A stretch of 63,974 nt of DNA, the filler included, from assembly GCA_964501035.1 (NCBI GenBank). It is 7 parts of 7 records of this genome, joined end to end, with 100 filler letters (N's around TTAATTAATTAA, not from the genome) between each part and the next. Parts side by side here need not be neighbours in the genome. Positions count along the whole stretch, not along the records: positions 10,633 to 20,940 come from CAZCRK010000059.1; 6 more parts are not named here. One strand, 5' to 3'. Below, piece by piece: positions 1-63,974 of this stretch. Every line of letters starts with the position of its first letter. Within the stretch, counting starts at the first letter, position 1. The notes under the pieces are model-generated. The model searched no databases, was not told the origin of the DNA, and saw only the letters and a list, made by a program, of their open reading frames with translations. Made by a program: the position numbers and the translations under genes.

Positions 1-1
1 T

Positions 2-1018
2 GAAATATTAACTTCTTCTACGGTCGTATTACATACAGAAAAATCTGTTGAAGATTTGGAATCTATAGACTTTGTATATACGAACAGAATAATTGAAGAA
101 TTTGACAATATAGTAAATGAAGATCAATACACAGTTTCAAAAACAAAATCTGAGTCAATTGATGCTGCAACTAGTTATTTAGTCACAGACTATAGTTACA
201 TTCTCTACAATGTTGATGCTGAAGGAAATATCAATAAACTCACATATCCAAGTTATTTTCTAATGAATGGGTTTTGGTTTGATGAAGATGACTATGACTA
301 TCACTCATGGTATGAAGAAGATGAGACAAATTCTCCACCTTATGGTTTTTTCTTTGAAAATGATGCAGTGAACGAAACTATATTCTATTCTAGTAGTGGT
401 TCGATTCGCGATGGTGAAAGAATAGTGTCAGATAATACTGTAGAAACTGCATATGGTGAGTATTATGTTGTTAATTCATATTCAGTGGATTCAGATACAG
501 TTACCATACCATTAGATGAAACTATTATTGAAAATGTTTTAATTGAAGATGATTGTAATGATGTGTGGGACTCAGAAAACAATCTATGTTTCATCGATTC
601 AAACAATGATTTGATTTGGAATGATTATTCATTTTTTGGTGGAGATTCATGTTACAAGGTAACTCGTGAAATTTCAATGACTTTGATTGGTCCTGATATT
701 GAGTATAGTGAAAAAGAAATCTCCTGGCTTGTGAGAGGACTTGGGATTGTCAAGGATGATATTTACATTAAATGGCCCGGTTCAGAATACCAGTTTGATG
801 AAGAAGATGGTATTTGTTTTACCGGCGAATATTGTAATTATGCTCGTCTTGAAATGGATGAGTTTAGAAATGGTAGTTTAGATAGGCAAGGTAATTTTGA
901 TTCTTACTTGAATATTCATAGTTTGCAGAATGAGTCTATGTTTGATTTTGAACCATTTCAAAAAAATAGAATGGTTGGGTTGAAGAAAATTAATGTTCCG
1001 GTGATTAATAATGATTAA
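2..1018 (+). CDS. Hypothetical acidic protein, 5'-truncated by window edge
   Basis: Frame is open from position 2 to the stop at 1018; D/E-rich; lies immediately upstream of the TonB-receptor cassette. No family recognised. Confidence 0.7.
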   Translation, partial: EILTSSTVVLHTEKSVEDLESIDFVYTNRIIEEFDNIVNEDQYTVSKTKSESIDAATSYLVTDYSYILYNVDAEGNINKLTYPSYFLMNGFWFDEDDYDYHSWYEEDETNSPPYGFFFENDAVNETIFYSSSGSIRDGERIVSDNTVETAYGEYYVVNSYSVDSDTVTIPLDETIIENVLIEDDCNDVWDSENNLCFIDSNNDLIWNDYSFFGGDSCYKVTREISMTLIGPDIEYSEKEISWLVRGLGIVKDDIYIKWPGSEYQFDEEDGICFTGEYCNYARLEMDEFRNGSLDRQGNFDSYLNIHSLQNESMFDFEPFQKNRMVGLKKINVPVINND

Positions 1019-1531
1019 TAAAAAGAAGATATCAATGATTAAAAATTTTGTATTTAGTTTTATTTTAATTTGTGGAATTGTAATTGCAGGAGCTGATGGT
1101 ACAATTAGAGGAAATGTAGCATTTGAGAGCGAACCGTTGATTGCAACAAATGTTTATATTGCAGAATTGGGGCTTGGTGCAATGGCTGATAAAGATGGGA
1201 ACTATGTTATTGATAATATTCCGATAGGTAATTATAGTGTTACTGCTTCTATGATTGGTTTCAAAACAACAAAGGTTGAAGGTGTAGCTGTTTTAAGGGG
1301 TGAAACAGTTTGGTTAAATTTCAATCTTCCTGTAGCTGCATTGGAAGGTGAAATAGTAATTTTATCTGCTGAAAATGAAGTATTTAAAAAGGATAAAAAC
1401 AAAAATAGGTTTTTAACATGGATTTACAATTTAATAACCGGTAATTAATAATGATTAATAAAAAGAAGATATCAATGATTAAAAATTTTGTATTTAGTTT
1501 TATTTTAATTTGTGGAATTGTATTTGCAGGA
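998..1531 (+). repeat. Direct repeat, 440-bp period: 998-1091 vs 1438-1531 (2 mismatches; 1004-1082 identical to 1444-1522)
   Basis: Direct comparison of the two copies, which cover the start region and signal peptide of both the small ORF and the receptor. Confidence 0.95.
1035..1448 (+). CDS. Stand-alone carboxypeptidase-regulatory-like (CarboxypepD_reg) domain protein; paralog of the receptor N-terminus
   Basis: Signal peptide plus GTIRGNV...DKDGNY...IPIGNYSVTASMIGF, collinear with the N-terminus of the next ORF. Start may be 1011 or 1035. Confidence 0.75.
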   Translation: MIKNFVFSFILICGIVIAGADGTIRGNVAFESEPLIATNVYIAELGLGAMADKDGNYVIDNIPIGNYSVTASMIGFKTTKVEGVAVLRGETVWLNFNLPVAALEGEIVILSAENEVFKKDKNKNRFLTWIYNLITGN

Positions 1532-4500
1532 ACGGATGGTACAATTCGTGGAAATGTGACAGATTTAGAGGGTTCACCTTTGCCTGGTTCTCAGATCTAT
1601 ATTGCTGATATGGGACTTGGAACAATGGCGGATGCAGATGGTAATTATATTCTCTTAAATATTCCAGTTGGGGATTATGATGTTACCGTGTCGATGATTG
1701 GTTTTAAAACGAATGTCGTGGAAGGCGTTTCTGTGTTGAGAGATGAAACGGTTTGGTTGAATTTTAGTTTATCCGTTGCAGCGCTTGAAGGTGATGTGGT
1801 TTATGTATCAGCTGAAAAAGCTTTGGTTGAAAAAGGTTCAACATCTAAAAAGGTAACGGTGGGTAAAGAAGCAATTGAAGCATTACCAATTCGTGATGTG
1901 ACTGAATTATATTCTCTTCAATCAGGGGTGGTAAAAGTTGAAAGCCAAACTCAAGGGATACCAGATCATAATGTGCGTGGTTTAGAAGAAGTTCATGTTA
2001 AAGGTGGACGTGCAGGTGAAATTGCCTATATGATTGATGGTCTATATATTCGAAATCCAATATTTGGTGGAATTGGCGATGTTACAAATTTAAATTTATT
2101 TGCGATACGGGAATTTGATTGGCAGCCGGGTGGCTTTAATGCGGAATATGGAGACGCTATGTCTGCAATCTCAAACCTCCATACTTCAACTGGATCAGAT
2201 GATTTTAGTTATAAATTTAAATATGAAACGAGTATGGTGGGGGCAGCCTTAGGCAATGAATATGATTTGCTGCGAGGAAATAATGAATATAATTTAGGGT
2301 TTGGCGGAAAAGTCCCATTTACACAAAAATTTTATTATTGGTTTTCTGGTAGATGGAGTAATGATGATGCATATAGGGTGTATGAGTTTGATGATGTCGT
2401 TTATTTAAATGATGAATCGGATTATTTCAATGAAGTAAACCTTGAGCATAATCTTAGCAATTTAGTTCAACCGTATGATACTGAGTCAGGATTTAGGGCA
2501 TTTGGTTTTGATAAAGTGTGGGATGCCTATGGAAAACTATCGTATAACCCAACAAATAAACTAAGATTTAACACATCCTTTTGGACCTTATCAAATCACA
2601 GAAAAGGTTTTGATACCAAATATTTATATTGGGATGAAGGTCAAAATGAACTCTTTAGAGATACTTATAGATTTACTGCAGATATGAATCATTCACTGGG
2701 AAGCTCTACATTTTATACTATTCGATATTCCTATTTTCAACAAGATATGTTTCTCGGTGTAAGATGGCAAGATAACGATAATGATGGATTTCCTGATTGG
2801 TTTGAATGGAGAAATGGTATTGATTTAGAAAGTGCATTTGGAATGGACCAATCCACAATATCAGATCCATATAATAAAAATATTGTACCTTATACCTTCT
2901 TAGAAGATTCTTTGGGGAATATAATTATTGATTACACTACTCGAGACATGCGTTCTGGTTGGCATGAAGGTGCAACACCGGGTACGTATAATTGGGATGT
3001 AGCAGAGGGTGAAGATCCCCAGTTGATACAAGAAGCAATTTATAGAGATGGAAGTTATTGGTTGCTTCCTGAAATGTATATAGATTATGCTGACTTTACA
3101 GACTATGATGATTACTATAACACATTTGCACATGACCCATACTTAGCTGCATTAGGTGGTCCCGCATTTTCCAACGTTGACGCTGATTTTTTAGGTGGAT
3201 ATGATGGTGAACTTGACCCATTTTACTATTTACCAACGGTTGCAGGCGAAGGATGGAGTGATGGCCAACTTTTTGGTGGTTCAGATAATTTCTACACCAA
3301 TGCTTCGGCTGTTACGAATGAAATCCGGTTTGATTTAACTTCTCAAGTTTCTGATAAATGGAAAGTGCGAACTGGGGTTGATTTAAAATCACACAAACTT
3401 GAGTATTTTGAAATGAAATACCCATGGCTAGGTGCTGAAGCACGGATAAACTCATTTGCTGAATTTTGGGAAGATACAGGTGAGGATGGATTGATTCAAG
3501 GAAGCCCCGAAGATTTTGAAGATTTAGATGGGAACCATGAATATGATAGCGGTGAACCATTTACTGATGCAAATGGGAATGGCGAATGGGATGAAAAAGT
3601 AGAAGTTGATTTTGGTGAAGGAAATGGTCAATGGGATGCCGGAGAGGGATATACCGATTCCAATAATAATGGTCAATGGGATAACTTTAGAGAACCTCAA
3701 GAATTATCTTTCTATTTACAGAACACATTTGAAGTACCGTGGATGGTAATTAATGCAGGAATTCGTTTTGATGGAGTGAATTACAATACGCAAGTATGGT
3801 CAGATCCGTATGGTGAGGCATCGCCAAACAGACCATGGTATTTTTATGACATTGGCGATCCTGAAGATGAAAGTGATGATGATTTATATGCAGATAATGG
3901 TCAATATGATGAAGGTGTAGAAATTGCAAGTGATACACCACTTCCATATTCTAATCAAACAGTTTTCTTTACTGAAGATCCCGGCAAATGGTATTGGAAA
4001 GTTAGCCCACGGTTAGGTTTTAGCCATGTGATAACAGATCAAGCAACATTTACATTTAATTATGGTGATTACTATCAGACACCTACGTATCAAAATGTGT
4101 ATTTAAACACAAATCGTCAGAAAGATCCAGAAGAATTGTTTGAAGAAAGTGATGAGCAAGTAATTGGTAATTCTACAATGACTGCATCTCGCACTCAATC
4201 GTATGAATTTGGATTTAATATTCAAGTGAATAGAAATTGGGCATACTCAGTGGCTGGTTGGGTGAAAGATATTGATCAATTGGTAACGGTAAAACGCCAA
4301 CGTTCTGGTGTGTATTCATACGATGTTTTTTCCAATGGTGATTTTGGATCAGCAAAGGGTATTGATTTAACGCTGAACAATAGAGGAATGTTGGTTAATA
4401 CATCTGTTCAATATACATATTCAGTTGCAAAAGCAAATAGTGAACATGATTGGGCAGCAATTGGAAACGAAGCATTAGAAGCGCCATTGCAAGAATCATT

Positions 4501-4978
4501 AATGTCTTTTGATAGAACACATGATCTAACAGTATCCATGTATACATTCCTACCCTATGGTATTAACGTGGGGATGACTGGATTCTTTCAATCCGGATCA
4601 CCATATACACCATTAAAACTTAATGGAGATTCCTATGAAGAAGATACAGAAAATCAAAATACTAAGCGGTCACCAAGCTATAAAACCGTAAATCTAGCAA
4701 TTTCAAAATATTTTAGTTTCAAAAAATCTAAAGTTTCATTAGGGTTGAATATTTCTAATGTGTTTAATATTCGAAATGAAATTGATATTTATGCTCTTAC
4801 AGGGACAGCAAATGATCCAGGTAATTACTATACTCAAGATGTTGGTGTTCCATATGGTGGTTCAGAATTTAGTGCAAATGACCCTGGTAAAGCACATTCA
4901 GGTTCGTACTATGATAGACCTTGGATGTTTTCTAGGCCTAGAGAACTTAACTTTTTTGTAAGATTAGATTTTAATTAA
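1475..4978 (+). CDS. TonB-dependent receptor with N-terminal CarboxypepD_reg domain
   Basis: Plug motifs (HVKGGRAGEIAYMIDG, GGFNAEYGDAMS), barrel motifs (INAGIRFD, SPRLGFSH), C-terminus PRELNFFVRLDFN. Start may be 1451 or 1475. Confidence 0.92.
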   Translation: MIKNFVFSFILICGIVFAGTDGTIRGNVTDLEGSPLPGSQIYIADMGLGTMADADGNYILLNIPVGDYDVTVSMIGFKTNVVEGVSVLRDETVWLNFSLSVAALEGDVVYVSAEKALVEKGSTSKKVTVGKEAIEALPIRDVTELYSLQSGVVKVESQTQGIPDHNVRGLEEVHVKGGRAGEIAYMIDGLYIRNPIFGGIGDVTNLNLFAIREFDWQPGGFNAEYGDAMSAISNLHTSTGSDDFSYKFKYETSMVGAALGNEYDLLRGNNEYNLGFGGKVPFTQKFYYWFSGRWSNDDAYRVYEFDDVVYLNDESDYFNEVNLEHNLSNLVQPYDTESGFRAFGFDKVWDAYGKLSYNPTNKLRFNTSFWTLSNHRKGFDTKYLYWDEGQNELFRDTYRFTADMNHSLGSSTFYTIRYSYFQQDMFLGVRWQDNDNDGFPDWFEWRNGIDLESAFGMDQSTISDPYNKNIVPYTFLEDSLGNIIIDYTTRDMRSGWHEGATPGTYNWDVAEGEDPQLIQEAIYRDGSYWLLPEMYIDYADFTDYDDYYNTFAHDPYLAALGGPAFSNVDADFLGGYDGELDPFYYLPTVAGEGWSDGQLFGGSDNFYTNASAVTNEIRFDLTSQVSDKWKVRTGVDLKSHKLEYFEMKYPWLGAEARINSFAEFWEDTGEDGLIQGSPEDFEDLDGNHEYDSGEPFTDANGNGEWDEKVEVDFGEGNGQWDAGEGYTDSNNNGQWDNFREPQELSFYLQNTFEVPWMVINAGIRFDGVNYNTQVWSDPYGEASPNRPWYFYDIGDPEDESDDDLYADNGQYDEGVEIASDTPLPYSNQTVFFTEDPGKWYWKVSPRLGFSHVITDQATFTFNYGDYYQTPTYQNVYLNTNRQKDPEELFEESDEQVIGNSTMTASRTQSYEFGFNIQVNRNWAYSVAGWVKDIDQLVTVKRQRSGVYSYDVFSNGDFGSAKGIDLTLNNRGMLVNTSVQYTYSVAKANSEHDWAAIGNEALEAPLQESLMSFDRTHDLTVSMYTFLPYGINVGMTGFFQSGSPYTPLKLNGDSYEEDTENQNTKRSPSYKTVNLAISKYFSFKKSKVSLGLNISNVFNIRNEIDIYALTGTANDPGNYYTQDVGVPYGGSEFSANDPGKAHSGSYYDRPWMFSRPRELNFFVRLDFN

Positions 4979-4997
4979 AAATAGAATTAAGGGAAAA

Positions 4998-7900
4998 ATG
5001 AAAAAAATTATTTCAATAATAGGGTTGTCAATTGTTTTCTCAGCAATTCCAACGACAGAAACTGGTTCCACGAGTCAGTTTAACTTAAATAGAATTGGTG
5101 ATTATGCCTTTCCATCTAACCCAGTTAATGATAGAGCAATGGGGTATTTGTTAGAAGGTAAAATAAAATCAATAATTCTCAACTCTGGAAATTTTATAGA
5201 TATTGATGTAGATAGGTCTGGATCATGGGAACAGTATCCTGTTGGGCTTTGGGGTAACTATGCATATTTACCTCAGGTTGGCTTAATGTCCGGTGCTCCT
5301 GGGATGCGATATGCATCAGATTTTAATGACTGGACAGATGTTGCTGACGTTGGGAGTAATGTTGTAGTTTGGGAGTCTAAAAGTGCTTATGTAAATTGGT
5401 TTAAAAATGAGTCAATGATAACAGATTCAACAGAAGGATCGTTTGCAGGTATTATTTTTGAAAATTATGATGACCACAAGGGTATAATTGGTGAAAAAGT
5501 TGAATTTGATAATACAATTGAAAACACCTTTGGCTCTGATAACCAATGGGCGTTTAGTCATTCAGATTCTTTGGTATATATTACATTGGAAAATGATGCA
5601 AATATTGATCCTAACAATTCAAACGCATACGGCAATGCAGAAGAAAAAAAAGCCATAGGATTTATTTATCCATGGGCTTTGAGACCAGCATTTGATTCCC
5701 GAAACTCAATACTTGACTATGATACATATCTTTATGATGGGTGTCAAGGGAAAGAAGACCCTTGGTCAAGTTGTGAAGAAGTTGAATATTATGGTTCAAC
5801 GGTATCTGAGTCATGGTTTCAACGTTCAGGTTATGATCTTGATTGGCATCCCGCAAATAAAGCTAGAATAAATACTCATGCTTTAAACTCAAATGCAGGA
5901 GATGTGTTTGGAGCAACCCCTTATACAGATTCAGGTGATGAAAATCCATTATTGGCTCATAGTAAATATTCTGAAACTTGGCCTACAACAATTGATGAAG
6001 AATCAGGTGAAGAAATCTCTTATTGGCCCGGTTGGTATGCTGAGAATTATATTGATACTTTGTCTGGTTGCTCAGGCACAAAGAAAGATCCTGATTGTTG
6101 GCAACAAGATATTGGGCGATTTGTATCTGATAATGATGTATATTTAGAATTTGACGATAGATGGGCGCATCGAGGAAATAGAACAAATAATGCACAAGAT
6201 GCACTGTTAACTAAAGGGTATCCATTAGGGTTAAGAGTAATGGCAACAGGGCACTCTTATGGAGTAGCATTTGCTGAAGACGTTATGTTTGTAACCACTA
6301 AAGTAAGGAATGAAAGTGGTGACTGGTGTGCATTTACTAAAGATTCTCAAGGTAATAAAATATATAACTATATCTGTACAAACCCACAATATTTCACTCA
6401 AGATGAATGTGAGATGTCAGGTGCAACGTGGGAGCAGGAATGTGGCGATGCAATGATTTTACCTGACGGTACAAGAATGAATGGTCGAAAAGGATTTGAT
6501 TATGAGGGTGTTTCTTTAGGTTTTTATTTTGATGCTGATGCTGCAACTCAAGATATAGATGGTGATACGTGGGTGCACTCCAATGATGATGATTTTATGG
6601 AATATTATGATGATAGGCCTGTGATTAATAATGAAGAGCTTATTATAAGTATGGCGATGATTTATGATTACGATGGCATAAGTAGTGGAGCAACTGATTT
6701 AGGAATTGTTGCTGTTCAGCTTTTAGATTCACCTTACGCTACGGATACAATTTGGGTTGGTACTGAAAGTAATCCACAACTATTTAGATTGCCAGGTGAA
6801 AGATTGAAAATGACAGATTGGCATTGGTTTGATTGGTTCCAACGACCAGGTGTGATGAATGCTGGTGCAAGTTCAACTCCTGGAGATAATAAGGAGGCTA
6901 TCCAGTATAAATTAATGGTAGGGGATACAACCAATCTTTCTGAAAATGAAAAGGCATGGTATTTCCATACTCCGAACCCATTACTCGACAATGACTATGA
7001 ATTAGATCCGCATTTTGATTCTTTAGAAGGTCTGGAGTTGGAAGAATCATTTACTGAAGGGCCAGATGGTTTAGATTGTGTTTTAATTTCTAGTTGTGGT
7101 CCTTTTGATTTAGAAGTTGGTGAAGAAGTTCCGTTTTCCTTTACAATCATTTTTGGTGAAGATAAAGATGATCTTGTTAAAAATGCAGAGTTTGCACAAG
7201 TTATGTATAATTCTCATTATCAAGGATATACTCCACCGACAAAGCCAAATATTTATGCAAATATAGATCATGAAAGAGTAGAAGTTACATGGGATCAAAT
7301 TGCAGAGAGTTCTACAGATGTTGTAACTGGATATTCTGATTTTGAAGGATATAAATTGTATAAAAGTGATGATGGTGGAATGACTTGGGGTGGACCTGAA
7401 GATAAAATTTATGATATTGACGGTGTTCATGTTGGGTGGCAACCGATTGCTCAATTTGATTTAACGGCAGACGAGGACTCAACACATTGTATTTATACAG
7501 ATGATGAATGTGTTTCACCAGATAGCAGAGGTGTGGTGTATTCAGGACCAGATCCTTCAGCACCGTGGTATAGCCTAGGTGATGATACAGGATTACAACA
7601 TACATATATTGACACCAATGTTATTGATGGTGTGGAGTACACATATTCAATCACTGCGTATGATACAGGTTTAGACCCAGATTACACAATTTGTTGGGAT
7701 TGCAACCCACCTGATACAGTGTATCATGAAGATGGTTCATATCATTTATCTTTTTATCCTGATACAACTTGGAATACATCTAATCCAGATCACTGGTCAA
7801 GTCCAGATGGATACCAAAGTATTGAGAGCTCAAAGGGTACAACTATACTTGACCCAAGTTTTGTAACCGTGATTCCTGGCTATAAAGCAAGCAATATTAC

Positions 7901-9503
7901 ATTCCCTGAAGCTGAGGAAGTGAATGAATTGTTTGTTGCAAACGAAGGTGTAGTTGGTACTGGGAACAAACACTTTTCGATGGTAAATGTTGAAGACTTG
8001 ATTGATTCTTATATGAAATTTGAAATAGATGCAATCGCAAGTGATGAAGTTTACGAAAATATGGCTGTTGACTCTCCACTGTTGTATGCTTTTGAAGTGG
8101 ATAATCCAACGGATCAAAATCCATTGTATACTTTTACACATACATCTCAATCGGACACATTAGTTGCTGATACACTAAATTATTATTTAGGTTTCCCTGG
8201 TGCTACAAATGTTGACAATGAACTTAAAATTCCTGTGTATAATTTAGAAGCCTATGAATTGCCTTACGCTGACGATTATGACTTTGAAACCAATTGGACA
8301 CAGATTTTTAATGGTTTAAGGTTTAAATTTGACAATATGCCATTTGATAGACCTGAGTTGGATTTTGAAGTTATTGATGTACTAGAATGGGGTCCAGATG
8401 TTGATAGTACTGTTATAAAATCTGTCGGAATTACATTTGAATATCAGTCTTCTGCAGATTATTCTAAAGGTTTAAATTTTAATTACTTGATTGAGTTTTC
8501 TGACACAGCTAGATTAGATACTAGTAAGTTGTCTCCTTATAACTCATCATTTTGTCACCGACATGTTGATCCTGAGACTGGTGAATATGTAGTAAATCCC
8601 ATCAGCGGTTCTAGTTCACAACAAGGAAAAGTAAGTTTCCTACCATTTAGTGTAACAAATTTAAAATCAGAAAATAAAGTTGATATGACACACCTTGATA
8701 AGGGAGTAGAAGAAGATTCAGATTCTGATGGGTACAAAGATTGTATTTGGACTCAAAATGAAAAAGTTTCATTTTCTAAAGATTATATTTTGGTTGGTGA
8801 TGAAATTGAAGATGAAAAGACATTTGATTTATATTTAGATATTGATTTGGAAAAAGCATTTCCAAATTTAGATTTTTCTGTAAACGTTTCAGGACAAGAT
8901 ATTGCATGGAACGAATTAGATGAATATCCTGAAGGATCTTTTGTGTTGTATGAAGGTATGGTATGGAAAGCAGTTGAGGATGTACCGTCCTACATTGATC
9001 CTGATTGGGATATAAAAGTTTATCCAAATGAATTTAGTGACGAAAATGCAGATGAAGTAAATGACAATCCATGGCGTATTCAATATCCATGGAAACACGG
9101 TGATTATGTTGTTGTTAAACCTAAGAAATTTTTTGTTGATGGAGATTCTTGGGTAGTTGATATGTCACGGTTTGGTGAAGAACATGATGTAACCCAAGCA
9201 GAAATAGACCAAGTTAGAGTAGTTCCGAATCCATATATTGCAAAATCTGACTTTAATGAAACAGAATACGTAAGGAAGTTGAGATTTACAAACTTACCTC
9301 AACATTGTAAGATTACAATTTATACAGTTTCTGGTGAGAAAGTTATAGACTTTAATCATGATAATGAATATGATAGTAATGAGTTTTGGAATTTAAGAAC
9401 TATGAATAACCAAGAGGTTGCTCCAGGTTTATATTTATTTACTGTTGAGTCAACAAGTGGTCAATACAGAAAACATATTGGTAAATTTGCGGTGGTTCGA
9501 TAA
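4998..9503 (+). CDS. Large secreted protein with Fn3-like region and T9SS/FlgD-Ig type C-terminal domain
   Basis: Signal peptide; DFEGYKLYKS...YTYSITAYD Fn3-like segment; C-terminus VRVVPNPY...LRFTNLP...IYTVSGEKV...WNLRT...VAPGLYLF...GKFAVVR. Confidence 0.85.
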   Translation: MKKIISIIGLSIVFSAIPTTETGSTSQFNLNRIGDYAFPSNPVNDRAMGYLLEGKIKSIILNSGNFIDIDVDRSGSWEQYPVGLWGNYAYLPQVGLMSGAPGMRYASDFNDWTDVADVGSNVVVWESKSAYVNWFKNESMITDSTEGSFAGIIFENYDDHKGIIGEKVEFDNTIENTFGSDNQWAFSHSDSLVYITLENDANIDPNNSNAYGNAEEKKAIGFIYPWALRPAFDSRNSILDYDTYLYDGCQGKEDPWSSCEEVEYYGSTVSESWFQRSGYDLDWHPANKARINTHALNSNAGDVFGATPYTDSGDENPLLAHSKYSETWPTTIDEESGEEISYWPGWYAENYIDTLSGCSGTKKDPDCWQQDIGRFVSDNDVYLEFDDRWAHRGNRTNNAQDALLTKGYPLGLRVMATGHSYGVAFAEDVMFVTTKVRNESGDWCAFTKDSQGNKIYNYICTNPQYFTQDECEMSGATWEQECGDAMILPDGTRMNGRKGFDYEGVSLGFYFDADAATQDIDGDTWVHSNDDDFMEYYDDRPVINNEELIISMAMIYDYDGISSGATDLGIVAVQLLDSPYATDTIWVGTESNPQLFRLPGERLKMTDWHWFDWFQRPGVMNAGASSTPGDNKEAIQYKLMVGDTTNLSENEKAWYFHTPNPLLDNDYELDPHFDSLEGLELEESFTEGPDGLDCVLISSCGPFDLEVGEEVPFSFTIIFGEDKDDLVKNAEFAQVMYNSHYQGYTPPTKPNIYANIDHERVEVTWDQIAESSTDVVTGYSDFEGYKLYKSDDGGMTWGGPEDKIYDIDGVHVGWQPIAQFDLTADEDSTHCIYTDDECVSPDSRGVVYSGPDPSAPWYSLGDDTGLQHTYIDTNVIDGVEYTYSITAYDTGLDPDYTICWDCNPPDTVYHEDGSYHLSFYPDTTWNTSNPDHWSSPDGYQSIESSKGTTILDPSFVTVIPGYKASNITFPEAEEVNELFVANEGVVGTGNKHFSMVNVEDLIDSYMKFEIDAIASDEVYENMAVDSPLLYAFEVDNPTDQNPLYTFTHTSQSDTLVADTLNYYLGFPGATNVDNELKIPVYNLEAYELPYADDYDFETNWTQIFNGLRFKFDNMPFDRPELDFEVIDVLEWGPDVDSTVIKSVGITFEYQSSADYSKGLNFNYLIEFSDTARLDTSKLSPYNSSFCHRHVDPETGEYVVNPISGSSSQQGKVSFLPFSVTNLKSENKVDMTHLDKGVEEDSDSDGYKDCIWTQNEKVSFSKDYILVGDEIEDEKTFDLYLDIDLEKAFPNLDFSVNVSGQDIAWNELDEYPEGSFVLYEGMVWKAVEDVPSYIDPDWDIKVYPNEFSDENADEVNDNPWRIQYPWKHGDYVVVKPKKFFVDGDSWVVDMSRFGEEHDVTQAEIDQVRVVPNPYIAKSDFNETEYVRKLRFTNLPQHCKITIYTVSGEKVIDFNHDNEYDSNEFWNLRTMNNQEVAPGLYLFTVESTSGQYRKHIGKFAVVR

Positions 9504-10510
9504 TGAGAAAGAATTTTATGAAAAGATTATTTATATTGTTAACAGTAGTAAATTATTTTACATTTGCTCAAACAGAATTGCCTGCAGAAGTTACAAAAGT
9601 AGCCACAGCAGCAGCTAACTGGCTTAAATTAGAAACAGGTGCTCGGAGTATTGGAATGGGTGGTGCACAAGTTGCTGCAGGAAGAGGTATCTCTGCAATT
9701 CCATATAATCCAGCAAGCTTAGGATTTATAACTGGATCAGAGTCATATTATTCCAAATCCTATTATTTAGCAGATATTTCCCATAATGTAATAAGTTATG
9801 GTACACAGGTGACCGCAACAGATTTTATTGGCTTGCATGTGTTCTATTTAGATTCAGGTCCAATTAGTGTAAATACTGAAGAAGAACCTGATGGTACAGG
9901 GGAATTGTATCATGTATTGGATATCTCAATCAGAGGGACTTACTCTAAACGCTTGACAGATAGACTTCGGGTTGGTGGAACGTTAAAATACATCCGAGAA
10001 CAAATATATACTACCTACATGCAGACATTTGCGTTTGATTTTGGTTCAAACTTTAATACAGGTATTTATGGGTTTGTTTTGGGAATGTCTGTAAGTAATT
10101 TTGGACCTGAAGTGAAATTTCAAGGTGAGGGTTTAGATATTGATGATAATACAGCATCACAAACAGATTTTCATCCATTACCTCTAACTTTTCGTTTAGG
10201 TGTCCAAAATGATTTGATTGGAAAAGATAGTGAGTTTTTCAAAAATGAAACGCATAGACTTACATTGGCAGCAGATGGTGTGAATCCTATTGACTATACA
10301 GTCTATGGTAGTACCGGGGTTGAATACTCTTGGAGAGAAACTGCCTTTGCTCGTTTCGGTAAACACGTTGGTCATGATACTGCTGGTATGAGTTTTGGTG
10401 CTGGAGTTACACTGAAAAAGGGTGTTAATGCTATTAGTGTTGATTATGCCTACGTTAATTATGGCGTTCTTGAAGAAACCCACCAATTTGGCCTCAGCTT
10501 CAAGTTTTAA
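9503..10510 (+). CDS. PorV/PorQ-family (UPF0164) outer-membrane beta-barrel
   Basis: GARSIGMGGA...YNPASL, LPLTFRLG, DYAY...THQFGLSFKF motifs; terminal Phe. Confidence 0.88.
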   Translation: MRKNFMKRLFILLTVVNYFTFAQTELPAEVTKVATAAANWLKLETGARSIGMGGAQVAAGRGISAIPYNPASLGFITGSESYYSKSYYLADISHNVISYGTQVTATDFIGLHVFYLDSGPISVNTEEEPDGTGELYHVLDISIRGTYSKRLTDRLRVGGTLKYIREQIYTTYMQTFAFDFGSNFNTGIYGFVLGMSVSNFGPEVKFQGEGLDIDDNTASQTDFHPLPLTFRLGVQNDLIGKDSEFFKNETHRLTLAADGVNPIDYTVYGSTGVEYSWRETAFARFGKHVGHDTAGMSFGAGVTLKKGVNAISVDYAYVNYGVLEETHQFGLSFKF

Positions 10511-10532
10511 CGTATTGTTACAAAATTGAACT

Positions 10533-10632
10533 NNNNNNNNNNNNNNNNNNNNNNNNNNNNNNNNNNNNNNNNNNNNTTAATTAATTAANNNNNNNNNNNN
10601 NNNNNNNNNNNNNNNNNNNNNNNNNNNNNNNN
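10533..10632. other. Artificial contig spacer
   Basis: N44-TTAATTAATTAA-N44, stops in all six frames. Confidence 0.99.
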
Positions 10633-11613
10633 GTGGAAAACAGTATTGAGCCACATACAGGTGCAAAAATAATCAGCTTATATGGTAAGCATAAAATCCC
10701 ATCGAAAGAGGATATGCAAAATCTTGACATTCTTGTATTTGATATTCAAGATATTGGATCACGGTATTATACGTACATTAGCACTATGACAAACTGCATG
10801 TGGGCATCAGCTGAATATGGTATCCCATTTTTAGTTTTAGACAGACCCAATCCGATTAATGGAATTACGGTTAGTGGGCCAATACTAGAACCTGATTTTA
10901 GCTCATTTGTTGGGATGCATCCCATTCCAATTCGCCATGGGCTTACAGTTGGTGAGTTAGCTGTTATGATAAATGATAATCATTGGCATCATAAAACTAA
11001 ACCAGTAGATTTAACCATTGTGGGGTGTTTTAATTGGAAACGAAGTAATATTTCTCCTGACAATGCAACCGATTGGATTCCACCATCACCTAATATTCCC
11101 AATTTTGAAACTGCGTTAGCTTATGTCGGAACATGTTTACTTGAAGGAACAAATATAAGTGAAGGACGGGGAACTGATGCTCCTTTTTTAACTTTTGGCG
11201 CACCCTTTATTTTAAAAGAAGATACCCTTAAATTATTAAAATCACTTTCAGGAAATGGGTATGATATTGCACCATATTCGTTTATTCCAATTTCAATCGC
11301 AGGTAAATCAAAATATCCAAAATATAAGGATACATACTGTAACGGATTTCAAATTAATATTACTCAACCTCAAATGTTTGAACCATTTCAGCTTGGTATT
11401 AAAATTATTGATGTAATTCGCACAACCTATCCAGAAGATTTTGAATTTTTAGATACACATTTTATAGATAAGCTTATAGGTACAGATGAGTTTAGGTTGT
11501 TAATTAAGAATAATTCTAGTCTTCCCAAATTAATTGAATCATGGGATATTCAATCTGAAAATTTTATAGAATTTAGAAAACCTTATTTATTATACCCACT
11601 TGGAGAAAATTAA
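10633..11613 (+). CDS. namZ: Exo-beta-N-acetylmuramidase NamZ (DUF1343), 5'-truncated
   Basis: SLYG, FDIQDIGSRYYTY, LDRPNP, RHGLTVGELA, WIPPSPNIP, EGTNISEGRGT motifs. Confidence 0.9.
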   Translation: MENSIEPHTGAKIISLYGKHKIPSKEDMQNLDILVFDIQDIGSRYYTYISTMTNCMWASAEYGIPFLVLDRPNPINGITVSGPILEPDFSSFVGMHPIPIRHGLTVGELAVMINDNHWHHKTKPVDLTIVGCFNWKRSNISPDNATDWIPPSPNIPNFETALAYVGTCLLEGTNISEGRGTDAPFLTFGAPFILKEDTLKLLKSLSGNGYDIAPYSFIPISIAGKSKYPKYKDTYCNGFQINITQPQMFEPFQLGIKIIDVIRTTYPEDFEFLDTHFIDKLIGTDEFRLLIKNNSSLPKLIESWDIQSENFIEFRKPYLLYPLGEN

Positions 11614-13322
11614 TGGAAAATGTCACACAACTTGATTGGATTTTAATTGGAGTTTATACATTCTTTATGATTGGCGTTGGTTTAGTCATGAAGAAACGAG
11701 CAGACAAAGGGATTGAGCATTACTTTACGGGTGGTCGTGATATTCCGTGGTGGTTAGCAGGAATTTCAATGGTAGCAACAACATTTGCAGCCGATACTCC
11801 ACTTGCTGTTACAGGAATAGTTGCTTCTGACGGTATAGCAGGCAATTGGATATGGTGGAATTTTATGTTAAGTGGGATGTTCACGGTATTTTTATATGCT
11901 AAAATGTGGCATAGAGCCGGTGTTACAACGGATGTTGAATTTATTGAAATTCGTTATGGTGGTACGCCTGCAAAAATTTTGAGAGGATTTCGTGCTTTGT
12001 ATTTAGCATTCCCAATTAATTGTTTGATTCTAGGGTGGGTAACCGTTGGAATGGCAAAAGTGATAACGGTTGTAACAGGTGCTCCTCAATGGCAAGTTAT
12101 TTTACTTCTTTATGTCTTGACCACAATTTACATAGCAGTTTCGGGTATTTGGGGCGTGGTTGTAACAGATTTTATTCAGTTTTTTGTAGCTATGACTGGA
12201 TCTCTTATACTTATGTTCTATGCTGTTGACTTTGTGGGTGGAGTTCAAGGATTAAAAGATGGGTTATCACAATTGTTTGGTTCACAACATCATTACTTAG
12301 ATTTCTCACCAATTGGACATCCAACCATCCTTATAAGTACTGCACTTGTTTGGATTGGAATGCAATGGTGGGCATCGTGGTATCCTGGTGCAGAACCCGG
12401 TGGAGGAGGGTATATTGCTCAAAGGATGTTTTCTACACCCACAAATAAAGATGCCGTTAAATCTACATTGTTTTTTAATATTGCACATTATGCATTACGC
12501 CCATGGCCATGGATAATTGTTGCATTAGTATCCCTTATTGTTTTTCCTGATTTAGATGACCATGAAATTGGTTATCCATTACTGATGATAAAATTACTTC
12601 CATCTGGGTTGCTTGGCTTATTGTTAGTTGCATTTTTATCTGCATTTATGTCCACAGTGTCCACACATTTGAATTGGGGTGCTTCCTATGTAGTTAACGA
12701 CTTTTATGCTCGATTTCTTAAACCCAAATCAGAATTTTCATCAGAACAATCTGCACAATCTCATTATGTGTTCGTTTCCCGAATTGCAACAATCGTCATG
12801 ATGGGGAGTGCAATTACGGTATCCTACTTCTTTGATTCTGTTAAAGGAGGGTGGGAGTTCATGTTAAGTTTGGGTGCAGGTACTGGACTCGTTTATATGC
12901 TCCGATGGTATTGGTGGCGAATAAATGCATGGTCAGAAATTTCGGCAATGAGCATGGCTTTTATTGGTAGTTTGCTTGCAAAACCATTGGGCTTTACATC
13001 CTTTGACCAAAAAATGATATTCACAACTGTGTTAACCACTATTACATGGTTAATTGTAACATATTTAACCCAACCTGAAAAAGATGAGCTTTTGCAATCA
13101 TTTGTTAGCAAAGTGAAACCTGCAGGACCGGGATGGAAACATTTTTCTAATGGTGATTCAGTTTCGATTCTACCAAGCTTAGTTAATGTATGTTTGGGTA
13201 CAGTGGTAGTATTGAGTTTTCTATTTGGAATTGGTTCACTAATTTTATGGAATTTCATCTACGGGATTGGACTTATATTAGCGGGTTTAATTATTACTGC
13301 ATTACTACTAAAACGAATATAG
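11613..13322 (+). CDS. Sodium:solute symporter family transporter
   Basis: YFTGGRDIPWWLAGISMVATTFAADTP, YIAQRMFS, AFMSTVSTHLNWGASY motifs; many TM helices. Confidence 0.92.
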   Translation: MENVTQLDWILIGVYTFFMIGVGLVMKKRADKGIEHYFTGGRDIPWWLAGISMVATTFAADTPLAVTGIVASDGIAGNWIWWNFMLSGMFTVFLYAKMWHRAGVTTDVEFIEIRYGGTPAKILRGFRALYLAFPINCLILGWVTVGMAKVITVVTGAPQWQVILLLYVLTTIYIAVSGIWGVVVTDFIQFFVAMTGSLILMFYAVDFVGGVQGLKDGLSQLFGSQHHYLDFSPIGHPTILISTALVWIGMQWWASWYPGAEPGGGGYIAQRMFSTPTNKDAVKSTLFFNIAHYALRPWPWIIVALVSLIVFPDLDDHEIGYPLLMIKLLPSGLLGLLLVAFLSAFMSTVSTHLNWGASYVVNDFYARFLKPKSEFSSEQSAQSHYVFVSRIATIVMMGSAITVSYFFDSVKGGWEFMLSLGAGTGLVYMLRWYWWRINAWSEISAMSMAFIGSLLAKPLGFTSFDQKMIFTTVLTTITWLIVTYLTQPEKDELLQSFVSKVKPAGPGWKHFSNGDSVSILPSLVNVCLGTVVVLSFLFGIGSLILWNFIYGIGLILAGLIITALLLKRI

Positions 13323-13331
13323 AAAGAGTAT

Positions 13332-14678
13332 ATGAACCAACCTTATAGTAAAAAAACCATATTTTCATGGTCGATGTACGATTTTGCAAACCAACCATTT
13401 ACCACTCTTGTAGTAACATTTGTCTATGGTACATTTTTCACAAAAATGATTGCAGAGAATGAAATTGTTGGTACTGCACTTTGGTCGCGTGGTATTACAA
13501 TCACTGGAATTATTGTTGCAATATTATCACCTATTATGGGAGCAATTGCCGATAGAGGAGGATTTAGAAAATTATTTTTAATATTATGGACTTGGGCATC
13601 TGTTATTGGAAGTTTTATGTTATATTTTGTGCTTCCAGGTCAAGTAGGGTTAGCTTTAGTTTGGTTTGTTTTAGGAAATATTGGTTTTGAAATGGGTGGT
13701 GTGTTTTGCAATGCATACTTACCAGATATTGCTCCGAAAGAGAAAATAGGGCGTGTGTCTGGATATGGATGGTCATTTGGTTATGTTGGTGGGTTACTTG
13801 CCCTTGCGCTTGCTTGGTTATTTTTAATTAACCCTGAGGTTCCTGCTTTTGGCTTTTCAACGGAATTAGGTGAAAATATTAGAGCAACAAATTTGATGGT
13901 AGCTATTTGGTTTGCAGTTTTTAGTATTCCAACATTTTTGTTTGTCCGCGAAGGTAAACATAGGATAAGTGAAAAGGGTACTATTATTTCATCATCTTTT
14001 GGACAGTTAAAAACAACGTTTTCTGAAATCAGAAAGTATGATCAATTGGTGAAATTTTTGATAGCACGTTTATTTTACAATGATGGATTAATAACAATAT
14101 TTGCGTTTGGTGGTATATATGCAGCAGGCACATTTGGCTTTACATTTAATGAAATATTTATTTTTGGTATTGTTTTAAATATTACAGCTGGAATAGGTGC
14201 ATTTACTTTAGGATTTGTCGATGATATACTAGGCGGAAAACGTACAATCCAATTAAGTAATTATGGCTTGATAATTGCCTGTGTTATTGCAGTAATTGTT
14301 CCCAATCGCGATTTGTTTTTAATGCAGATGTTAGGAACTGAGTTACTTATAACCGGTAAGGGTATGTTTTGGTTAGCTGGAATAATGATTGGAATATTCT
14401 CAGGTCCCAATCAATCTGCAAGCCGTTCACTTATGGCACGATTTATTCCGAAAAATAAAGAAAATGAATTTTTCGGATTCTTTGCTTTTTCTGGTAAAGC
14501 TACTGCATTTATGGGACCCTTTTTGCTCGGTATTTGTACTGAATTGTTTGGTTCTCAACGGTTTGGAGTAGGAATTGTTGGCGTGTTTTTAATTATTGGA
14601 GCTATCCTGCTTAATAGAGTTAAAGAGACCGAAGGGATAGCCGTCGCTTCAAAAGAATCGCTATCAGTATCAATATAG
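13332..14678 (+). CDS. MFS transporter (UMF1/Atg22-like)
   Basis: SWSMYDFANQPF, GRVSGYGWSFGYVGG, QSASRSLMARF, EFFGFFA motifs. Confidence 0.9.
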   Translation: MNQPYSKKTIFSWSMYDFANQPFTTLVVTFVYGTFFTKMIAENEIVGTALWSRGITITGIIVAILSPIMGAIADRGGFRKLFLILWTWASVIGSFMLYFVLPGQVGLALVWFVLGNIGFEMGGVFCNAYLPDIAPKEKIGRVSGYGWSFGYVGGLLALALAWLFLINPEVPAFGFSTELGENIRATNLMVAIWFAVFSIPTFLFVREGKHRISEKGTIISSSFGQLKTTFSEIRKYDQLVKFLIARLFYNDGLITIFAFGGIYAAGTFGFTFNEIFIFGIVLNITAGIGAFTLGFVDDILGGKRTIQLSNYGLIIACVIAVIVPNRDLFLMQMLGTELLITGKGMFWLAGIMIGIFSGPNQSASRSLMARFIPKNKENEFFGFFAFSGKATAFMGPFLLGICTELFGSQRFGVGIVGVFLIIGAILLNRVKETEGIAVASKESLSVSI

Positions 14679-14848
14679 CGTAGTGTAAGTGCAGAATAAC
14701 GCAATATGTTGTGCTGTTTAACTAAAGTTAGTCCTCTTGTAATCTAATTACACTTACATCAATCACTTAATAAAATACTTTAAGTAATACTTGCATTGGA
14801 TTTACTTCAATATCTAAGTTATATCATTAATTAGAGTGGAGTTGTTAG

Positions 14849-15175
14849 TTGAAACAAATTTTTGGTTTCTTTATAATTATTTTACTTTTTGTCGCATTCA
14901 GCGCACGAAACATTGTTTACCCCGATTTAACTCAAGTAGTTGTAACCATTCCGGAATTAACTTCAATTGATACACAGAATTGTTTGGAAAAAGAGTTCGT
15001 AAAATTGGGTGGAGTAAAACATTGTGACACATCATTAAAAACAAAAACGCTTGTTCTAAAACTAGATGAACACAAAGTAGGAAAGAATGAGATTATAAAT
15101 GTTCTGCAAAAATGGGGATGTTCCTTTCAAAATATGTCCTTTTCTAAGTTAAATTTAGCACCTAATAAAGGATAG
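14849..15175 (+). CDS. Small exported protein, HMA-like fold without CxxC
   Basis: N-terminal hydrophobic segment; LGGV...SLKTKTLVL...EIINVLQKWG pattern; TTG start after GGAG. Confidence 0.6.
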   Translation: MKQIFGFFIIILLFVAFSARNIVYPDLTQVVVTIPELTSIDTQNCLEKEFVKLGGVKHCDTSLKTKTLVLKLDEHKVGKNEIINVLQKWGCSFQNMSFSKLNLAPNKG

Positions 15176-15180
15176 AAATT

Positions 15181-16224
15181 ATGAGATTCAAATTAACTCT
15201 AGTAGCAATCGCAGGGTTGCTAGTAATAACTTCGTGTACTAAAACTTATAATCCAAGATTGATTAATGATACACAGCTTACGTATGATGGTGATAATGGT
15301 GAAGCATATTTTTCATTTGATGGAACGAAATTGATTTTTCAATCCAAAAGAAATGGAAATGAATGTGACAAAATTTATACCATGAATGTTGATGGCACCG
15401 ATATGAAGCAAGTATCTACAAATGAAGGAGCACATACTTGCTCATATTGGTCTAAAGATGATGATTTTATTTTGTATTCATCTACAAAACACGATGGTGC
15501 TGATTGTCCATCTGTTTTTAAACCAAAAGATCCTACAAAGTATGTGTGGCCATTACGTAACTTCGACATATATAAAGCGAATCCTGATGGAAGCGACATC
15601 GTTCGTCTAACAAACAATAATTCCTATGATGCTGAGGCTACTGTGCACCCCACTGAAAATATGATTATTTATACCGCTTGGCAAAATGGTGATATTGATT
15701 TATATGAAATGGATTATGATGGAAAAAATATTAAACGAATTACAACTGAATATGGGTATGATGGAGCAGCCTACTATTCTCCAAATGGAAAGAAGATAGT
15801 ATGGCGTGCTTGGTATCCACAAACTACAGCGGATACACTTCAATGGCAAGCAAATATGAAAGGCAAATATATTGAGGCGGTACCACTTGATATTTATGTA
15901 GCTGATAGGGATGCAAGTAATAAGGTTCGTTTAACCAATAATGGTGCAACAAATTGGGCTCCTTCATGGCATCCAGATGGAAAACGAATTGTGTTTTCTT
16001 CCAATATGGATGATTGGAATGAGGAATATGACTCTTTTGGACATAACTTTGAGTTATACATCATTAATGTAGATGGCACAAACTTAACGCGTTTAACCAA
16101 TAATAATACATTTGATTCATTTCCTATGTTTTCACCAGATGGACAGAAATTAGTATATGGAACCAACAGAGGGTCTGATAATCCACGTCAAACCAATGTA
16201 TATATATCAGATTATATTGAATAG
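15181..16224 (+). CDS. TolB-like PD40-repeat lipoprotein
   Basis: Lipobox (ITSC); repeated SPDG/HPDG/SPNG-x-IV and RLTNN motifs. Confidence 0.88.
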   Translation: MRFKLTLVAIAGLLVITSCTKTYNPRLINDTQLTYDGDNGEAYFSFDGTKLIFQSKRNGNECDKIYTMNVDGTDMKQVSTNEGAHTCSYWSKDDDFILYSSTKHDGADCPSVFKPKDPTKYVWPLRNFDIYKANPDGSDIVRLTNNNSYDAEATVHPTENMIIYTAWQNGDIDLYEMDYDGKNIKRITTEYGYDGAAYYSPNGKKIVWRAWYPQTTADTLQWQANMKGKYIEAVPLDIYVADRDASNKVRLTNNGATNWAPSWHPDGKRIVFSSNMDDWNEEYDSFGHNFELYIINVDGTNLTRLTNNNTFDSFPMFSPDGQKLVYGTNRGSDNPRQTNVYISDYIE

Positions 16225-16241
16225 TAAGATATTAGATATAT

Positions 16242-16274
16242 AAAAAAAGCCCAGTATTTCTCTGGGCTTCTTTT
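16242..16274. terminator. Bidirectional intrinsic terminator
   Basis: A-run, AGCCCAG/CTGGGCT stem, T-rich tail, between convergent genes. Confidence 0.75.
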
Positions 16275-16291
16275 ATCTTAATTACAATATT

Positions 16292-17851
16292 TTAGAATAC
16301 TCGACTTCTATAGTCTTCAATTTCAATATTCTTTTTTTCATGAGAGAGCCATGTATTAAAAACTTTAGAATTTTTACCATTTAGCAATTCAATCCTAAGT
16401 GCTTCAGCTTCTTCTTCAAATTTTGTTTCATCTAATTCATCTTTAGAAACCATATTGATTTTTACAATACTGCTAAAAGTTTCAATTATACTTGAAATAT
16501 CTTTTGCTTGCATAGCTTTTAAGGTGCCAGTCAATGCATTACTTTTACCTATTGCTGTAAAACTACCACCTATGTTTTTGGTATCATTTTTAACATACTC
16601 AACAAAATCAGTTGAACTAGCATATGATTCCCATTCAGTTGGATTAGATGGTACAGATTCCATAATTGTTAAAGCATGGTCTGTTTTCTTTTCTTTGAGT
16701 AATGTTCGCTTAATTCCACTTTCAACCTGTGCCATATCTTTGTAACCTGCTGGTGTATAGCCAATTATGTGAAATACAGCAATTCCATTATCCATTGTAA
16801 TGGGGTCAGAGACATCACCAATTGAATTATCAAATGCAAATCGTACGGCTTGACGAGAAACACCCAAGTTGAATGGAATTCCAGAATTATTTGCAAATCC
16901 TTCAACAATATTGAGAGTGTCTTGTACTTTAATCTCAAACATTTCGATAGCTTCAGTGAAACTTGAATAGTCGGCTTCATCTACAAATAGAAGAGAGTTT
17001 TGCATAATTGAATCTTGGATTGTTGAAATATTTAAAGAATCAACATCGTCAGATTTTGGATATTCCCAGTACACATACTCTACAACTTGACTTTCATCAG
17101 TTGTATATAACTCATCCTTATCTTCATTGTATTTTGCTAAAATTTCATCATCATTCACTTCTACCAAAGAGTCTGGAATACTATTCGAATTAATATGTAG
17201 AAAATCAATTGTGCAATTCACATTTCGTTTAGTATACTCTTCTTTCACTTCAATATCTGAAACAGATGCAGTATTATTATACAGACTTCGTAGTTTTCTA
17301 TCTGCCAAATATGTACGTAAATAGTTTTCCCATAAAACCAGTAAAGAAGAAAGTTCTTCCGGAAGCAAACCATTTTTAACAGCCTCTTGATATGTTGGCA
17401 TATCAAATGATTCATCATCATTAATGAAAAATCCAGCTGACTTTAAATTTTCTTGAAATGCACTTGGTGGTGTAAGTAAAAGAAAATCATAAATTTCATC
17501 ATTTTCAACAGTTAAGCCAAGTTCTTCAATTTTTTTATCTTTAATTACACGTTCGACAATTGTATTCCAAGCAAAATCACTTGCATTTTGGTATGCACGG
17601 CTATCTAGCTTTCTATCTTGGTTTCGATATTGATTCAATTGACGTTCTCGTTCATTGATAAAACGTTGTCGAGGAATCTCAGAGTCTCCAACCTTTCCAA
17701 TATACAGACTTGTGTTTGTACGTCCCATAATAATATCCATTATATTTGCACCACCAACCAGTCCACCTACTACCATACTGAGTAAGAAAAACGTTAACAA
17801 TATCCATAAAACAATATGAGATCTCTCTCTAATTTGTGTCATATTAAACAC
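16292..17851 (-). CDS. ppiD: PpiD/SurA_N-domain periplasmic chaperone
   Basis: MTQIRE plus TM anchor, IGKVGDSEI, LGLTVENDEI, YNEDKDELY, C-terminal IEDYR. Confidence 0.75.
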   Translation of the reverse strand: MFNMTQIRERSHIVLWILLTFFLLSMVVGGLVGGANIMDIIMGRTNTSLYIGKVGDSEIPRQRFINERERQLNQYRNQDRKLDSRAYQNASDFAWNTIVERVIKDKKIEELGLTVENDEIYDFLLLTPPSAFQENLKSAGFFINDDESFDMPTYQEAVKNGLLPEELSSLLVLWENYLRTYLADRKLRSLYNNTASVSDIEVKEEYTKRNVNCTIDFLHINSNSIPDSLVEVNDDEILAKYNEDKDELYTTDESQVVEYVYWEYPKSDDVDSLNISTIQDSIMQNSLLFVDEADYSSFTEAIEMFEIKVQDTLNIVEGFANNSGIPFNLGVSRQAVRFAFDNSIGDVSDPITMDNGIAVFHIIGYTPAGYKDMAQVESGIKRTLLKEKKTDHALTIMESVPSNPTEWESYASSTDFVEYVKNDTKNIGGSFTAIGKSNALTGTLKAMQAKDISSIIETFSSIVKINMVSKDELDETKFEEEAEALRIELLNGKNSKVFNTWLSHEKKNIEIEDYRSRVF

Positions 17852-17902
17852 AGCAATTCTCCAAATTTAATTATAGTTATGTGAAGGAAAAACTCCTTCG
17901 GG

Positions 17903-17975
<73 letters not shown>

Positions 17976-17991
17976 GAAAATATAAGCACCA

Positions 17992-18020
17992 AATTTATTT
18001 TTTTTAGAGGGTATTGTCAA
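17992..18020 (-). promoter_or_regulatory. Sigma70-type promoter of tRNA-Ala
   Basis: TTGACA-17 nt-TAAATT on the minus strand, just upstream of the tRNA. Confidence 0.7.
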
Positions 18021-18096
18021 AGTAAAAACCACAATAATAAAATAATAAATTTCTAAAAGGATTGAATAAGATGAATTATTTCTGATAAATTTAAGG

Positions 18097-18594
18097 ATGA
18101 AATTACCTGTAAAACAGATAATTATCCTCATAAGCATATCTACTTTGTTAGGATTTTTGCGTTTTCTTTTACTAGATAATCCAGATTTTACTCTTATAAA
18201 AATTGAACGAGAGTTAAAAACAGGTTTAATGGAGAAATATGCAGATTTTGAAATACCTGATATGTTAACCGAACCTATGTTAGTTAATTCTGAAATTGCA
18301 TTTAATTTATACTCAACCAATAGAGCATTGTTAATTGATGCACGAGATAATGAAGAATTTCAAATTAAACACATCAAAAATGCTATTAATATTCCTTATG
18401 ATTATTATGAAGAGTATCAAAATGTCATAGATAGTTTAGATATGGATTTTGCATATATCGTGTACTGCAGTGGGGGAGAATGTAGTTTGAGTTTGGATTT
18501 AGCAGACTATCTATTTGAGTATGGATTTTTTAATATGTTTGTATATGAGGGTGGTTTGCCTGAATGGGAAGAAAACGGATATCCAGTCGAATGA
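18097..18594 (+). CDS. Membrane-anchored rhodanese-domain protein
   Basis: LIDAR..EF...HIKNAINIP, active-site loop YCSGGECSLS, YEGGLPEW...GYPVE. Confidence 0.9.
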   Translation: MKLPVKQIIILISISTLLGFLRFLLLDNPDFTLIKIERELKTGLMEKYADFEIPDMLTEPMLVNSEIAFNLYSTNRALLIDARDNEEFQIKHIKNAINIPYDYYEEYQNVIDSLDMDFAYIVYCSGGECSLSLDLADYLFEYGFFNMFVYEGGLPEWEENGYPVE

Positions 18595-19043
18595 AGGCAC
18601 TATTTCAACACAAACATTATGTATTGTTATCACGTTTTATTCTTGGAGTCATTTTGATTTGGGCAAGCGTATATAAAATTGAAGACCCAGTAGCATTTGC
18701 CAAAATTGTTCATAACTACCATGTGTTTCCTGTGTTTTTAGAAAACCTCATTGCATTAATTGTACCGTGGTTAGAATTGATTCTTGGTGTCTGTTTATTA
18801 TTTGGGGTATTTTTGGACGGTGTATCTTACCTTTCAATTGCCATATTTATCTTATTTATTGTCATTTTATCACAAGCATATTTAAGAGGGATTGATTTAC
18901 ATTGTGGGTGTTTTTCATCAGATGTATCAGGCAAAGTTAATGATTTAAGAGCAGATATGCTAAAACGAATTTTGGAAGATATTGTATATTTAGGATGTGC
19001 AATAATAATCAAATATAGAAGTTGGTTTTTAAGGGATGTATGA
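18591..19043 (+). CDS. MauE/DoxX-family redox-associated membrane protein
   Basis: RFILG...KIEDP..FA, PWLELILG, RGIDLHCGCF. Start reassigned to ATG 18591, which overlaps the upstream TGA. Confidence 0.9.
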   Translation: MKALFQHKHYVLLSRFILGVILIWASVYKIEDPVAFAKIVHNYHVFPVFLENLIALIVPWLELILGVCLLFGVFLDGVSYLSIAIFILFIVILSQAYLRGIDLHCGCFSSDVSGKVNDLRADMLKRILEDIVYLGCAIIIKYRSWFLRDV

Positions 19044-20173
19044 GAAAAATTAGTTATTTATTTTTGTGTTTGTTTTTACTAAATACTGCACAAGCTAAAG
19101 ACGGAATTGTAAATTATTTTAAATTGTTTGGTTCTACCAATGTTCATGGTGAAACCGAACCGTGTGGCTGAAAAAAGAAACCTTTGGGCGGTCTTGCCCG
19201 AAAAGCTACCATTATTGATGAAGCCAGAAAAGATGGCTCTGAAGTGGTCATTGTTGATGCTGGTAATCTATTCTTCAAAAAAGAAAACATACCACCCGGT
19301 GTTACAACAGAAATAGCAAAAATAAGTGCAAATACAATTGTTGAATCTTTCAATATTATTGGTTGTGATGCATTTTCACCTGGATCCAAAGATTTTGCTG
19401 GTGGGTTGAAATTCTTAAAAGAATTGGAAGCTAAATCAGATTTTCCGTTTGTATCTTCGAATATTTTGGATACAAATAATACCAATATTTTTGACTCATA
19501 TACTATTGTTTCTAAAGGTGGGATATCAGCAGGATTTATTGGCGCGTCATCTATTTTCTCACATGCTGATTTAAATGTAAGTGAACCTATTGAAGCGATA
19601 GCGAATTCTGTACAAGCATTGACAGGAAATGTAGATATGATTATTTTACTTTTTGATGCCACTGAACAGGATATGAGACGGTTATACGAAAAGAAGTTAA
19701 ACATTGATTTAATTTTAAGAAGCAAATCCAAAAAACGATCCAGAGATGGAGGAAGCAAAATTCCAACATATACTGCAGGTGATAGAGGAAAGTACTTGTA
19801 TCAGTTTGATGTGCAAATGAAAACTAGTGGACAGAAATTTACTGATTTATCCGCATTTAAAAATAAACGAGATCATGCACATAAACGATTGAATTCGATG
19901 CGAAAAGGAAACCTTATGGTTGATTTACGTGAAATGTATGCAGATGATGTGACAACCATAAAAAAGATTGAGAATTATGAACGTCAAATTGATATTGCAG
20001 AACGTACATTATCAGATGCTATTAATACTATTAAATTTACAAAACATGAGCTAGGTAAAAAGATAATTGACAGACCAGATGTTTTGTTAATAGTAGATTC
20101 TGGAAAGCATAAAATTGCTGAAATTTCTACACCGCAATTACCACCGCATAATCATAAAAACCATTCGCATTAA
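19040..20173 (+). CDS. UshA/5'-nucleotidase-fold-like selenoprotein (377 aa; Sec at codon 44, TGA 19169-19171)
   Basis: ATG 19040 gives MRKISYLFLCLFLLNTAQA (signal) ...STNVHGETEPCG-TGA-KKKPLGGLARKAT, in frame with ORF 19184..20173; SECIS-like hairpin follows. Confidence 0.87.
19183..19202 (+). promoter_or_regulatory. Putative bacterial SECIS element
   Basis: TTTGGGCG-GTCT-TGCCCGAA stem-loop; apical loop starts with G, 20 nt after the UGA. Confidence 0.7.
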
Positions 20174-20265
20174 TTTTAGTAATTTAATTAAAAAATGTGT
20201 TGGTATAAGTAGAATTAAATTTCTAAAATATGCTCCGCCGAGAGGCGAGGTTTTTATATAAGATT

Positions 20266-20338
20266 GCGAAAGTAGCTCAGCTGGTAGAGCATCACGTTGC
20301 CAACGTGAGGGTCGTCGGTTCGAATCCGATCTTTCGCT
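20266..20338 (+). tRNA. tRNA-Gly(GCC)
   Basis: Anticodon arm TCACG-TTGCCAA-CGTGA; T-arm GGTTCGAATCC. Confidence 0.97.
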
Positions 20339-20340
20339 CT

Positions 20341-20366
20341 ACGGTCTCTGCGGAGACCGTTTTTTT
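20341..20366 (+). terminator. Terminator-like hairpin between tRNA-Gly and tRNA-Cys
   Basis: ACGGTCTC-TGCG-GAGACCGT followed by T6. Confidence 0.65.
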
Positions 20367-20367
20367 A

Positions 20368-20439
20368 GGCGTCGTAGCCAAGTGGTAAGGCACCGGTTTG
20401 CAAAACCGCTATTCACCAGTTCGAATCTGGTCGACGCCT
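20368..20439 (+). tRNA. tRNA-Cys(GCA)
   Basis: GGCGTCG acceptor stem; anticodon loop TTGCAAA; one C.C mismatch at the top of the anticodon stem. Confidence 0.95.
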
Positions 20440-20477
20440 CTTAAAAGTGACAAGTAATCTATAGTCACTATTTTTTT

Positions 20478-20562
20478 GCCGAGGTGGCGAAATTGGTAGA
20501 CGCAAGAGACTTAAAATCTCTCGGTACTATGTACCGTGCCGGTTCGATTCCGGCCCTCGGTA
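20478..20562 (+). tRNA. tRNA-Leu(TAA)
   Basis: AGAGA-CTTAAAA-TCTCT anticodon arm, long variable arm; classic Gly-Cys-Leu cluster. Confidence 0.97.
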
Positions 20563-20565
20563 CAC

Positions 20566-20585
20566 AAACCCTCATTTGAGGGTTT
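20566..20585. terminator. Hairpin terminator after the tRNA cluster
   Basis: AAACCCTC-ATTT-GAGGGTTT between convergent units. Confidence 0.65.
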
Positions 20586-20586
20586 G

Positions 20587-20940
20587 TTATTTTATAGGTA
20601 TCATTATTTGAACTTCTAAGCCAGGGCGATGAGATTTGAACGTGATGTCTCCATTATGTTTATTTACGATCCAATTACAAATTGATAAACCTAAACCAGA
20701 CCCAGATGTAGAGTTTTCTATATTATGAGATCTAAAAAATCTACTAGTTAACAATTCAAGTTCATTATCTGAAACTCCGGTTCCGTAATCACGAATAGAA
20801 ACCAAAGCCATTTCATTATGAATAGTAACTACAATTTTTATAATGTTGTTTTCAAAGCTGAATTTGATAGCATTATCAATGATATTTCTAAACAATATGT
20901 TTAACCAATTTTTATCACCCATACATGAAATTGAATCTAT
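20587..20940 (-). CDS. Sensor histidine kinase, C-terminal HATPase_c fragment (5' part lost at contig end)
   Basis: N-box NIIDNAIKF, G1 DYGTG, F-box RFFR, G2 GSGLGLSIC. Confidence 0.88.
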   Translation of the reverse strand: MDSISCMGDKNWLNILFRNIIDNAIKFSFENNIIKIVVTIHNEMALVSIRDYGTGVSDNELELLTSRFFRSHNIENSTSGSGLGLSICNWIVNKHNGDITFKSHRPGLEVQIMIPIK

Positions 20941-21040
20941 NNNNNNNNNNNNNNNNNNNNNNNNNNNNNNNNNNNNNNNNNNNNTTAATTAATTAANNNN
21001 NNNNNNNNNNNNNNNNNNNNNNNNNNNNNNNNNNNNNNNN
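20941..21040. other. Artificial contig spacer
   Basis: N44-TTAATTAATTAA-N44. Confidence 0.99.
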
Positions 21041-21375
21041 TTATTTATCTTCTTCGTTGCTTCTTTGTCGATTCCTTCTCGCAAAACAACTTTTTGCCTA
21101 ACGGACATTCCTGTTGCGTTTTCTTCTTTTTGATAATCAAATGTTTTGATGGATATTTTTCGAGCAATGGCGCGGTTTTCAAGCATATCTCGAATAGCAT
21201 TTAACTGCATATCATTACTGGCTGAAATTGTTATGGTTTTTTCTGATTTATTCAATGAAATTGCAGAATCACTCCCTCTAAAATCATATCTATTTGCAAT
21301 ATCTCGAGTTACCGTATTAACTGTATTATCTATTTCTTGGATATCTAATTTACTTACAATGTCAAAAGATGGCAT
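21041..21375 (-). CDS. yajQ: YajQ family nucleotide/c-di-GMP-binding protein, 3'-truncated
   Basis: MPSFDIVSK...RYDFRGS...GIDKE motifs. Confidence 0.93.
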
Positions 21376-21383
21376 TTTATCTC

Positions 21384-22862
21384 CTAATTTTTTATCGTTT
21401 TATCTATTGCGATTCTCCACCCTTTTAAAAGATGTTCTCGCTTATCTTTATCCATTTTGGGATTGAATATGGCATCTACTTGTCTAATTTCTATAAGTTC
21501 CTCTGGTGAAGTCCAAAACCCGCTTCCAATTCCAGCCAACATACCTGCACCCAGAGCAGTTGTTTCAATATTTTGGGGTCTGTTGATAGCTGAATTTAAT
21601 ATGTCTGACTGATATTGCATGAGGAAATTATTTGCAGCTGCTCCCCCATCTACAAGTAGTTCGGAAATTGGAATTTTTGTATCCTTTTGGATTGCTTTAA
21701 CTAAATCATGAACTTGATATGCAATGCTTTCAAGTGCAGATCGAACAATATGTGATTTGCCGGTTCCTCTTGTGAGTCCAGTAATTGTACCTCTTGCTTC
21801 TTGTTTCCAATATGGAGCACCCAATCCAACAAATGCAGGCACCACATATACACCATCATTGTCAGAAATTGAGGTAGCAATAGTTTCACTTTCACTAGCA
21901 GAAGTAATTAATTGCAGTTCATCGCGTATCCATTGGATGACTGCACCACCAATAAAAACGGCTCCTTCAATTGCATACACAGGTTTTCCAAACGCATCAC
22001 AGGCAATTGTAGTTAACAATCCATGTTCTGATTTTTTGATTGTATCACCAATATTGGATAATAAAAAACATCCCGTTCCATACGTGCATTTTGTGTCTCC
22101 AATTGAAAATCCACCCTGTCCATAGAGCGCTGATTGTTGGTCTCCCGCAACCCCATTAATGGGAATTTCAGCATTTAACACATCAATTGATGTTACTCCA
22201 AAATCAGACGCAGAATTTTGTATCTGTGGTAGGAGTGCTTTGGGAACAGATAAAATTTCACATAATTCATCATCCCATGATTTGGTTTTAATATTATAAA
22301 GCAAAGTCCGAGATGCATTTGTGTGATCTGTTACATGTTCACTTCCATTGGTTAACTTCCAAATTAACCATGTATCAATAGTCCCAAAAAGTATATCTCC
22401 ATTTTCTGCCTTCTTTCTAACATTTGGTAGATTTTCTAACATCCATTTTATTTTTGTACCAGAAAAATAGCTATCAACAACCAAACCAGTTTTGGATACA
22501 ATGGTTTGTTCAAAACCACTATCTTTCAAATTATCACAAATATCTGACGAACGTCTGCATTGCCATACAATTGCATTATGGATTGGCTTATTGTTTGCTT
22601 TATTCCATAACACAGTTGTTTCACGCTGATTCGTAATTCCGATTGAATGAATATCATTTGGAGAATATCGAGAAAATATGGTTTGTATTAGCGAAAGAGT
22701 TGTGTCCCAAATTTCTTCAGCATTATGTTCTACCCATCCTGGTTTTGGATAAAATTGTGTAAATTCTGAATACGATTTATCTATAATTTCTGCTTTATGA
22801 TTTAAAAGTAGTATGGTAACACCCGTTGTCCCAGCATCGATTGTTAAAATATATTTACTCAT
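21384..22862 (-). CDS. glpK: Glycerol kinase
   Basis: DAGTT, GITNQRETT, SYFSGTKIKW, GDQQSAL, KCTYGTGCF, ETTALGA motifs. Confidence 0.96.
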   Translation of the reverse strand: MSKYILTIDAGTTGVTILLLNHKAEIIDKSYSEFTQFYPKPGWVEHNAEEIWDTTLSLIQTIFSRYSPNDIHSIGITNQRETTVLWNKANNKPIHNAIVWQCRRSSDICDNLKDSGFEQTIVSKTGLVVDSYFSGTKIKWMLENLPNVRKKAENGDILFGTIDTWLIWKLTNGSEHVTDHTNASRTLLYNIKTKSWDDELCEILSVPKALLPQIQNSASDFGVTSIDVLNAEIPINGVAGDQQSALYGQGGFSIGDTKCTYGTGCFLLSNIGDTIKKSEHGLLTTIACDAFGKPVYAIEGAVFIGGAVIQWIRDELQLITSASESETIATSISDNDGVYVVPAFVGLGAPYWKQEARGTITGLTRGTGKSHIVRSALESIAYQVHDLVKAIQKDTKIPISELLVDGGAAANNFLMQYQSDILNSAINRPQNIETTALGAGMLAGIGSGFWTSPEELIEIRQVDAIFNPKMDKDKREHLLKGWRIAIDKTIKN

Positions 22863-22965
22863 GAATTTACTTTCGCATTAAATAAAAGAAATATTACTGA
22901 CTATTAAATTTACATTAACATAAAATCAAATTCGTATGTAAATTTTAACAGCATTTATTGGCTAT

Positions 22966-23700
22966 ATGATGATTAAAACATTATTAATATTAACAACTTC
23001 CGTTTTATTTGCGAACTCTCCAACTACTGCTCTTGCTATATTAGATTCAATGAATTCTATATTATCACCCACCAATTCACAAGGGATAATGCAACAAATA
23101 ATGCAGACTTCAACTGGGAAAGAACGCATTTTAGAATATGAATATTATTCAGGGAATAAAGGTGAAAATGTATTGATGCGATACACAAAACCTAAAAAAA
23201 TTAAAGGCAACGCATTTCTTTTGAAAAATTATTCTGATGATATATGGGTATATTTCCCCCGAACAAGACGGGTTCGAAAATTAGCATCTCATGCAAAAAA
23301 TCAAAAGGTTCAAGGTTCTGATTTTACGTATGAAGATTTTTCGGGTAGCGATGAGTGGGAAGATGATTATGATGTGCAATTAGAAGCTGAAAATAAAAAC
23401 AATTATACACTTCATTTTAAGCGTAAACCCAATTCTAACAAACAATATGCATCCATGAGAATTCTAATTCGAAAAACTAACTATTATCCTAAAAGTATTG
23501 AATATTTTAATGATGATGAAAACCATATTAAAACGCTTTTTTTTGAAGATATTCGTACTATAGATGGTTACCCTACGGCATTTACAATGCGAATGCAAAA
23601 TCATGTAGAATTTAGTCAAACCATTATGAAAGTTCTTGAAATATCATTCAATATTTCATTTGAAAAAGATTTTTTCTCTGATAAAAAATTAAAACAATGA
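22966..23700 (+). CDS. Outer-membrane lipoprotein-sorting (LolA-like) protein
   Basis: WVYFPRTRRVRKLAS, GSDFTYED, KTLFF...IDGYPT motifs. Confidence 0.85.
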   Translation: MMIKTLLILTTSVLFANSPTTALAILDSMNSILSPTNSQGIMQQIMQTSTGKERILEYEYYSGNKGENVLMRYTKPKKIKGNAFLLKNYSDDIWVYFPRTRRVRKLASHAKNQKVQGSDFTYEDFSGSDEWEDDYDVQLEAENKNNYTLHFKRKPNSNKQYASMRILIRKTNYYPKSIEYFNDDENHIKTLFFEDIRTIDGYPTAFTMRMQNHVEFSQTIMKVLEISFNISFEKDFFSDKKLKQ

Positions 23701-24773
23701 AATGGATTCTCATCATATTTGTTGGAGTAGGGATTTCTTTTTCTCAAGTTGATTTTAGTGGATATGTTGAGGGTGAATTTGACCTTTTATATTTACAAAA
23801 ATCTTCTTTTACGTATGGATATATAAAGTTAAAAGCTGAAACAGAATTCAATATACATGAAAATGGGAAATTCAAATCAGCTGTGTATTATAAAACGCTT
23901 TGGAGTAATACACAGATTTCAATCAATGAATTTATACCTATTAGTTTGGATGCAGATTACAATGAAAATTTTCTTCCTCCTGATAGTTTGCATATTGATG
24001 TTGCATTTTATCAATTTTCAAATAATGTTTTAAATTGTACTATTGGAAGACAGCCCATTACATTTGGTGGTGGATATGTTTGGAATCCAGTTAATCCTTT
24101 TATAGCAAAGGATATGACTGACCCAACTTATGAAATACCAGGAGTTGATGTATTGAGAATTGACTATTTCTTAAATGATCTTGAAATTGAAGGCATAATC
24201 TCCCTTGATTCCATTCATACTTACCAAAATTTTTTAGTTTCTACAAATTTCTCTTTATTAAATCATGATGTATCTTTCATATATTCTGATATGGATTCAC
24301 AAGAATCATTTAGTTTTTATTCTATTGGAGAAATTTCATCAATTGGTGTTTGGACAGAATTTTTAACACCAATTTACAATTCTAATCCTAGCTATGTTTT
24401 AGGGTGTGATTACACATTTAATAATGGTTTATACTGGATGAATGAATATTTCCACCATGATACTGGGTTAAACTTTTATGGTGAATATAACCAAGAGGAA
24501 TTTATTGGGTATGTTTTTAGCAATCCAATAGCATTGGCAAAAGACTACTTCTTTTCAATGATTCAATTCCCTATACTAGACTACACTTCGGTTTCTATTT
24601 CACAAATTTCAAATTTAACCGACCAAAGTGGAATGATAAATTTGCAGTTAGATTATTCTCCCATGGATGATGTTGACTTAACATTTGGAGCATTTGGTTT
24701 TTTAGGTGAATCCAATACTGAATTTGGAGTATTTAATTCCGGGCTTCGTTTTAGGATGAGGTATTATTATTAA
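23697..24773 (+). CDS. Putative outer-membrane beta-barrel associated with MMPL transporter
   Basis: Signal peptide, IGRQPITFG.G..WNP, PGVDVLR, C-terminal RFRMRYYY. Confidence 0.7.
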   Translation: MKWILIIFVGVGISFSQVDFSGYVEGEFDLLYLQKSSFTYGYIKLKAETEFNIHENGKFKSAVYYKTLWSNTQISINEFIPISLDADYNENFLPPDSLHIDVAFYQFSNNVLNCTIGRQPITFGGGYVWNPVNPFIAKDMTDPTYEIPGVDVLRIDYFLNDLEIEGIISLDSIHTYQNFLVSTNFSLLNHDVSFIYSDMDSQESFSFYSIGEISSIGVWTEFLTPIYNSNPSYVLGCDYTFNNGLYWMNEYFHHDTGLNFYGEYNQEEFIGYVFSNPIALAKDYFFSMIQFPILDYTSVSISQISNLTDQSGMINLQLDYSPMDDVDLTFGAFGFLGESNTEFGVFNSGLRFRMRYYY

Positions 24774-24775
24774 CA

Positions 24776-27451
24776 ATGCGTAAACAATTCCTTACATGGG
24801 TTGCCTATTACTCTGTGCATAAAACATGGTACATGGCTATTGTAATATCAATTGTTACTCTTATTGCAATCTTTTTAACATCAACACTCAAGCTACAAAC
24901 AGGATATGAAAATTTACTACCGAAGGATAATCCTCGTGTTAATGAATTTAACATTATTTTGGAAGAATTTGAGAATGAATCAAATATAATTTTACTTGCA
25001 AAAGGTGAAGAAAAGCAGCTTAAAAAATATGCTGATCAAGTTAAAGTTTATCTGGAGGAATACGACCAATACATCAAAAGTGTTCATGCACGAATTTCAG
25101 AAGATTTTTTTCATAACAACGCATTAAAACTTCTGAATGAATCCCAATTAGAAAATTTTCAAGATTTATACTCTAATCCAAATTTAATCCCATACTTAAC
25201 CCATTTAAATGATAGTTTTGAAAAAGAATATATTGGAGATGAAGGAATTGATGGAAATCAAAAAGAGATCGAAACAGTTCGTTTTCTCGATGGTATTCAA
25301 AGATTTGTTCAACTTCAACAGGAAGTTTTAAATGGACATAGACCTGATAATGTTGGCCAAGTTGCAGTTAATTTTATAACATTTGGCGAACCGTACTTTA
25401 TGTCTCCAGATAAAGATATGATTCTTATCATGATTGAACCCACATTCAACATGTTAACAGATATAAATTTTATTGCAGAAGCAGTAAATCAAATTGAAAA
25501 AGTAGCCAAAGATACAGCTAGTTCATTTAATGTTGAGGCTGGAGTAACGGGTTCAATAGTATTGGGTAGAGATGAATTGCATGCGATTGAATCAGATTCA
25601 ATGATAATTACTATTTTGGCACTTATAGGAATTTTCTTTTTATTTGTATTTGCGTTCCGAATGTGGATGAGTCCATTTCTTGCAATTATCACGGTTGTTT
25701 TGGGCGTGGTTTGGGCAATGGGGTTCTCTGCTTTACTCATTGATTACCTCAGTATAATGACTGCAATGATGGGAGTTATTCTTGTTGGACTAGGTATAGA
25801 TTTTAGTGTTCACATAATTTCAGGGTATTCTGAAAAAAGACATCAAGGGTTTGCTGTACATGAGAGCATGGTTGAAACCCTAACTCGTTTTGGTCCTGGC
25901 ATTATTACAGGAGGGTTTACTACAGGAATCGCGTTTTTAACCATGATGATAGGTGATAGTACAGGTATTCAGGAATTTGGATTAATTGCAGGACTTGGAA
26001 TAATAATCACGATGTTTGCCACGATAATAATTCTACCTACATTATTAGTAATTCATGAACGATTGTTAAAAACATATGAAAAACAATTACAAATTCAAGA
26101 TGTGTCATATCCATTTTTAGGAAACACTGCCGTACGCGTCTTTAAACACTGGAAAAAGATTGGAATTAGTATTGGAATAATTTCACTTATTCTGATGTAC
26201 AAATCGTTTAAGCTTGAAACGGATTACAACTATTTAAACATGGAACCAGAAGGACTTGAGTCTATCAAATTACAAGAGGAAATGATTGATGCTTTTGATA
26301 TTTCATCAGATTTTATCATGTTTACTGCACACACAATTGAAGAAGTGAATAATTTAACTAAAAAGGCAAGAGATATGGCAACTTCTGGGTGGGTTGAGAG
26401 TATTTCTGACTATTTGCCAGCTGATTCTATAGGTCCAAAGCAGTTTCACTTCATTCGAAATTTAAGAAGGGATATAAAAAGTTCAAAAGTTGATAAGAAT
26501 GTTTCACTACGTGATTTTGAAGTATTCAGAGAACAACTTGAACGACTTGAGTTTAATATTATTGAACTTCAAGATCTTGCATTTTTAAGTGGCCAAGATA
26601 AAATTTATAAAAAAACAAAGTCTATCATTGGTGAAGTAGGTGATTCTGTAAACATTGGTTCATTAACTCAATTTATAAACAATGTTAATCCAGACAAACA
26701 TAAATTACCTCTCACTTATTTTCAACAAAGATTTGCTTCTGCATTTCAGAAAACCATTTTAAACATGGCTAATAATGAACCCCTTACTATCGATAATTTA
26801 CCGCTTGAAATCAAAGATAGGTTTACTGGGAAAAATAAGAATTTGTTTCTAATCACAGTATATCCAAAGAAAAATATTTGGGAGGATATTCAATTTTTAA
26901 ATCGATTTTCTGAAGAAGCAACATCTATTCATTCCAGTGCCACAGGTTTACCACCCATTTTTGTTGAGTTAATGGATATCATGTCACAAGATGGGAAACG
27001 TGCCACTTACTTGGCCATTTTTGCTGTATTCATTCTACTAATGCTTGATTTTAAGTCTTATAAGTATGCCCTACTAGGAATGACACCCCTTGTTTTTGGT
27101 GTTATATGGTTAACTGGATTTATGGAGCTTGTTGGATTGAAATTTACTATGATGAATATTATGGCAATTCCCCTAATAATTGGAATTGGTATTGATGATG
27201 GGATACATATTCTCCATCGATACAAAATCGAAAAAAATCTAAACATTGTTTTCAGATCAACGGGAAAAGCAATTCTGCTTACATCTCTTACAACTATGAT
27301 TGGATTTGGTTCATTGTGGTTTGCTACATACAGGGGATTGGGAAGTCTAGGCATTGCACTTTTTATTGGAGTTTGTGCATGTTTTCTTGCAACATTGTTC
27401 GTCATTCCTTCTATTTTAGGATTTTACCAAACCAGAAAATTGAAGTACTAA
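24776..27451 (+). CDS. MMPL/RND-family transporter
   Basis: Two repeats with GLGIDFSVH and GIGIDDGIH, TSLTTMIGFGSL. Confidence 0.92.
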   Translation: MRKQFLTWVAYYSVHKTWYMAIVISIVTLIAIFLTSTLKLQTGYENLLPKDNPRVNEFNIILEEFENESNIILLAKGEEKQLKKYADQVKVYLEEYDQYIKSVHARISEDFFHNNALKLLNESQLENFQDLYSNPNLIPYLTHLNDSFEKEYIGDEGIDGNQKEIETVRFLDGIQRFVQLQQEVLNGHRPDNVGQVAVNFITFGEPYFMSPDKDMILIMIEPTFNMLTDINFIAEAVNQIEKVAKDTASSFNVEAGVTGSIVLGRDELHAIESDSMIITILALIGIFFLFVFAFRMWMSPFLAIITVVLGVVWAMGFSALLIDYLSIMTAMMGVILVGLGIDFSVHIISGYSEKRHQGFAVHESMVETLTRFGPGIITGGFTTGIAFLTMMIGDSTGIQEFGLIAGLGIIITMFATIIILPTLLVIHERLLKTYEKQLQIQDVSYPFLGNTAVRVFKHWKKIGISIGIISLILMYKSFKLETDYNYLNMEPEGLESIKLQEEMIDAFDISSDFIMFTAHTIEEVNNLTKKARDMATSGWVESISDYLPADSIGPKQFHFIRNLRRDIKSSKVDKNVSLRDFEVFREQLERLEFNIIELQDLAFLSGQDKIYKKTKSIIGEVGDSVNIGSLTQFINNVNPDKHKLPLTYFQQRFASAFQKTILNMANNEPLTIDNLPLEIKDRFTGKNKNLFLITVYPKKNIWEDIQFLNRFSEEATSIHSSATGLPPIFVELMDIMSQDGKRATYLAIFAVFILLMLDFKSYKYALLGMTPLVFGVIWLTGFMELVGLKFTMMNIMAIPLIIGIGIDDGIHILHRYKIEKNLNIVFRSTGKAILLTSLTTMIGFGSLWFATYRGLGSLGIALFIGVCACFLATLFVIPSILGFYQTRKLKY

Positions 27452-28168
27452 ATGAAGCATGAACGGGTAGATCATTTGTTATCGCGTCTTGGATATGGTT
27501 CTAGAAAAGAAATCAAACATTTTATTCGTCAAGGTAGAATTACCAATAATGGTGAAAATGTAAATAAATCATCTGATAAGGTTAATCCAGAATTAGTTTT
27601 GTTCGATAACACCCATTTAGAATTTCCTGATGGGTTAACAATAATGTTAAACAAACCCTTAGGGTATGTTTGCTCTCATTCTGTGGTTGATTCTATATTT
27701 GAATTACTTCCATCTCAGTGGGAGAAAAGAAGACCTCACCTTAATACAGTCGGCAGATTAGATAAAGAAACAAGTGGTCTATTAATTATTACTGATGATG
27801 GACTGTTAATACACAATATAATTTCACCCAAAAAACACATCGGTAAAGTATATCAAGTTGAATTGGAAAAACCACTTCATGGTGAAGAAGCTGATTTGTT
27901 TGCTTCAGGATCTTTGCAATTAAAAGGAGAAGATAGTCCATGCCTTCCAGCTGAATTGAAAATAATTGATAAAACGCACTGTGAAATTACACTGTATGAA
28001 GGAAAATACCATCAAGTTCGGCGAATGTTTGCAACTACTGGGAATCATGTAGTTTCTCTACATAGAAGTCAAATTGGTGGACTTTCAATACTTAATTTAA
28101 AATTAGGTGAATACAAAATATTAGATAAAATGGAATTAGAAGTTCTTTTCCAGCATGTATCGGATTAA
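27452..28168 (+). CDS. rsuA: RsuA-family pseudouridine synthase
   Basis: S4 domain, LNKPLGYVCS, GRLDKETSGLL, EGKYHQVRRMF. Confidence 0.88.
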   Translation: MKHERVDHLLSRLGYGSRKEIKHFIRQGRITNNGENVNKSSDKVNPELVLFDNTHLEFPDGLTIMLNKPLGYVCSHSVVDSIFELLPSQWEKRRPHLNTVGRLDKETSGLLIITDDGLLIHNIISPKKHIGKVYQVELEKPLHGEEADLFASGSLQLKGEDSPCLPAELKIIDKTHCEITLYEGKYHQVRRMFATTGNHVVSLHRSQIGGLSILNLKLGEYKILDKMELEVLFQHVSD

Positions 28169-28261
28169 AGAAACTTTAGAAATTTACTAAAATTCTTTTT
28201 AAATATATATTTCTTGGGTTAAATTTCGGGTCTGAATATTTATTAGATTAAGGGTATAAAA

Positions 28262-28453
28262 ATGGCAAAAGTATGTGATGTATGTGGAAAAGGACCAATT
28301 ACGGGTAACAATGTGAGTCACGCTCACAATAAAACTCGAAGACGATGGTTGCCAAACTTGCAAAAAGTTCGTGCAGTATTTAACGGTAGTGTAAAGCGAA
28401 TTAAAGCATGCACAAATTGTATTAAATCAGGTAAAGTACAAAAAGCAATTTAA
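28262..28453 (+). CDS. rpmB: 50S ribosomal protein L28 (zinc-ribbon form)
   Basis: CDVCGK...[20 protein letters not shown]...CTNC. Confidence 0.98.
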
Positions 28454-28477
28454 GGTGTTGTTTAAATATTTTTATCT

Positions 28478-28505
28478 AAAACCCTTTCAGTTGAAAGGGT
28501 TTTTT
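28478..28505 (+). terminator. Intrinsic terminator after rpmB
   Basis: ACCCTTTC/GAAAGGGT stem plus T-run. Confidence 0.85.
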
Positions 28506-28600
28506 ATTTTTAAGTAAATTGCATTATATGTTCAAACTGAACATGCTAGCCCTTACTAAATAGCTACCAAAGTATTGACTTACCAAATTAAATTTTATCC

Positions 28601-30706
28601 ATGTATATGTTTCAAAATATAAAACTTCATATCATGACTATTCTGTTGTTTTCAACTATGTTTAGTCAATCTCAATATTTAATCATTTGTCCTGAAGATT
28701 TTAACGAACCGGCACAAGAATTAAAGAATTTACACGAGTCACTTGTTGAACCTGAGTTTCGTTTAAATGTTGAAATACTTAATACAGAAAATATTTGCAG
28801 TAATTGTGATAACTTAGAAGATGTAATTGAAGATACGCTCATTGCACGATTAAATGATAATCTCAAATATGTCTTATTTATGGGAGATGAAAATACAATC
28901 CCACCTCAGTATTATGATGATAAAGCTTCAGATGATTTTTACTCAGTTGAAACAAATAATTCATTAGTTCGACCTGCAATTTCAATGGGACGCATACCTG
29001 TTGCATCGGAAGATGAAGCAAATCAGGTGGTTGAAAAAATAATATCCTACACATTAGAGCCTGATATGGGAGCCTGGCGTAGTAAAGTATTACTTTTTGC
29101 TGATGATGAAAACAAATCGGGTTCATCAGTTGCAACAGAAATTAAACATACGAGCAATTCAAATAAATTGTATGATATTTTATCCCCTACTCTACCAATA
29201 ATTCCATTATATGGGACAGATTATATTCCAGAAGCTGGTCCAAATGGATTAACACATCCTGAATTAACCCAGGATATTATCCAAACTATAAACTCTGGGG
29301 TTTCCATTCTCAATTATATTGGACATGGTGACCCTCAAAAATTAGCAGGTGAAGCTATTCTGGATATGAATAGAGATATCAATTTGATAAGTCCTGTTGG
29401 AAATCAATTACCTATTTGGGTGGTGGGAACATGTTCCTTTGGACATTATGATAATGAAGATTCATTTACTGAAGCATTATTAACAAAACCCGATGGTGCA
29501 ATTGCAGTTATTGCAACCACACGTGGAATTGGTGCTACTCAAAATTTTAACTATTTAGAAGAATTATTTACTCTAATTAAAGAGTATTCGCAAGATTCGA
29601 ACAATTCAAGATTAGGTGATATTTTTTATAATGCCAAATTAAATAGTGAATCTGCATCTTCCCTGTACCTCTTTCAGCTATTTGGAGACCCAGCTCTGCG
29701 GTTACCTTTCCCAAAACAAAATACAAATTTAATCACATCTTCACCGGACACATTAGTTGTTTTATCTGAATCAAATGTAGAAGTTGTTGAAGCTGATTCT
29801 TCATTTATTCTAGTGAAAGGAAATGACATTGAGATAATAAGAGAATATGAAGATGATGTAGTTTTAGAATATTCATTACCAGGTGAAATAATATATCAAG
29901 GTGTATTTAATAGCTCGATTGATTTTTTCACTCCATTAGATGCGCAAGTTTGCGAAGATTGTACTGCAAATATTACCGTTTACTCTTCTACTGACAAGAC
30001 AAATCATATTGATAATGTAAGCTCTATTCCATTTTTTATTCCTACAAATTTTACAATTGAGGATAATGTTGGACCTATTATTTCTTTGTATCATAATGGT
30101 AACCAGATAGGTGATAATGCTACATTGTTTTCACCTTTTGATGTTAGCATCCTTATTGAAGATGAGTCTGGAATTAATCTTATGGGTATTCCAGGGCATC
30201 AATTGATGTATTCAATAGATGAAAACAACCCAATAATATTTGATCAATTTTTCAATTACTCAAACCCTACTTCTGGGTTTGCACATATAAATTTATCTGG
30301 TATGAGTGAAGAATACCATGTGCTATCCATTGAAGCTTGGGATAATGTGAATAATCGAACAGAAGCCATATACAATTTATATTTTGTTAGCAATGATAAT
30401 ATTGGTGGTGAAAATTCAAGTCAATTTACGGTAAACAATATTTATAACATTCCAAATCCATTCCAAGAATATACGTATTTTACATTTGAATTATCAGCTT
30501 CAGCAGATGTAGAAATTGAAGTGTTTACAATTAGTGGAGTCAAAGTAAAATCATTTTCTGATAAAAATTTACCAGCTGGATTCAATTCTATAAAATGGGA
30601 AAGCGGACTTAGTAAAATTGCAAATGGTACATACATGTATGCTTTTAAAGCAATTTCTGATATAGGATCTGTTGAAAGTTTAAATACATTATCAAAAGTA
30701 AAATGA
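28601..30706 (+). CDS. Peptidase C25 (gingipain) family, PorU-like, with T9SS-type CTD
   Basis: SDDFY, MGRIP, NYIGHG (His), GTCSFG (Cys), LFGDPAL, DESGINLMG..GH, EAWDNVNN, YNIPNPF...IANGTYMY. Confidence 0.85.
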   Translation: MYMFQNIKLHIMTILLFSTMFSQSQYLIICPEDFNEPAQELKNLHESLVEPEFRLNVEILNTENICSNCDNLEDVIEDTLIARLNDNLKYVLFMGDENTIPPQYYDDKASDDFYSVETNNSLVRPAISMGRIPVASEDEANQVVEKIISYTLEPDMGAWRSKVLLFADDENKSGSSVATEIKHTSNSNKLYDILSPTLPIIPLYGTDYIPEAGPNGLTHPELTQDIIQTINSGVSILNYIGHGDPQKLAGEAILDMNRDINLISPVGNQLPIWVVGTCSFGHYDNEDSFTEALLTKPDGAIAVIATTRGIGATQNFNYLEELFTLIKEYSQDSNNSRLGDIFYNAKLNSESASSLYLFQLFGDPALRLPFPKQNTNLITSSPDTLVVLSESNVEVVEADSSFILVKGNDIEIIREYEDDVVLEYSLPGEIIYQGVFNSSIDFFTPLDAQVCEDCTANITVYSSTDKTNHIDNVSSIPFFIPTNFTIEDNVGPIISLYHNGNQIGDNATLFSPFDVSILIEDESGINLMGIPGHQLMYSIDENNPIIFDQFFNYSNPTSGFAHINLSGMSEEYHVLSIEAWDNVNNRTEAIYNLYFVSNDNIGGENSSQFTVNNIYNIPNPFQEYTYFTFELSASADVEIEVFTISGVKVKSFSDKNLPAGFNSIKWESGLSKIANGTYMYAFKAISDIGSVESLNTLSKVK

Positions 30707-31244
30707 GAATAATTTTAGCATCCCAAAGCCCACGCAGAAAACAAATTCTATCTCGATTGGAAATACCATTTGATGTTATTGTTTCAGATGTTGATGAATC
30801 GCAATTTAAATATGAAGGAGACCCCTTATCCTATTGCAAATTGTTGGCAGAAGTAAAAGCAGAATATGTGAGTAAGCAATATCCAGATGCTATAGTTATT
30901 GGAGCAGATACTATTGTTGTATTAAAAGATGAAGTTTTGGAAAAACCAATTGATAAATCAGATGCGTTGTGTATTTTGAATAAATTGAGCGATAATACAC
31001 ATATTGTTTATACTGGAGTTTCAATCCAATCTGTCGAAAATAATATTCACCACACGTTTCATAATAAAACAGAGGTGACATTCAAGTCTTTATCAAATGA
31101 AATGATAGAATATTATATTGATAATTTTGCTCCCTTCGATAAAGCAGGTAGCTATGGCATACAAGATTGGAGTGCGTTATTTGTATCTAAAATTAATGGA
31201 TGTTATGATAATGTAGTAGGATTTCCGTTATCAAAATTCTTTGA
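30703..31244 (+). CDS. maf: Maf-family nucleoside triphosphate pyrophosphatase, 3'-truncated
   Basis: IILASQSPRR, IGADTIV, DKAGSYGIQ, NVVGFP. Confidence 0.95.
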
Positions 31245-31344
31245 NNNNNNNNNNNNNNNNNNNNNNNNNNNNNNNNNNNNNNNNNNNNTTAATTAATTAA
31301 NNNNNNNNNNNNNNNNNNNNNNNNNNNNNNNNNNNNNNNNNNNN
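31245..31344. other. Artificial contig spacer
   Basis: N44-TTAATTAATTAA-N44. Confidence 0.99.
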
Positions 31345-31345
31345 A

Positions 31346-31750
31346 TACAATTGGTATGCCGTAGATGATGCAAGAGGCCTAGTCCCAGAAGGTTGGCATG
31401 TGCCTACAGATTCAGAATGGACAGAATTGACTAATTATTTAGGTAGTGATGCAGGCAGCCAACTGGCCGGCAGAGCCGACCTTTGGATTGATGGAAATGT
31501 CATCATTGATGGAGATTTAGAAAACAACGCTAATTTTGGCAATAGCGGCTTTAACGCCCTTCCTGCTGGTTACCGTGATGACTACGGTGGTAATTACAGC
31601 CTTATGGGCAGCAGCGGCAATTTCTGGTCTTCTTCGGAGTACTATAGTAACAATGCGTGGCACCGGGGTTTGTATTACTATAGTTCAGAAGTCTACCGTG
31701 TCTATAACAATAAGAACTACGGGTTCGTTGTGCGCTGTGTTAGGGATTAG
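31346..31750 (+). CDS. Fibrobacter succinogenes major paralogous domain (Fib_succ_major, CLec-like fold) protein, 5'-truncated; probable DGR target
   Basis: YNWYAV...GLVPEGWHVPTDSEWTEL...SGFNALPAGYR...FWSSS...AWHR...GFVVRCVRD; frame is open from the contig start. Confidence 0.9.
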   Translation, partial: YNWYAVDDARGLVPEGWHVPTDSEWTELTNYLGSDAGSQLAGRADLWIDGNVIIDGDLENNANFGNSGFNALPAGYRDDYGGNYSLMGSSGNFWSSSEYYSNNAWHRGLYYYSSEVYRVYNNKNYGFVVRCVRD

Positions 31751-31781
31751 ACTATTTGTCTATTTGACCATTTGTCTATTT
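31750..31781 (+). repeat. Four tandem 8-bp units GACTATTT-GTCTATTT-GACCATTT-GTCTATTT
   Basis: Read directly; begins on the last base of the stop codon. Confidence 0.9.
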
Positions 31782-31869
31782 ATTTTGTTTGTTTTTACCT
31801 TAATTATTGGAGGTTTAGGATTAAAGTAGGGTTATTTATAAAAATTTAAATTAAAATTAAAGAAGTAAT

Positions 31870-33291
31870 ATGAAATATATACTACCAATCTTATTAATTA
31901 CTACAGTTTTATTATTTGGATATTCTATCCCTACACAATTTCAAATTACAGTAGATCCTTTTGAAAATCAAACTTTAAGAGATTTACCTAGTAATTCAAT
32001 TATTGACATTGTTAAGGGTAACGATGATGTTGTTTACTTCGGAACTTCCGCAGGTGTTGGGTATAGTTCAATAATTGACGAAAACTTAACATTTAATACA
32101 ATTGAGAGTAATAATTTAGTTGAAGGTGGAAATCCAAGCACAATATTTAGGAATAATATTTTAGCATTTTCTGGAGTTAAGCAAGCCTGTATGGGTGCAA
32201 ATTCTTCATACACTTATCCTTACGGTACTGGGATTACTTATTCCATTAATTTTGGTGAAGATTGCTTTTTAAAAGAGCAACCAGTTGATTATAACGGTAC
32301 ACCATATACTACATTTGAATGGGGTGGACAAATATTAGAATCACTTTCTATAAATTCACCATATAATAATGTATCTTATAGTTTAGAAGTTGTTGATAGC
32401 TATTTATATGCAACAAGTTGGGCAGGTGGTTTTAGAAGATTTAATTATATAGAAAATGGAGATTGGGAAATTATAGCTCTACCAATGGATAGTCAAGAAT
32501 CTCTTATTTGTGGTGAGATTGACACAGAAACATTTTACCAAAATCCAATAGATCCTCCAACTGGTTCACATAATCATAAAGGATTTTCAGTTCATTATGA
32601 TGGCACATTTATATGGGTTGGAACTGCTAATGGGATTAATAGGGGGACTTTTGATTATGATAACTGCATTAATTGGGTTCATTTTACTTCAGAAGACAAT
32701 GGTTTTTCAGGTAATTGGGTGATAGATATCAAACATCAAATTCTAAATGACTTTACTCGTATTTGGGCTATAACTTGGGGAACAAATTTTAATGAAGGAA
32801 ATGGATTAAGTTATTCTGATAATAATGGACTTAGTTGGGAAACAGTTGATATACTTGAAAATATTAGGGTATATAATATTTCAGAAATTGGAGATACACT
32901 TTTTGCTTCAACAGAGAACGGCTTATATTATACTTTTAATAATGACACATGGTTTCAGTTATTGTCCCCATCTGAAAATTCATATAAAGTATATTCTTCG
33001 CTATTATTAGAAAATGATTTTTTATTGGTTGGAACCCCAGATGGACTATATAGCACAGACAATTTAGGTGAAAGTTGGCAATCATATCTTTTTAATGTTG
33101 AAGAAGAAGAGTTATTTTGTCCTATTGATTTGAATGATGATGACTTACTTAATATCTTAGATATTATTATATTGGTAAACTGGATAATCAACGACCAACC
33201 TTATGAAGAAATGGCTGATTACAATAATGATAGTGTAATAAATATTGAAGATATAATCATTATAGTTGATTGGATTATAAATAGCAATTAA
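31870..33291 (+). CDS. Secreted beta-propeller-like protein with C-terminal dockerin-like domain
   Basis: Repeated YFGTSAGV / IWVGTANGI / LFASTENGLY / LVGTPDGLY blades, SxDxGxxW (BNR-like), DLNDDDLLNILDII...DYNNDSVINIEDII. Confidence 0.8.
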   Translation: MKYILPILLITTVLLFGYSIPTQFQITVDPFENQTLRDLPSNSIIDIVKGNDDVVYFGTSAGVGYSSIIDENLTFNTIESNNLVEGGNPSTIFRNNILAFSGVKQACMGANSSYTYPYGTGITYSINFGEDCFLKEQPVDYNGTPYTTFEWGGQILESLSINSPYNNVSYSLEVVDSYLYATSWAGGFRRFNYIENGDWEIIALPMDSQESLICGEIDTETFYQNPIDPPTGSHNHKGFSVHYDGTFIWVGTANGINRGTFDYDNCINWVHFTSEDNGFSGNWVIDIKHQILNDFTRIWAITWGTNFNEGNGLSYSDNNGLSWETVDILENIRVYNISEIGDTLFASTENGLYYTFNNDTWFQLLSPSENSYKVYSSLLLENDFLLVGTPDGLYSTDNLGESWQSYLFNVEEEELFCPIDLNDDDLLNILDIIILVNWIINDQPYEEMADYNNDSVINIEDIIIIVDWIINSN

Positions 33292-33489
33292 CTCCTTTGT
33301 TGCAGTTAATCTAATTTTACTAAGTTCTTTGCAGTAACAATTTACTACAATGATTAGTAGTAAGGGGTTTTGCTACCACGCTTTCTTATCATTAAAACTA
33401 CTAAACAAATCTGTACACATATTTTTGTACACATAATTGGATATTTTAGGGTAAATCTGACAAAGTTTGACTAAATTGAAATTGTTAAC

Positions 33490-33526
33490 TTAAAAGAAGA
33501 GAGCCCCGATATAAATCGGGGCTCTC
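33490..33526 (-). terminator. Terminator downstream of tRNA-Lys
   Basis: GAGAGCCCCGAT/ATCGGGGCTCTC 12-bp stem with T-rich tail on the minus strand. Confidence 0.85.
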
Positions 33527-33533
33527 AACGGGG

Positions 33534-33606
33534 TGACTCCGGTGCGACTCGAACGCACGACCAATGGCTTAAAAGGCCACTGCTCTACCAACTGAGCTAC
33601 GGAGTC
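33534..33606 (-). tRNA. tRNA-Lys(TTT)
   Basis: GACTCCG acceptor; GTGGC-CTTTTAA-GCCAT anticodon arm. Confidence 0.97.
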
Positions 33607-33770
33607 TAAACAAATCAACAAAAACCTGCATCGTCAAGCCAAGAAATTTAGGAACATAAATTAATTTCAACCAATTAAAAGAATTAATTATTTCTTTATT
33701 TTTTGTTCAACAACAGATAAAGCAAGTAAATTATCTCGCTTTTTGACATCTGATTTCAACGCATTCCTTT

Positions 33771-34126
33771 GGGGGCGCCTTGGTTTCGACGGGTAAAACC
33801 AGTTATCTTGTTGCATGTGGAGGATCTCCTTGGTCACCTCCTTAATCAACTAAGGAAAAACGATAAATGCCGATTATGGCTACGCTGCTGCCGCTTAATT
33901 GACGACAGCTATCTCTTAACGGGCGCGTCTGCCTCCAGTTAATGAGGTATCATTCATTGCAGACTGCTCCATTTTTTTGTCTGAGAAAAATGGCTAAGAC
34001 TTTCAGACTGGTTCAATTCTGTGTGCGGTCGTTCGCATAGCTTGAATAAGATTCAAGAATGACCTAAACATGTAGATACAGTTTAATTGCTTTATTCGGA
34101 CGGCGGTTCGATTCCGCCCGCCTCCA
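33771..34126 (+). ncRNA. ssrA: tmRNA; tag (A)ADYGYAAAA at 33869-33898
   Basis: 5' GGGGGCG...GGTTTCGACGG, 3' GGTTCGATTCC...CGCCTCCA with G3.U pair; tag ORF follows ATAAAT. Confidence 0.96.
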
Positions 34127-34184
34127 CTATATTTAGACAAATCAGTCATCTTTCTTGGTTAGTGTACTAAATTTGTTTGAAATT

Positions 34185-34476
34185 ATGATGATCATTATTC
34201 GATATATCCACCTCATATTTTTTATTATCACCCTTCAATTATTGTTGGCAAATCCTCAGTTTATTCAAAACAACTCCAACACCCGAGATTGTGAATTTGG
34301 TATTGAAGATAGTTTTGGAGAATGCTGTGGATATTTTGGATGTTGTCGGTATTGTTAATCTAATTGTTTCCGGTGAAACTCCCACATATTTTGAATTTCT
34401 TTTATGCGATTTCAACCAAGATGGTATCATTAATATTTTAGATATTATATTTCTCATTAATATTATTCTTAGATAA
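34185..34476 (+). pseudogene. Frame-disrupted dockerin-bearing secreted protein remnant
   Basis: Signal peptide and Cys motif in one frame (34185-34358); dockerin-like helices VDILDVV...DFNQDGIINILDII in the +1 frame (to 34476). Confidence 0.6.
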
Positions 34477-34511
34477 ATTCCACCCTTAGTTTATTACTCT
34501 AAATATTACTT

Positions 34512-35240
34512 ATGACTAAAATTGCTCTAGGACGACCAGCACAAATAGATGACTATATCATTAAACGACGTATTGAAATACTGCATACGTTTGATGGATT
34601 TGTTGATTCTGCAAAATCACTTGTGGATATTGGCTGTGGAAATGGCGGCACACTGTTTAACATCCATTCCAAATTCAAAACCCTACATGGGATTGATATT
34701 GTTGAAGATAATTTAAATTTATTACAAAATTATTGTCGTGAAATGGGGATTGATAATTGCTCTTCTGAACTTTTAAATATGGATGAATCTCCTGTGAAAA
34801 ATCAAACCTTTGACAGAGCAATTTCATTTGAAGTATTAGAACATGTTCAGGATGAACATGCAACATTACAAAACATACATACTTCTTTAAATACTGATGG
34901 TCTATTTGCAATGTCTATTCCCAATAAATGGTGGATTTTTGAAACCCATGGAGCCCATTTACCCGTGTTGCCATGGAATAGAGTACCATTCTTTTCATGG
35001 TTACCTAAATGTATTCATAGCAGGTTTGCAAAAGCTAGAATTTATACTCGAAAACAAATTATCAATTTGTTAGAGTCCAATGGATTTGTGGTTGAAAAAA
35101 CATTTTATATTACAGCACCAATGGATGTTATTACTTGGAAACCATTGCAAACTTTACTGCGGAAAACTATATTTAAAAACAACACAACATCCATCCCATT
35201 TTTATCGACTGCTATTATGGTTTTTGCACGCAAAAAATAA
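34512..35240 (+). CDS. Class I SAM-dependent methyltransferase
   Basis: VDIGCGNG, GIDI, FDRAISFEVLEHV, SIPNKWW. Confidence 0.9.
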   Translation: MTKIALGRPAQIDDYIIKRRIEILHTFDGFVDSAKSLVDIGCGNGGTLFNIHSKFKTLHGIDIVEDNLNLLQNYCREMGIDNCSSELLNMDESPVKNQTFDRAISFEVLEHVQDEHATLQNIHTSLNTDGLFAMSIPNKWWIFETHGAHLPVLPWNRVPFFSWLPKCIHSRFAKARIYTRKQIINLLESNGFVVEKTFYITAPMDVITWKPLQTLLRKTIFKNNTTSIPFLSTAIMVFARKK

Positions 35241-35299
35241 ACTCGGAAACAAATTTATGACTCAATCGTATCCTCTTTATCGTAATTATGGAGAAAAGC

Positions 35300-36193
35300 A
35301 TGAGGTATTTACTAATTTTAGGTCTTTGTTTTGGGTTTGTATTTGCAGAAGATGATTCTAATGACGAGAGTGAAAGCAAATTAAGAAATTTTGAATCATC
35401 TCTTGAAGAAAATAAAAGTGATAATGATTCTTCGAAAAATCAAACAAGATGTAATTCAAATGATGACGAACCATTATTCTTTAAAATTTTTAGAGTTATA
35501 AGTTTTTTAAGTTCAAAATCTGATAACAACTCTGATAGTAAAAGTTGCAAGACGCATTCCACCCATAAATACGTTCGTAGAGCTTCCACTACAGGTTACG
35601 CCTCAAATTATTCTCATACGTTCAGGAGAGAACCTGTATTAACTTATCAAGAATATCCATTTGTTAATCAAACTGGTGGAATTTTTGGAAATGAAAATGG
35701 AAAATCGTTTCTAATAATACCCAAAATTTCAACACAAATCATTTCCAGCAATCTTACCGGAACACAGTATGGGTTTGAATTTTTTCATAGAAAATTTGGA
35801 TTTTCCGCACAATATCTGCGATTTTCTGAAGATGTGCAATCAGGAGAGTATCTATCATTTACCGATATAAATTATAATTTTCACTTCACCAATTATAATA
35901 GATCAGAATATACGAATTCTGATTGGCAGGGAAGTATCGGAATTAAAAGTGTCCACGGAGAAAAGGATAACTTTGGGATTCATTTTGGTGTGAAATATTT
36001 GTATTTTACACATCCTGTACATTACGGATTTTCCATGGGGTATTCCTCAATGAGTGGTAGTAATATTTTTGAATTTAATCCTGAAATCAGTTATCATTAT
36101 GAACGACTTGAGTTAACATGCGGATATTCTTTTTTGAGTACATCAACAGAGCAGTTAAGTGGGCTTAAAATGTCAATCGGTTTATGGTTTTAA
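35300..36193 (+). CDS. Hypothetical outer-membrane protein
   Basis: Signal peptide, polar N-terminus, amphipathic beta strands, terminal GLWF; GGAG upstream of ATG 35300. Confidence 0.7.
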   Translation: MRYLLILGLCFGFVFAEDDSNDESESKLRNFESSLEENKSDNDSSKNQTRCNSNDDEPLFFKIFRVISFLSSKSDNNSDSKSCKTHSTHKYVRRASTTGYASNYSHTFRREPVLTYQEYPFVNQTGGIFGNENGKSFLIIPKISTQIISSNLTGTQYGFEFFHRKFGFSAQYLRFSEDVQSGEYLSFTDINYNFHFTNYNRSEYTNSDWQGSIGIKSVHGEKDNFGIHFGVKYLYFTHPVHYGFSMGYSSMSGSNIFEFNPEISYHYERLELTCGYSFLSTSTEQLSGLKMSIGLWF

Positions 36194-36268
36194 TCAATTC
36201 TGAACCATTTCTTGCGAGCATAGTTTATTCTATGTTAATTTAATCACTACAAAATAAAGGAAAACTAA

Positions 36269-36646
36269 ATGAAGAAAATAATTATTTTATCAACCATGCT
36301 TGGTTTAATTTTTGCTGAGGGGAGAAAAGAACATGCTTTTTTATCAGATGTACAAGTAGATAATCCACATGTTCAACAAGAAGTGGATCAACTACGCCAA
36401 CAATATGTTGCAGAATCAAATCAAATTCGGGCTGAATATCAACGTAAAATTGATGCACTCAAAAAACAAAGACGGTCAGAAATTGAAGATTTGAAGGAAG
36501 CATATAAACATCGATTAAAAAGACTAAAGCAAAAACATCCGAAAGCTTTTACGGATAAACCAAAAGTGAAACCATTAAAAAGGGTTCCACAATCCCAGAA
36601 GTTAAAAGCAACTTCTTCACCTGATAAGAAGAAATCAATTAAGTAA
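36269..36646 (+). CDS. Small exported coiled-coil basic protein
   Basis: AAGGA RBS, signal peptide, helical charged region. Confidence 0.75.
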   Translation: MKKIIILSTMLGLIFAEGRKEHAFLSDVQVDNPHVQQEVDQLRQQYVAESNQIRAEYQRKIDALKKQRRSEIEDLKEAYKHRLKRLKQKHPKAFTDKPKVKPLKRVPQSQKLKATSSPDKKKSIK

Positions 36647-36647
36647 T

Positions 36648-36677
36648 AAAAAAGGGGGTTCACGAACCCCCTTTTTT
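36648..36677. terminator. Bidirectional intrinsic terminator
   Basis: A6-GGGGGTTC...GAACCCCC-T6 between convergent genes. Confidence 0.9.
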
Positions 36678-36696
36678 ATTTCACATTAAATTATTA

Positions 36697-39180
36697 TTAA
36701 TTACCCATAATCCAATTAACAACGAGTACTACATCTAAAACATCAATACTGCTATCTTGATTTACATCTCCAGCCCAAAGCAAGCATTCTTCGTCACTAC
36801 CATGCAGGACAATATTAATTATCCGAAGAACATCTAAAACATCATAGCTACCACTTTGGTCTAAATCACCCAAATCCCATCCAGCACAAAATGAGGATTC
36901 AATGGTTAACAGTATGGGCAATATTACCTCAGGATTTTCAAAATCATTTGTTGAAAATACAATTTCAGAAGTATAATCACCTTCAAGCAATCCATTTGCA
37001 TTTATTTCTATAATCAATTCTTCAGATTCATTCGGTGATAGTGTGCCAGAAAGTGCAGAAATATTCAACCATTCTGCTCGTGGAGATAAATCAATACTAA
37101 ATTGATTTTCAACATATTCATTATTCATTGCAATTAAATATGCATTTTCACCGGTTTCATTCTGGATACCGATGGTGGCAGAGTTCACATCACCCTCCAT
37201 TTGTCGATAGTTAAGATGAATGGAACCTGTGGGGTAGAGGACGAATTGAAAGTCATAGGTTCCCTCGATAGAGCCACCACCAACCCAATGAATAACATCA
37301 TTAAACCAAACAACAACTCGTTCTTGATTACTATGATAGCTAATCTCTCCAGAACCACTATTATTCCCTTGATTATCTGGATTTAAATCATCCCAAAATC
37401 CAAAAATAGCATTGAGAGGGGCATCCTCATTTGGTAAACCGGTGTTTTGCCATGAATCATTATCATTTCCAAAGCCAATCCATCCATTTGCATTCACAAT
37501 GCACGAAGAATATAGATTATCATAAAATGGAAATTCAAATTCAAAATTAACAGATTCTGGTGCAGATTGGTCATTATGGCTAATAGTTAAGATTTCATCT
37601 ATGCCATCAATGTCAATCCACTCATAATTCATGTTTTCAGAATGTGAGTTAATTGCGTGATAGCCAAACGGATCGATTGAATATTCTAAATCTGCTTCAC
37701 CTAAATTCATGATAAGAATTGTTTCAGTATCCTGCTCACCTGCATCCATATTGAACGAAAGTGATTCCGCATCAATAAACACTTCTGGACTGTTTAATAA
37801 ATTGGTAACGGAAGTAAATGCGTTGATTCGACCAAATCCCGTTTCCACATCAAAACCAGGTGCACCCAAATCATCAGCATTGGATTGCATAATGAATCGA
37901 ACTTGTTCAGGGGTTAAATAAGGAGCAATAGATAGTATAAGTCCACCAATTCCTGCAGCATGTGGGCATGCAGATGACGTGCCATTAAACGTGGATGTGT
38001 AGCCTCCGGACATGGTGATTGTATGAATTCGAACTCCGGGTGATAAAAAATCAAGATTACTGCCATAATTACTTCCCCAATAGTTTTCATTATCACACGA
38101 TGATGGATTTTTCCGTTCATTGCAAGGCGATAATGCACCTACAGAAATACTTCCATCATACCCGCTAGGGTAACTTACTGATCCACTGTTATCATTTCCA
38201 GATGCTGAAAATATAGTTGTACCATTACTCACAGCATAATTTATTGCGCTATCAAAATAACTTACATAACTACCACCACCCAAACTCATACTAATAATAT
38301 TGGCACCATTATCACTCGACCATGTAACCGCATCTGCAATTTGTACATCATCACCATATCCTTGAGCATCTAACACTTTCACAGGCATTACTAAACATTC
38401 CCAACATACACCTGCAATGCCACTGCCATTATTGCCTTCGGCTGCAGCAATTCCTGCGCAAGAAGATCCATGTCCGTAATCATCGGATGCATTGGAATCA
38501 TTGTTAATAAAATCATACCCTTCAATTAACCTTCCAGCTAGTTCGGAATGAGAATTCACTCCTGTATCTAAAATAGCAATGATAATTTCTTCACTCCCAG
38601 TTGTAACATCCCAAGCTTGGTCGGTATCCGTATCACAATCTGGTGTCCCAACTGTTCCACCAAAATCACTGGTGGCTTGCCCCGTATTATCATGTGCCCA
38701 TTGGCTTGGGTATGTAGGGTCATTTGGAACTAAATATGCCTGATGACGGTAGGCAGGCTCAACATTCATGACATTCGAAATACTGCTTAACTCATATAAG
38801 TAATTTTCAATTTCAATTGGAGTGTTAAACTCAAGTACATAATATTGATGCAACGCATATTCATAATGCATGGAATCAAACCGATTATAATTTTTGAAAA
38901 GCGGTTTGAAAATCTTAACATTCGCAAGAATATCATTTCGCAATGAAGTTGAAATATCCGCAAGTTGAATTGGTGACTCTTGTCCTAGATAGGGTGCAAA
39001 ATCACGTTCAAATTGAAGTACCAATTTTTGGTTTGAAACTATTTTCCCTTGAAATTCAACCCAAACCGTTTCATCAAATTCGATATTGGTTTCAATTTGA
39101 GAACTTGCAATTTGCTTAGCATTTTCAGATGAAAATAATATCGAAGTAAAACAAAATAGGAGTATTTTCAAACTTTTCAT
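36697..39180 (-). CDS. Subtilisin-like S8 serine protease with C-terminal dockerin-like domain
   Basis: Catalytic ILDTG, HGSSCAG, GTSSACPH; C-terminal GDLDQSGSYDVLDV...GDVNQDSSIDVLDVV. Start set at MKSLK (39180). Confidence 0.93.
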   Translation of the reverse strand: MKSLKILLFCFTSILFSSENAKQIASSQIETNIEFDETVWVEFQGKIVSNQKLVLQFERDFAPYLGQESPIQLADISTSLRNDILANVKIFKPLFKNYNRFDSMHYEYALHQYYVLEFNTPIEIENYLYELSSISNVMNVEPAYRHQAYLVPNDPTYPSQWAHDNTGQATSDFGGTVGTPDCDTDTDQAWDVTTGSEEIIIAILDTGVNSHSELAGRLIEGYDFINNDSNASDDYGHGSSCAGIAAAEGNNGSGIAGVCWECLVMPVKVLDAQGYGDDVQIADAVTWSSDNGANIISMSLGGGSYVSYFDSAINYAVSNGTTIFSASGNDNSGSVSYPSGYDGSISVGALSPCNERKNPSSCDNENYWGSNYGSNLDFLSPGVRIHTITMSGGYTSTFNGTSSACPHAAGIGGLILSIAPYLTPEQVRFIMQSNADDLGAPGFDVETGFGRINAFTSVTNLLNSPEVFIDAESLSFNMDAGEQDTETILIMNLGEADLEYSIDPFGYHAINSHSENMNYEWIDIDGIDEILTISHNDQSAPESVNFEFEFPFYDNLYSSCIVNANGWIGFGNDNDSWQNTGLPNEDAPLNAIFGFWDDLNPDNQGNNSGSGEISYHSNQERVVVWFNDVIHWVGGGSIEGTYDFQFVLYPTGSIHLNYRQMEGDVNSATIGIQNETGENAYLIAMNNEYVENQFSIDLSPRAEWLNISALSGTLSPNESEELIIEINANGLLEGDYTSEIVFSTNDFENPEVILPILLTIESSFCAGWDLGDLDQSGSYDVLDVLRIINIVLHGSDEECLLWAGDVNQDSSIDVLDVVLVVNWIMGN

Positions 39181-39332
39181 AGTCAATCCTTTCATATAAA
39201 TTTGTGTGAAGTTTAACAAGTTTTAGACTAGAATTTGTACACCAAAAACGTATCAATATGTAACATATTATTTATCATATAGTATTTTTCAGAAAAATTT
39301 GACTAAATTTCCATATAATTTTAGGAGCATTA

Positions 39333-41162
39333 ATGAGACTATATATATTTTTAATATTCATCATGTCTATTGGGTATGGACAACAATTTTCAGATGGACC
39401 TTATGGAGAAAACTATTTCGACATTGCTGGACCTTTTGCAGTTTCAGATTTAAATATTGAAACTACAGGGGATTTGAATCTCGATGAAACAGTAAACATT
39501 CAGGATATCCTTATTATTGTGGGGTATATCATGGGCAATATTGAGCTATCTGACAATCAATTTTACCAGGGTGATGTTAACTCCGATTCAACTATAGATA
39601 TTTTGGATATTGTGAATATTGTGGATATGATTTTACACCCCCAAACTCCAGAATGGAATTTCGAGAATGAATGGACCGGTGATGAATCGTATATTTTCAT
39701 TCACTATGATCCATCGGTATCTACTTCAACCCAATTATGGTTATCCAACAATAAGGCAGAGTTATTAGAAATTTCACCTAATAATGTGCATTATTTTTTC
39801 ATATCCAGCAGAAGTCAGTTTGAATCAGATGTTCAAATAGTGAAAGATGGGTTTGATGAGGTGTTAACCGATTTATCAGCTGAAGAACAAACCCATTGGA
39901 AATCTCATTTACATTTTGTGAATCAACGTTCATCTCAGTTGGGGAATTGGTTGAGTAGTGCATTGTCGGATAAAGCTGTCTTGGCAATCGATTCCTTTCA
40001 GCAATTACGTCAAACGGGGTATTTAGGAAACCCATCTAATTTTACAGGGACATATCTGCATTATTTAGCCCATGAAGCTTTGTATTTCAACTACGAATTA
40101 TCAGAGTTTAGAACCGATGATGTTTTTGATGAAGTTGTTATTTTTGATGAGGAAATTTATACAGGGGGCTGGGCATCCACTATTTCTCAATTGGTTGAAT
40201 TACCGAGTACAGAATCCTTAAACATTTATTCAAAAATGGAAGTTGAGTTGTTACGCGGTTGCCCCAATGCATCGGGTAATTATGATGATGATGGATGTGA
40301 TGATTATGATAGAATTGCACATTTATATATGTGCGATGGGGTATGTTTTAATGATGAAAACAACAATGGAAGTGTGGATGCTGGTGAAACGATATCTAAC
40401 AATTACGAAACGTGTGAATCAGATGGATATCAATGGGAGTTTAATTACAATTGTTACGAAATTGCACGGTGGATAACCCCATTTGATAGACAACCTCATC
40501 ATTTAACAGATATTTCTCCATTTATTTCATCGTTGTATCCGGGTGGACAAAAACTCATCAAGTTTCAAGAATCGGGGTGGCCAAATAGTAAATTGACTTT
40601 GAAATTAAGACTTCATGAAGAATTGGCTCAAGACACACCCAAAGAAATATATCCAATTTGGAACGGTACCGTTCATTTTAATCCCGACTATAACGATAAT
40701 AGACCACCTACTGTTTTTGAAGTTCCTGCAAATGCTACGAAGGTTGAATTTGTTACGTACATTACTGGCCATGGTTGGGGGAGTGCAGGTTGTTTTAATT
40801 GCTGTGAATTTTGCAATTCTCGGCATATTTTTACAGTAAATGGGGGAGTGTACGAATTTGAACGAGATCACCCTACCGCATCTTCGTCAGACCATTGCAT
40901 GCAGCCAGAAATGATTACACAAGGTGTTATTCCTAATCAATATGGTACATGGGGATATGGTCGAGCAGGCTGGTGTCCAGGGATGGATGTTGACCCCTAT
41001 ATTACAGAAATTACTGATTTTATAAATCTTGGTGAAGAAAATATTATCGATTACGAAGCATGTCGGGTGAATGGAAACTCATGTGTAACTGCACCCACAT
41101 GTCAAGGAGATGGCTATTGTCCTGAAGTCGCAATGTCATCTTATATTGTGATTTATTATTAA
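39333..41162 (+). CDS. Peptide-N-glycosidase F-like protein with N-terminal dockerin-like domain
   Basis: GDLNLDETVNIQD...GDVNSDSTIDILD; CDDYDR, EIARWITPF, ITGHGWG...CCEFC, GTWGYGRAGWCPG. Confidence 0.82.
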   Translation: MRLYIFLIFIMSIGYGQQFSDGPYGENYFDIAGPFAVSDLNIETTGDLNLDETVNIQDILIIVGYIMGNIELSDNQFYQGDVNSDSTIDILDIVNIVDMILHPQTPEWNFENEWTGDESYIFIHYDPSVSTSTQLWLSNNKAELLEISPNNVHYFFISSRSQFESDVQIVKDGFDEVLTDLSAEEQTHWKSHLHFVNQRSSQLGNWLSSALSDKAVLAIDSFQQLRQTGYLGNPSNFTGTYLHYLAHEALYFNYELSEFRTDDVFDEVVIFDEEIYTGGWASTISQLVELPSTESLNIYSKMEVELLRGCPNASGNYDDDGCDDYDRIAHLYMCDGVCFNDENNNGSVDAGETISNNYETCESDGYQWEFNYNCYEIARWITPFDRQPHHLTDISPFISSLYPGGQKLIKFQESGWPNSKLTLKLRLHEELAQDTPKEIYPIWNGTVHFNPDYNDNRPPTVFEVPANATKVEFVTYITGHGWGSAGCFNCCEFCNSRHIFTVNGGVYEFERDHPTASSSDHCMQPEMITQGVIPNQYGTWGYGRAGWCPGMDVDPYITEITDFINLGEENIIDYEACRVNGNSCVTAPTCQGDGYCPEVAMSSYIVIYY

Positions 41163-41213
41163 AAAGGGTCATGACTAGTTAAATTGTGGTTTTGTAAAAT
41201 TTACCAGCTATTG

Positions 41214-41287
41214 TACACCCGACAGGATTCGAACCTGTAACCGCTGGAGCCGAAATCCAGTGCTCTATCCAGTTGAGCCACGGGTGC
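41214..41287 (-). tRNA. tRNA-Arg(TCG)
   Basis: GCACCCG acceptor; CTGGA-TTTCGGC-TCCAG anticodon arm. Confidence 0.95.
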
Positions 41288-41319
41288 AGTTTAAAAAAAA
41301 TCCCACAAAGTGGGAAATG

Positions 41320-41389
41320 GGTGGCTGATGGGATTCGAACCCACGACATCCTGAACCACAATCAGGTGCTCTAACCAGCTGAACTACAG
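41320..41389 (-). tRNA. tRNA-His(GTG), 5' end cut by contig end
   Basis: CCTGA-TTGTGGT-TCAGG anticodon arm; GGTTCGAATCC; CAGCCAC-C 3' end. Confidence 0.93.
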
Positions 41390-41489
41390 NNNNNNNNNNN
41401 NNNNNNNNNNNNNNNNNNNNNNNNNNNNNNNNNTTAATTAATTAANNNNNNNNNNNNNNNNNNNNNNNNNNNNNNNNNNNNNNNNNNNN
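41390..41489. other. Artificial contig spacer
   Basis: N44-TTAATTAATTAA-N44. Confidence 0.99.
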
Positions 41490-41539
41490 GAAAAATAAAT
41501 TTGTGAAATTTCATCTCGTTCATCAGCCCAAGTAACAAT

Positions 41540-41561
41540 AAAGGCAGCTCACGCTGCCTTT
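41540..41561 (-). terminator. Hairpin after the Cys-rich gene
   Basis: AAAGGCAGC-TCAC-GCTGCCTTT. Confidence 0.6.
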
Positions 41562-41564
41562 AAT

Positions 41565-42047
41565 TTATGATTGTTTGTTTTTACAGCAATTGGCATCTTT
41601 TTTCCAAAACTTCCACCAAGGCTTTCCACCGCTTTTATCACATTTTGTCTTATCGCATTTAGATTTGTCACATTTAGACTTATCACACTGAGTTTTGTCA
41701 CATTTAGATTTATCGCATTTCGATTTACTACATTTCGTTTTGCCATTTTCATCTAAACCTTTTGCACAACATGCGCCTTTACAATCTTTTTTGGTACATT
41801 GTTTTTTCTCAGCTGATAAATCTTTTTTACAACAGTTTTCAGGTCCACCTTTAGCCTTACAACATGCAACAGTAGTTGTTTCGGTTGCATTTACATCCGT
41901 TGCAACCTCAGTATTTTCAGCAGTCATTACTTGCTTGTTTTTACAATTTTTCATGTCTGCATTTTTATTTTTACAGCATGCTTTACCTTGTGCAAAAATC
42001 ATTGCACCCGATACTAATACAATCAACAATATTGATAATTTTTTCAT
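41565..42047 (-). CDS. Exported Cys/Lys-rich repeat protein
   Basis: RBS AAGGGG, signal peptide MKKLSILLIVLVSGAMIFA, 20 Cys, 7 CDKSK-type repeats, KPWWKFWKK. Confidence 0.8.
   Translation of the reverse strand: MKKLSILLIVLVSGAMIFAQGKACCKNKNADMKNCKNKQVMTAENTEVATDVNATETTTVACCKAKGGPENCCKKDLSAEKKQCTKKDCKGACCAKGLDENGKTKCSKSKCDKSKCDKTQCDKSKCDKSKCDKTKCDKSGGKPWWKFWKKDANCCKNKQS
41631..41732 (-). repeat. Coding 15-bp tandem repeat, 7 units (C-D/S-K-S/T-K/Q)
   Basis: Read directly; units differ mostly at synonymous positions. Confidence 0.9.
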
Positions 42048-42169
42048 TTTATCCCCTTTCAAAGTAATAGTTAATGATAAATGAGCCGTAAACTTACGAT
42101 AATCAAGGGTAAATGTTTCAATATTTTATAATATATGCATTTTGTTCCCGTTATCTTCTAAATTTAGGA

Positions 42170-42553
42170 ATGCGAAAGATAAGAAAAAAATTCAGTTTAT
42201 ATGTACGATGGTTAGCACGGATATGGAGCATTTTAAGCATAGCATTTTTAACATTTATGGTTTTTGCACACATTATTGGTGGAAAGTTTGGTTCGTTTAA
42301 TTCTACCCAAGAATTCATTATGTTTTGTTTTTTCCCAATAGGGATTATAATTGGAATGTTAATTGCTTGGAAAAACGAAGGTATTGGTGGCGTTATCACT
42401 ACAGTGTCAATAATAATGTTTCACATCATTAGCAATCTATATTCGTTGGATATTTGGATTGATGGATTATCTGTTCCGGGAATACTTTTTCTTTTAAGCT
42501 GGAAAATTTCAAAATCAAGCACTATAATTGATTCGTTTTTTCTGTGGAGATAA
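42170..42553 (+). CDS. Small 4-TM hypothetical membrane protein
   Basis: RWLARIWSI, FPIGIIIGMLIAWKNEGIGG, PGILFLLSW; start uncertain. Confidence 0.7.
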   Translation: MRKIRKKFSLYVRWLARIWSILSIAFLTFMVFAHIIGGKFGSFNSTQEFIMFCFFPIGIIIGMLIAWKNEGIGGVITTVSIIMFHIISNLYSLDIWIDGLSVPGILFLLSWKISKSSTIIDSFFLWR

Positions 42554-42598
42554 TAGCTAAACAGCATTAATTTTACTCCCTTATGAATAACATATTCC

Positions 42599-43909
42599 AT
42601 GACTGATTATCAACCATCTGTTTTATCTGCACATTTACCCCCGCTCGCAGAACGAGTTCGTCCGCAACAATTAGAAGAATTTATAGGTCAAGAGAATATT
42701 ACAAACACGTCATCTCTTTTGATAAAATCAATTCAAAACCAACGGCCTTTTTCGATGATATTATGGGGAGCTCCTGGTACGGGTAAAACAACATTAGCAC
42801 GAATTATAGCAAAAGAATTTGACTCAGAAATATTTGAGTTATCCGCTATTTCGAGTGGAGTTGTTCAAATTCGGGAGATATTAAAAAAGGGGAAAGCTAA
42901 TTTCCAATCTGGTAAACGGTCACTATTATTTATTGATGAAATTCATAGGTTTAACAAAGCCCAACAAGACGCACTACTTCATGCGGTTGAAGATGGTTCG
43001 ATTATTCTGATAGGCGCAACCACAGAAAATCCATCCTTTGAAGTTATTTCTGCGTTGTTATCACGGTGCAGGGTATTGAAACTGCATGCATTACAAGAAT
43101 CCGAACTTCAAAAAATTATAAATCGGGCAATTAAAGAAGATGTCCTTTTATCACAAAAATCTATTTCTTTTACACAAAATAGTAATGAATTTTTAACACA
43201 AACCTGTGGTGGTGATGCTCGTAAAATGCTCAATGTTTTGGAGTTAACTGTTTCTTTGTTTGATACCAACGAAATTCAGATTACAAAAGAAAACATTTCG
43301 GAAGCGCTTCAACAAAAACAGGTAATTTATGATAAAGATGGTGATTATCATTACGATGTTATTTCCGCATTCATAAAATCAATACGCGGTTCGGATCCAG
43401 ATGCTTCTGTGTACTGGTTAGCAGTAATGTTAGAAGGAGGTGAAAAACCCGAATTTATTGCTCGCCGTCTTATTGTACTCGCATCCGAAGATATTGGAAA
43501 CGCAGAACCCTATGCTTTACAATTAGCTACGTCTGCCTTTGATGCTGTATATAAAATTGGAATGCCTGAATCCCGCATAATTTTAGGGCAAATAACCACA
43601 TATTTAGCATCGGCTCCAAAGAGTAATGCATCTTACCAAGCAATTGATTCGGCATTAGCTTATGTGCGAGAACATGGTGCAGAATTAGTGCCTTTACATT
43701 TGCGAAATGCCCCCACTAAATTGATGAAAACGGAGGGCTACGGGAAAGGATATAAATATGCCCATTCTTTTGAGAACCACTTTGTGGAGCAATCATATTT
43801 TCCTGAAACAATGCCCCAACATCCTTCGTTTTATAATCCAACCAATGAAGGTAGAGAAAAATTCCTAAAGGAACGATTATCAAAACTATGGAAAAGTAGA
43901 AACAAATGA
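42599..43909 (+). CDS. rarA: Replication-associated recombination protein A (RarA/MgsA)
   Basis: PLAERVRP, WGAPGTGKTT, FIDEIHRFNKAQQD, SAFIKSIRGSDPDA, VPLHLRNAPT. Confidence 0.96.
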   Translation: MTDYQPSVLSAHLPPLAERVRPQQLEEFIGQENITNTSSLLIKSIQNQRPFSMILWGAPGTGKTTLARIIAKEFDSEIFELSAISSGVVQIREILKKGKANFQSGKRSLLFIDEIHRFNKAQQDALLHAVEDGSIILIGATTENPSFEVISALLSRCRVLKLHALQESELQKIINRAIKEDVLLSQKSISFTQNSNEFLTQTCGGDARKMLNVLELTVSLFDTNEIQITKENISEALQQKQVIYDKDGDYHYDVISAFIKSIRGSDPDASVYWLAVMLEGGEKPEFIARRLIVLASEDIGNAEPYALQLATSAFDAVYKIGMPESRIILGQITTYLASAPKSNASYQAIDSALAYVREHGAELVPLHLRNAPTKLMKTEGYGKGYKYAHSFENHFVEQSYFPETMPQHPSFYNPTNEGREKFLKERLSKLWKSRNK

Positions 43910-46900
43910 TTCGATTATTTTCAATCATTGTATTGTTTTCAATATTATTTTCAGAGGAAACCGTCTGGGAATATGACGCTGATTTATTTACAGGCAGGGA
44001 AACAGAAACCGGTGAAACTGTTCGTAAATTTATTGGAAATGTGCGAATTTGGCAAGATTCTCTCACAATTTATGCGGACAGTGTAAGTCATTTCCCTAGC
44101 CAAAAAACCCATTTGATTCAAGGCAATGTAAAAATGATTGACGTAGCAGATACACTCACCTGTGAAACGCTCCTGTTTGTATCAGACTCTACTGAATATT
44201 TAAAAGCATCTAACAATGTTCATTTTGTCCAGAGTGAACAACAATTAGATTGCGACTCCTTGCAATATTGGACGGAAATAGATTCGGGTTTTGCTGTAGG
44301 AAATGTGGAAATGATGCAGGCAAGTAGTACACTTAATGCTCACCAATTTAATTATTGGAAAACAGATGGATTCAGAGGGTCTTCATTTATTGCTCATGGA
44401 AATACTATGTTGAAAAATGAAAACCAGACCCTTTCTGCTAATTCTATTGAGTATATTGACGAAACGCAATTTATTTTAATGAGTGGAAATGCAACCATTG
44501 AAGATACATCCCATATTGTTTTAGGTGAACAGGTTCACGTTCAATATTCAGATTCTTTAATAGAAAATATTCACGTACTAGAAAATGCTGTGTTATGGAA
44601 TGATCATTCAGCAAAACCTACCCAAGGTGCCTCTTATCAATCATTTCGTGATGAAATGTTAAGCGAACATATGACTGCTTATTTCATTGATGGCAATATT
44701 GATAGATTAGAATTATCTGGAATGGCATCAGCCGAGTTAAATGTAGTGGATGACACCCTGCTCATTGGGTTAAACATTACCAGTGGAGATACCATTAGTA
44801 TGAATTTTGAAAATGGCAATGCACAACGTATTCAAGTTTTTGGAGGGGCAAGGGGGCAGTTTGAACCAGAAGGTGAATCAACCAAGGTAGATACTACTGT
44901 AATTTATCAAGCGGAATATATTGATTATCATATAAACGATGAAGTCAGCTATTTAAATGATAATGCAAAGGTGGAATATCAAAACATGGTGTTAACCTCT
45001 GGGTATATTTTTGTAGATTGGAATACTAATATATTGGAAGCTGAATTGAGAGACGACAATTTTCCTACCATTGACACAAATACTGGTGAGCCCATGACAG
45101 GCGAAAGCATGGTGTTTAATCTAATTACAAATCATGGACGAATAACGAAAGGAAGAACAGGATTTAACAACGGTTTTTATCATGGAAATGAGATTTTTAG
45201 AGACGAACCCGAAATGTATCATGTAAATCATAGCAAATATACCTCATGTGATAGAGAAAATCCCCACTTTTATTTTGGCAGTCGGTTTATGAAAATGCTT
45301 CCCAATGACAAGGTGGTTGCAAAACCATTAATATTGTATGTCTTTGATATACCCATTATCGGGTTTCCTCTAGCGGTGTTTCCAAACAAAGGTGGCAAAA
45401 GAAGAAGTGGTTGGATAATGCCATCATTTGGAACGCATAGTAACTGGGGATCATATTTGCAAAAACTGGGTTATTTTTGGGCACCCAATGATTATATGGA
45501 TGTCAAATTTATATCCAATTTTTATGATAAGAAGGGGGTTGAATTACGAACATACGGAAATTATAAAAAACGATATCGATTTAATGGCAGTATTTCCTCT
45601 ACATTTCATAGAAATTTAAATGATGTTACCAAAGATATCACGGATATATTTTCTGATAAAACCACACAAAGTTGGGATTTGCATTGGAAACATAAACATA
45701 CAATTGATCCGACTCAATATTTCAATGTGGACTTCACCTATGTTTCAAGCAGTAATTTTTATCAAGAAACCGGATACAATTTAGATACTCGACTCAAACA
45801 ACAAATTAATTCATCGGCACATTATTTTAAATCATGGCCCAAAAATTCTCTTTCAATAAATTTGAATGAAACCTATGATTTATTGGCGGAACAGGACGAA
45901 CCCTCTACAACAGTTGGTAGCACAAATTTTTTCAAATCTCGCACCCTTCCACAAATTAGTTTTAGCCACTCCCATAGTAAACTTTTTGGAAATGGTGATA
46001 ATTGGTATAACAATATTTATTGGCGAGAGTCCACTTCATTTAGACGGGTAGAAAAAGAAGGGTATGTTTCAACTGCAGTGCCTGACGACACACTTTTTGC
46101 GTGGAATGATACCTCATATTCTAACCAAAATATTAGCCATAGCTTTACCTTTACAGCACCCCAAAAATTCTTTGGATGGCTAACCCTAAATCCGAGTGCA
46201 AATTTTAAAGAAGATTGGGTTTTTAAATATCGACAGCCTAATGTTGACGAAACTACTGGGTTGTTTGCAGATGAAGATACTAATTCAGTAGTAGATTACA
46301 CAGAAATTAACGGGTTCAAACGCCGGCTTACAGGTTCTGTCTCTCTCTCGACAAACACAAAAATTTATGGTATTTTTCCAGCTCCCATCGGAAAACTAGA
46401 AGCGATTCGTCATGTAATTACCCCATCTGTAAGCATTGGCTATAAACCGGACTATTCAAAACTCAATTTAGGATATTTTGAAACGGATGCTTCAGGTGAA
46501 ACATTTGATTACTTTTCTGGATCAATGGCAGGTGGAACATCCACAAGTGAACAAAAGAATGTTGGAATCAGCATCAAAAATTTATTTCAAGCAAAAGTTA
46601 AAAGCGGAGAGGATACATTTCAAAAAATTGACCTATTAAATTGGAATATTAGTACTAGTTATAATGCAGTAGCAGATTCGCTAAAATGGTCAACAATCCG
46701 CTCATCCATTAACACATCGCTACCCGGAGGTTCTAATCTAAGCATTTCAATGACTCACGATCCCTATAAAGTGGATGATGATTTTAAGCGAATAGATATT
46801 TTATCACCATTGCCGCGACTCACGTATATGGATGCATCCACCAGCATCAAATTATCTGGAAGCAGTATCATTGGTTTTGCACAATCTGAATCAACCACAA

Positions 46901-47328
46901 ATGACACACTCGATTATGAGAAAGAGGAAGAACTTCACTATTCTAACCAACCCTATGAACCTGTTTTGGGTGATGGCAATTTGTGGGAGTCTTCTTTAAG
47001 TTTTCGTTATTCACTTCAGAGAATTTTACCCGATGAAGATGGTGAAGATTGGGCAAAATCATTTTGGATGAATGCAAATATGAAATTTAGAATTACCCAA
47101 AACTGGAAACTTACCTATACTGCGCGTTTCGATTTGGAAGAAAAAGAATTGGTGAGCCATAGTTTTTATGTGTTCCGACCCCTTCACTGTTGGGAGTTCA
47201 GTTTTAAATGGTGGCCCGGTGTTTCAGGTGGTACAGGGAACGGGTTTATGTTAAATATTTATGTGAAAAATCCTGACTTGAGAGATGTTAAAGTAGAATC
47301 AACAGGTGGTCGTCTATTTGGATTTTAA
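43906..47328 (+). CDS. lptD: LptD-like LPS-assembly protein with extended N-terminal OstA/LptA-like region
   Basis: Repeated GNV/NNV beta-jellyroll segments, YTSCD...PHFYF, RRSGWIMPSFG, LGYFWAPNDY, RPLHCWEFSF. Confidence 0.8.
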   Translation: MIRLFSIIVLFSILFSEETVWEYDADLFTGRETETGETVRKFIGNVRIWQDSLTIYADSVSHFPSQKTHLIQGNVKMIDVADTLTCETLLFVSDSTEYLKASNNVHFVQSEQQLDCDSLQYWTEIDSGFAVGNVEMMQASSTLNAHQFNYWKTDGFRGSSFIAHGNTMLKNENQTLSANSIEYIDETQFILMSGNATIEDTSHIVLGEQVHVQYSDSLIENIHVLENAVLWNDHSAKPTQGASYQSFRDEMLSEHMTAYFIDGNIDRLELSGMASAELNVVDDTLLIGLNITSGDTISMNFENGNAQRIQVFGGARGQFEPEGESTKVDTTVIYQAEYIDYHINDEVSYLNDNAKVEYQNMVLTSGYIFVDWNTNILEAELRDDNFPTIDTNTGEPMTGESMVFNLITNHGRITKGRTGFNNGFYHGNEIFRDEPEMYHVNHSKYTSCDRENPHFYFGSRFMKMLPNDKVVAKPLILYVFDIPIIGFPLAVFPNKGGKRRSGWIMPSFGTHSNWGSYLQKLGYFWAPNDYMDVKFISNFYDKKGVELRTYGNYKKRYRFNGSISSTFHRNLNDVTKDITDIFSDKTTQSWDLHWKHKHTIDPTQYFNVDFTYVSSSNFYQETGYNLDTRLKQQINSSAHYFKSWPKNSLSINLNETYDLLAEQDEPSTTVGSTNFFKSRTLPQISFSHSHSKLFGNGDNWYNNIYWRESTSFRRVEKEGYVSTAVPDDTLFAWNDTSYSNQNISHSFTFTAPQKFFGWLTLNPSANFKEDWVFKYRQPNVDETTGLFADEDTNSVVDYTEINGFKRRLTGSVSLSTNTKIYGIFPAPIGKLEAIRHVITPSVSIGYKPDYSKLNLGYFETDASGETFDYFSGSMAGGTSTSEQKNVGISIKNLFQAKVKSGEDTFQKIDLLNWNISTSYNAVADSLKWSTIRSSINTSLPGGSNLSISMTHDPYKVDDDFKRIDILSPLPRLTYMDASTSIKLSGSSIIGFAQSESTTNDTLDYEKEEELHYSNQPYEPVLGDGNLWESSLSFRYSLQRILPDEDGEDWAKSFWMNANMKFRITQNWKLTYTARFDLEEKELVSHSFYVFRPLHCWEFSFKWWPGVSGGTGNGFMLNIYVKNPDLRDVKVESTGGRLFGF

Positions 47329-47380
47329 TTGATATTATGCTTTGAATTAATATAAAAAGGTCAAGAAATTTCCCCCTGCT

Positions 47381-47860
47381 ATGAACTTGTCAGAAATACT
47401 AAATAGAGATACAATTCTCTATCCACTGCTATCGAAAGATCGTGAAAGTGTTATTCAAGATTTACTTTCTCACTTACAAGACTTAGATTATTTATCAGCT
47501 ACCACCACGTTATTTTCAAATATTGGAGAAGAAGAAAAGAATGTCTGCTCTGCAGCTGGTCGTGGGGTTGCATTCCCACATAGTACATCCGTAGAAGTAA
47601 AAGAGCTTGTGGCAGTTCTCGGTATATCCAAGCATGGTATTGACTACAATTCACCCGATGGGCAATTATGTCATTTAATTTTGCTAACATTAAGCCCAGT
47701 TGATGAACAGGATGTCCACCGACGATTCATTAATCGATTTCAACATATGTTGAGAGATTCATCATTACGTGCAGAACTTTTTGATGTAAGTAGTCCGCTT
47801 GAAGCAGAAAATATCATTCTGCATTGGGAAGATGAACAACAACGCGAGATGGAAGACTAA
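47381..47860 (+). CDS. PTS EIIA (PtsN/Fru-type) domain protein
   Basis: GRGVAFPH, LGISKHGIDYNSPDGQ. Confidence 0.82.
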   Translation: MNLSEILNRDTILYPLLSKDRESVIQDLLSHLQDLDYLSATTTLFSNIGEEEKNVCSAAGRGVAFPHSTSVEVKELVAVLGISKHGIDYNSPDGQLCHLILLTLSPVDEQDVHRRFINRFQHMLRDSSLRAELFDVSSPLEAENIILHWEDEQQREMED

Positions 47861-49128
47861 TGGCTTCTCTAAAAAATATAAAAGGTACTAAAGATTTACT
47901 CCCACACGATACACTGCATTGGAGAGAAATTGAATACGTCATTCACGAGTTTATGGCAGTGCATGGATACGGTGAAATACGAACTCCAGTTTTTGAAAGT
48001 ACAGAATTATTCAAGCGTGGAGTAGGTACAGAAACTGATATTGTATCCAAAGAAATGTATAGTTGGGAAGATCAAGGTGGGAATCAACTCACCTTGCGCC
48101 CCGAACTGACAGCACCTGTTGTACGAGCATTCAATCAGCATAATTTGAGACATCTTGCTCCCATCAATCGATTATATTATATTGATAGTTTATTTCGCAG
48201 GGAACGTCCACAAAAAGGAAGACAACGACAATTCCATCAATTTGGAATAGAAGCGTTTGGCTCTGAATATCCAGAGCAAGATGCCGAAGTAATTGCAATG
48301 GCATATCGTATATTTGAAACATTTGGAATAAAAGATTTACACGTTAAACTAAATAGTATTGGAAGTAGCAATGTTCGCTCCCAATATCTAGAAATTTTAA
48401 GAAGTACTCTTCAAGGTGATAATATTGAATTATGCCCTACTTGCACAACTCGATTAGATAAAAATGCCTTACGTGTGTTTGACTGCAAGAATCCTGCATG
48501 TCAAGAAACATTGGATACCCATGCACCCACTATTTTTGACCATATAACGGATGAAGATAATACGCATTTTAACCGAGTCGTGTCGCTCTTAGATGCAATG
48601 AATATTCCATTTACTCATGATAAAAAATTGGTACGTGGGTTGGACTATTATACTCGAACAACATTTGAAATTACGTCGAGTTCTCTGGGAGCCCAAGATG
48701 CATTATGTGGAGGAGGTCGTTACGATAATCTAGTAGAACAACTCGGTGGCAAACCCTTACCAGCTGTTGGTTTTGCAGCAGGGCTCGAACGCCTGTTTAT
48801 TGCGATGGGTGATGATGGGAATCATGAACATTCTCAAACCGATATTTATATGGTACTGCTGGGAGATGAAGCCATCCAAAAGGGGTTTGTATTGGCAGAT
48901 GAAATACGACAAAAAGGATTTAGGGTAACGTTGGAAACATTGCAACGTAGCATGAAAGCCCAAATGAAAGAAGCAAACAGAATGGGCGCACAATTTACAG
49001 TTATTATTGGAGAAAATGAAATTTTAGAAGGATCAGCAATTATCAAAAATATGGAAAATAGTGAGCAAACACAAACCCCATTTGATTCGATTGCATCTCA
49101 TTTTACGTTGGACCACCCCGAGGAATGA
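47860..49128 (+). CDS. hisS: Histidine--tRNA ligase
   Basis: KGTKDLLP, LRPELTA, FRRERPQKGRQRQFHQ, LVRGLDYYTRT, GGGRYD. Confidence 0.98.
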   Translation: MASLKNIKGTKDLLPHDTLHWREIEYVIHEFMAVHGYGEIRTPVFESTELFKRGVGTETDIVSKEMYSWEDQGGNQLTLRPELTAPVVRAFNQHNLRHLAPINRLYYIDSLFRRERPQKGRQRQFHQFGIEAFGSEYPEQDAEVIAMAYRIFETFGIKDLHVKLNSIGSSNVRSQYLEILRSTLQGDNIELCPTCTTRLDKNALRVFDCKNPACQETLDTHAPTIFDHITDEDNTHFNRVVSLLDAMNIPFTHDKKLVRGLDYYTRTTFEITSSSLGAQDALCGGGRYDNLVEQLGGKPLPAVGFAAGLERLFIAMGDDGNHEHSQTDIYMVLLGDEAIQKGFVLADEIRQKGFRVTLETLQRSMKAQMKEANRMGAQFTVIIGENEILEGSAIIKNMENSEQTQTPFDSIASHFTLDHPEE

Positions 49129-50321
49129 CTCACCCCTATTGTATTTTAATTCATTATCATGAAATTTCAATCAAAGGTGATAATCGCCAATGGTTTGAAA
49201 AAATATTTGCCCGAAATGTACGAAAACATATCAAAGACTTACCTTCTACTTCTGTAGAAGTATTTGCTGCACGCGTACTTATTTACGGTGTGGATGAAAC
49301 AAGGTGGGATGCGTATTCCGACCGATTACGACAGGTGATGGGGCTCATGAATGCACATTTAGTGGTACGAGCTCCAGCGGAGTTGGAAACTATTAAATCT
49401 ATTTCAGCTGAGTTGATTCAACATAGAACCTTCGAAAATTTCAGAGTGTCTTCGCGTAGGCAGTACAAAAGCTTCCCATTAACATCGCATCAAATAAATA
49501 TGGAAGTGGGTGCACATTTACAACCACTTTGTGACAAACCTGTGAAATTAAAAGGTGCAGATCTCGATGTGAAGATTGAATTGGTAAAAGGCACTGCGTT
49601 CATTGGAGTAGATAAGATGCGAGGTTTTGGTGGTTTACCGGTAGGAAGTGGCGAAAAAGCAATCAGTTTGATTTCTTCAGGGATTGATTCTCCTGTTTCA
49701 TCTTTTGAAATGATAAAACGGGGGGTAAGTTTATCGTATGTGCATTTTCATAGCGCACCTGCCACAAACTTGCAGTCAATTCGGAATGTGAAAGAAATTT
49801 TAGGTGTTCTTGCGCAATATCAACTGCGATGTGAATTGTACAATATTCCATTATTGGATATTCAGCAAACAATAATGAATAATGCACCCAATAAATTGTG
49901 GGTGATTTTGTTTCGAAGAGCAATGGTACGGCTTGCAACAGATGTGGCGAACTCAATCCATGCACCTGCACTGATAACGGGTGAAAATGTAGGACAGGTT
50001 GCTTCTCAAACACTATCGAATATTCGAGCAACTGCTGATGCAACCGACTTGCCTATTTTGAGACCTCTTGCTGGAATGAATAAGGAAGACATTGTGAATA
50101 GAGCAAAAGAAATAAGTACATATGAAATTTCCATTGAACCCTATCAAGACTGTTGCTCATTTTTTGTCCCCATACACCCCGAAACCAAAGCAGATTTACA
50201 GACAGTCCAACGGATTGAATCCAATATTGATTTTGGTACCCAGTTTGAAGATGCAATTTCACATATGGAACGTGAAATGATTGTTGCAAAACAGCTACAG
50301 AAATTGACGGTAGAACAGTAA
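49125..50321 (+). CDS. thiI: tRNA 4-thiouridine(8) synthase
   Basis: THUMP domain, [37 protein letters not shown]. Confidence 0.93.
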
Positions 50322-51097
50322 TGAAAATTATATCTTGGAATGTAAATGGAATACGGGCTGTCATTAAAAAGGGATTTCTAGATTTTTTGAATGAACATGA
50401 CCCCGATATTATATGCCTTCAAGAAACCAAAGCACGCCCGGAACAAGTGGATGAAACATTTGATGCATATCCCTATAAATATTGGAATTCTGCTGAGAAA
50501 AAGGGATATTCTGGAACGGCAATTTTTTCCAAAGTAAAACCCCTGAATATTGCACATGGATTGGATATTCCAAAACATGATTCAGAAGGTCGAGTTATTA
50601 CTCTAGAATTTGAGAAGTATTACCTCGTTACAGTGTACACTCCCAATTCCAAACGTGGATTAGAACGATTAGACTATCGTACCCAAGAATGGGATGTTGA
50701 TTTTTTGGCATTTGTAAAATCATTGGAGCATGACAAACCCGTCGTTTTTTGTGGGGATTTAAATGTAGCACATACCGAAAATGATTTGGCAAACCCAAGT
50801 ACAAATAAAACCACTAAAACACGTCCGGGAAATGCAGGATTTACAGATCAAGAGCGTGAGAGTTTTGACAATATTGTTTCAGCAGGATTTGTAGATACAT
50901 TTCGGAGTTTTCATACCGGAAATGGTCATTATTCTTGGTGGAGTTATCGCGCCGGTGCACGCCAACGTAATATTGGCTGGAGGATTGATTATGTGTGTAT
51001 TTCTCCAAGCCTACTTCCCCAACTTCAAACTGCAAGTATTTTAGCAGATGTAATGGGGTCTGACCATGCTCCTGTGCAAATTGAAATTGATGTATAA
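50321..51097 (+). CDS. xth: Exodeoxyribonuclease III
   Basis: [32 protein letters not shown]. Confidence 0.96.
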
Positions 51098-51371
51098 TGC
51101 TCTCACATGCACAAATAAAATTATTCAAATCTCTCAAACAAAAAAAATTTAGAGACAAAGAACAATTAATTTTGATTGAAGGATATCGCTTGGTTCAGGA
51201 GGCGGTTCAATCTAAAACTCCAATTCAAAATATTTGGGTGACAGAGGAATTTTCGCAAACCGAACAGGGTGAAAAAATTCTGAATACCTGCGCAGAACAT
51301 GATGTTAGGGTTGAACATGCTATGCCAAAAGAACTTGACAGAGTATGTGATAGCAAACATAATCAAGGGGT
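51097..51371 (+). CDS. TrmH/SpoU-family RNA methyltransferase, N-terminal fragment
   Basis: SLKQKKFR...IEGYRLVQEA...HNQG substrate-binding domain; cut by contig end. Confidence 0.8.
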
Positions 51372-51471
51372 NNNNNNNNNNNNNNNNNNNNNNNNNNNNN
51401 NNNNNNNNNNNNNNNTTAATTAATTAANNNNNNNNNNNNNNNNNNNNNNNNNNNNNNNNNNNNNNNNNNNN
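51372..51471. other. Artificial contig spacer
   Basis: N44-TTAATTAATTAA-N44. Confidence 0.99.
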
Positions 51472-52079
51472 GCATAATAGTCTTCATGAGATGTTTCAAA
51501 ATACAATTGGTCTTCAGCTGGAGTATCATTAAGATAGTTACCTTCACCTGTTTTATCTACTGCATCTTGAATTCCACCCCAAATAAAATAATCTACATCT
51601 TCTATAGGACTTTCAGCATTTCCATCCCATTTAAAAAGTATAATACTCTCTGAATCATTATCAATTTTATCAGAAGATAATCCAAACGATCCATCTTCTG
51701 TTTCAATCATAGAGTTGCTGTCTTCACCAAACAAAAATAAATCTGGTGTAACATCAGAATAAAACGAAGCAAAGTCTTCATTGAGTACTAATACAAGTGT
51801 ATCACTTGGATCAATATCAATATTAGGGAATCGTGCTGTAAATCCATTGACAAAATGTGAAGGACTCATATCTCCATCAGTTTGCATGGTATAATATTCA
51901 TTATCATCACAAATATAGTAATCAGCTAAGTTGATTGTTTCATCTGTAGGATTGATAATTGAAATGGATTCTGCTTCGTCTGGGGTTATTACTATTCGAC
52001 TCAACAATAAATGATCTGCCTGCTCTGAAAATACCAGAGCAGGCAGAATTAAAGACAACATTATGCCTATTTTTTTCAT
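51472..52079 (-). CDS. Lamin-tail-domain-like secreted protein, 3'-truncated
   Basis: HLLLSRIV...AESISIINPT...INLADYYICD, DVDYFIWG. Confidence 0.72.
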
Positions 52080-52104
52080 AATTACACCTTACGTAAAGTT
52101 TAAA

Positions 52105-54591
52105 CTAGCCAATAATTAGATTAACAACGGAAATTATATCTAAGACATTAACTATTCCATCACCATTTAAATCAGCATTGCATAATGCTTCTGAATCTGT
52201 AATTTGAGATGTGTCAATAATATGGTTTACAATCATTACAATATCTTGAACATTTACAAAACCGTCAATATTCACATCACCAGTTGGATTACATTCTTCA
52301 ACATTGCAACTAAAGTCATCGATATTTCTAGGTGAAATTTTAAATTCACTATAACTATACGTTACCACACCAGTAATGCATTCAAAGGTATCACCAACAT
52401 TGATTGTTGGAAAACTTCCATCAAAGTAATAATCATCCAGAATTGCAGTACCACTACCATCATTAAGATACCAGTTGTATTCATCTAATCCTTCAACAGA
52501 TACATTAGAAACCGTTACTAACATACTCTCTAACATCTCTCCTTCTAAAGAGCATGATGTTCCAATTTCGTTTGTTTCCAATGAAATTGGTGCAATATAA
52601 TTCCCTGTTGAAAGTGTTTCAAAAGATGTCACATCTATAAGCTGAGTAAAACTGTAGTATTCATTTACTGTTGCAGTTAATGAAATTTCATCACCAATTT
52701 GAGGATTTATAGAAGTATCATACACATAGATTCCGGCCCAAGATTCTAAACTAGGGTCTTGAAAGAAAAAGTTGGGATAATCACCGGGTTTAACTGCTGT
52801 CACAACCCCAGAAGTTAGCACAGTTTGTCCAACCATAGGAGTTTCATAACAATACTCACCTTGATCTACCGTATATTGAATATCATAAATAGTTGTTTGA
52901 CCAACTACATAGATTGAAATTTCATCTGTTGCTTCATTAATTTCATCATCCCAAACTGTAAGTCTAAAAGTAATAATATCGCTAGCATCTGGAGCTGTGA
53001 AAAATGTTGTTGGATTTTCTTCATCATCCAAAATCACAGGTGTGCCACCAATTTGCACCCACTCGTATGCAATAATGGAACCATTGGAATCATAACTACC
53101 ACTTCCATCGATAGTTACAACTGTTCCCGGGGAAACGGATTGATCACCTCCTGCATTCGCAACTGGCATTCCTTCCATGACATAGATAGACACATCTCCT
53201 TCATCTCGAGGTTCAATTTTATAATTATCATAGCTGTAATCAAGAGGACCTGTGACGTTATAAAACTGACCTTGTTCTGGTATAAATGCATACATTTTAT
53301 CATCTATTCTACATGCTCCAGTTCCATCATTAACTTCCCATTCACCATATCCTAAATCTGGATTTGTGCATTCTGCATTCATAACAGAAACCAAAACACC
53401 TTCGTACATTTCCATATTTGCTTCAGTAGTTGAAATACTTAGTGCATTAGGTAATGCATTACTATTTGAATGAACTACTTGTTCTGTAAGATAACCTATC
53501 TGCGTCTTTTCATAGGATTCTGCCACTGTTCCAACAACAGTCACTTCATCACCCAATTGAACTCCATGGTTATCTTCAGCATAAATATAAATTCCATTCC
53601 ATGCACCTTCTCCATCTTGCAACCAATAATAGTAATCGCCAACTGCTGTAGCAATACCTGTTGTGGATACTAATTGATCTACATAGGGTGAAATTCCAGT
53701 ACCATCAGTTGAATATTGAATATCATAAATTGAAATATTATCTAAAATATAAACCGTTACATTCACTTCATCAGAATCAAAGTTATTACCATCATCAACA
53801 ACGGTTAATTCAAATGTCCACGTTGTTGTTTCTGTAACGTTGGGTACTTCAAACGTTACTACTGCCTCAGAATCAGAACTTAAATCAACATTTGGTCCTG
53901 CAGTTTGCTCCCATACAAAAGAAACAATGCTTCCGTCAAAATCAGAACTTAAACTTCCATCTAACGTAACCAAATCACCAGATTCAACAACTACATCTTC
54001 ACCTGCATTAGCATTTGGTGGGAAGTCTGCTGATGCATCCAAAGATTGACCATCATTTATGGTTCCAGGAGAATTAGTCATCACAGTCCAAGGAGAACTA
54101 TCTACACCCAATCTTCCAATTGAAAGTCCTTCTCCACCTTCCCAAAATTCGTCATCAGAATCGTTGGGCGTAGCTTCTTCCATAGTACCACCCTCTGAGT
54201 CATTCATTGTACCTGCATATGATACAGCATCTATCAATTGGCCGTTTACCCAGAGTTCAACTCCATCAGGGTTTCCATTTTGAATTGCATTTGTTGATGG
54301 AAATCCAGATGTGAAATCAACATTCGGAATTGAAGATGTTCCAATTACATAGAATCCATAGCCTTGACTCTCATCATTTAAAGATACTGTACCTAAATTA
54401 TATGACCCGTATTCAGAATTATTATTTCCATTAATAAGTATAAGATTTACATTTGAATAAGATCCAGCAGGTCCAGATAATTCAATAAATTCACTCGCAT
54501 CAGTTGACGGTTGATCATAATCAATTTCATTAATAAATAGTTGAGCAGACAGTATTGTACTTAATCCAATTATTACCATTATTTTTTTCAT
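52105..54591 (-). CDS. Secreted protein: LTD + 2x(PKD + OB-fold-like pair) + C-terminal dockerin-like domain
   Basis: FINEIDYD...EFIEL; ANAGED/ANAGGD PKD; IYDIQY...TGIATAV / SGVVTAV; GDVNIDGFVNVQD...ADLNGDGIVNVLD. Confidence 0.82.
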   Translation of the reverse strand: MKKIMVIIGLSTILSAQLFINEIDYDQPSTDASEFIELSGPAGSYSNVNLILINGNNNSEYGSYNLGTVSLNDESQGYGFYVIGTSSIPNVDFTSGFPSTNAIQNGNPDGVELWVNGQLIDAVSYAGTMNDSEGGTMEEATPNDSDDEFWEGGEGLSIGRLGVDSSPWTVMTNSPGTINDGQSLDASADFPPNANAGEDVVVESGDLVTLDGSLSSDFDGSIVSFVWEQTAGPNVDLSSDSEAVVTFEVPNVTETTTWTFELTVVDDGNNFDSDEVNVTVYILDNISIYDIQYSTDGTGISPYVDQLVSTTGIATAVGDYYYWLQDGEGAWNGIYIYAEDNHGVQLGDEVTVVGTVAESYEKTQIGYLTEQVVHSNSNALPNALSISTTEANMEMYEGVLVSVMNAECTNPDLGYGEWEVNDGTGACRIDDKMYAFIPEQGQFYNVTGPLDYSYDNYKIEPRDEGDVSIYVMEGMPVANAGGDQSVSPGTVVTIDGSGSYDSNGSIIAYEWVQIGGTPVILDDEENPTTFFTAPDASDIITFRLTVWDDEINEATDEISIYVVGQTTIYDIQYTVDQGEYCYETPMVGQTVLTSGVVTAVKPGDYPNFFFQDPSLESWAGIYVYDTSINPQIGDEISLTATVNEYYSFTQLIDVTSFETLSTGNYIAPISLETNEIGTSCSLEGEMLESMLVTVSNVSVEGLDEYNWYLNDGSGTAILDDYYFDGSFPTINVGDTFECITGVVTYSYSEFKISPRNIDDFSCNVEECNPTGDVNIDGFVNVQDIVMIVNHIIDTSQITDSEALCNADLNGDGIVNVLDIISVVNLIIG

Positions 54592-54614
54592 ATTTTTCTC
54601 CAATTTGAATATCG

Positions 54615-54649
54615 AAAAAGATGCCCCACCAAATTAGCAGGGCATCTTT
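54615..54649 (-). terminator. Intrinsic terminator between LTD genes
   Basis: AAAGATGCCC...GGGCATCTTT stem with T-run on the minus strand. Confidence 0.7.
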
Positions 54650-54667
54650 AACGAGTTGATTATTTTA

Positions 54668-57600
54668 TTATCTGAGAAGTGTTAATTTTTGAGTATTAAC
54701 ACTATTACCACTGGTTAATCGAGCAATATAAATACCGCTTGGAACATCACTTCCAGACATATTTTGCCCACTCCAAACAACCGAATATCCTTCATTAGCA
54801 TTTAACTCTGAGTTAACTAATTCAGATACTTTCTGTCCCAATAAATCGTAAATCGTTAAATTCACAAAACCATCAACTGCAATATCAAAATTAATTGTAG
54901 TTTGTGGATTAAATGGGTTTGGGAATGATGAGAGCAAGTTCATAGAAGATGGTGTTAACTCAGTTTCATCAGAACTCACAACCAAGGCGTTAGATGGATT
55001 TGAATCAAATGTGAACATTTGTGTTTCAAGTTTACCATTCAGACTATAAATGATAGTTGTTCCGTTACCATATGCAACAACATCGTTACCTATAACATTA
55101 GATACCAATTTACCTTCAACTTGAATACCTGCTACAGCTCCTGATGTTTGGATAGTATTATTGTAGATGTTGAATGAAGCATCACTATCAATTCTTCCGC
55201 CACCTAAAATTAAATTAACAATACCAATTATATCCGTTACATTCACTATACCATCCGCATTGAAATCAGAAGTTGATATTTGACAATCATCCCATCCTGC
55301 ATCTGCAGGGAATAAGATATAGTTTACAATACCCACAATATCAGTCACATTCACAGTGCCATCACATGTTAAATCACCAGAAGCACAATCACATGGTGGA
55401 GCAAATTCGTGCGGATGTGAACCTAGGTAATCCCATGTGTTTTGGTCAAGTACAACCCATTCAGAATCATCAGCATCTGTTCCAGCCGAAGAAGCCCAAT
55501 CAGTATTTCCTGTAGCTACACTCGCTTTACGAACTAGAGTATGATCTTTTGTTGCATTAGAAACACCCGCAACTTCCCAACCTGAACCTGGATCATCACC
55601 GGTTGTCCCAATTATATCAAGTACGGTACCACTACCAATTTGTGTAAGTGCGAATACATCATCACCATTACTCAAATATGTAAAGTTTTGATCACATTCA
55701 GCTAAAATAAACTCATCTGAAGATTGATGACACACAACAAACACATCACCTGCTGTTAATATAGTTCCAGCTTCAAATGTAACATTATCTGCATAATCCC
55801 AAACATCCGTTTCATTGCAACCATTTGAGCAACTAGAAAGTGAGTAGCCACTTAAATCAACATCACTATCTGAAGCATTATAAATTTCTAGGTATTTATT
55901 GTTACTTGAACCTTCAGCTGCTTCTGAGAAAAATAAGTTTGCTGGTTCAGGCCATTCATAAATACATGACCCATCATCTTCAGTTGCATTTTCATCATAA
56001 TTCAATGCTGATTCATCAGTACATCCTAATATAACTTCTGGACATGCATCACATGATTCCCAACAAACGGTATCAAGAACCATATCATCTTCACCTACTA
56101 TTAATACACGGTCATTACCATAGTTTCCTCCAGCACATTCACCCAAGTTGTCACCAGATTCATATCCTGAATTATTAAAATTATAACCGTATTCATATCC
56201 AATCGTTAATGCAGTTGCATAAGTGAACACAAAATCACCATCAACATCGCTCATTAAAACCCAATCAGATGGATTATATTCACCATTTACCGTAGCAACT
56301 CTAAAAGTAACATCGCCACTTACTTCAGATAAACTCATGTCAACAGAGAATTCAACAATAACAGAACAAGAAGAACCGTCACCTTCACATACACCACAAT
56401 CATCTTCAACGGCCGAACCACCACATTCACCTAGACAATCATTAAAAAGACAACTTCCGTCATCTTCCGTTGCATCTGGATCAAAATTACATGCTAATTC
56501 ATCAGTACACCCTGCAGAACTAAAATCATGTGGATGTGATCCAATATAATCCCAAGTATTTTGGTCAAAAACTAACCATTCAGAATCATCTGAGGTTGTT
56601 CCCGCAGAAAGCGCCCAATCCGTATTTCCTGAAACAACTTCCGATTTTCTAACAAGGGTATGGTCTTTAGTTGCATTTGAAACACCTGCAACTTCCCAAC
56701 CAGAACCTGGGTCTTCACCTATTGCCCCATACACATCTAACAATTCACCTGTTAATGCATAAACTAATCCTTGTGCATCATCGCCATTGTGGTATAATGT
56801 TCTTGTTTCATCACAAAATGGTAAAATTCCTTCAGCATCAGCACTTGAGTGACAAACAACATATACATCACCAGCTTCAACAACTGCACCCTCAGCAAAT
56901 GTATTGGTATATTCCCAATCATCACAACCATTTGAACAGTTAACAAAATTATAGTTTGCTAAATCTACAGCTGAATCTGAGGCATTATAAATTTCAAAAT
57001 ATTTGTTACTACTTGAACCTTCAGCATGTTCAGAGAAAAATAAGTTTGCTGCTGGGTCAGCACATGCTGAACCATTTCCGCCACACTCACCACATTCATC
57101 ATATTCAGCATCACCACCACAAACACCAGCACAATCAAAATCTACGATACAATTTCCATCACAATCAAAACCATATTCAGGATATTCACATGCTCCATCA
57201 GCCATGAAATTACATGCACTTTCATCTTCGCATTGTAGAATGATAATCTCTTCTGCACCAATCCATGCACCGGGATCAAATCCTTCAGGAGCGTATTGAT
57301 TACCATCACCACCACCTGAATCATTATCTACATTCCATTCAGATACATCCCAAACAGGATTCGCTGCCGTAACAAATTCAGCTCTTTCAGCACGACCATC
57401 TTCAAATTCATGTCCTGTACCCGTTCCATCTTCGCCTGGAACACCAAAAATATCAACAATTCCAGTTCCATCTAATAACGCCATATTATCATCACCATTA
57501 GAGTCTGCAAACCCCCCTGTTCCAATATCTTGATCACAGGTTAGACCATAAGTTGTGTTATATTTAGCTGCATCATTACATATTATATAGAAACCACCTG

Positions 57601-57841
57601 CTGATACAGTACCAGTTAGCTCAACAATACTTGATGCTGTTGGGTCTGTATTTGCATTTGTCCATCTTTGTACACTATATGTTGATAAATCAACAGCTGA
57701 ATCACCATTATTATATAATTCAACAAATCGACCTGCATCAGATGAATTTTGTGGATCAGAAAGTTCTGTCATAAATACATCAGCAAAAGATATTGAAGAA
57801 ATAATCAATGAAATGAAAGTTAATCGGATAATTGGAATCAT
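54668..57841 (-). CDS. Secreted protein: 3 LTD domains, Cys-rich repeats, dockerin-like domain, T9SS CTD
   Basis: FMTEL / LFFSE...EIYN LTDs; DCAGVCGG and GCTDE..CN...ATEDDGSC repeats; GDLTCDGTVNVTD; FPNPFNP...SGIYIARL...KLTLLR. Confidence 0.88.
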   Translation of the reverse strand: MIPIIRLTFISLIISSISFADVFMTELSDPQNSSDAGRFVELYNNGDSAVDLSTYSVQRWTNANTDPTASSIVELTGTVSAGGFYIICNDAAKYNTTYGLTCDQDIGTGGFADSNGDDNMALLDGTGIVDIFGVPGEDGTGTGHEFEDGRAERAEFVTAANPVWDVSEWNVDNDSGGGDGNQYAPEGFDPGAWIGAEEIIILQCEDESACNFMADGACEYPEYGFDCDGNCIVDFDCAGVCGGDAEYDECGECGGNGSACADPAANLFFSEHAEGSSSNKYFEIYNASDSAVDLANYNFVNCSNGCDDWEYTNTFAEGAVVEAGDVYVVCHSSADAEGILPFCDETRTLYHNGDDAQGLVYALTGELLDVYGAIGEDPGSGWEVAGVSNATKDHTLVRKSEVVSGNTDWALSAGTTSDDSEWLVFDQNTWDYIGSHPHDFSSAGCTDELACNFDPDATEDDGSCLFNDCLGECGGSAVEDDCGVCEGDGSSCSVIVEFSVDMSLSEVSGDVTFRVATVNGEYNPSDWVLMSDVDGDFVFTYATALTIGYEYGYNFNNSGYESGDNLGECAGGNYGNDRVLIVGEDDMVLDTVCWESCDACPEVILGCTDESALNYDENATEDDGSCIYEWPEPANLFFSEAAEGSSNNKYLEIYNASDSDVDLSGYSLSSCSNGCNETDVWDYADNVTFEAGTILTAGDVFVVCHQSSDEFILAECDQNFTYLSNGDDVFALTQIGSGTVLDIIGTTGDDPGSGWEVAGVSNATKDHTLVRKASVATGNTDWASSAGTDADDSEWVVLDQNTWDYLGSHPHEFAPPCDCASGDLTCDGTVNVTDIVGIVNYILFPADAGWDDCQISTSDFNADGIVNVTDIIGIVNLILGGGRIDSDASFNIYNNTIQTSGAVAGIQVEGKLVSNVIGNDVVAYGNGTTIIYSLNGKLETQMFTFDSNPSNALVVSSDETELTPSSMNLLSSFPNPFNPQTTINFDIAVDGFVNLTIYDLLGQKVSELVNSELNANEGYSVVWSGQNMSGSDVPSGIYIARLTSGNSVNTQKLTLLR

Positions 57842-58001
57842 TATCGCCCTCCTTGTTTTATTTTAGGTTAAGAAACGCACACAATCGAAGAAGTAATTTA
57901 ACTAATTGTAACTATATTTTCTAAATAAAATAATTCAAAAAGGTAGTAATTATTTTATCATACGATCAGTTTGGGATTTATATGATTTTGTTTTAGCTAT
58001 A

Positions 58002-58793
58002 CTAACGAACAATTCCACTAAGCTTTACAAACTCATATCCCATTTCTTTATACTTTGGGATAAATTCTTGAAGCTGAGTGAGTGTAATATGCTTCACATG
58101 ACCAATTCCAATAGCAACATCCATTATATGGGATAATTTTCGCAAGCTATCTAATTGAGATGCAATATGTTGTGGAGTTTCAACATGGTCTAAAAAAACT
58201 TGTCGGAGTTCGGTTTTAACACCATACCTGCGCATTGTGATAAATGCTCTACTTTCTGGATTCGTGAAGCTATCAAGAAAAAACTTATCTTCAGATTTTA
58301 ATGTTCTAGCTAAATTTTTCATGAGCTGTAGGTTTTCAGTAGCTTTAGATCCCTGGTGATTGTTCATCCCAATCGATGTAGGAATTTCAACAAATGCATT
58401 ACGAACACGAAACGCTACTTCTTCAGCATTTAAATTTTCAGTTAGGATATACTCTTTTTCACTAATTCCATCATATTCGTTTGGCTCCATAGGAAGATGA
58501 ATAATTGTTTCTAAGTTTAAGCTATCAGCAATCTCACCCACTTGTTTACTAAAATTGTGTCCAGGAATAATTGCTAAAGTTATGCTTTCATCTAGATTCA
58601 TAAATGCTTGAATTGTATCATTCAATGCATAACCAAAATCATCAATGACTAAACAAATTTTTCCCTTAGGTTGTTGAGGTGAATTACCACTATTAAAGAC
58701 AATATAGCCAATCAGTACACCAACGAGTGATACTAATATTATCCTTTTAAAAGGTACGTTTTGTTTTAATTGTGTGAAATCTAGTAGTGCCAA
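58002..58793 (-). CDS. Divergent polysaccharide deacetylase (YibQ family)
   Basis: VIDDFG, IIHLPMEP, GMNNHQGSKAT, FFLDSFT, VFLD, AIGIGH. Confidence 0.9.
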   Translation of the reverse strand: MALLDFTQLKQNVPFKRIILVSLVGVLIGYIVFNSGNSPQQPKGKICLVIDDFGYALNDTIQAFMNLDESITLAIIPGHNFSKQVGEIADSLNLETIIHLPMEPNEYDGISEKEYILTENLNAEEVAFRVRNAFVEIPTSIGMNNHQGSKATENLQLMKNLARTLKSEDKFFLDSFTNPESRAFITMRRYGVKTELRQVFLDHVETPQHIASQLDSLRKLSHIMDVAIGIGHVKHITLTQLQEFIPKYKEMGYEFVKLSGIVR

Positions 58794-59629
58794 CGTATTT
58801 CAAAATATTGAGGTGTTTCAAACACTTCTTCCTCATGGAATAAAACGCCATAATGCATTGACCAGTCGGAAACTTTCAAAGAAAATCCTGCTGAAAAATC
58901 ATTATAGTATTCAGAAATACTCTTCCCAATTTGAAAATTTACATATTTCCATTGGGTTTGAGTGGCAATTTTAATCATTTCCCCATGCTGTGCATCTACA
59001 ATCAAATCAGATAAAATCTGACTTTTTATTGATGGAACATATAACCCAAAACCAATTCCACCTTTTACAGGTAAATGAGATCTCAATTCACTATTAGATA
59101 ACCACCCCATATTTTTCACAACAACTCCCCATTTTAGATGTTGCGTAATTATATCTTCATACCCAATTTGAATGGTTGTTGCAAATTGAGAATCAATTAC
59201 AAGACGCGCCATACTAGTTTGTAACTGAATTCCCACTTTACCTGTTTTGCCCATACTAAATCCAGTTGTAGTAGATGCCGAAACCCAATGCACACCAAAT
59301 ATACCTTCTGGATTATCGTTAGGGACATCACCCCATAATTCTAAATCATCTACATTAAGGGATTCAATTGAAAATGCAAAATCCAACCATTTATGAAAGT
59401 GAGTTGATGCTTGTTGGCCAGATAAACCACCTAACCAATTATTACTGGAAAAACCAATATATGCTTTTTCGCTTAAAATGGAAGTTGGGTTAATTTTTAC
59501 ATCAATCCCTCCTGCTATTCCTGTTGAGGTAACTGACAAAGTATGTGCGTTAGATGGAATGTTCATTGCTTGCATTCCTACTGCCCATGAGATTCCAAAA
59601 TAAACTAAAACGGTAAAAATGTTTTTCAT
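58781..59629 (-). CDS. Divergent PorV/PorQ-like outer-membrane protein
   Basis: Signal peptide, NPTSI, VVKNMG...LP motif, C-terminal FEIRWHY; start 59629 overlaps the upstream TAA. Confidence 0.65.
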   Translation of the reverse strand: MKNIFTVLVYFGISWAVGMQAMNIPSNAHTLSVTSTGIAGGIDVKINPTSILSEKAYIGFSSNNWLGGLSGQQASTHFHKWLDFAFSIESLNVDDLELWGDVPNDNPEGIFGVHWVSASTTTGFSMGKTGKVGIQLQTSMARLVIDSQFATTIQIGYEDIITQHLKWGVVVKNMGWLSNSELRSHLPVKGGIGFGLYVPSIKSQILSDLIVDAQHGEMIKIATQTQWKYVNFQIGKSISEYYNDFSAGFSLKVSDWSMHYGVLFHEEEVFETPQYFEIRWHY

Positions 59630-60591
59630 TATAATTCCATTGTCCATGTAAATAAGTGACTCATTCCTTCATTCTCAGAACCATAATCGAAAGAATAATC
59701 AAAGTTAATGATATAGTTTTTCCACACTGTAATAGGTAATCCTATTCCAAAGGATGGTTCGAAGTTAAATACTAGTGTCTCATCTGAAAACTTAGAATCA
59801 TACTTCTGTTTTATACCCATTCTGAATGCGAATTTATCATTATATAAATATTCAACACCACCTCTTAATCGAGTTGTCATATCTTGATTTGGTGGTGCAA
59901 TCAAATCAATCTGAGACAATACTTTGAAATTATTATTCCACATATATCGGCTTCCAATCAACCATGTTTTAGGAAGTTCTTCAATATAATCTGATGCATC
60001 ACCATCGTTATTTACATCAATTTTCCATTGATAAAATCCGAATAAATTTTGGTTAAACACTCCCAATTGTAATCTATCATTAATCGAGACTCTAACTCCA
60101 AAATCCATTGCAATACTTTTTGTATTATATTCTTCAGTAAGTTCGTTTAAAATCATGCGTACATTCAAGCCCAATGATACTCTTTTTGAAAATGAAACCC
60201 CAAAGGACAGCATTCCAAACATTTCTGAAACAGAATAATTTTCTGTAAATTCATTTAAAGAATTAGTACCACGAATATTGGTTGTACCTGAACGAAAAAA
60301 TGATATTGCAACTGATGCTTTTGGTGGGAGTGGTTTAGTAAATGAAAATGTTTGAATAGACCTGTCCAATGACATACTAAAATACGATAATCCCAATTGA
60401 TTTTGTTTTACTAATGGTAATAAGGCTGGGTTTGAAAATTGTTGATATCCTGCGTTTTGCTCAGCTACCATTGCACCACCCAATGATTTTTCTCGTGCAT
60501 TGGAAGCATATCGGAAACTGGCTCCAGCATAACCACCGCCAAAGTCAGCAGATAAAATTCCAATTAGTAATCCTATTACCCAAAACTTCAT
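59629..60591 (-). CDS. PorV/PorQ-family outer-membrane protein
   Basis: NAREKSLGGA...NPALL, DFGV, GVEY, FDYSF...SHLFTW; start reassigned to ATG 60591. Confidence 0.8.
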   Translation of the reverse strand: MKFWVIGLLIGILSADFGGGYAGASFRYASNAREKSLGGAMVAEQNAGYQQFSNPALLPLVKQNQLGLSYFSMSLDRSIQTFSFTKPLPPKASVAISFFRSGTTNIRGTNSLNEFTENYSVSEMFGMLSFGVSFSKRVSLGLNVRMILNELTEEYNTKSIAMDFGVRVSINDRLQLGVFNQNLFGFYQWKIDVNNDGDASDYIEELPKTWLIGSRYMWNNNFKVLSQIDLIAPPNQDMTTRLRGGVEYLYNDKFAFRMGIKQKYDSKFSDETLVFNFEPSFGIGLPITVWKNYIINFDYSFDYGSENEGMSHLFTWTMEL

Positions 60592-60748
60592 TTTGAATTT
60601 ACCACTAATAACTTTGTCCAATATTCATGACTATCCAAAGATAGCCTGCAAAAATACACTCCATTTACAATTTGGTCACCTAAAATATTTCGTCCATCCC
60701 AAATTATCTCACCTTCGTTATCAATAAAATGAGGATTGTTTAAACTAT
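60588..60748 (-). CDS. C-terminal T9SS/FlgD-Ig domain fragment of a gene cut by the contig end (not in ORF track)
   Basis: ...IIWDGRNILGDQIVNGVYFCRLSLDSHEYWTKLLVVNSK-stop; ATGA overlap with the next gene. Confidence 0.8.
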
Positions 60749-60848
60749 NNNNNNNNNNNNNNNNNNNNNNNNNNNNNNNNNNNNNNNNNNNNTTAATTAA
60801 TTAANNNNNNNNNNNNNNNNNNNNNNNNNNNNNNNNNNNNNNNNNNNN
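60749..60848. other. Artificial contig spacer
   Basis: N44-TTAATTAATTAA-N44. Confidence 0.99.
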
Positions 60849-63800
60849 CTTAATACCAATGAACCTGTTGTGTCTTCTGCAAAAGTAACATCACTGACTG
60901 CGGCGATAACCGGTGCATCATTTACATTGATGACCTTAAAGTCAAACTTTGTAGTATCAGTGAGTGCATTATCTGAGACAATTACTGTAATTACAGATGT
61001 CCCTGTATAGTTAAGGGCAGGTGTCAGCTTTAATGTATCAGAACTAATGGTTACAGCCACACCACTGGTATCAGAAGTGGCAGTGTAGGTTAGGGCATCC
61101 CCATCTACATCCGAAGCATCAAGTACAATCGCTTTCTCTGTCTCTTCATTGGTTGAGTCATCTGGAATTGCTGATATAACAGGAGCATCATTTATATTTT
61201 GAATATCAAATCTAACACTCGAAACATTTGAGTAATATCTACCATCATAAGATTTGAATGTTAATGAATCTTTCCCAAAATAATTAAGATTGGGTTTATA
61301 AACCAGGCCCGGCAGTTCACCATAAATTGTTCCATTTTTAGTTGAATCAACAATCGTAAACACAAGCTGGTCGCCATCTGCATCTTCGGACACTAATGTA
61401 AATGCCAATGAGTCTTCTTCGTTCAATTGGAAGGCTATGTCACTGGTAGTTGGAGGATCTCCATTATCGGTAAAGTAAAATGGGATTATTTTATTACCAC
61501 CATTTGTTGTAAATGTAAGATTCCCGCCCCAATCACCTGGTTTTGTAACCGATCTTTTGATTGTTAAATCAACAGTGTCATTTTCAGTGAAAGTACCTTC
61601 AAGTTTTGAGGATTCAATAATTTCCTTTGTTCCTAAAATTACATTTGCTGAATCATGAACAAATATTGTTAAGTCCCAATCTATCTGGTATTGTCCCAAA
61701 TTACTCAATATTAATGAGTTTACTGTTAAAGAATCATCATAGAATAGTGTATCCTTTGCAGTTGAAAATACTGGTAAGCCAACATCCATTGAAACTTCAA
61801 TTGTGTCTGTTCCGTAATCTGAATTAAAAATAACATTTTGTTTATAATTTCCCGAAACAAGACCGGATCGACTTACACTAGCTGAAACATCTGCAGAATC
61901 ATTAGCAGAAATTGAACCACTTGAATCAGAAAATGACAACCAATTACCACCACTTTTGCTTGAGGACCAATCCAATGTCCCCCCTCCATTATTTTTAACA
62001 AAATAGGTTAAACTAGTTTTCGTGGAATCAAAATTAAGCGAACTAACACCTAATGCTAAAACAGGAGTCTGATTTGGTATCACAATAAAGGGTCCAGAAT
62101 CTACCTTTACGGAAGAGTCTGATACATTTTCAATTTTAAAGTATACTACTTGACCTGCCTGAATTTCATTAAGAAATGTATACTTATTTTCGTTTGCCAA
62201 ATTTTCTGCCAATACCGTCCAAGAGGAACCCGCATTTATAGAGTATTTTATGGTAACGTTTGGAATTTCTCCATCCGTACTCCACTCAAGTGTTAAGTTT
62301 GCATCTTTTTCTAGTTCAGCTCCACTAGTTGGTGAATTAAATGAGAAAGCCTTTGTTTTAGTTAATTTTGATGATGATGAAGCAATATTTGAAACCTGCC
62401 AACCAGAATAATTTAAATTGGGGAAATTTGAATAATCAACTAAATCACTTATTCCAGTAATACTTCCCCAATAGTTATTAGTTATATCTGAACTTGCTTC
62501 ATCATCAGTTGAAGTATATGCTTCGAAACCTCCTATTTTTACTTTCCATTCTCTTATGCTAAACCCTGCTCTTGCCTTTCCTGAGGAGCCGCAATTGTCT
62601 CCACCAGAGTAGTTGTATATCAAAATTCCATCTGAAGCTTTTGGAAAATTAGATGTGTAAAGCGCAGGCGTACTTCCATTCCCCCGTCCGTCTGTCCCAT
62701 TATTTCCATCAATACAATTGCTTGGGTGTTCAGGATCAAAAATTTCTTGATCCGTAAATGCATCATGAATTTTGTGATCATACCAACTACCGTTACATTG
62801 AGATTTTAACCTATAGCTGATATGGCTTAGCCAGCCAAAAGGTGTCTCGTGTTTTCCATTATTTACCCATTTGCAACGATCTATATGTGTATAATTAGAG
62901 CTCCAATCTCCAAAACTAAAAACATTGCCTTTGATTTCTGCTCTAGTTATTTCTTTTGTACTTGATGAATTACCCAAAATATTAGAATTGTTAATAGTTA
63001 CTGTAGGGTGAATGTTGGCATCTGTATATGAGCTATCTTCAATAGTTGGATAATGATCGGTATTTTCAAAACCATAGCCACCATTATTTGTAAGGCTAGA
63101 TGAAGTGACTGTTAATTCTCCCGCCGCATTTTGCAAACCATCCCAAGCATTAGAATCAGAGGTTGTTTCTGACAATTTCATAGTACCATTTGCGTTTATA
63201 ATACCATGAGCTCCATTTTTAAATGAATAAATGTTGGAGCCTTCCATATATTTTCTAAAATTAATAATTCCAGTACGACCAGAATTTTTTATTGTACTAT
63301 TTGTAAGGACTAAAGTATCAGCTTGATTGTAAATGCCGATAGTGCTAGAGGAGTCAACATTAATCCAATTTAACTTAGAATAACTGTTGAGTAATTGTAT
63401 TCCAATACTATCTGATTTGGATATAGAAACATCATTGGCTATTAATTTTCCCTTTTTTACAAGCAATCCATTATTTGCACTATTGTTAAAAGTCGCACCA
63501 ATGATATTGAGATTTGAATTAACCTCTAGACCATTATGTGAATATTGGGAGGAAAAGTGCTTTAATGAATCGTTACCTTGGACAGAACTGTAAATGATAC
63601 CATGCCAATAATCTTTGTTGGTCGTTGTCTCATAGTTTTTAAAAATGACTGGCTCATCAGAAGTACCATTGATTTTAAGTGATCCGTATACTGTTATACT
63701 TAGTTCGCCTTTTGAGTCGGAATTGGTATCAACGAATAGAACAGATACTGTAATACCCTTATTAATAGTGAGAGTGGCCCCAGAATCAACAACCACTGAC

Positions 63801-63904
63801 TGGGTTAAAACTTGGTTCGAATCCCACGAGGTATTTTCACTAATAGTCAATTGAGCGAATGAAAAACTGAAAATTAACGATAATAGAATTGTTTTTTTCT
63901 TCAT
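60849..63904 (-). CDS. Large surface protein: beta-helix, BACON/Ig-like and cadherin-like (Big_9/tandem-95) repeats, 3'-truncated
   Basis: AGGAG RBS and signal peptide; TVYGSLKINGT..EPVIF...WHGI; NNYWG; KNNGGGTLDWS; NDAPVI...DVDGDALTY repeats. Confidence 0.82.
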
Positions 63905-63974
63905 AATGAACTCCTGATGTGAATGAATAAAGGATGTGAAATGTTTTGGATGCACTTCCCTTGACAGGGAATTT

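Follow-up and report, generated by a model that had tools for sequence, protein, structure and literature searches.

In the maturation of methylamine dehydrogenase (MauE–MauD), as in DsbB–DsbA and in bacterial VKOR with its fused thioredoxin-like domain, a membrane protein with periplasmic cysteines works with a dithiol protein of the periplasm, which in turn acts on a client. To our knowledge, neither a selenoprotein nor a CGC motif takes part in the DoxX–SseA–SodA complex of Mycobacterium tuberculosis, whose SseA is a cytoplasmic, two-domain sulfurtransferase of the rhodanese family. This complex is described, in the relevant passage of PMC6930017, as an oxidoreductase complex of the membrane protein DoxX with SodA and with SseA, a predicted thiol oxidoreductase. 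TsoB (NF045694), on which our literature search returned a 2026 review only, is a selenoprotein that resembles a fusion of a rhodanese with DsbD and has a listed U-x4-U motif, and the BT_3928 family (NF045576) joins a MauE-like domain to a further domain. The selenoproteins listed as "COG0737, UshA-like, CxU" make up one of the 20 major selenoprotein families of surface-ocean metagenomes, known by a CxU motif and by 76 Sec sequences (from 20 GOS samples) next to 92 Cys homologues, and the passages of PMC2398784 that report them set them apart from the major families having Cys-based redox motifs. The family recurs in two reviews (PMC9312934, PMC13188914), and the passages on it in these three sources list it without function or partners.

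Here, we analyse a locus in which an UshA-like selenoprotein is encoded together with a rhodanese and a MauE protein. The three genes do not represent a new type of system, and the selenoprotein family was known already; what is most likely new is the identity of its partners and its likely redox role. Literature searches joining MauE, rhodanese and selenocysteine found nothing. Judging by titles and abstracts, none of the matches listed for MauE with selenoprotein was on the topic, and none of the papers on two or more of MauE, rhodanese and DoxX dealt with the three-gene system; nor did any of the matches listed for Marinimicrobia with selenoprotein.

A three-gene operon between tRNA genes

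The locus lies in a window of 63,974 nucleotides (the whole stretch of DNA that was analysed, from assembly GCA_964501035.1) whose source is a marine bacterium of the Neomarinimicrobiota (SAR406), a lineage that ranks among the most abundant in the deep ocean. Three genes follow each other on the + strand, encoding a rhodanese (gene 1, 18097..18594), a MauE protein (gene 2, 18591..19043) and the UshA-like selenoprotein (gene 3, 19040..20173), and are chained by ATGA overlaps at 18591..18594 and 19040..19043. The operon is bounded upstream by tRNA-Ala(GGC) on the − strand (17901..17975) and downstream by tRNA-Gly(GCC), tRNA-Cys(GCA) and tRNA-Leu(TAA) on the + strand (20266..20563). The sequence-only reading had described this chain of genes between tRNA genes, with the motifs CSGGEC, HCGC and PCGU and without a cytochrome c (CxxCH) partner, and all of this was borne out by the tRNA calls and by the sequence itself: the motifs are at 18466..18483, 18900..18911 and 19160..19171, and CxxCH is absent from all three protein sequences.

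The surroundings of the operon say little about its expression or substrate. A weak promoter-like sequence from a motif scan (TTGTCA-18-TAAAAT, 18014..18043, + strand), 54 nt 5' of the first ATG, is no evidence by itself, because 14 such sites were found in the region for 12.6 expected from shuffles. Between the operon and tRNA-Gly, a short GC hairpin with T runs forms a weak terminator-like element (20235..20248, called on the − strand), the one found by a scan for which 0.9 were expected from shuffled sequence. An Rfam scan of positions 17500 to 21000 matched the four tRNAs only, with no SECIS family or other RNA. The neighbouring genes (NamZ, transporters, a PpiD-like protein) are unrelated and give no hint of a substrate, and no sulfur-metabolism genes were found among them. 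We found no RNA runs covering 18097..20173; one seawater run, probably of DNA, matched 0.07 of the words sampled.

Gene 1 encodes a single-domain rhodanese of 165 aa (Pfam Rhodanese, E = 6.3e-17; 62.3 bits against a cut-off of 22.2 for PF00581). Its hydropathy suggests an N-terminal anchor, with a hydrophobic segment at about residues 3 to 21 and an acidic remainder (29 D+E versus 9 K+R). The active-site loop, C124-S-G-G-E-C129 (18466..18483, + strand), ends in Cys, whereas the same position is Arg, Thr or Ser in many rhodaneses. Both C124 and C129 are invariant (alignment A5, n = 22), and the spacing of this C-x4-C equals that of the U-x4-U listed for TsoB. The two systems also have in common that a rhodanese with two x4-spaced redox residues is joined to a membrane thiol-redox protein or domain. 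They differ in that the membrane part is MauE in the window and not DsbD-like, and in that the loop carries Cys and not Sec. Gene 1 scores 42.2 bits (E = 2.8e-11) against the TsoB model, in the rhodanese part only and below the cut-off of 805; TsoB is the nearest multi-Sec analogue in NCBIfam.

An ATGA couples the start of gene 2 to the gene 1 stop, and this start position is common to its orthologues (alignment A4). The product, a membrane protein of 150 aa from the MauE/DoxX family (Pfam MauE, E = 2.2e-24; DoxX, E = 1.2e-4), belongs to MauE, with 86.6 bits for a gathering threshold of 27 (PF07291). A low-confidence model (pLDDT 64) gives it four long helices, with H104-C-G-C107 (18900..18911, + strand) at the end of the third. 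C105, G106 and C107 are invariant in 27/27 sequences of alignment A4, and likewise in alignment A7; this is one conserved Cys pair, compared with two in DsbB. The protein also matches the N-terminal part of the BT_3928 model, under its cut-off of 250, and stands alone beside its rhodanese neighbour where BT_3928 carries a further domain. It is the only MauE of the genome (95.7% complete), in which VKOR and a DsbD-type protein are encoded elsewhere and a search for DsbB found none. We rejected the idea that MauE is the general DsbB substitute of the cell, since VKOR and the DsbD-type protein are present even though DsbB was not found.

A selenoprotein on a nucleotidase fold

Gene 3 has 377 codons and starts at the stop of gene 2. 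Its product is predicted to be exported, given its hydropathy and a signal-peptide-like N-terminus, MRKISYLFLCLFLLNTAQA (19040..19096, + strand), followed by the residues KD; orthologues in one family (f5) have lipobox-like N-termini instead. The motif P41-C42-G43-U44 (19160..19171, + strand) includes an in-frame TGA at 19169..19171, and C42 is nearly invariant (alignment A3). Comparative sequence evidence indicates that this TGA is read as selenocysteine. It is conserved in 54/55 orthologue-level matches, across 54 of the 61 related genomes, and the sole exception, in genome G044, has Cys for Sec in a continuous frame. Among the long homologues of gene 3, forms with PCGC and with PCG followed by TGA were both found. 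A hairpin resembling a bacterial SECIS, with a 7-bp stem and GGUCU-type loop bases, lies 12 nt 3' of the TGA (19184..19201, + strand); 96.4% of its cells are paired across the aligned orthologues, and one pair alternates between CG (21 sequences), UA (14) and AU (1), with none unpaired, through changes that are synonymous in Leu and Arg codons. None of 500 shuffles matched its covariation score. The genome also encodes the full Sec machinery, with tRNA-Sec (65.8 bits), selA (523), selB (375) and selD (379) all over their curated cut-offs.

The protein is a member of the known "UshA-like" CxU selenoprotein group (GOS 2008; NF041198), a listing overlooked by the sequence-only reading, which had treated the third gene as an exported PCGU protein. 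With the family it has in common the N-terminal UshA-like domain and, within it, the PCG[U/C] motif. It scores 205.1 bits (E = 1.7e-60) over profile positions 5 to 386 of NF041198, and is under the cut-off of 275, set over 519 positions, because the C-terminal part of the model (positions 387 to 519) is absent. The C-terminal part of the window protein is helical instead and ends in a His-rich tail, HNHKNHSH (20147..20170, + strand). Close relatives have tails of the types GDPHHGHSH or HDHDGDG (alignment A1), and several remoter orthologues have none.

The AF2 model of gene 3 (pLDDT 94.8) has the N-terminal 5'-nucleotidase (UshA) fold. Foldseek places it closest to E. coli UshA and CD73 (E of about 1e-19 to 1e-20, TMq 0.5 to 0.64); against UshA (1oie) it gives E = 6e-20 and TMq 0.53 to 0.64 at about 17% identity, and a profile search of the PDB gives 3ivd at 2e-18. 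Nucleotidases carry the metal and catalytic motifs DxH, GD and GNHE. A profile alignment to solved nucleotidases shows N-V-H for DxH, G-N for GD and G-S-K-D for GNHE in gene 3, and His36 varies among relatives. Neither Pfam Metallophos nor Pfam 5_nucleotid_C matches the protein, which ends at 377 residues. Going by its motifs, gene 3 appears to have lost the two-metal phosphoesterase site and to be a dead nucleotidase fold, and we ruled out an ordinary nucleotidase on the grounds of these lost motifs. The fold of the N-terminal domain and the periplasmic location (predicted for gene 3) are thus common to E. coli UshA and the window protein, which lacks the metal motifs and the C-terminal substrate-binding domain and has gained the Cys-Gly-Sec.

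Linkage of the three genes across relatives

The sequence-only reading held that a triad unique to this genome would speak against a relay. We found the triad in the same gene order and strand in 20/20 and 14/20 loci of the order (two sets, 34/40 in total), in 10/10 loci of sister orders, where the order is permuted to UshA-like, rhodanese and MauE, and in one metagenome locus (L138) around a haem-fused homologue. The rhodanese C-x4-C is present in 34/34 of the triad loci of the order. Junctions between the genes range from −19 to +17 nt, and among these 34 loci ATGA-type junctions link rhodanese and MauE in 15 and MauE and gene 3 in 14, with start codons picked heuristically. In seven loci, rhodanese and MauE form a single fused open reading frame of 356 to 392 aa, whose two domains are separated by an additional hydrophobic helix; in the one fusion tested with Pfam, both Rhodanese and MauE were detected. 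A protein search for longer MauE homologues had come back empty, which is weak evidence, and the fusions were then found in the loci.

Rhodanese and MauE remain paired in 10/10 loci of other classes, unlinked to the selenoprotein, and so may serve some more general function as a pair; 5/5 genomes of these classes with the pair also carry a short Sec form elsewhere. In family f5, the selenoprotein stands alone in 5/5 loci, as does a second copy in genome G050, and no rhodanese–MauE pair was found in the five genomes. The sole MauE-domain match of each of these genomes sits in an open frame of 321 to 343 aa. Two of these MauE proteins were read (314 and 317 aa) and have a C-terminal CxxC domain where the rhodanese would be; they score 109 and 105 bits against the BT_3928 family, under its cut-off of 250.

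Distant UshA-like homologues exist in a long form of 444 to 542 aa, with a C-terminal four-haem Cytochrome_C554 domain in 7/7 tested. In other lineages, the cytochrome c whose absence from the unit the sequence-only reading had reported is attached to the domain homologous to gene 3, a point which that reading had missed. Haem-fused homologues come with PCGU or PCGC, and one homologue has a DsbA-like domain in addition. Among the 40 long-form loci scanned, rhodanese and MauE are upstream in only one and thioredoxin-fold genes are just upstream in two; one locus comes after genes for a P-type ATPase and a cupredoxin-like protein, and a MerR regulator is near another. We rejected the view that the haem domain and the MauE–rhodanese module are strict alternatives, as L138 has both. 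The rhodanese of this locus has a single Cys in an ordinary loop, so the second rhodanese Cys is not universal.

A candidate envelope relay and its alternatives

We propose, with a probability of roughly 0.55, that the three genes form one dedicated system of the envelope, a thiol/selenol relay that moves electrons between the membrane and the Cys-Sec site. In such a relay, Cys42-Gly-Sec44 of gene 3, in a loop just after the first metal motif, would alternate between its thiol/selenol form and a selenenylsulfide. The N-terminal helix of gene 1 would hold the rhodanese domain at the outer face of the membrane, and MauE would be a four-helix membrane protein whose third helix ends, on the periplasmic side, in the Cys-Gly-Cys. 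MauE and the rhodanese could then play the part of DsbB, or of VKOR and the thioredoxin that goes with it, and electrons would pass between CGU, C-x4-C, CGC and a membrane carrier, probably a quinone; quinone binding by MauE is our assumption, made by analogy with the DoxD/DoxX clan. The relay would keep the Cys-Sec centre in a working redox state and allow the turnover of some periplasmic substrate. The electron or thiol half of what the sequence-only reading had proposed fits the data, because of the rhodanese–MauE fusions, the CxxC–MauE fusion of family f5 and the four-haem fusions of distant homologues. The sulfur or selenium transfer that it had put beside this is the weaker half, because a CxxC domain can occupy the place of the rhodanese. 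The presence of VKOR and a DsbD-type protein elsewhere in a genome with only one MauE argues for a dedicated system and not a general one.

Helix counts, charge and the natural rhodanese–MauE fusions suggest that all three motifs are periplasmic, whereas motifs on opposite sides of the membrane had been named beforehand as speaking against a relay. Gene linkage and fusions also make physical contact among the three proteins plausible, and on thermodynamic grounds we favour electron flow from thiol to quinone. As in MauE–MauD, DsbB–DsbA and VKOR–thioredoxin, a small polytopic membrane protein, here a MauE by its Pfam score, is paired or fused with a dithiol protein. The differences are that the partner has a rhodanese fold with C-x4-C and not a thioredoxin fold, and that the proposed client is a selenoprotein with the fold of a nucleotidase. 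The DoxX–SseA–SodA complex, where a DoxX-clan membrane protein works with a predicted thiol oxidoreductase, is a precedent for a relay, even though its superoxide dismutase has no counterpart in the window operon. Our results suggest that the poorly understood MauE family can act as a DsbB/VKOR-like partner of non-thioredoxin domains. For the UshA-like CxU proteins, which have appeared in lists since 2008 with no function assigned, the linkage in SAR406, the partner fusions of some genera and the haem-bearing distant homologues provide a first testable handle.

Arsenate reductases arose from phosphatase folds. A bolder and quite tentative reading is that UshA-fold Cys-Gly-Sec proteins are unrecognised periplasmic oxidoreductases, in which a phosphatase fold, having shed its metals, has turned into a thiol/selenol enzyme with two interchangeable wirings to the respiratory chain: a fused four-haem domain, or the MauE–rhodanese (C-x4-C) module. 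The likely substrate would be an oxyanion of S, Se or As, or a polysulfide, bound in the old phosphate pocket. If this were true, MauE–rhodanese would join DsbB and VKOR as the third type of thiol:quinone oxidoreductase in bacteria, and the system would be near-universal in SAR406.

The alternative that survives best, itself unlikely, is sulfur or selenium trafficking, where a persulfide or perselenide on Cys124 is passed to or from the Cys-Sec site, in the manner of Sud, which supplies polysulfide reductase in the periplasm, and MauE anchors or re-oxidises the carrier. In its favour, the rhodanese has an intact domain with an invariant catalytic Cys, the distant triad of L138 has an ordinary single-Cys loop, SoxB is a sulfur-cycle enzyme of the same nucleotidase superfamily, and SAR406 has been linked to sulfur cycling. 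However, the second Cys of the loop never varies within the phylum sample, and TsoB, with Sec at both loop positions, is a better match to a dithiol/disulfide couple than to a persulfide carrier. Family f5, with its CxxC domain fused to MauE and no rhodanese–MauE pair found, and a neighbourhood free of sulfur-metabolism genes also argue against trafficking.

It is improbable, in our view, that the association is a loose one, with the pair as the phylum's general envelope thiol-redox module and the selenoprotein, for example a peroxide or electrophile scavenger, independent and merely co-transcribed with it in one class. Such independence would account for the unaccompanied pair in other classes, for the lone selenoproteins of family f5 and of G050, and for the absence of the pair from most long forms. 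Yet the linkage has outlasted a reshuffling of the genes from one order to another, roughly half of the loci have overlapping start and stop codons, the same trio recurs around a distant haem-fused homologue, and the pair-bearing genomes of other classes (5/5) keep the short Sec form elsewhere.

Metal handling is very unlikely. Cys-Gly-Sec and the His-rich tail would here bind a soft metal (Cu, Hg, Zn or Ni) in periplasmic chaperoning or detoxification, as the tails of the window protein and its relatives, the P-type ATPase with its cupredoxin-like gene and the MerR regulator might suggest; but several remoter orthologues lack the tail, metal genes are near only 2/40 long-form loci, and haem fusions and thiol-redox partners indicate electron transfer. 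Finally, a TGA that is a true stop (giving a 43-residue peptide and a 329-aa open reading frame), a broken gene or an ordinary nucleotidase is close to refuted: public gene callers mostly place the start beyond the TGA or translate it as W, but gene 3 has lost the metal motifs, the Cys form of G044 is continuous, the genome has the full Sec machinery, the SECIS-like hairpin covaries, and 54 matches keep the frame both before and after the TGA.

The gene unit and its selenocysteine codon

Direct reading of the window together with Pfam matches confirmed the outline of the sequence-only reading, i.e., three ATGA-coupled genes on the plus strand, each with a Cys-type motif and bounded by tRNA genes. 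The first gene (18097-18594, 165 aa) encodes a rhodanese (62.3 bits, cut-off 22.2) with the active-site loop C124-S-G-G-E-C129 at 18466-18483; by hydropathy it starts with a hydrophobic segment, and the domain behind this is strongly acidic in composition (29 D+E vs 9 K+R). The second (18591-19043, 150 aa) encodes MauE (Pfam MauE, 86.6 bits vs 27, with a weak match to DoxX) with the motif H-C105-G-C107 at 18900-18911. The third (19040-20173) forms an open frame of 377 codons when readthrough of the TGA at 19169-19171 is assumed, giving P-C42-G-U44, and its N-terminus resembles a signal peptide (MRKISYLFLCLFLLNTAQA). The start/stop overlaps lie at 18591-18594 and 19040-19043. A tRNA-Ala gene (minus strand) stands upstream and genes for tRNA-Gly, tRNA-Cys and tRNA-Leu downstream. 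None of the three proteins has a CxxCH motif, as had been stated for the unit.

The triad sits on contig C59 (places 1-10532 of the window are contig C58, with an N join at about 10533-10632). The selenoprotein gene ends in a His-rich tail, HNHKNHSH (20147-20170), which in relatives (alignment A1) reads GRLPGDPHHGHSH or HDHDGDGIPDH; such tails are confined to part of the order. Two ORFs, 20843-20992 and 20989-21375, run into X at the contig join (about 20940-20990). Elsewhere, the window encodes a tmRNA (33771-34127, tag peptide ADYGYAAAA), tRNA-Lys (33532-33606) and tRNA-Arg (41213-41287).

The TGA of the third gene is a selenocysteine codon. Among 61 related genomes, 54 gave orthologue-level matches (E of 2.8e-40 or lower), in 55 rows because one genome (G050) has two; 54 of the 55 have the in-frame TGA, and the remaining one (in G044) reads PCGC. 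The other seven genomes, 72 to 96% complete, gave weak matches only. A hairpin (19184-19201) begins 12 nt past the TGA. When 37 of the 39 TGA-bearing orthologues were aligned (the other two, containing N, were excluded), 96.4% of cells were paired, against 34-58% in slid controls, and none of 500 shuffles reached the covariation score. Its outermost pair is CG in 21, UA in 14, AU in 1 and unpaired in none, and these changes sit at synonymous positions of one Leu and one Arg codon. The host assembly (1.87 Mb, 167 contigs, 95.7% complete) encodes tRNA-Sec (65.8 bits, cut-off 47), selA (523), the adjoining selB (375) and selD (379). Since selD (G000:C13:7047-7973, L014) itself carries one in-frame TGA, selenophosphate synthetase is probably also a selenoprotein here. 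Public gene calls of the relatives mostly start past the TGA or show W there.

Family, fold and haem-fused homologues of the selenoprotein

The third gene belongs to a known selenoprotein family, here as a short form below the curated cut-off: it matches NCBIfam NF041198, 'UshA-like (seleno)protein' (UshA_like_PCGU), with an E of 1.7e-60 and 205 bits (cut-off 275), over model positions 5-386 of 519 only. In the GOS selenoproteome, 'COG0737, UshA-like' has the motif CxU, with 76 Sec sequences from 20 GOS samples and 92 homologues with Cys; the family counts among the 20 major marine selenoprotein families and is separated from those that have Cys-based redox motifs (PMC2398784). Two reviews list the family again (PMC9312934, PMC13188914), and passages on it in these three sources give neither function nor partners. 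The terms 'MauE' and 'DoxX' are absent from the 2008 and 2026 texts among them.

An AlphaFold2 model built from 58 sequences (pLDDT 94.8, pTM 0.89) has E. coli UshA, CD73 and YfkN as best PDB matches (E 6e-20 to 1e-17, TMq 0.5-0.64, about 17% identity). The fold is that of E. coli UshA and CD73, but in a profile alignment with nucleotidases of solved structure the metallophosphatase motifs are replaced: DxH by N-V-H, GD by G-N and GNHE by G-S-K-D. Among close relatives the His of motif DxH is variable, and Pfam Metallophos has no match in the protein. As judged from the model and these sequence features, the nucleotidase fold is thus kept and the two-metal phosphoesterase site lost. The Cys-Gly-Sec stands 6 to 8 residues past the first of these motifs.

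A search of 1.84 billion protein representatives returned 4057 homologues at E of 0.001 or lower, 50 of them at 1e-30 or lower. Homologues of 444-542 aa have the PCGC domain in common and add four CxxCH motifs; Pfam Cytochrome_C554 matched all seven long homologues scanned. A larger fusion of such parts, P0171 (1207 aa), joins two UshA-like stretches, a DsbA-like thioredoxin domain and Cytochrome_C554. A metagenome scan for the long form gave 569 relatives, of which 80 were kept; the motif is shown in 64 of these, with TGA in 26 and Cys in 38. We then scanned 65 same-strand ORFs from 40 long-form loci (plus strand, at least 75 aa, within 2.6 kb upstream). A DUF1573 gene lies directly upstream in four loci (L133, L138, L146, L155); DUF1573 (pfam07610) is the UxC selenoprotein family 'OS_HP2' of the GOS table (PMC2398784). 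Thioredoxin-fold genes were found in two loci, a P-type ATPase with a cupredoxin-like protein in one and a MerR regulator in one, the rest being unrelated. Rhodanese and MauE occur together among these upstream ORFs in L138 only, in the order DUF1573, rhodanese (a single Cys in the loop), MauE (SCGCF) and UshA-like protein with PCGU and four haems; tblastn places a MauE upstream of the long form in L126. Such relatives point to electron transfer as a possible function.

Conservation of the triad and fusions of its parts

The triad is not unique to the host genome. Order and strand are those of the window in 20/20 loci of the same family (counting that of the window) and in 14/20 more distant loci of the order, i.e., 34/40 in all. 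The six exceptions are the second copy in G050 and all five loci of another family (f5); these have unrelated neighbours and lipoprotein-signal-like N-termini. Junctions in the 34 triad loci range from -19 to +17 nt, and with start codons chosen by a heuristic 15 are of ATGA type between rhodanese and MauE and 14 between MauE and the third gene. Neighbours of the triad (NamZ, SSF and MFS transporters, a PD40 protein, a PpiD-like protein) gave no hint of a substrate. In many related draft genomes (e.g., L018, L023-L027, L031) the selenoprotein gene is followed by a contig end after 120-650 nt; the window has its three consecutive tRNA genes at this place, which may be where assemblies recurrently break.

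Across the phylum, 81 of the 121 genomes sampled have a MauE orthologue at an E of at most 1e-10. Beyond the order, we examined 20 loci chosen by MauE match, with about 3 kb fetched per side. In sister orders of the same class the triad is present in 10/10 loci, ordered UshA-like (PCG+TGA), rhodanese (C-x4-C) and MauE (CGC). In other classes rhodanese adjoins MauE in 10/10 loci with differing neighbours, and an UshA-like gene lies within about 3 kb on either side of the pair in 0/10; in five of five such genomes a short UshA-like gene, with one TGA, stands on a different contig. In three of these ten loci (L189, L190, L191) a TPR + DUF3108 protein of about 500 aa is encoded divergently beside the pair.

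Rhodanese and MauE form a single ORF of 356-392 aa with both motifs in seven of the 34 triad loci (L019, L021, L022, L025, L030, L043, L048). In the one tested by Pfam, Rhodanese spans 62-154 and MauE 218-334. Three of the seven genomes are of one genus (g7), in which a fourth genome has separate genes. In f5, the sole MauE match lies within an open frame of 321-343 aa in 5/5 genomes. The two proteins read (314 and 317 aa; L091:1423-2376, L095:1432-2376) consist of MauE with CGC, a further helix and a C-terminal domain that carries DCHDCW or DCPHCW; they score 109 and 105 bits against the BT_3928 family (cut-off 250). Both genes follow a nitrilase-like ORF (family judged by eye). We read the rhodanese as a dithiol/disulfide shuttle mainly because f5 has a CxxC domain in the place that the C-x4-C rhodanese takes in other lineages.

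The selenoprotein family is already known; its MauE and rhodanese partners, the fusions and the redox reading are apparently new. In the literature searched, the supplements of the selenoproteome papers aside, we found no conserved partnership of the UshA-like protein with MauE and a two-cysteine rhodanese, no rhodanese-MauE fusions, no MauE-CxxC forms of the lineage lacking the pair, and no account of the family as a redox module.

Topology and a candidate electron path

In the rhodanese, basic residues precede the single N-terminal helix and the body of the protein is acidic, as would fit an outward-facing domain. The fused ORFs have an additional hydrophobic helix between the two domains, exactly the one required to bring the chain back to the cytoplasm before MauE. 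Folded alone, MauE gave a poor model (pLDDT 64) with four long helices (3-27, 45-74, 78-105, 113-149) and the CGC at the end of the third; an N-terminus inside the cell would place the CGC on the periplasmic face. The CGC, the rhodanese domain and the secreted selenoprotein would thus share the periplasmic side.

DsbD-type proteins relay electrons through paired cysteines on both membrane faces, DsbB and VKOR couple periplasmic cysteines to a quinone, and the DoxD/DoxX clan has a quinone link. Alignment and inferred topology give MauE one conserved Cys pair and no conserved cysteines on the cytoplasmic side, so that, unlike DsbD, it cannot relay in this manner and instead resembles DsbB and VKOR. 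The proposed path would therefore connect, in this order and in either direction, the CGU of the selenoprotein, the C-x4-C of the rhodanese, the CGC of MauE and quinone; in many other lineages the haem domain would serve as the wire. Flow from thiol to quinone, which is the oxidising direction, would be thermodynamically easier.

The envelope thiol/selenol relay of the sequence-only reading is thus supported in part: linkage, fusions and haem homologues fit an electron relay, whereas sulfur or selenium transfer is the weaker version, CxxC replacing the rhodanese in f5. Weak points of this reading are that in several lineages the selenoprotein and the rhodanese-MauE pair stand apart or by themselves, that the pair is missing from most loci of the haem form (upstream scan, 40 loci), and that the second rhodanese Cys is absent in the one distant triad (L138).

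A role of MauE as general disulfide machinery is ruled out by the VKOR and the DsbD-type protein encoded elsewhere in the host genome. With these two present and MauE single, gene content suggests that the triad is a dedicated redox system. DsbB was not found in this genome (95.7% complete). The VKOR domain (G000:C31:17365-17769, L176) lies within a 396-aa frame and may thus be fused to a further domain.

Follow-up and report, generated by a model that had tools for sequence, protein, structure and literature searches.

A short-form UshA-like protein predicted to be an exported selenoprotein, encoded downstream of rhodanese and MauE/DoxX genes in a marine Marinimicrobia genome

UshA-like selenoproteins have been in print since the GOS marine survey of 2008, the accessible part of which describes a 'COG0737, UshA-like' CxU family with 76 selenoprotein sequences from 20 samples and 92 Cys homologues, and counts it as one of three major families outside the Cys-based redox-motif families (PMC2398784). 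The family has stood among the major marine selenoprotein families since then, with no function proposed for it in the accessible parts of that literature. A family named 'UshA-like (seleno)protein family 2' (NF049981) appears in the accessible part of a 2026 review. Literature searches returned 'UshA-like' proteins in reviews as table rows, and no description of a tetrahaem architecture or of a rhodanese-MauE operon.

The locus analysed here lies in the window, a stretch of 63,974 nucleotides (filler included) composed of seven parts of GCA_964501035.1, a marine Marinimicrobia (SAR406) MAG that is 95.7% complete. The Marinimicrobia host is uncultured and known as a MAG only. The table-11 ORF list for the locus holds a single entry of 329 aa, running from TTG 19184 to 20173. 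The preliminary description had traced this frame back to ATG 19040 through one TGA, and all of its coordinates hold: a single frame of 377 codons runs from ATG 19040 to the TAA at 20171-20173, with one in-frame TGA at 19169-19171. The read-through product around this codon is ETEPCGUKKKPLGGLARKA, in which U is residue 44. ATG 19040 shares the sequence ATGA with the TGA stop of the upstream ORF (18564-19043), an arrangement typical of coupled genes. From the comparisons given below, we conclude with confidence that 19040-20173 is one gene, predicted to encode an exported selenoprotein of 377 residues, with the following features:

19040-20173, plus strand: UshA-like selenoprotein gene, short form, 377 aa, U44 (reading frame; NF041198 match; orthologue alignment; fold)
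19040-19099, plus strand: predicted N-terminal export signal, MRKISYLFLCLFLLNTAQA followed by KD (hydrophobic N-terminus; cleavage site by eye)
19169-19171, plus strand: UGA, predicted selenocysteine U44 in the invariant P41-C42-G43-U44 (column conservation; public-run contigs)
20141-20170, plus strand: His-rich C-terminal tail PPHNHKNHSH (3 or more His among the final 16 residues)

Alignment of the window protein with 27 orthologues (33-72% identity) extends over its full length. The N-terminus gained by read-through, in which a signal peptide had been proposed, is hydrophobic in all 28 aligned proteins and is accordingly predicted to be an export signal. A lipobox-like LLWGC or LAWGC is found in two members of family f5 (L029 and L031).

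If the UGA encodes selenocysteine, homologues were expected to carry either Cys or TGA at this column. This was found: the loci of 30 relatives comprise 29 TGA and one TGC (Cys), and a wider genome scan of 80 loci gave 79 TGA and one TGC, the TGC forms being L031 and L117. Among the best 150 distant representatives, 29 read PCGC, compared with 10 that read PCGW, where the TGA was called as Trp. Strong matches (111-217 bits) occur in 54 of the 61 genomes of the order, with a TGA in the frame in 53 and none in the remaining one (G044). Conservation at the protein level extends over the 43 codons 5' of the TGA, where N34, G37, E38, P41, C42 and G43 do not vary, either in 28 sequences or in a set of 16 long and short forms together. 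Contigs from three public runs (three studies) span 19169-19171 and are identical there, although two of the runs are perhaps one data set filed twice, or the source sample; with that reservation, the TGA stands in independent assemblies. No RNA run was among those listed as containing the stretch.

The Sec machinery that a selenoprotein implies elsewhere in the genome is present. Profile searches recovered selA (523 bits), selB (375 bits), selD (379 bits, with a TGA of its own) and tRNA-Sec (65.8 bits), each above its curated cut-off, and ARAGORN assigned the last as tRNA-SeC with anticodon TCA. A reading under code 4 or 25, in which the TGA stands for Trp or Gly and not for Sec, draws on the 61 PCGW entries among the 120 database relatives listed; these entries indicate that short contigs were translated with such a code by some pipelines. 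Against it, selA, selB and the other long matches in the genome are open under table 11, genes end in TGA both in the window and at orthologous loci, the genome encodes the tRNA-Sec and full Sec machinery just described, and the homologous residue is Cys, not Trp. We consider this reading hardly credible.

It is also very improbable that the TGA is a true stop, which would make the locus a pseudogene, or its product a protein initiated at TTG 19184 with an upstream frame open by chance. TGA is indeed used as a stop here (in 3 of the 28 long ORFs of the window, in both genes upstream of the selenoprotein and in orthologous loci), and 59 of the 120 relatives listed begin downstream of it. However, the upstream codons are conserved across families, contain the invariant residues and carry the sole export signal; L031, L117 and the 29 distant representatives have Cys in place of the TGA; and TTG 19184 sits in the stem of a hairpin that co-varies among the TGA forms and is lost in the Cys forms:

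19183-19202, plus strand: SECIS hairpin (fold; covariation across loci)

The rule for the E. coli element, as given in the accessible part of its source, places the stem-loop at nt 15-31, behind a spacer of 11 nt, with G23 and U24 in its loop (PMC8659212). With the U of the UGA as nt 1, the hairpin found here pairs nt 15-22 with nt 27-34 around the loop G23 U24 C25 U26, the mis-called start TTG 19184 corresponding to Leu49 in the 5' arm. It follows the E. coli fdhF-type rule in its spacer (nt 4-14), in a stem that starts at nt 15-16 and in the presence of G23 and U24 in the loop. It appears to differ from fdhF at U17, which is invariant in 29 of 29 loci and is predicted to form a U-G pair with G32 rather than to be bulged. 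The hairpin with a G-initiated GUCU loop reported in the preliminary description is real, but the distance of 20 nt given there applies to the loop, the stem itself being separated from the UGA by 11 nt.

As a single 71-nt sequence, the hairpin folds no better than chance (z = -1.25; equalled by 30 of 200 shuffles). It is taken to be more than chance because the TGA column, the 43 upstream codons and the hairpin are conserved across genomes. Of 29 loci, 14 have U-A and 15 have C-G at pair 16-33, and none has it unpaired; in short forms this pair is formed in 58 of 58 (33 CG, 23 UA, 2 AU), the tree implying 8 or more switches, all at synonymous codon sites. Pairing is found in 94.6% of stem cells, compared with 36-60% when the 3' partner is slid, and the covariation score was reached by none of 500 shuffles. 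GGUCU occupies nt 22-26 in 78 of the 80 TGA loci. Under a rule accepting either of two stem registers, at least 5 consecutive pairs close the loop in 73 of the 80, and 3-4 pairs in the other 7. Pair counts in one register over the same 80 loci were discarded, being poor at 18-31 and 21-28, with the long forms shifted by one nt. The long forms retain the GGUCU loop and the stem in this shifted register, though the encoded residues differ (LSKK or LSRR versus LARK), while the Cys forms L031 and L117 are without the hairpin. The earlier assignment to the bacterial SECIS model is thus upheld by E. coli-type geometry together with compensatory changes at synonymous sites. An Rfam scan of 19000-19400 (E up to 10) gave matches at chance level and no SECIS family, a result of little weight since the bacterial SECIS models in Rfam are lineage-specific. 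A hairpin also follows the TGA of the genome's own selD; a loop shared between the two was considered and rejected, as the loops differ. Taken together, the conserved column, the hairpin and the Sec machinery support the hidden selenoprotein with a UGA in a CGU motif, and on this comparative evidence we are confident in predicting that the UGA at 19169-19171 is decoded as selenocysteine under the direction of the hairpin at 19183-19202.

The best NCBIfam match of the read-through protein is NF041198, 'UshA-like (seleno)protein' (UshA_like_PCGU), with an E-value of 1.7e-60 over profile positions 5-386 of 519; together with the CxU family in print (PMC2398784, as accessible), this agrees with the earlier statement that UshA-like CxU/CxC (seleno)proteins are a reported type. 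The score of 205.1 bits falls below the cut-off of 275, a value not attained in any of the order's 61 genomes. Five long forms (L102, L126, L110, L111 and L117) score 301-563 bits and all pass. A C-terminal domain with four CXXCH motifs was found in 15 of the 18 distant loci read, the long forms having exactly four such motifs and PF13435, whereas the window protein ends at profile position 386 and is devoid of CXXCH. The short form falls below the cut-off because it lacks this C-terminal tetrahaem cytochrome domain, whose place in the definition of NF041198 was read from profile coverage (positions about 395-519) rather than from NCBI text. Its sequence relationships thus identify the window protein as a short form of the known 'UshA-like, CxU' selenoprotein family. 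In the position of the tetrahaem domain, 20 of the 28 aligned short forms carry a His-rich tail (at least 3 His among the last 16 residues), which is absent from the other 8 and from the long forms. This tail points to metal binding over pure thiol chemistry, and in that respect counts against a redox reading of the protein.

To describe the fold, an AF2 model of the protein (pLDDT 86.2, with loop 43-49 below 50) was searched with Foldseek. YfkN, UshA and CD73 were retrieved with E-values of about 1e-17, a probability of 1.00 and TM scores of about 0.6, in keeping with a calcineurin-like alpha/beta sandwich. The most fully covered solved chain is 3gve, an N-domain-only fragment (TM by target length 0.69), and profile matches to solved 5'-nucleotidases have E-values of 1e-15 to 1e-21. 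The protein is therefore modelled, with confidence, as having the fold of the N-terminal metallophosphoesterase domain of UshA-type 5'-nucleotidases. A Pfam scan of the read-through protein gave nothing above noise, and neither Metallophos (PF00149) nor 5_nucleotid_C (PF02872).

The metal-ligand motifs were assigned by alignment to solved 5'-nucleotidases, in which motifs I-V read DxH, GD, GNH[ED], H and GH, and were counted over 28 sequences. In motif I (N34-x-H36), Asp is replaced by Asn34 in 28 of 28, with the His kept in 20. The bridging Asp (G-N/D76) is retained in 10 and is N in 18. In motif III (G115-S-K-D-F), Asn-His is replaced by S, E, A or P followed by K, Q or N in 28 of 28. The His of motif IV (D206) is D, N, H or S, and that of motif V (S-K229) is K or R in 25 of 28. 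The sequence GCDAF, considered as the counterpart of GNHEF in motif III, was rejected, as the profile alignment pairs it with GYDAM instead. TNVHG had been named as motif I in the preliminary description; its position is correct, but the motif is degenerate because the metal-binding Asp is Asn34. Since its metal ligands are replaced, the window protein does not appear to be a conventional metallophosphoesterase. A His is retained at motif I, IV or V in some members, and a residual metal site is possible.

A protein that is still an UshA-like phosphoesterase or nucleotidase, with Sec in an accessory or regulatory role near the active site, would account for the 5'-nucleotidase N-domain fold, for the weak matches to the UshA and CpdB family models (35-44 bits) and for the name 2',3'-cyclic-nucleotide 2'-phosphodiesterase given to shortened public relatives. 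We judge it improbable, given that 6 of 7 metal-ligand or catalytic positions are replaced or unconserved, that the Metallophos match and the nucleotide-binding C-terminal domain are both absent, and that conservation is strongest at the CGU loop, not at the phosphoesterase motifs.

Examination of the gene neighbourhood revealed two genes immediately upstream:

18097-18594, plus strand: rhodanese-domain protein gene, 165 aa, N-terminal membrane anchor, loop C124-S-G-G-E-C129 (PF00581, E 6.3e-17)
18564-19043, plus strand: MauE/DoxX-family membrane protein gene, 159 aa, HCGCF motif (PF07291, E 2.7e-24)

The order rhodanese-MauE-selenoprotein is found in 28 of 30 loci, and in 8 of the 28 the rhodanese and MauE are fused into one. 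The MauE C-G-C motif is present in all 27 loci (of 28) for which the reading frame was recovered, and rhodanese C124, G126 and C129 are invariant in 20 of 20 unfused aligned sequences. The short forms of family f5 (L029, L031, L088 and L092) have neither a cytochrome domain nor an upstream rhodanese or MauE, so a relay partner is not obligatory. Beside the long forms lie mostly housekeeping genes (TsaD, RsmA, MgsA, M23 peptidase and DHH phosphoesterase), with nothing to suggest sulfur metabolism. The short form without a tetrahaem domain, the replaced metal ligands and the upstream rhodanese and MauE/DoxX genes appear to be new.

Gene context and residue loss form the basis of the functional reading. 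Overall, the locus is best explained as encoding a Sec-containing UshA-like protein, which plausibly has a periplasmic redox role. We lean towards the view that the CGU loop serves as a periplasmic redox or chalcogen-transfer site and that phosphate-ester hydrolysis has been lost, as other residues stand in for the dimetal ligands and the catalytic His, and the protein has no nucleotide-binding C-domain. The invariant loop N34-x2-G37-E38-x2-P41-C42-G43-U44 would be the functional centre, where Cys42 and Sec44 could act as a redox pair (forming a selenenylsulfide) or in chalcogen transfer in the periplasm. In the long forms, the fused tetrahaem c-type cytochrome would wire this site to the electron-transport chain; in the Marinimicrobia short form, the co-transcribed, periplasm-facing rhodanese (C-x4-C) and MauE/DoxX protein (C-G-C) may take its place. 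As to the substrate, our guess is a sulfur or selenium species such as persulfide, polysulfide or thiosulfate.

Alternatively, the protein might handle metals or metalloids, with Cys42-Gly-Sec44 together with Asn34 and Glu38 binding a thiophilic ion (Cu, Ni, Zn, Hg, As, or Se/Te oxyanions) and the His-rich tail capturing or delivering it, in a periplasmic binding, detoxifying or metal-dependent redox protein. The tail in 20 of 28 short forms, the invariance of N34, E38, C42 and U44 at the former metal site and the His retained by some members at motifs I, IV or V would fit such a role, and redox chemistry at a bound metal or metalloid would be in keeping with the tetrahaem fusion of the long forms. 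However, 8 of 28 short forms and the long forms are without the tail, neither the window locus nor any of the 25 distant loci scanned has a metal transporter or resistance gene beside it, and rhodanese and MauE belong to families that handle thiols or sulfur. We therefore regard metal or metalloid handling as unlikely.

Returning to the redox reading, a more tentative extension of it is that the CGU loop on a formerly dimetal scaffold constitutes a new selenium-based catalytic centre, perhaps with a single metal, for redox reactions of sulfur, selenium or metalloid species in the periplasm. This centre might be served by two interchangeable electron-transport plug-ins, divided by lineage: Desulfobacterota, Myxococcota and Alphaproteobacteria would use the tetrahaem domain of their long forms, and SAR406/Marinimicrobia the rhodanese-MauE/DoxX relay. 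If this were true, the new selenium centre would belong to an abundant enzyme of the ocean interior, respiratory or detoxifying, that has so far escaped notice.

For annotation, the database relatives are instructive: the 61 PCGW entries are full-length, the other 59 start past the TGA, and none of the 120 listed reads PCGC. Gene callers thus split this gene systematically, with the signal peptide and the only invariant motif lost or mistranslated, and the truncated entries bear a misleading 'phosphodiesterase' name. Knowledge of Sec decoding is unaltered, and the selenoprotein type is already in the literature. The loss of ligands, the tetrahaem fusion, the rhodanese-MauE/DoxX operon and the His tail together give an abundant ocean lineage a redox hypothesis that can be tested.

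In comparison with described systems, the 'UshA-like' CxU family of the GOS survey is very probably the same protein type, the accessible part of that survey giving no domain architecture, SECIS analysis, operon or function (PMC2398784). NF049981 is likewise UshA-like, but has a CxxU rather than a CxU motif, and the window protein scores 36.7 bits against its cut-off of 140. E. coli UshA, human CD73 and B. subtilis YfkN (PDB 1ush, 1hp1, 4h1s, 3gve) share the N-domain fold and are all exported; unlike them, the window protein has its ligands and catalytic His replaced, is without a nucleotide-binding C-domain and carries Cys-Gly-Sec after motif I. SoxB, a member of the same 5'-nucleotidase superfamily, acts on periplasmic sulfur compounds, keeps its dimanganese site and contains no Sec; its model (TIGR04486) is matched weakly by relatives of the window protein (L117 at 66, L126 at 49 and L029 at 43 bits, compared with a cut-off of 550). 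The rhodanese/MauE context of the window gene occurs beside none of the long forms whose neighbours were scanned. The NF041198 long form shares with the window protein the UshA-like N-domain, the invariant N-x2-G-E-x2-P-C-G-U/C and the position of the GGUCU-loop SECIS, and differs from it in having a tetrahaem C-terminus where the window protein has its His-rich tail.

The UshA-like selenoprotein gene lies on contig C59 of the source genome, a Marinimicrobia (SAR406) assembly of 1.87 Mb in 167 contigs that is 95.7% complete. At this locus the mechanical ORF list contains only TTG 19184..20173 (329 aa). The preliminary description had proposed a hidden frame starting at ATG 19040 and running through a TGA at 19169-71, with the ORF track beginning at TTG 19184, and all of these coordinates match. 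Read-through of the TGA gives 377 residues, with selenocysteine as U44 in ETEPCGUKKKPLGGLARKA, and the start codon shares an ATGA overlap with the TGA that ends the preceding ORF, 18564..19043. The features of the locus are as follows:

18097-18594, plus strand: gene for a rhodanese-domain protein with an N-terminal membrane anchor, directly upstream
18564-19043, plus strand: gene for a MauE/DoxX-family membrane protein, directly upstream, between the rhodanese and selenoprotein genes
19040 (ATG) to 20171-20173 (TAA), plus strand: UshA-like selenoprotein gene, with a single in-frame TGA at 19169-19171
19183-19202, plus strand: SECIS hairpin, with stem nt 15-22 pairing with nt 27-34 and loop G23 U24 C25 U26 (U of UGA as nt 1)

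The joints between the seven contigs of this one MAG (10533-10632, 20941-21040 and four more) consist of two 44-N runs around a 12-base spacer, and neighbourhood arguments are valid only inside 10633-20940. Directly downstream of the selenoprotein gene is a tRNA cluster (Gly-GCC, Cys-GCA and Leu-TAA, 20266-20563), whose tRNA-Leu gives a sub-threshold match of 38.6 bits to the tRNA-Sec model. A tRNA-Ala-GGC (17901-17975, minus strand) lies upstream of the rhodanese gene. Elsewhere in the window, at 33771-34127, a tmRNA gene encodes an unusual tag peptide, ADYGYAAAA.

To follow the TGA column in relatives, 61 genomes of the same order, the source genome included, were searched with the NCBIfam profile NF041198. 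Strong matches (111-217 bits) were found in 54 genomes, one of which carries two copies, giving 55 matches; the remaining seven have only weak matches, to other 5'-nucleotidase relatives. A TGA interrupts an otherwise open frame of ~380-400 codons in 53 of the 54, the exception being G044. The preliminary description had anticipated Cys or TGA here in homologues: in the loci read closely (L016, L019-L047) the TGA falls exactly in P-C-G-U in 29 of 30, with TGC in the G044 locus, L031, and a pattern scan with one genome per species gave TGA in 79 of 80 loci, with TGC in L117 only. These two sets are not independent, because their species overlap. The scan loci are mostly labelled 'Candidatus Neomarinimicrobiota/Marinimicrobia', the distant ones belonging to Myxococcota, Thermodesulfobacteriota, Alphaproteobacteria and Bdellovibrionota. 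Among the best 150 representatives from a library of 1.84 billion proteins, 29 have PCGC, 10 have PCGW, and in 111, many of them fragments or starting past the TGA, the pattern saw no motif; the column is therefore a Sec/Cys column. The 120 relatives listed from a 90%-clustered database comprise 61 full-length proteins with W at the codon and 59 that start after it, with Cys in none, which shows that the gene is mis-called consistently. The TGA itself also held against sequencing data, positions 19169-71 being identical in the contigs covering the site from three public runs, of which two could be duplicate filings of one data set, or the source sample itself. Two orthologues appear shortened, L036 (G060) by a TAA after 267 codons and L037 (G047) by a second TGA after 349 codons, ahead of the usual C-terminus; each could be a pseudogene, an assembly error or a shorter variant.

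The GC-rich, SECIS-like hairpin with a GUCU loop that had been proposed does exist, and is conserved and covarying in relatives. Folded as a single sequence it is no better than chance (z = -1.25, equalled by 30 of 200 shuffles), so the argument depends on how the site compares across genomes. Across 29 TGA loci, 94.6% of stem cells are paired, compared to 36-60% with the 3' partner slid by 1-3 columns, and the observed pairing or covariation score was reached by 0 of 500 shuffles; since related sequences inflate such controls, these figures are not probabilities. Pair 16-33 is U-A in 14 of these loci, C-G in 15 and unpaired in none, and both of its sites are synonymous (Leu49 TTG/CTG, Arg54 CGA/CGG). 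It is paired in all 58 TGA loci encoding P-[LM]-G-G-L-A-R (C-G 33, U-A 23, A-U 2), switches at least 8 times on the tree by parsimony, and differs between the window and its congener L026. Distant relatives with a C-terminal tetrahaem domain (long forms) encode LSKK/LSRR at the hairpin, yet retain a stem of 5-6 bp closed by the GGUCU loop, offset by one nt in register. Of 80 TGA loci, 78 have GGUCU at nt 22-26, and under a uniform rule 73 of the 80 have at least 5 consecutive loop-closing pairs and 7 have 3-4. The Cys forms L031 and L117 have no such hairpin, and the hairpin region matched no Rfam family.

The Sec machinery predicted to lie elsewhere in the genome is complete for selA, selB, selD and tRNA-Sec, all above curated cut-offs: selA (523 bits) and selB (375 bits) are adjacent on C6, selD (379 bits) is on C13 (G000:C13:7047-7973, locus L006), and tRNA-Sec (65.8 bits, anticodon TCA) is on C2. 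This selD is itself a selenoprotein gene: its frame contains a single TGA, in GAG-U-ACK, and the hairpin that comes next differs in its loop. Recoding of TGA under another genetic code is excluded, since TGA is an ordinary stop for 3 of the 28 long ORFs of the window, for both upstream genes and in several orthologues. The read-through gene is confirmed as an observation, and its interpretation as a selenoprotein is supported.

The best NCBIfam match of the read-through protein is NF041198, 'UshA-like (seleno)protein' (E 1.7e-60), at 205 bits against a cut-off of 275 bits and covering profile positions 5-386 of 519; a Pfam scan gave no match. The distant relatives that pass this cut-off, the Cys form L117 among them, score 301-563 bits, and 15 of the 18 distant loci read have exactly four CXXCH in a C-terminal Cytochrome_C554-type domain, corresponding to profile positions ~395-519. 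This domain is missing from every one of the Marinimicrobia proteins, whose scores stay below the cut-off in all 61 genomes. The window protein is thus a short-form relative, outside NF041198 by the NCBI threshold. Long-form loci with four CXXCH lie within L100-L126 (for example, L102:2974-4545 and L126:3001-4557), and Marinimicrobia genomes also encode small separate proteins (200-250 aa) that match profile positions ~398-516, the cytochrome part.

The AF2 model (pLDDT 86.2, confident save for loop 43-49) resembles the N-terminal metallophosphoesterase domain of YfkN, UshA and CD73 (E ~1e-17). Catalytic positions were read from the profile alignment to solved 5'-nucleotidases, with residue counts over 28 sequences:

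Motif I Asp: Asn34 in 28/28
Motif I His: His in 20/28
Bridging Asp: N 18, D 10
Motif III Asn-His: S/E/A/P, then K/Q/N
UshA Asp120 position: A/S/T
Motif IV His: D/N/H/S
Motif V His: K/R in 25/28

These counts show that the 5'-nucleotidase catalytic apparatus is gone from the short forms. Residues N34, G37, E38, P41, C42, G43 and U44, together with structural Gly/Asp, are invariant over long and short forms, and a His-rich tail ends 20 of the 28 Marinimicrobia proteins. This tail, and the invariant Asn and Glu beside Cys and Sec, would suit a loop serving as a metal or metalloid site, the main rival reading, which we consider rather unlikely.

The gene order rhodanese, MauE, selenoprotein is found in 28 of 30 loci and is absent from L029 and L031, members of a group of short forms termed f5. 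In 8 of the 28 (L022, L023, L025, L032, L039, L041, L043 and L047) the two upstream genes are fused into a single ORF (356-408 aa), its halves separated by an additional membrane span; the window and 19 other loci have them as distinct, overlapping genes. All 20 aligned unfused sequences share the rhodanese loop C124-x-G-x-x-C129, and a C-G-C motif is present in MauE in all 27 loci with a recovered frame (of 28). By the positive-inside rule, applied by eye, the rhodanese domain and the MauE C-G-C loop would both face the periplasm, which is also the likely destination of the predicted-exported selenoprotein. Around the long forms, most neighbouring genes have housekeeping roles and offer no further clue to function. 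A divergent SurA-like chaperone/PPIase gene lies upstream in the window (16292-17851, minus strand) and adjoins the selenoprotein gene in the f5 genomes of L088 and L092, which have neither rhodanese nor MauE; given this shared neighbour, rhodanese and MauE appear to have been inserted or lost between two conserved genes. Locus L091, from a record titled Chloroflexota MAG, has Marinimicrobia-type SurA-like, rhodanese, MauE and short-form selenoprotein genes (36% identity); its contig may be mis-binned, or the operon transferred.

Comparison across genomes shows a putative Sec-containing, predicted-exported protein built on a 5'-nucleotidase scaffold, its gene carrying a conserved SECIS. We hypothesize that this scaffold no longer hydrolyses phosphate esters, and that its C-G-U loop serves as the active centre for redox chemistry or chalcogen transfer in the periplasm. 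Electrons or sulfur atoms would pass through the fused tetrahaem cytochrome in long forms, and the short form would use rhodanese-MauE/DoxX for this. We give this joint reading slightly better than even chances; the f5 short forms, with neither cytochrome domain nor rhodanese-MauE partner, argue against the relay. A sulfur or selenium species would be our guess for the substrate.

In the openly accessible main texts searched, we provisionally found no published description of the short/long split, tetrahaem fusion, metal-ligand loss or rhodanese-MauE operon. The UshA-like CxU type itself had been called a reported one, and it is in print: PMC2398784 lists 'COG0737, UshA-like, CxU' from 20 GOS samples, with 76 selenoprotein sequences alongside 92 Cys homologues, and counts it among three major families set apart from Cys-based redox-motif families. 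Two reviews list the family under NF041198 or COG0737 (PMC13188914, PMC9312934). The earlier reading is therefore right but re-finds a known selenoprotein type. The mis-annotation is systematic and there are concrete leads to the function, but the element is of a known type and its function is inferred. A review (PMC8659212) places the upper stem-loop of the E. coli element at nt 15-31, after 11 nt of spacer, and puts G23 and U24 in its apical loop. The window hairpin has the same geometry, with 11-nt spacing and G23/U24 in the loop, but its invariant U17 is predicted to be paired rather than bulged. Unlike UshA-type 5'-nucleotidases, the selenoprotein has no nucleotide-binding C-domain.
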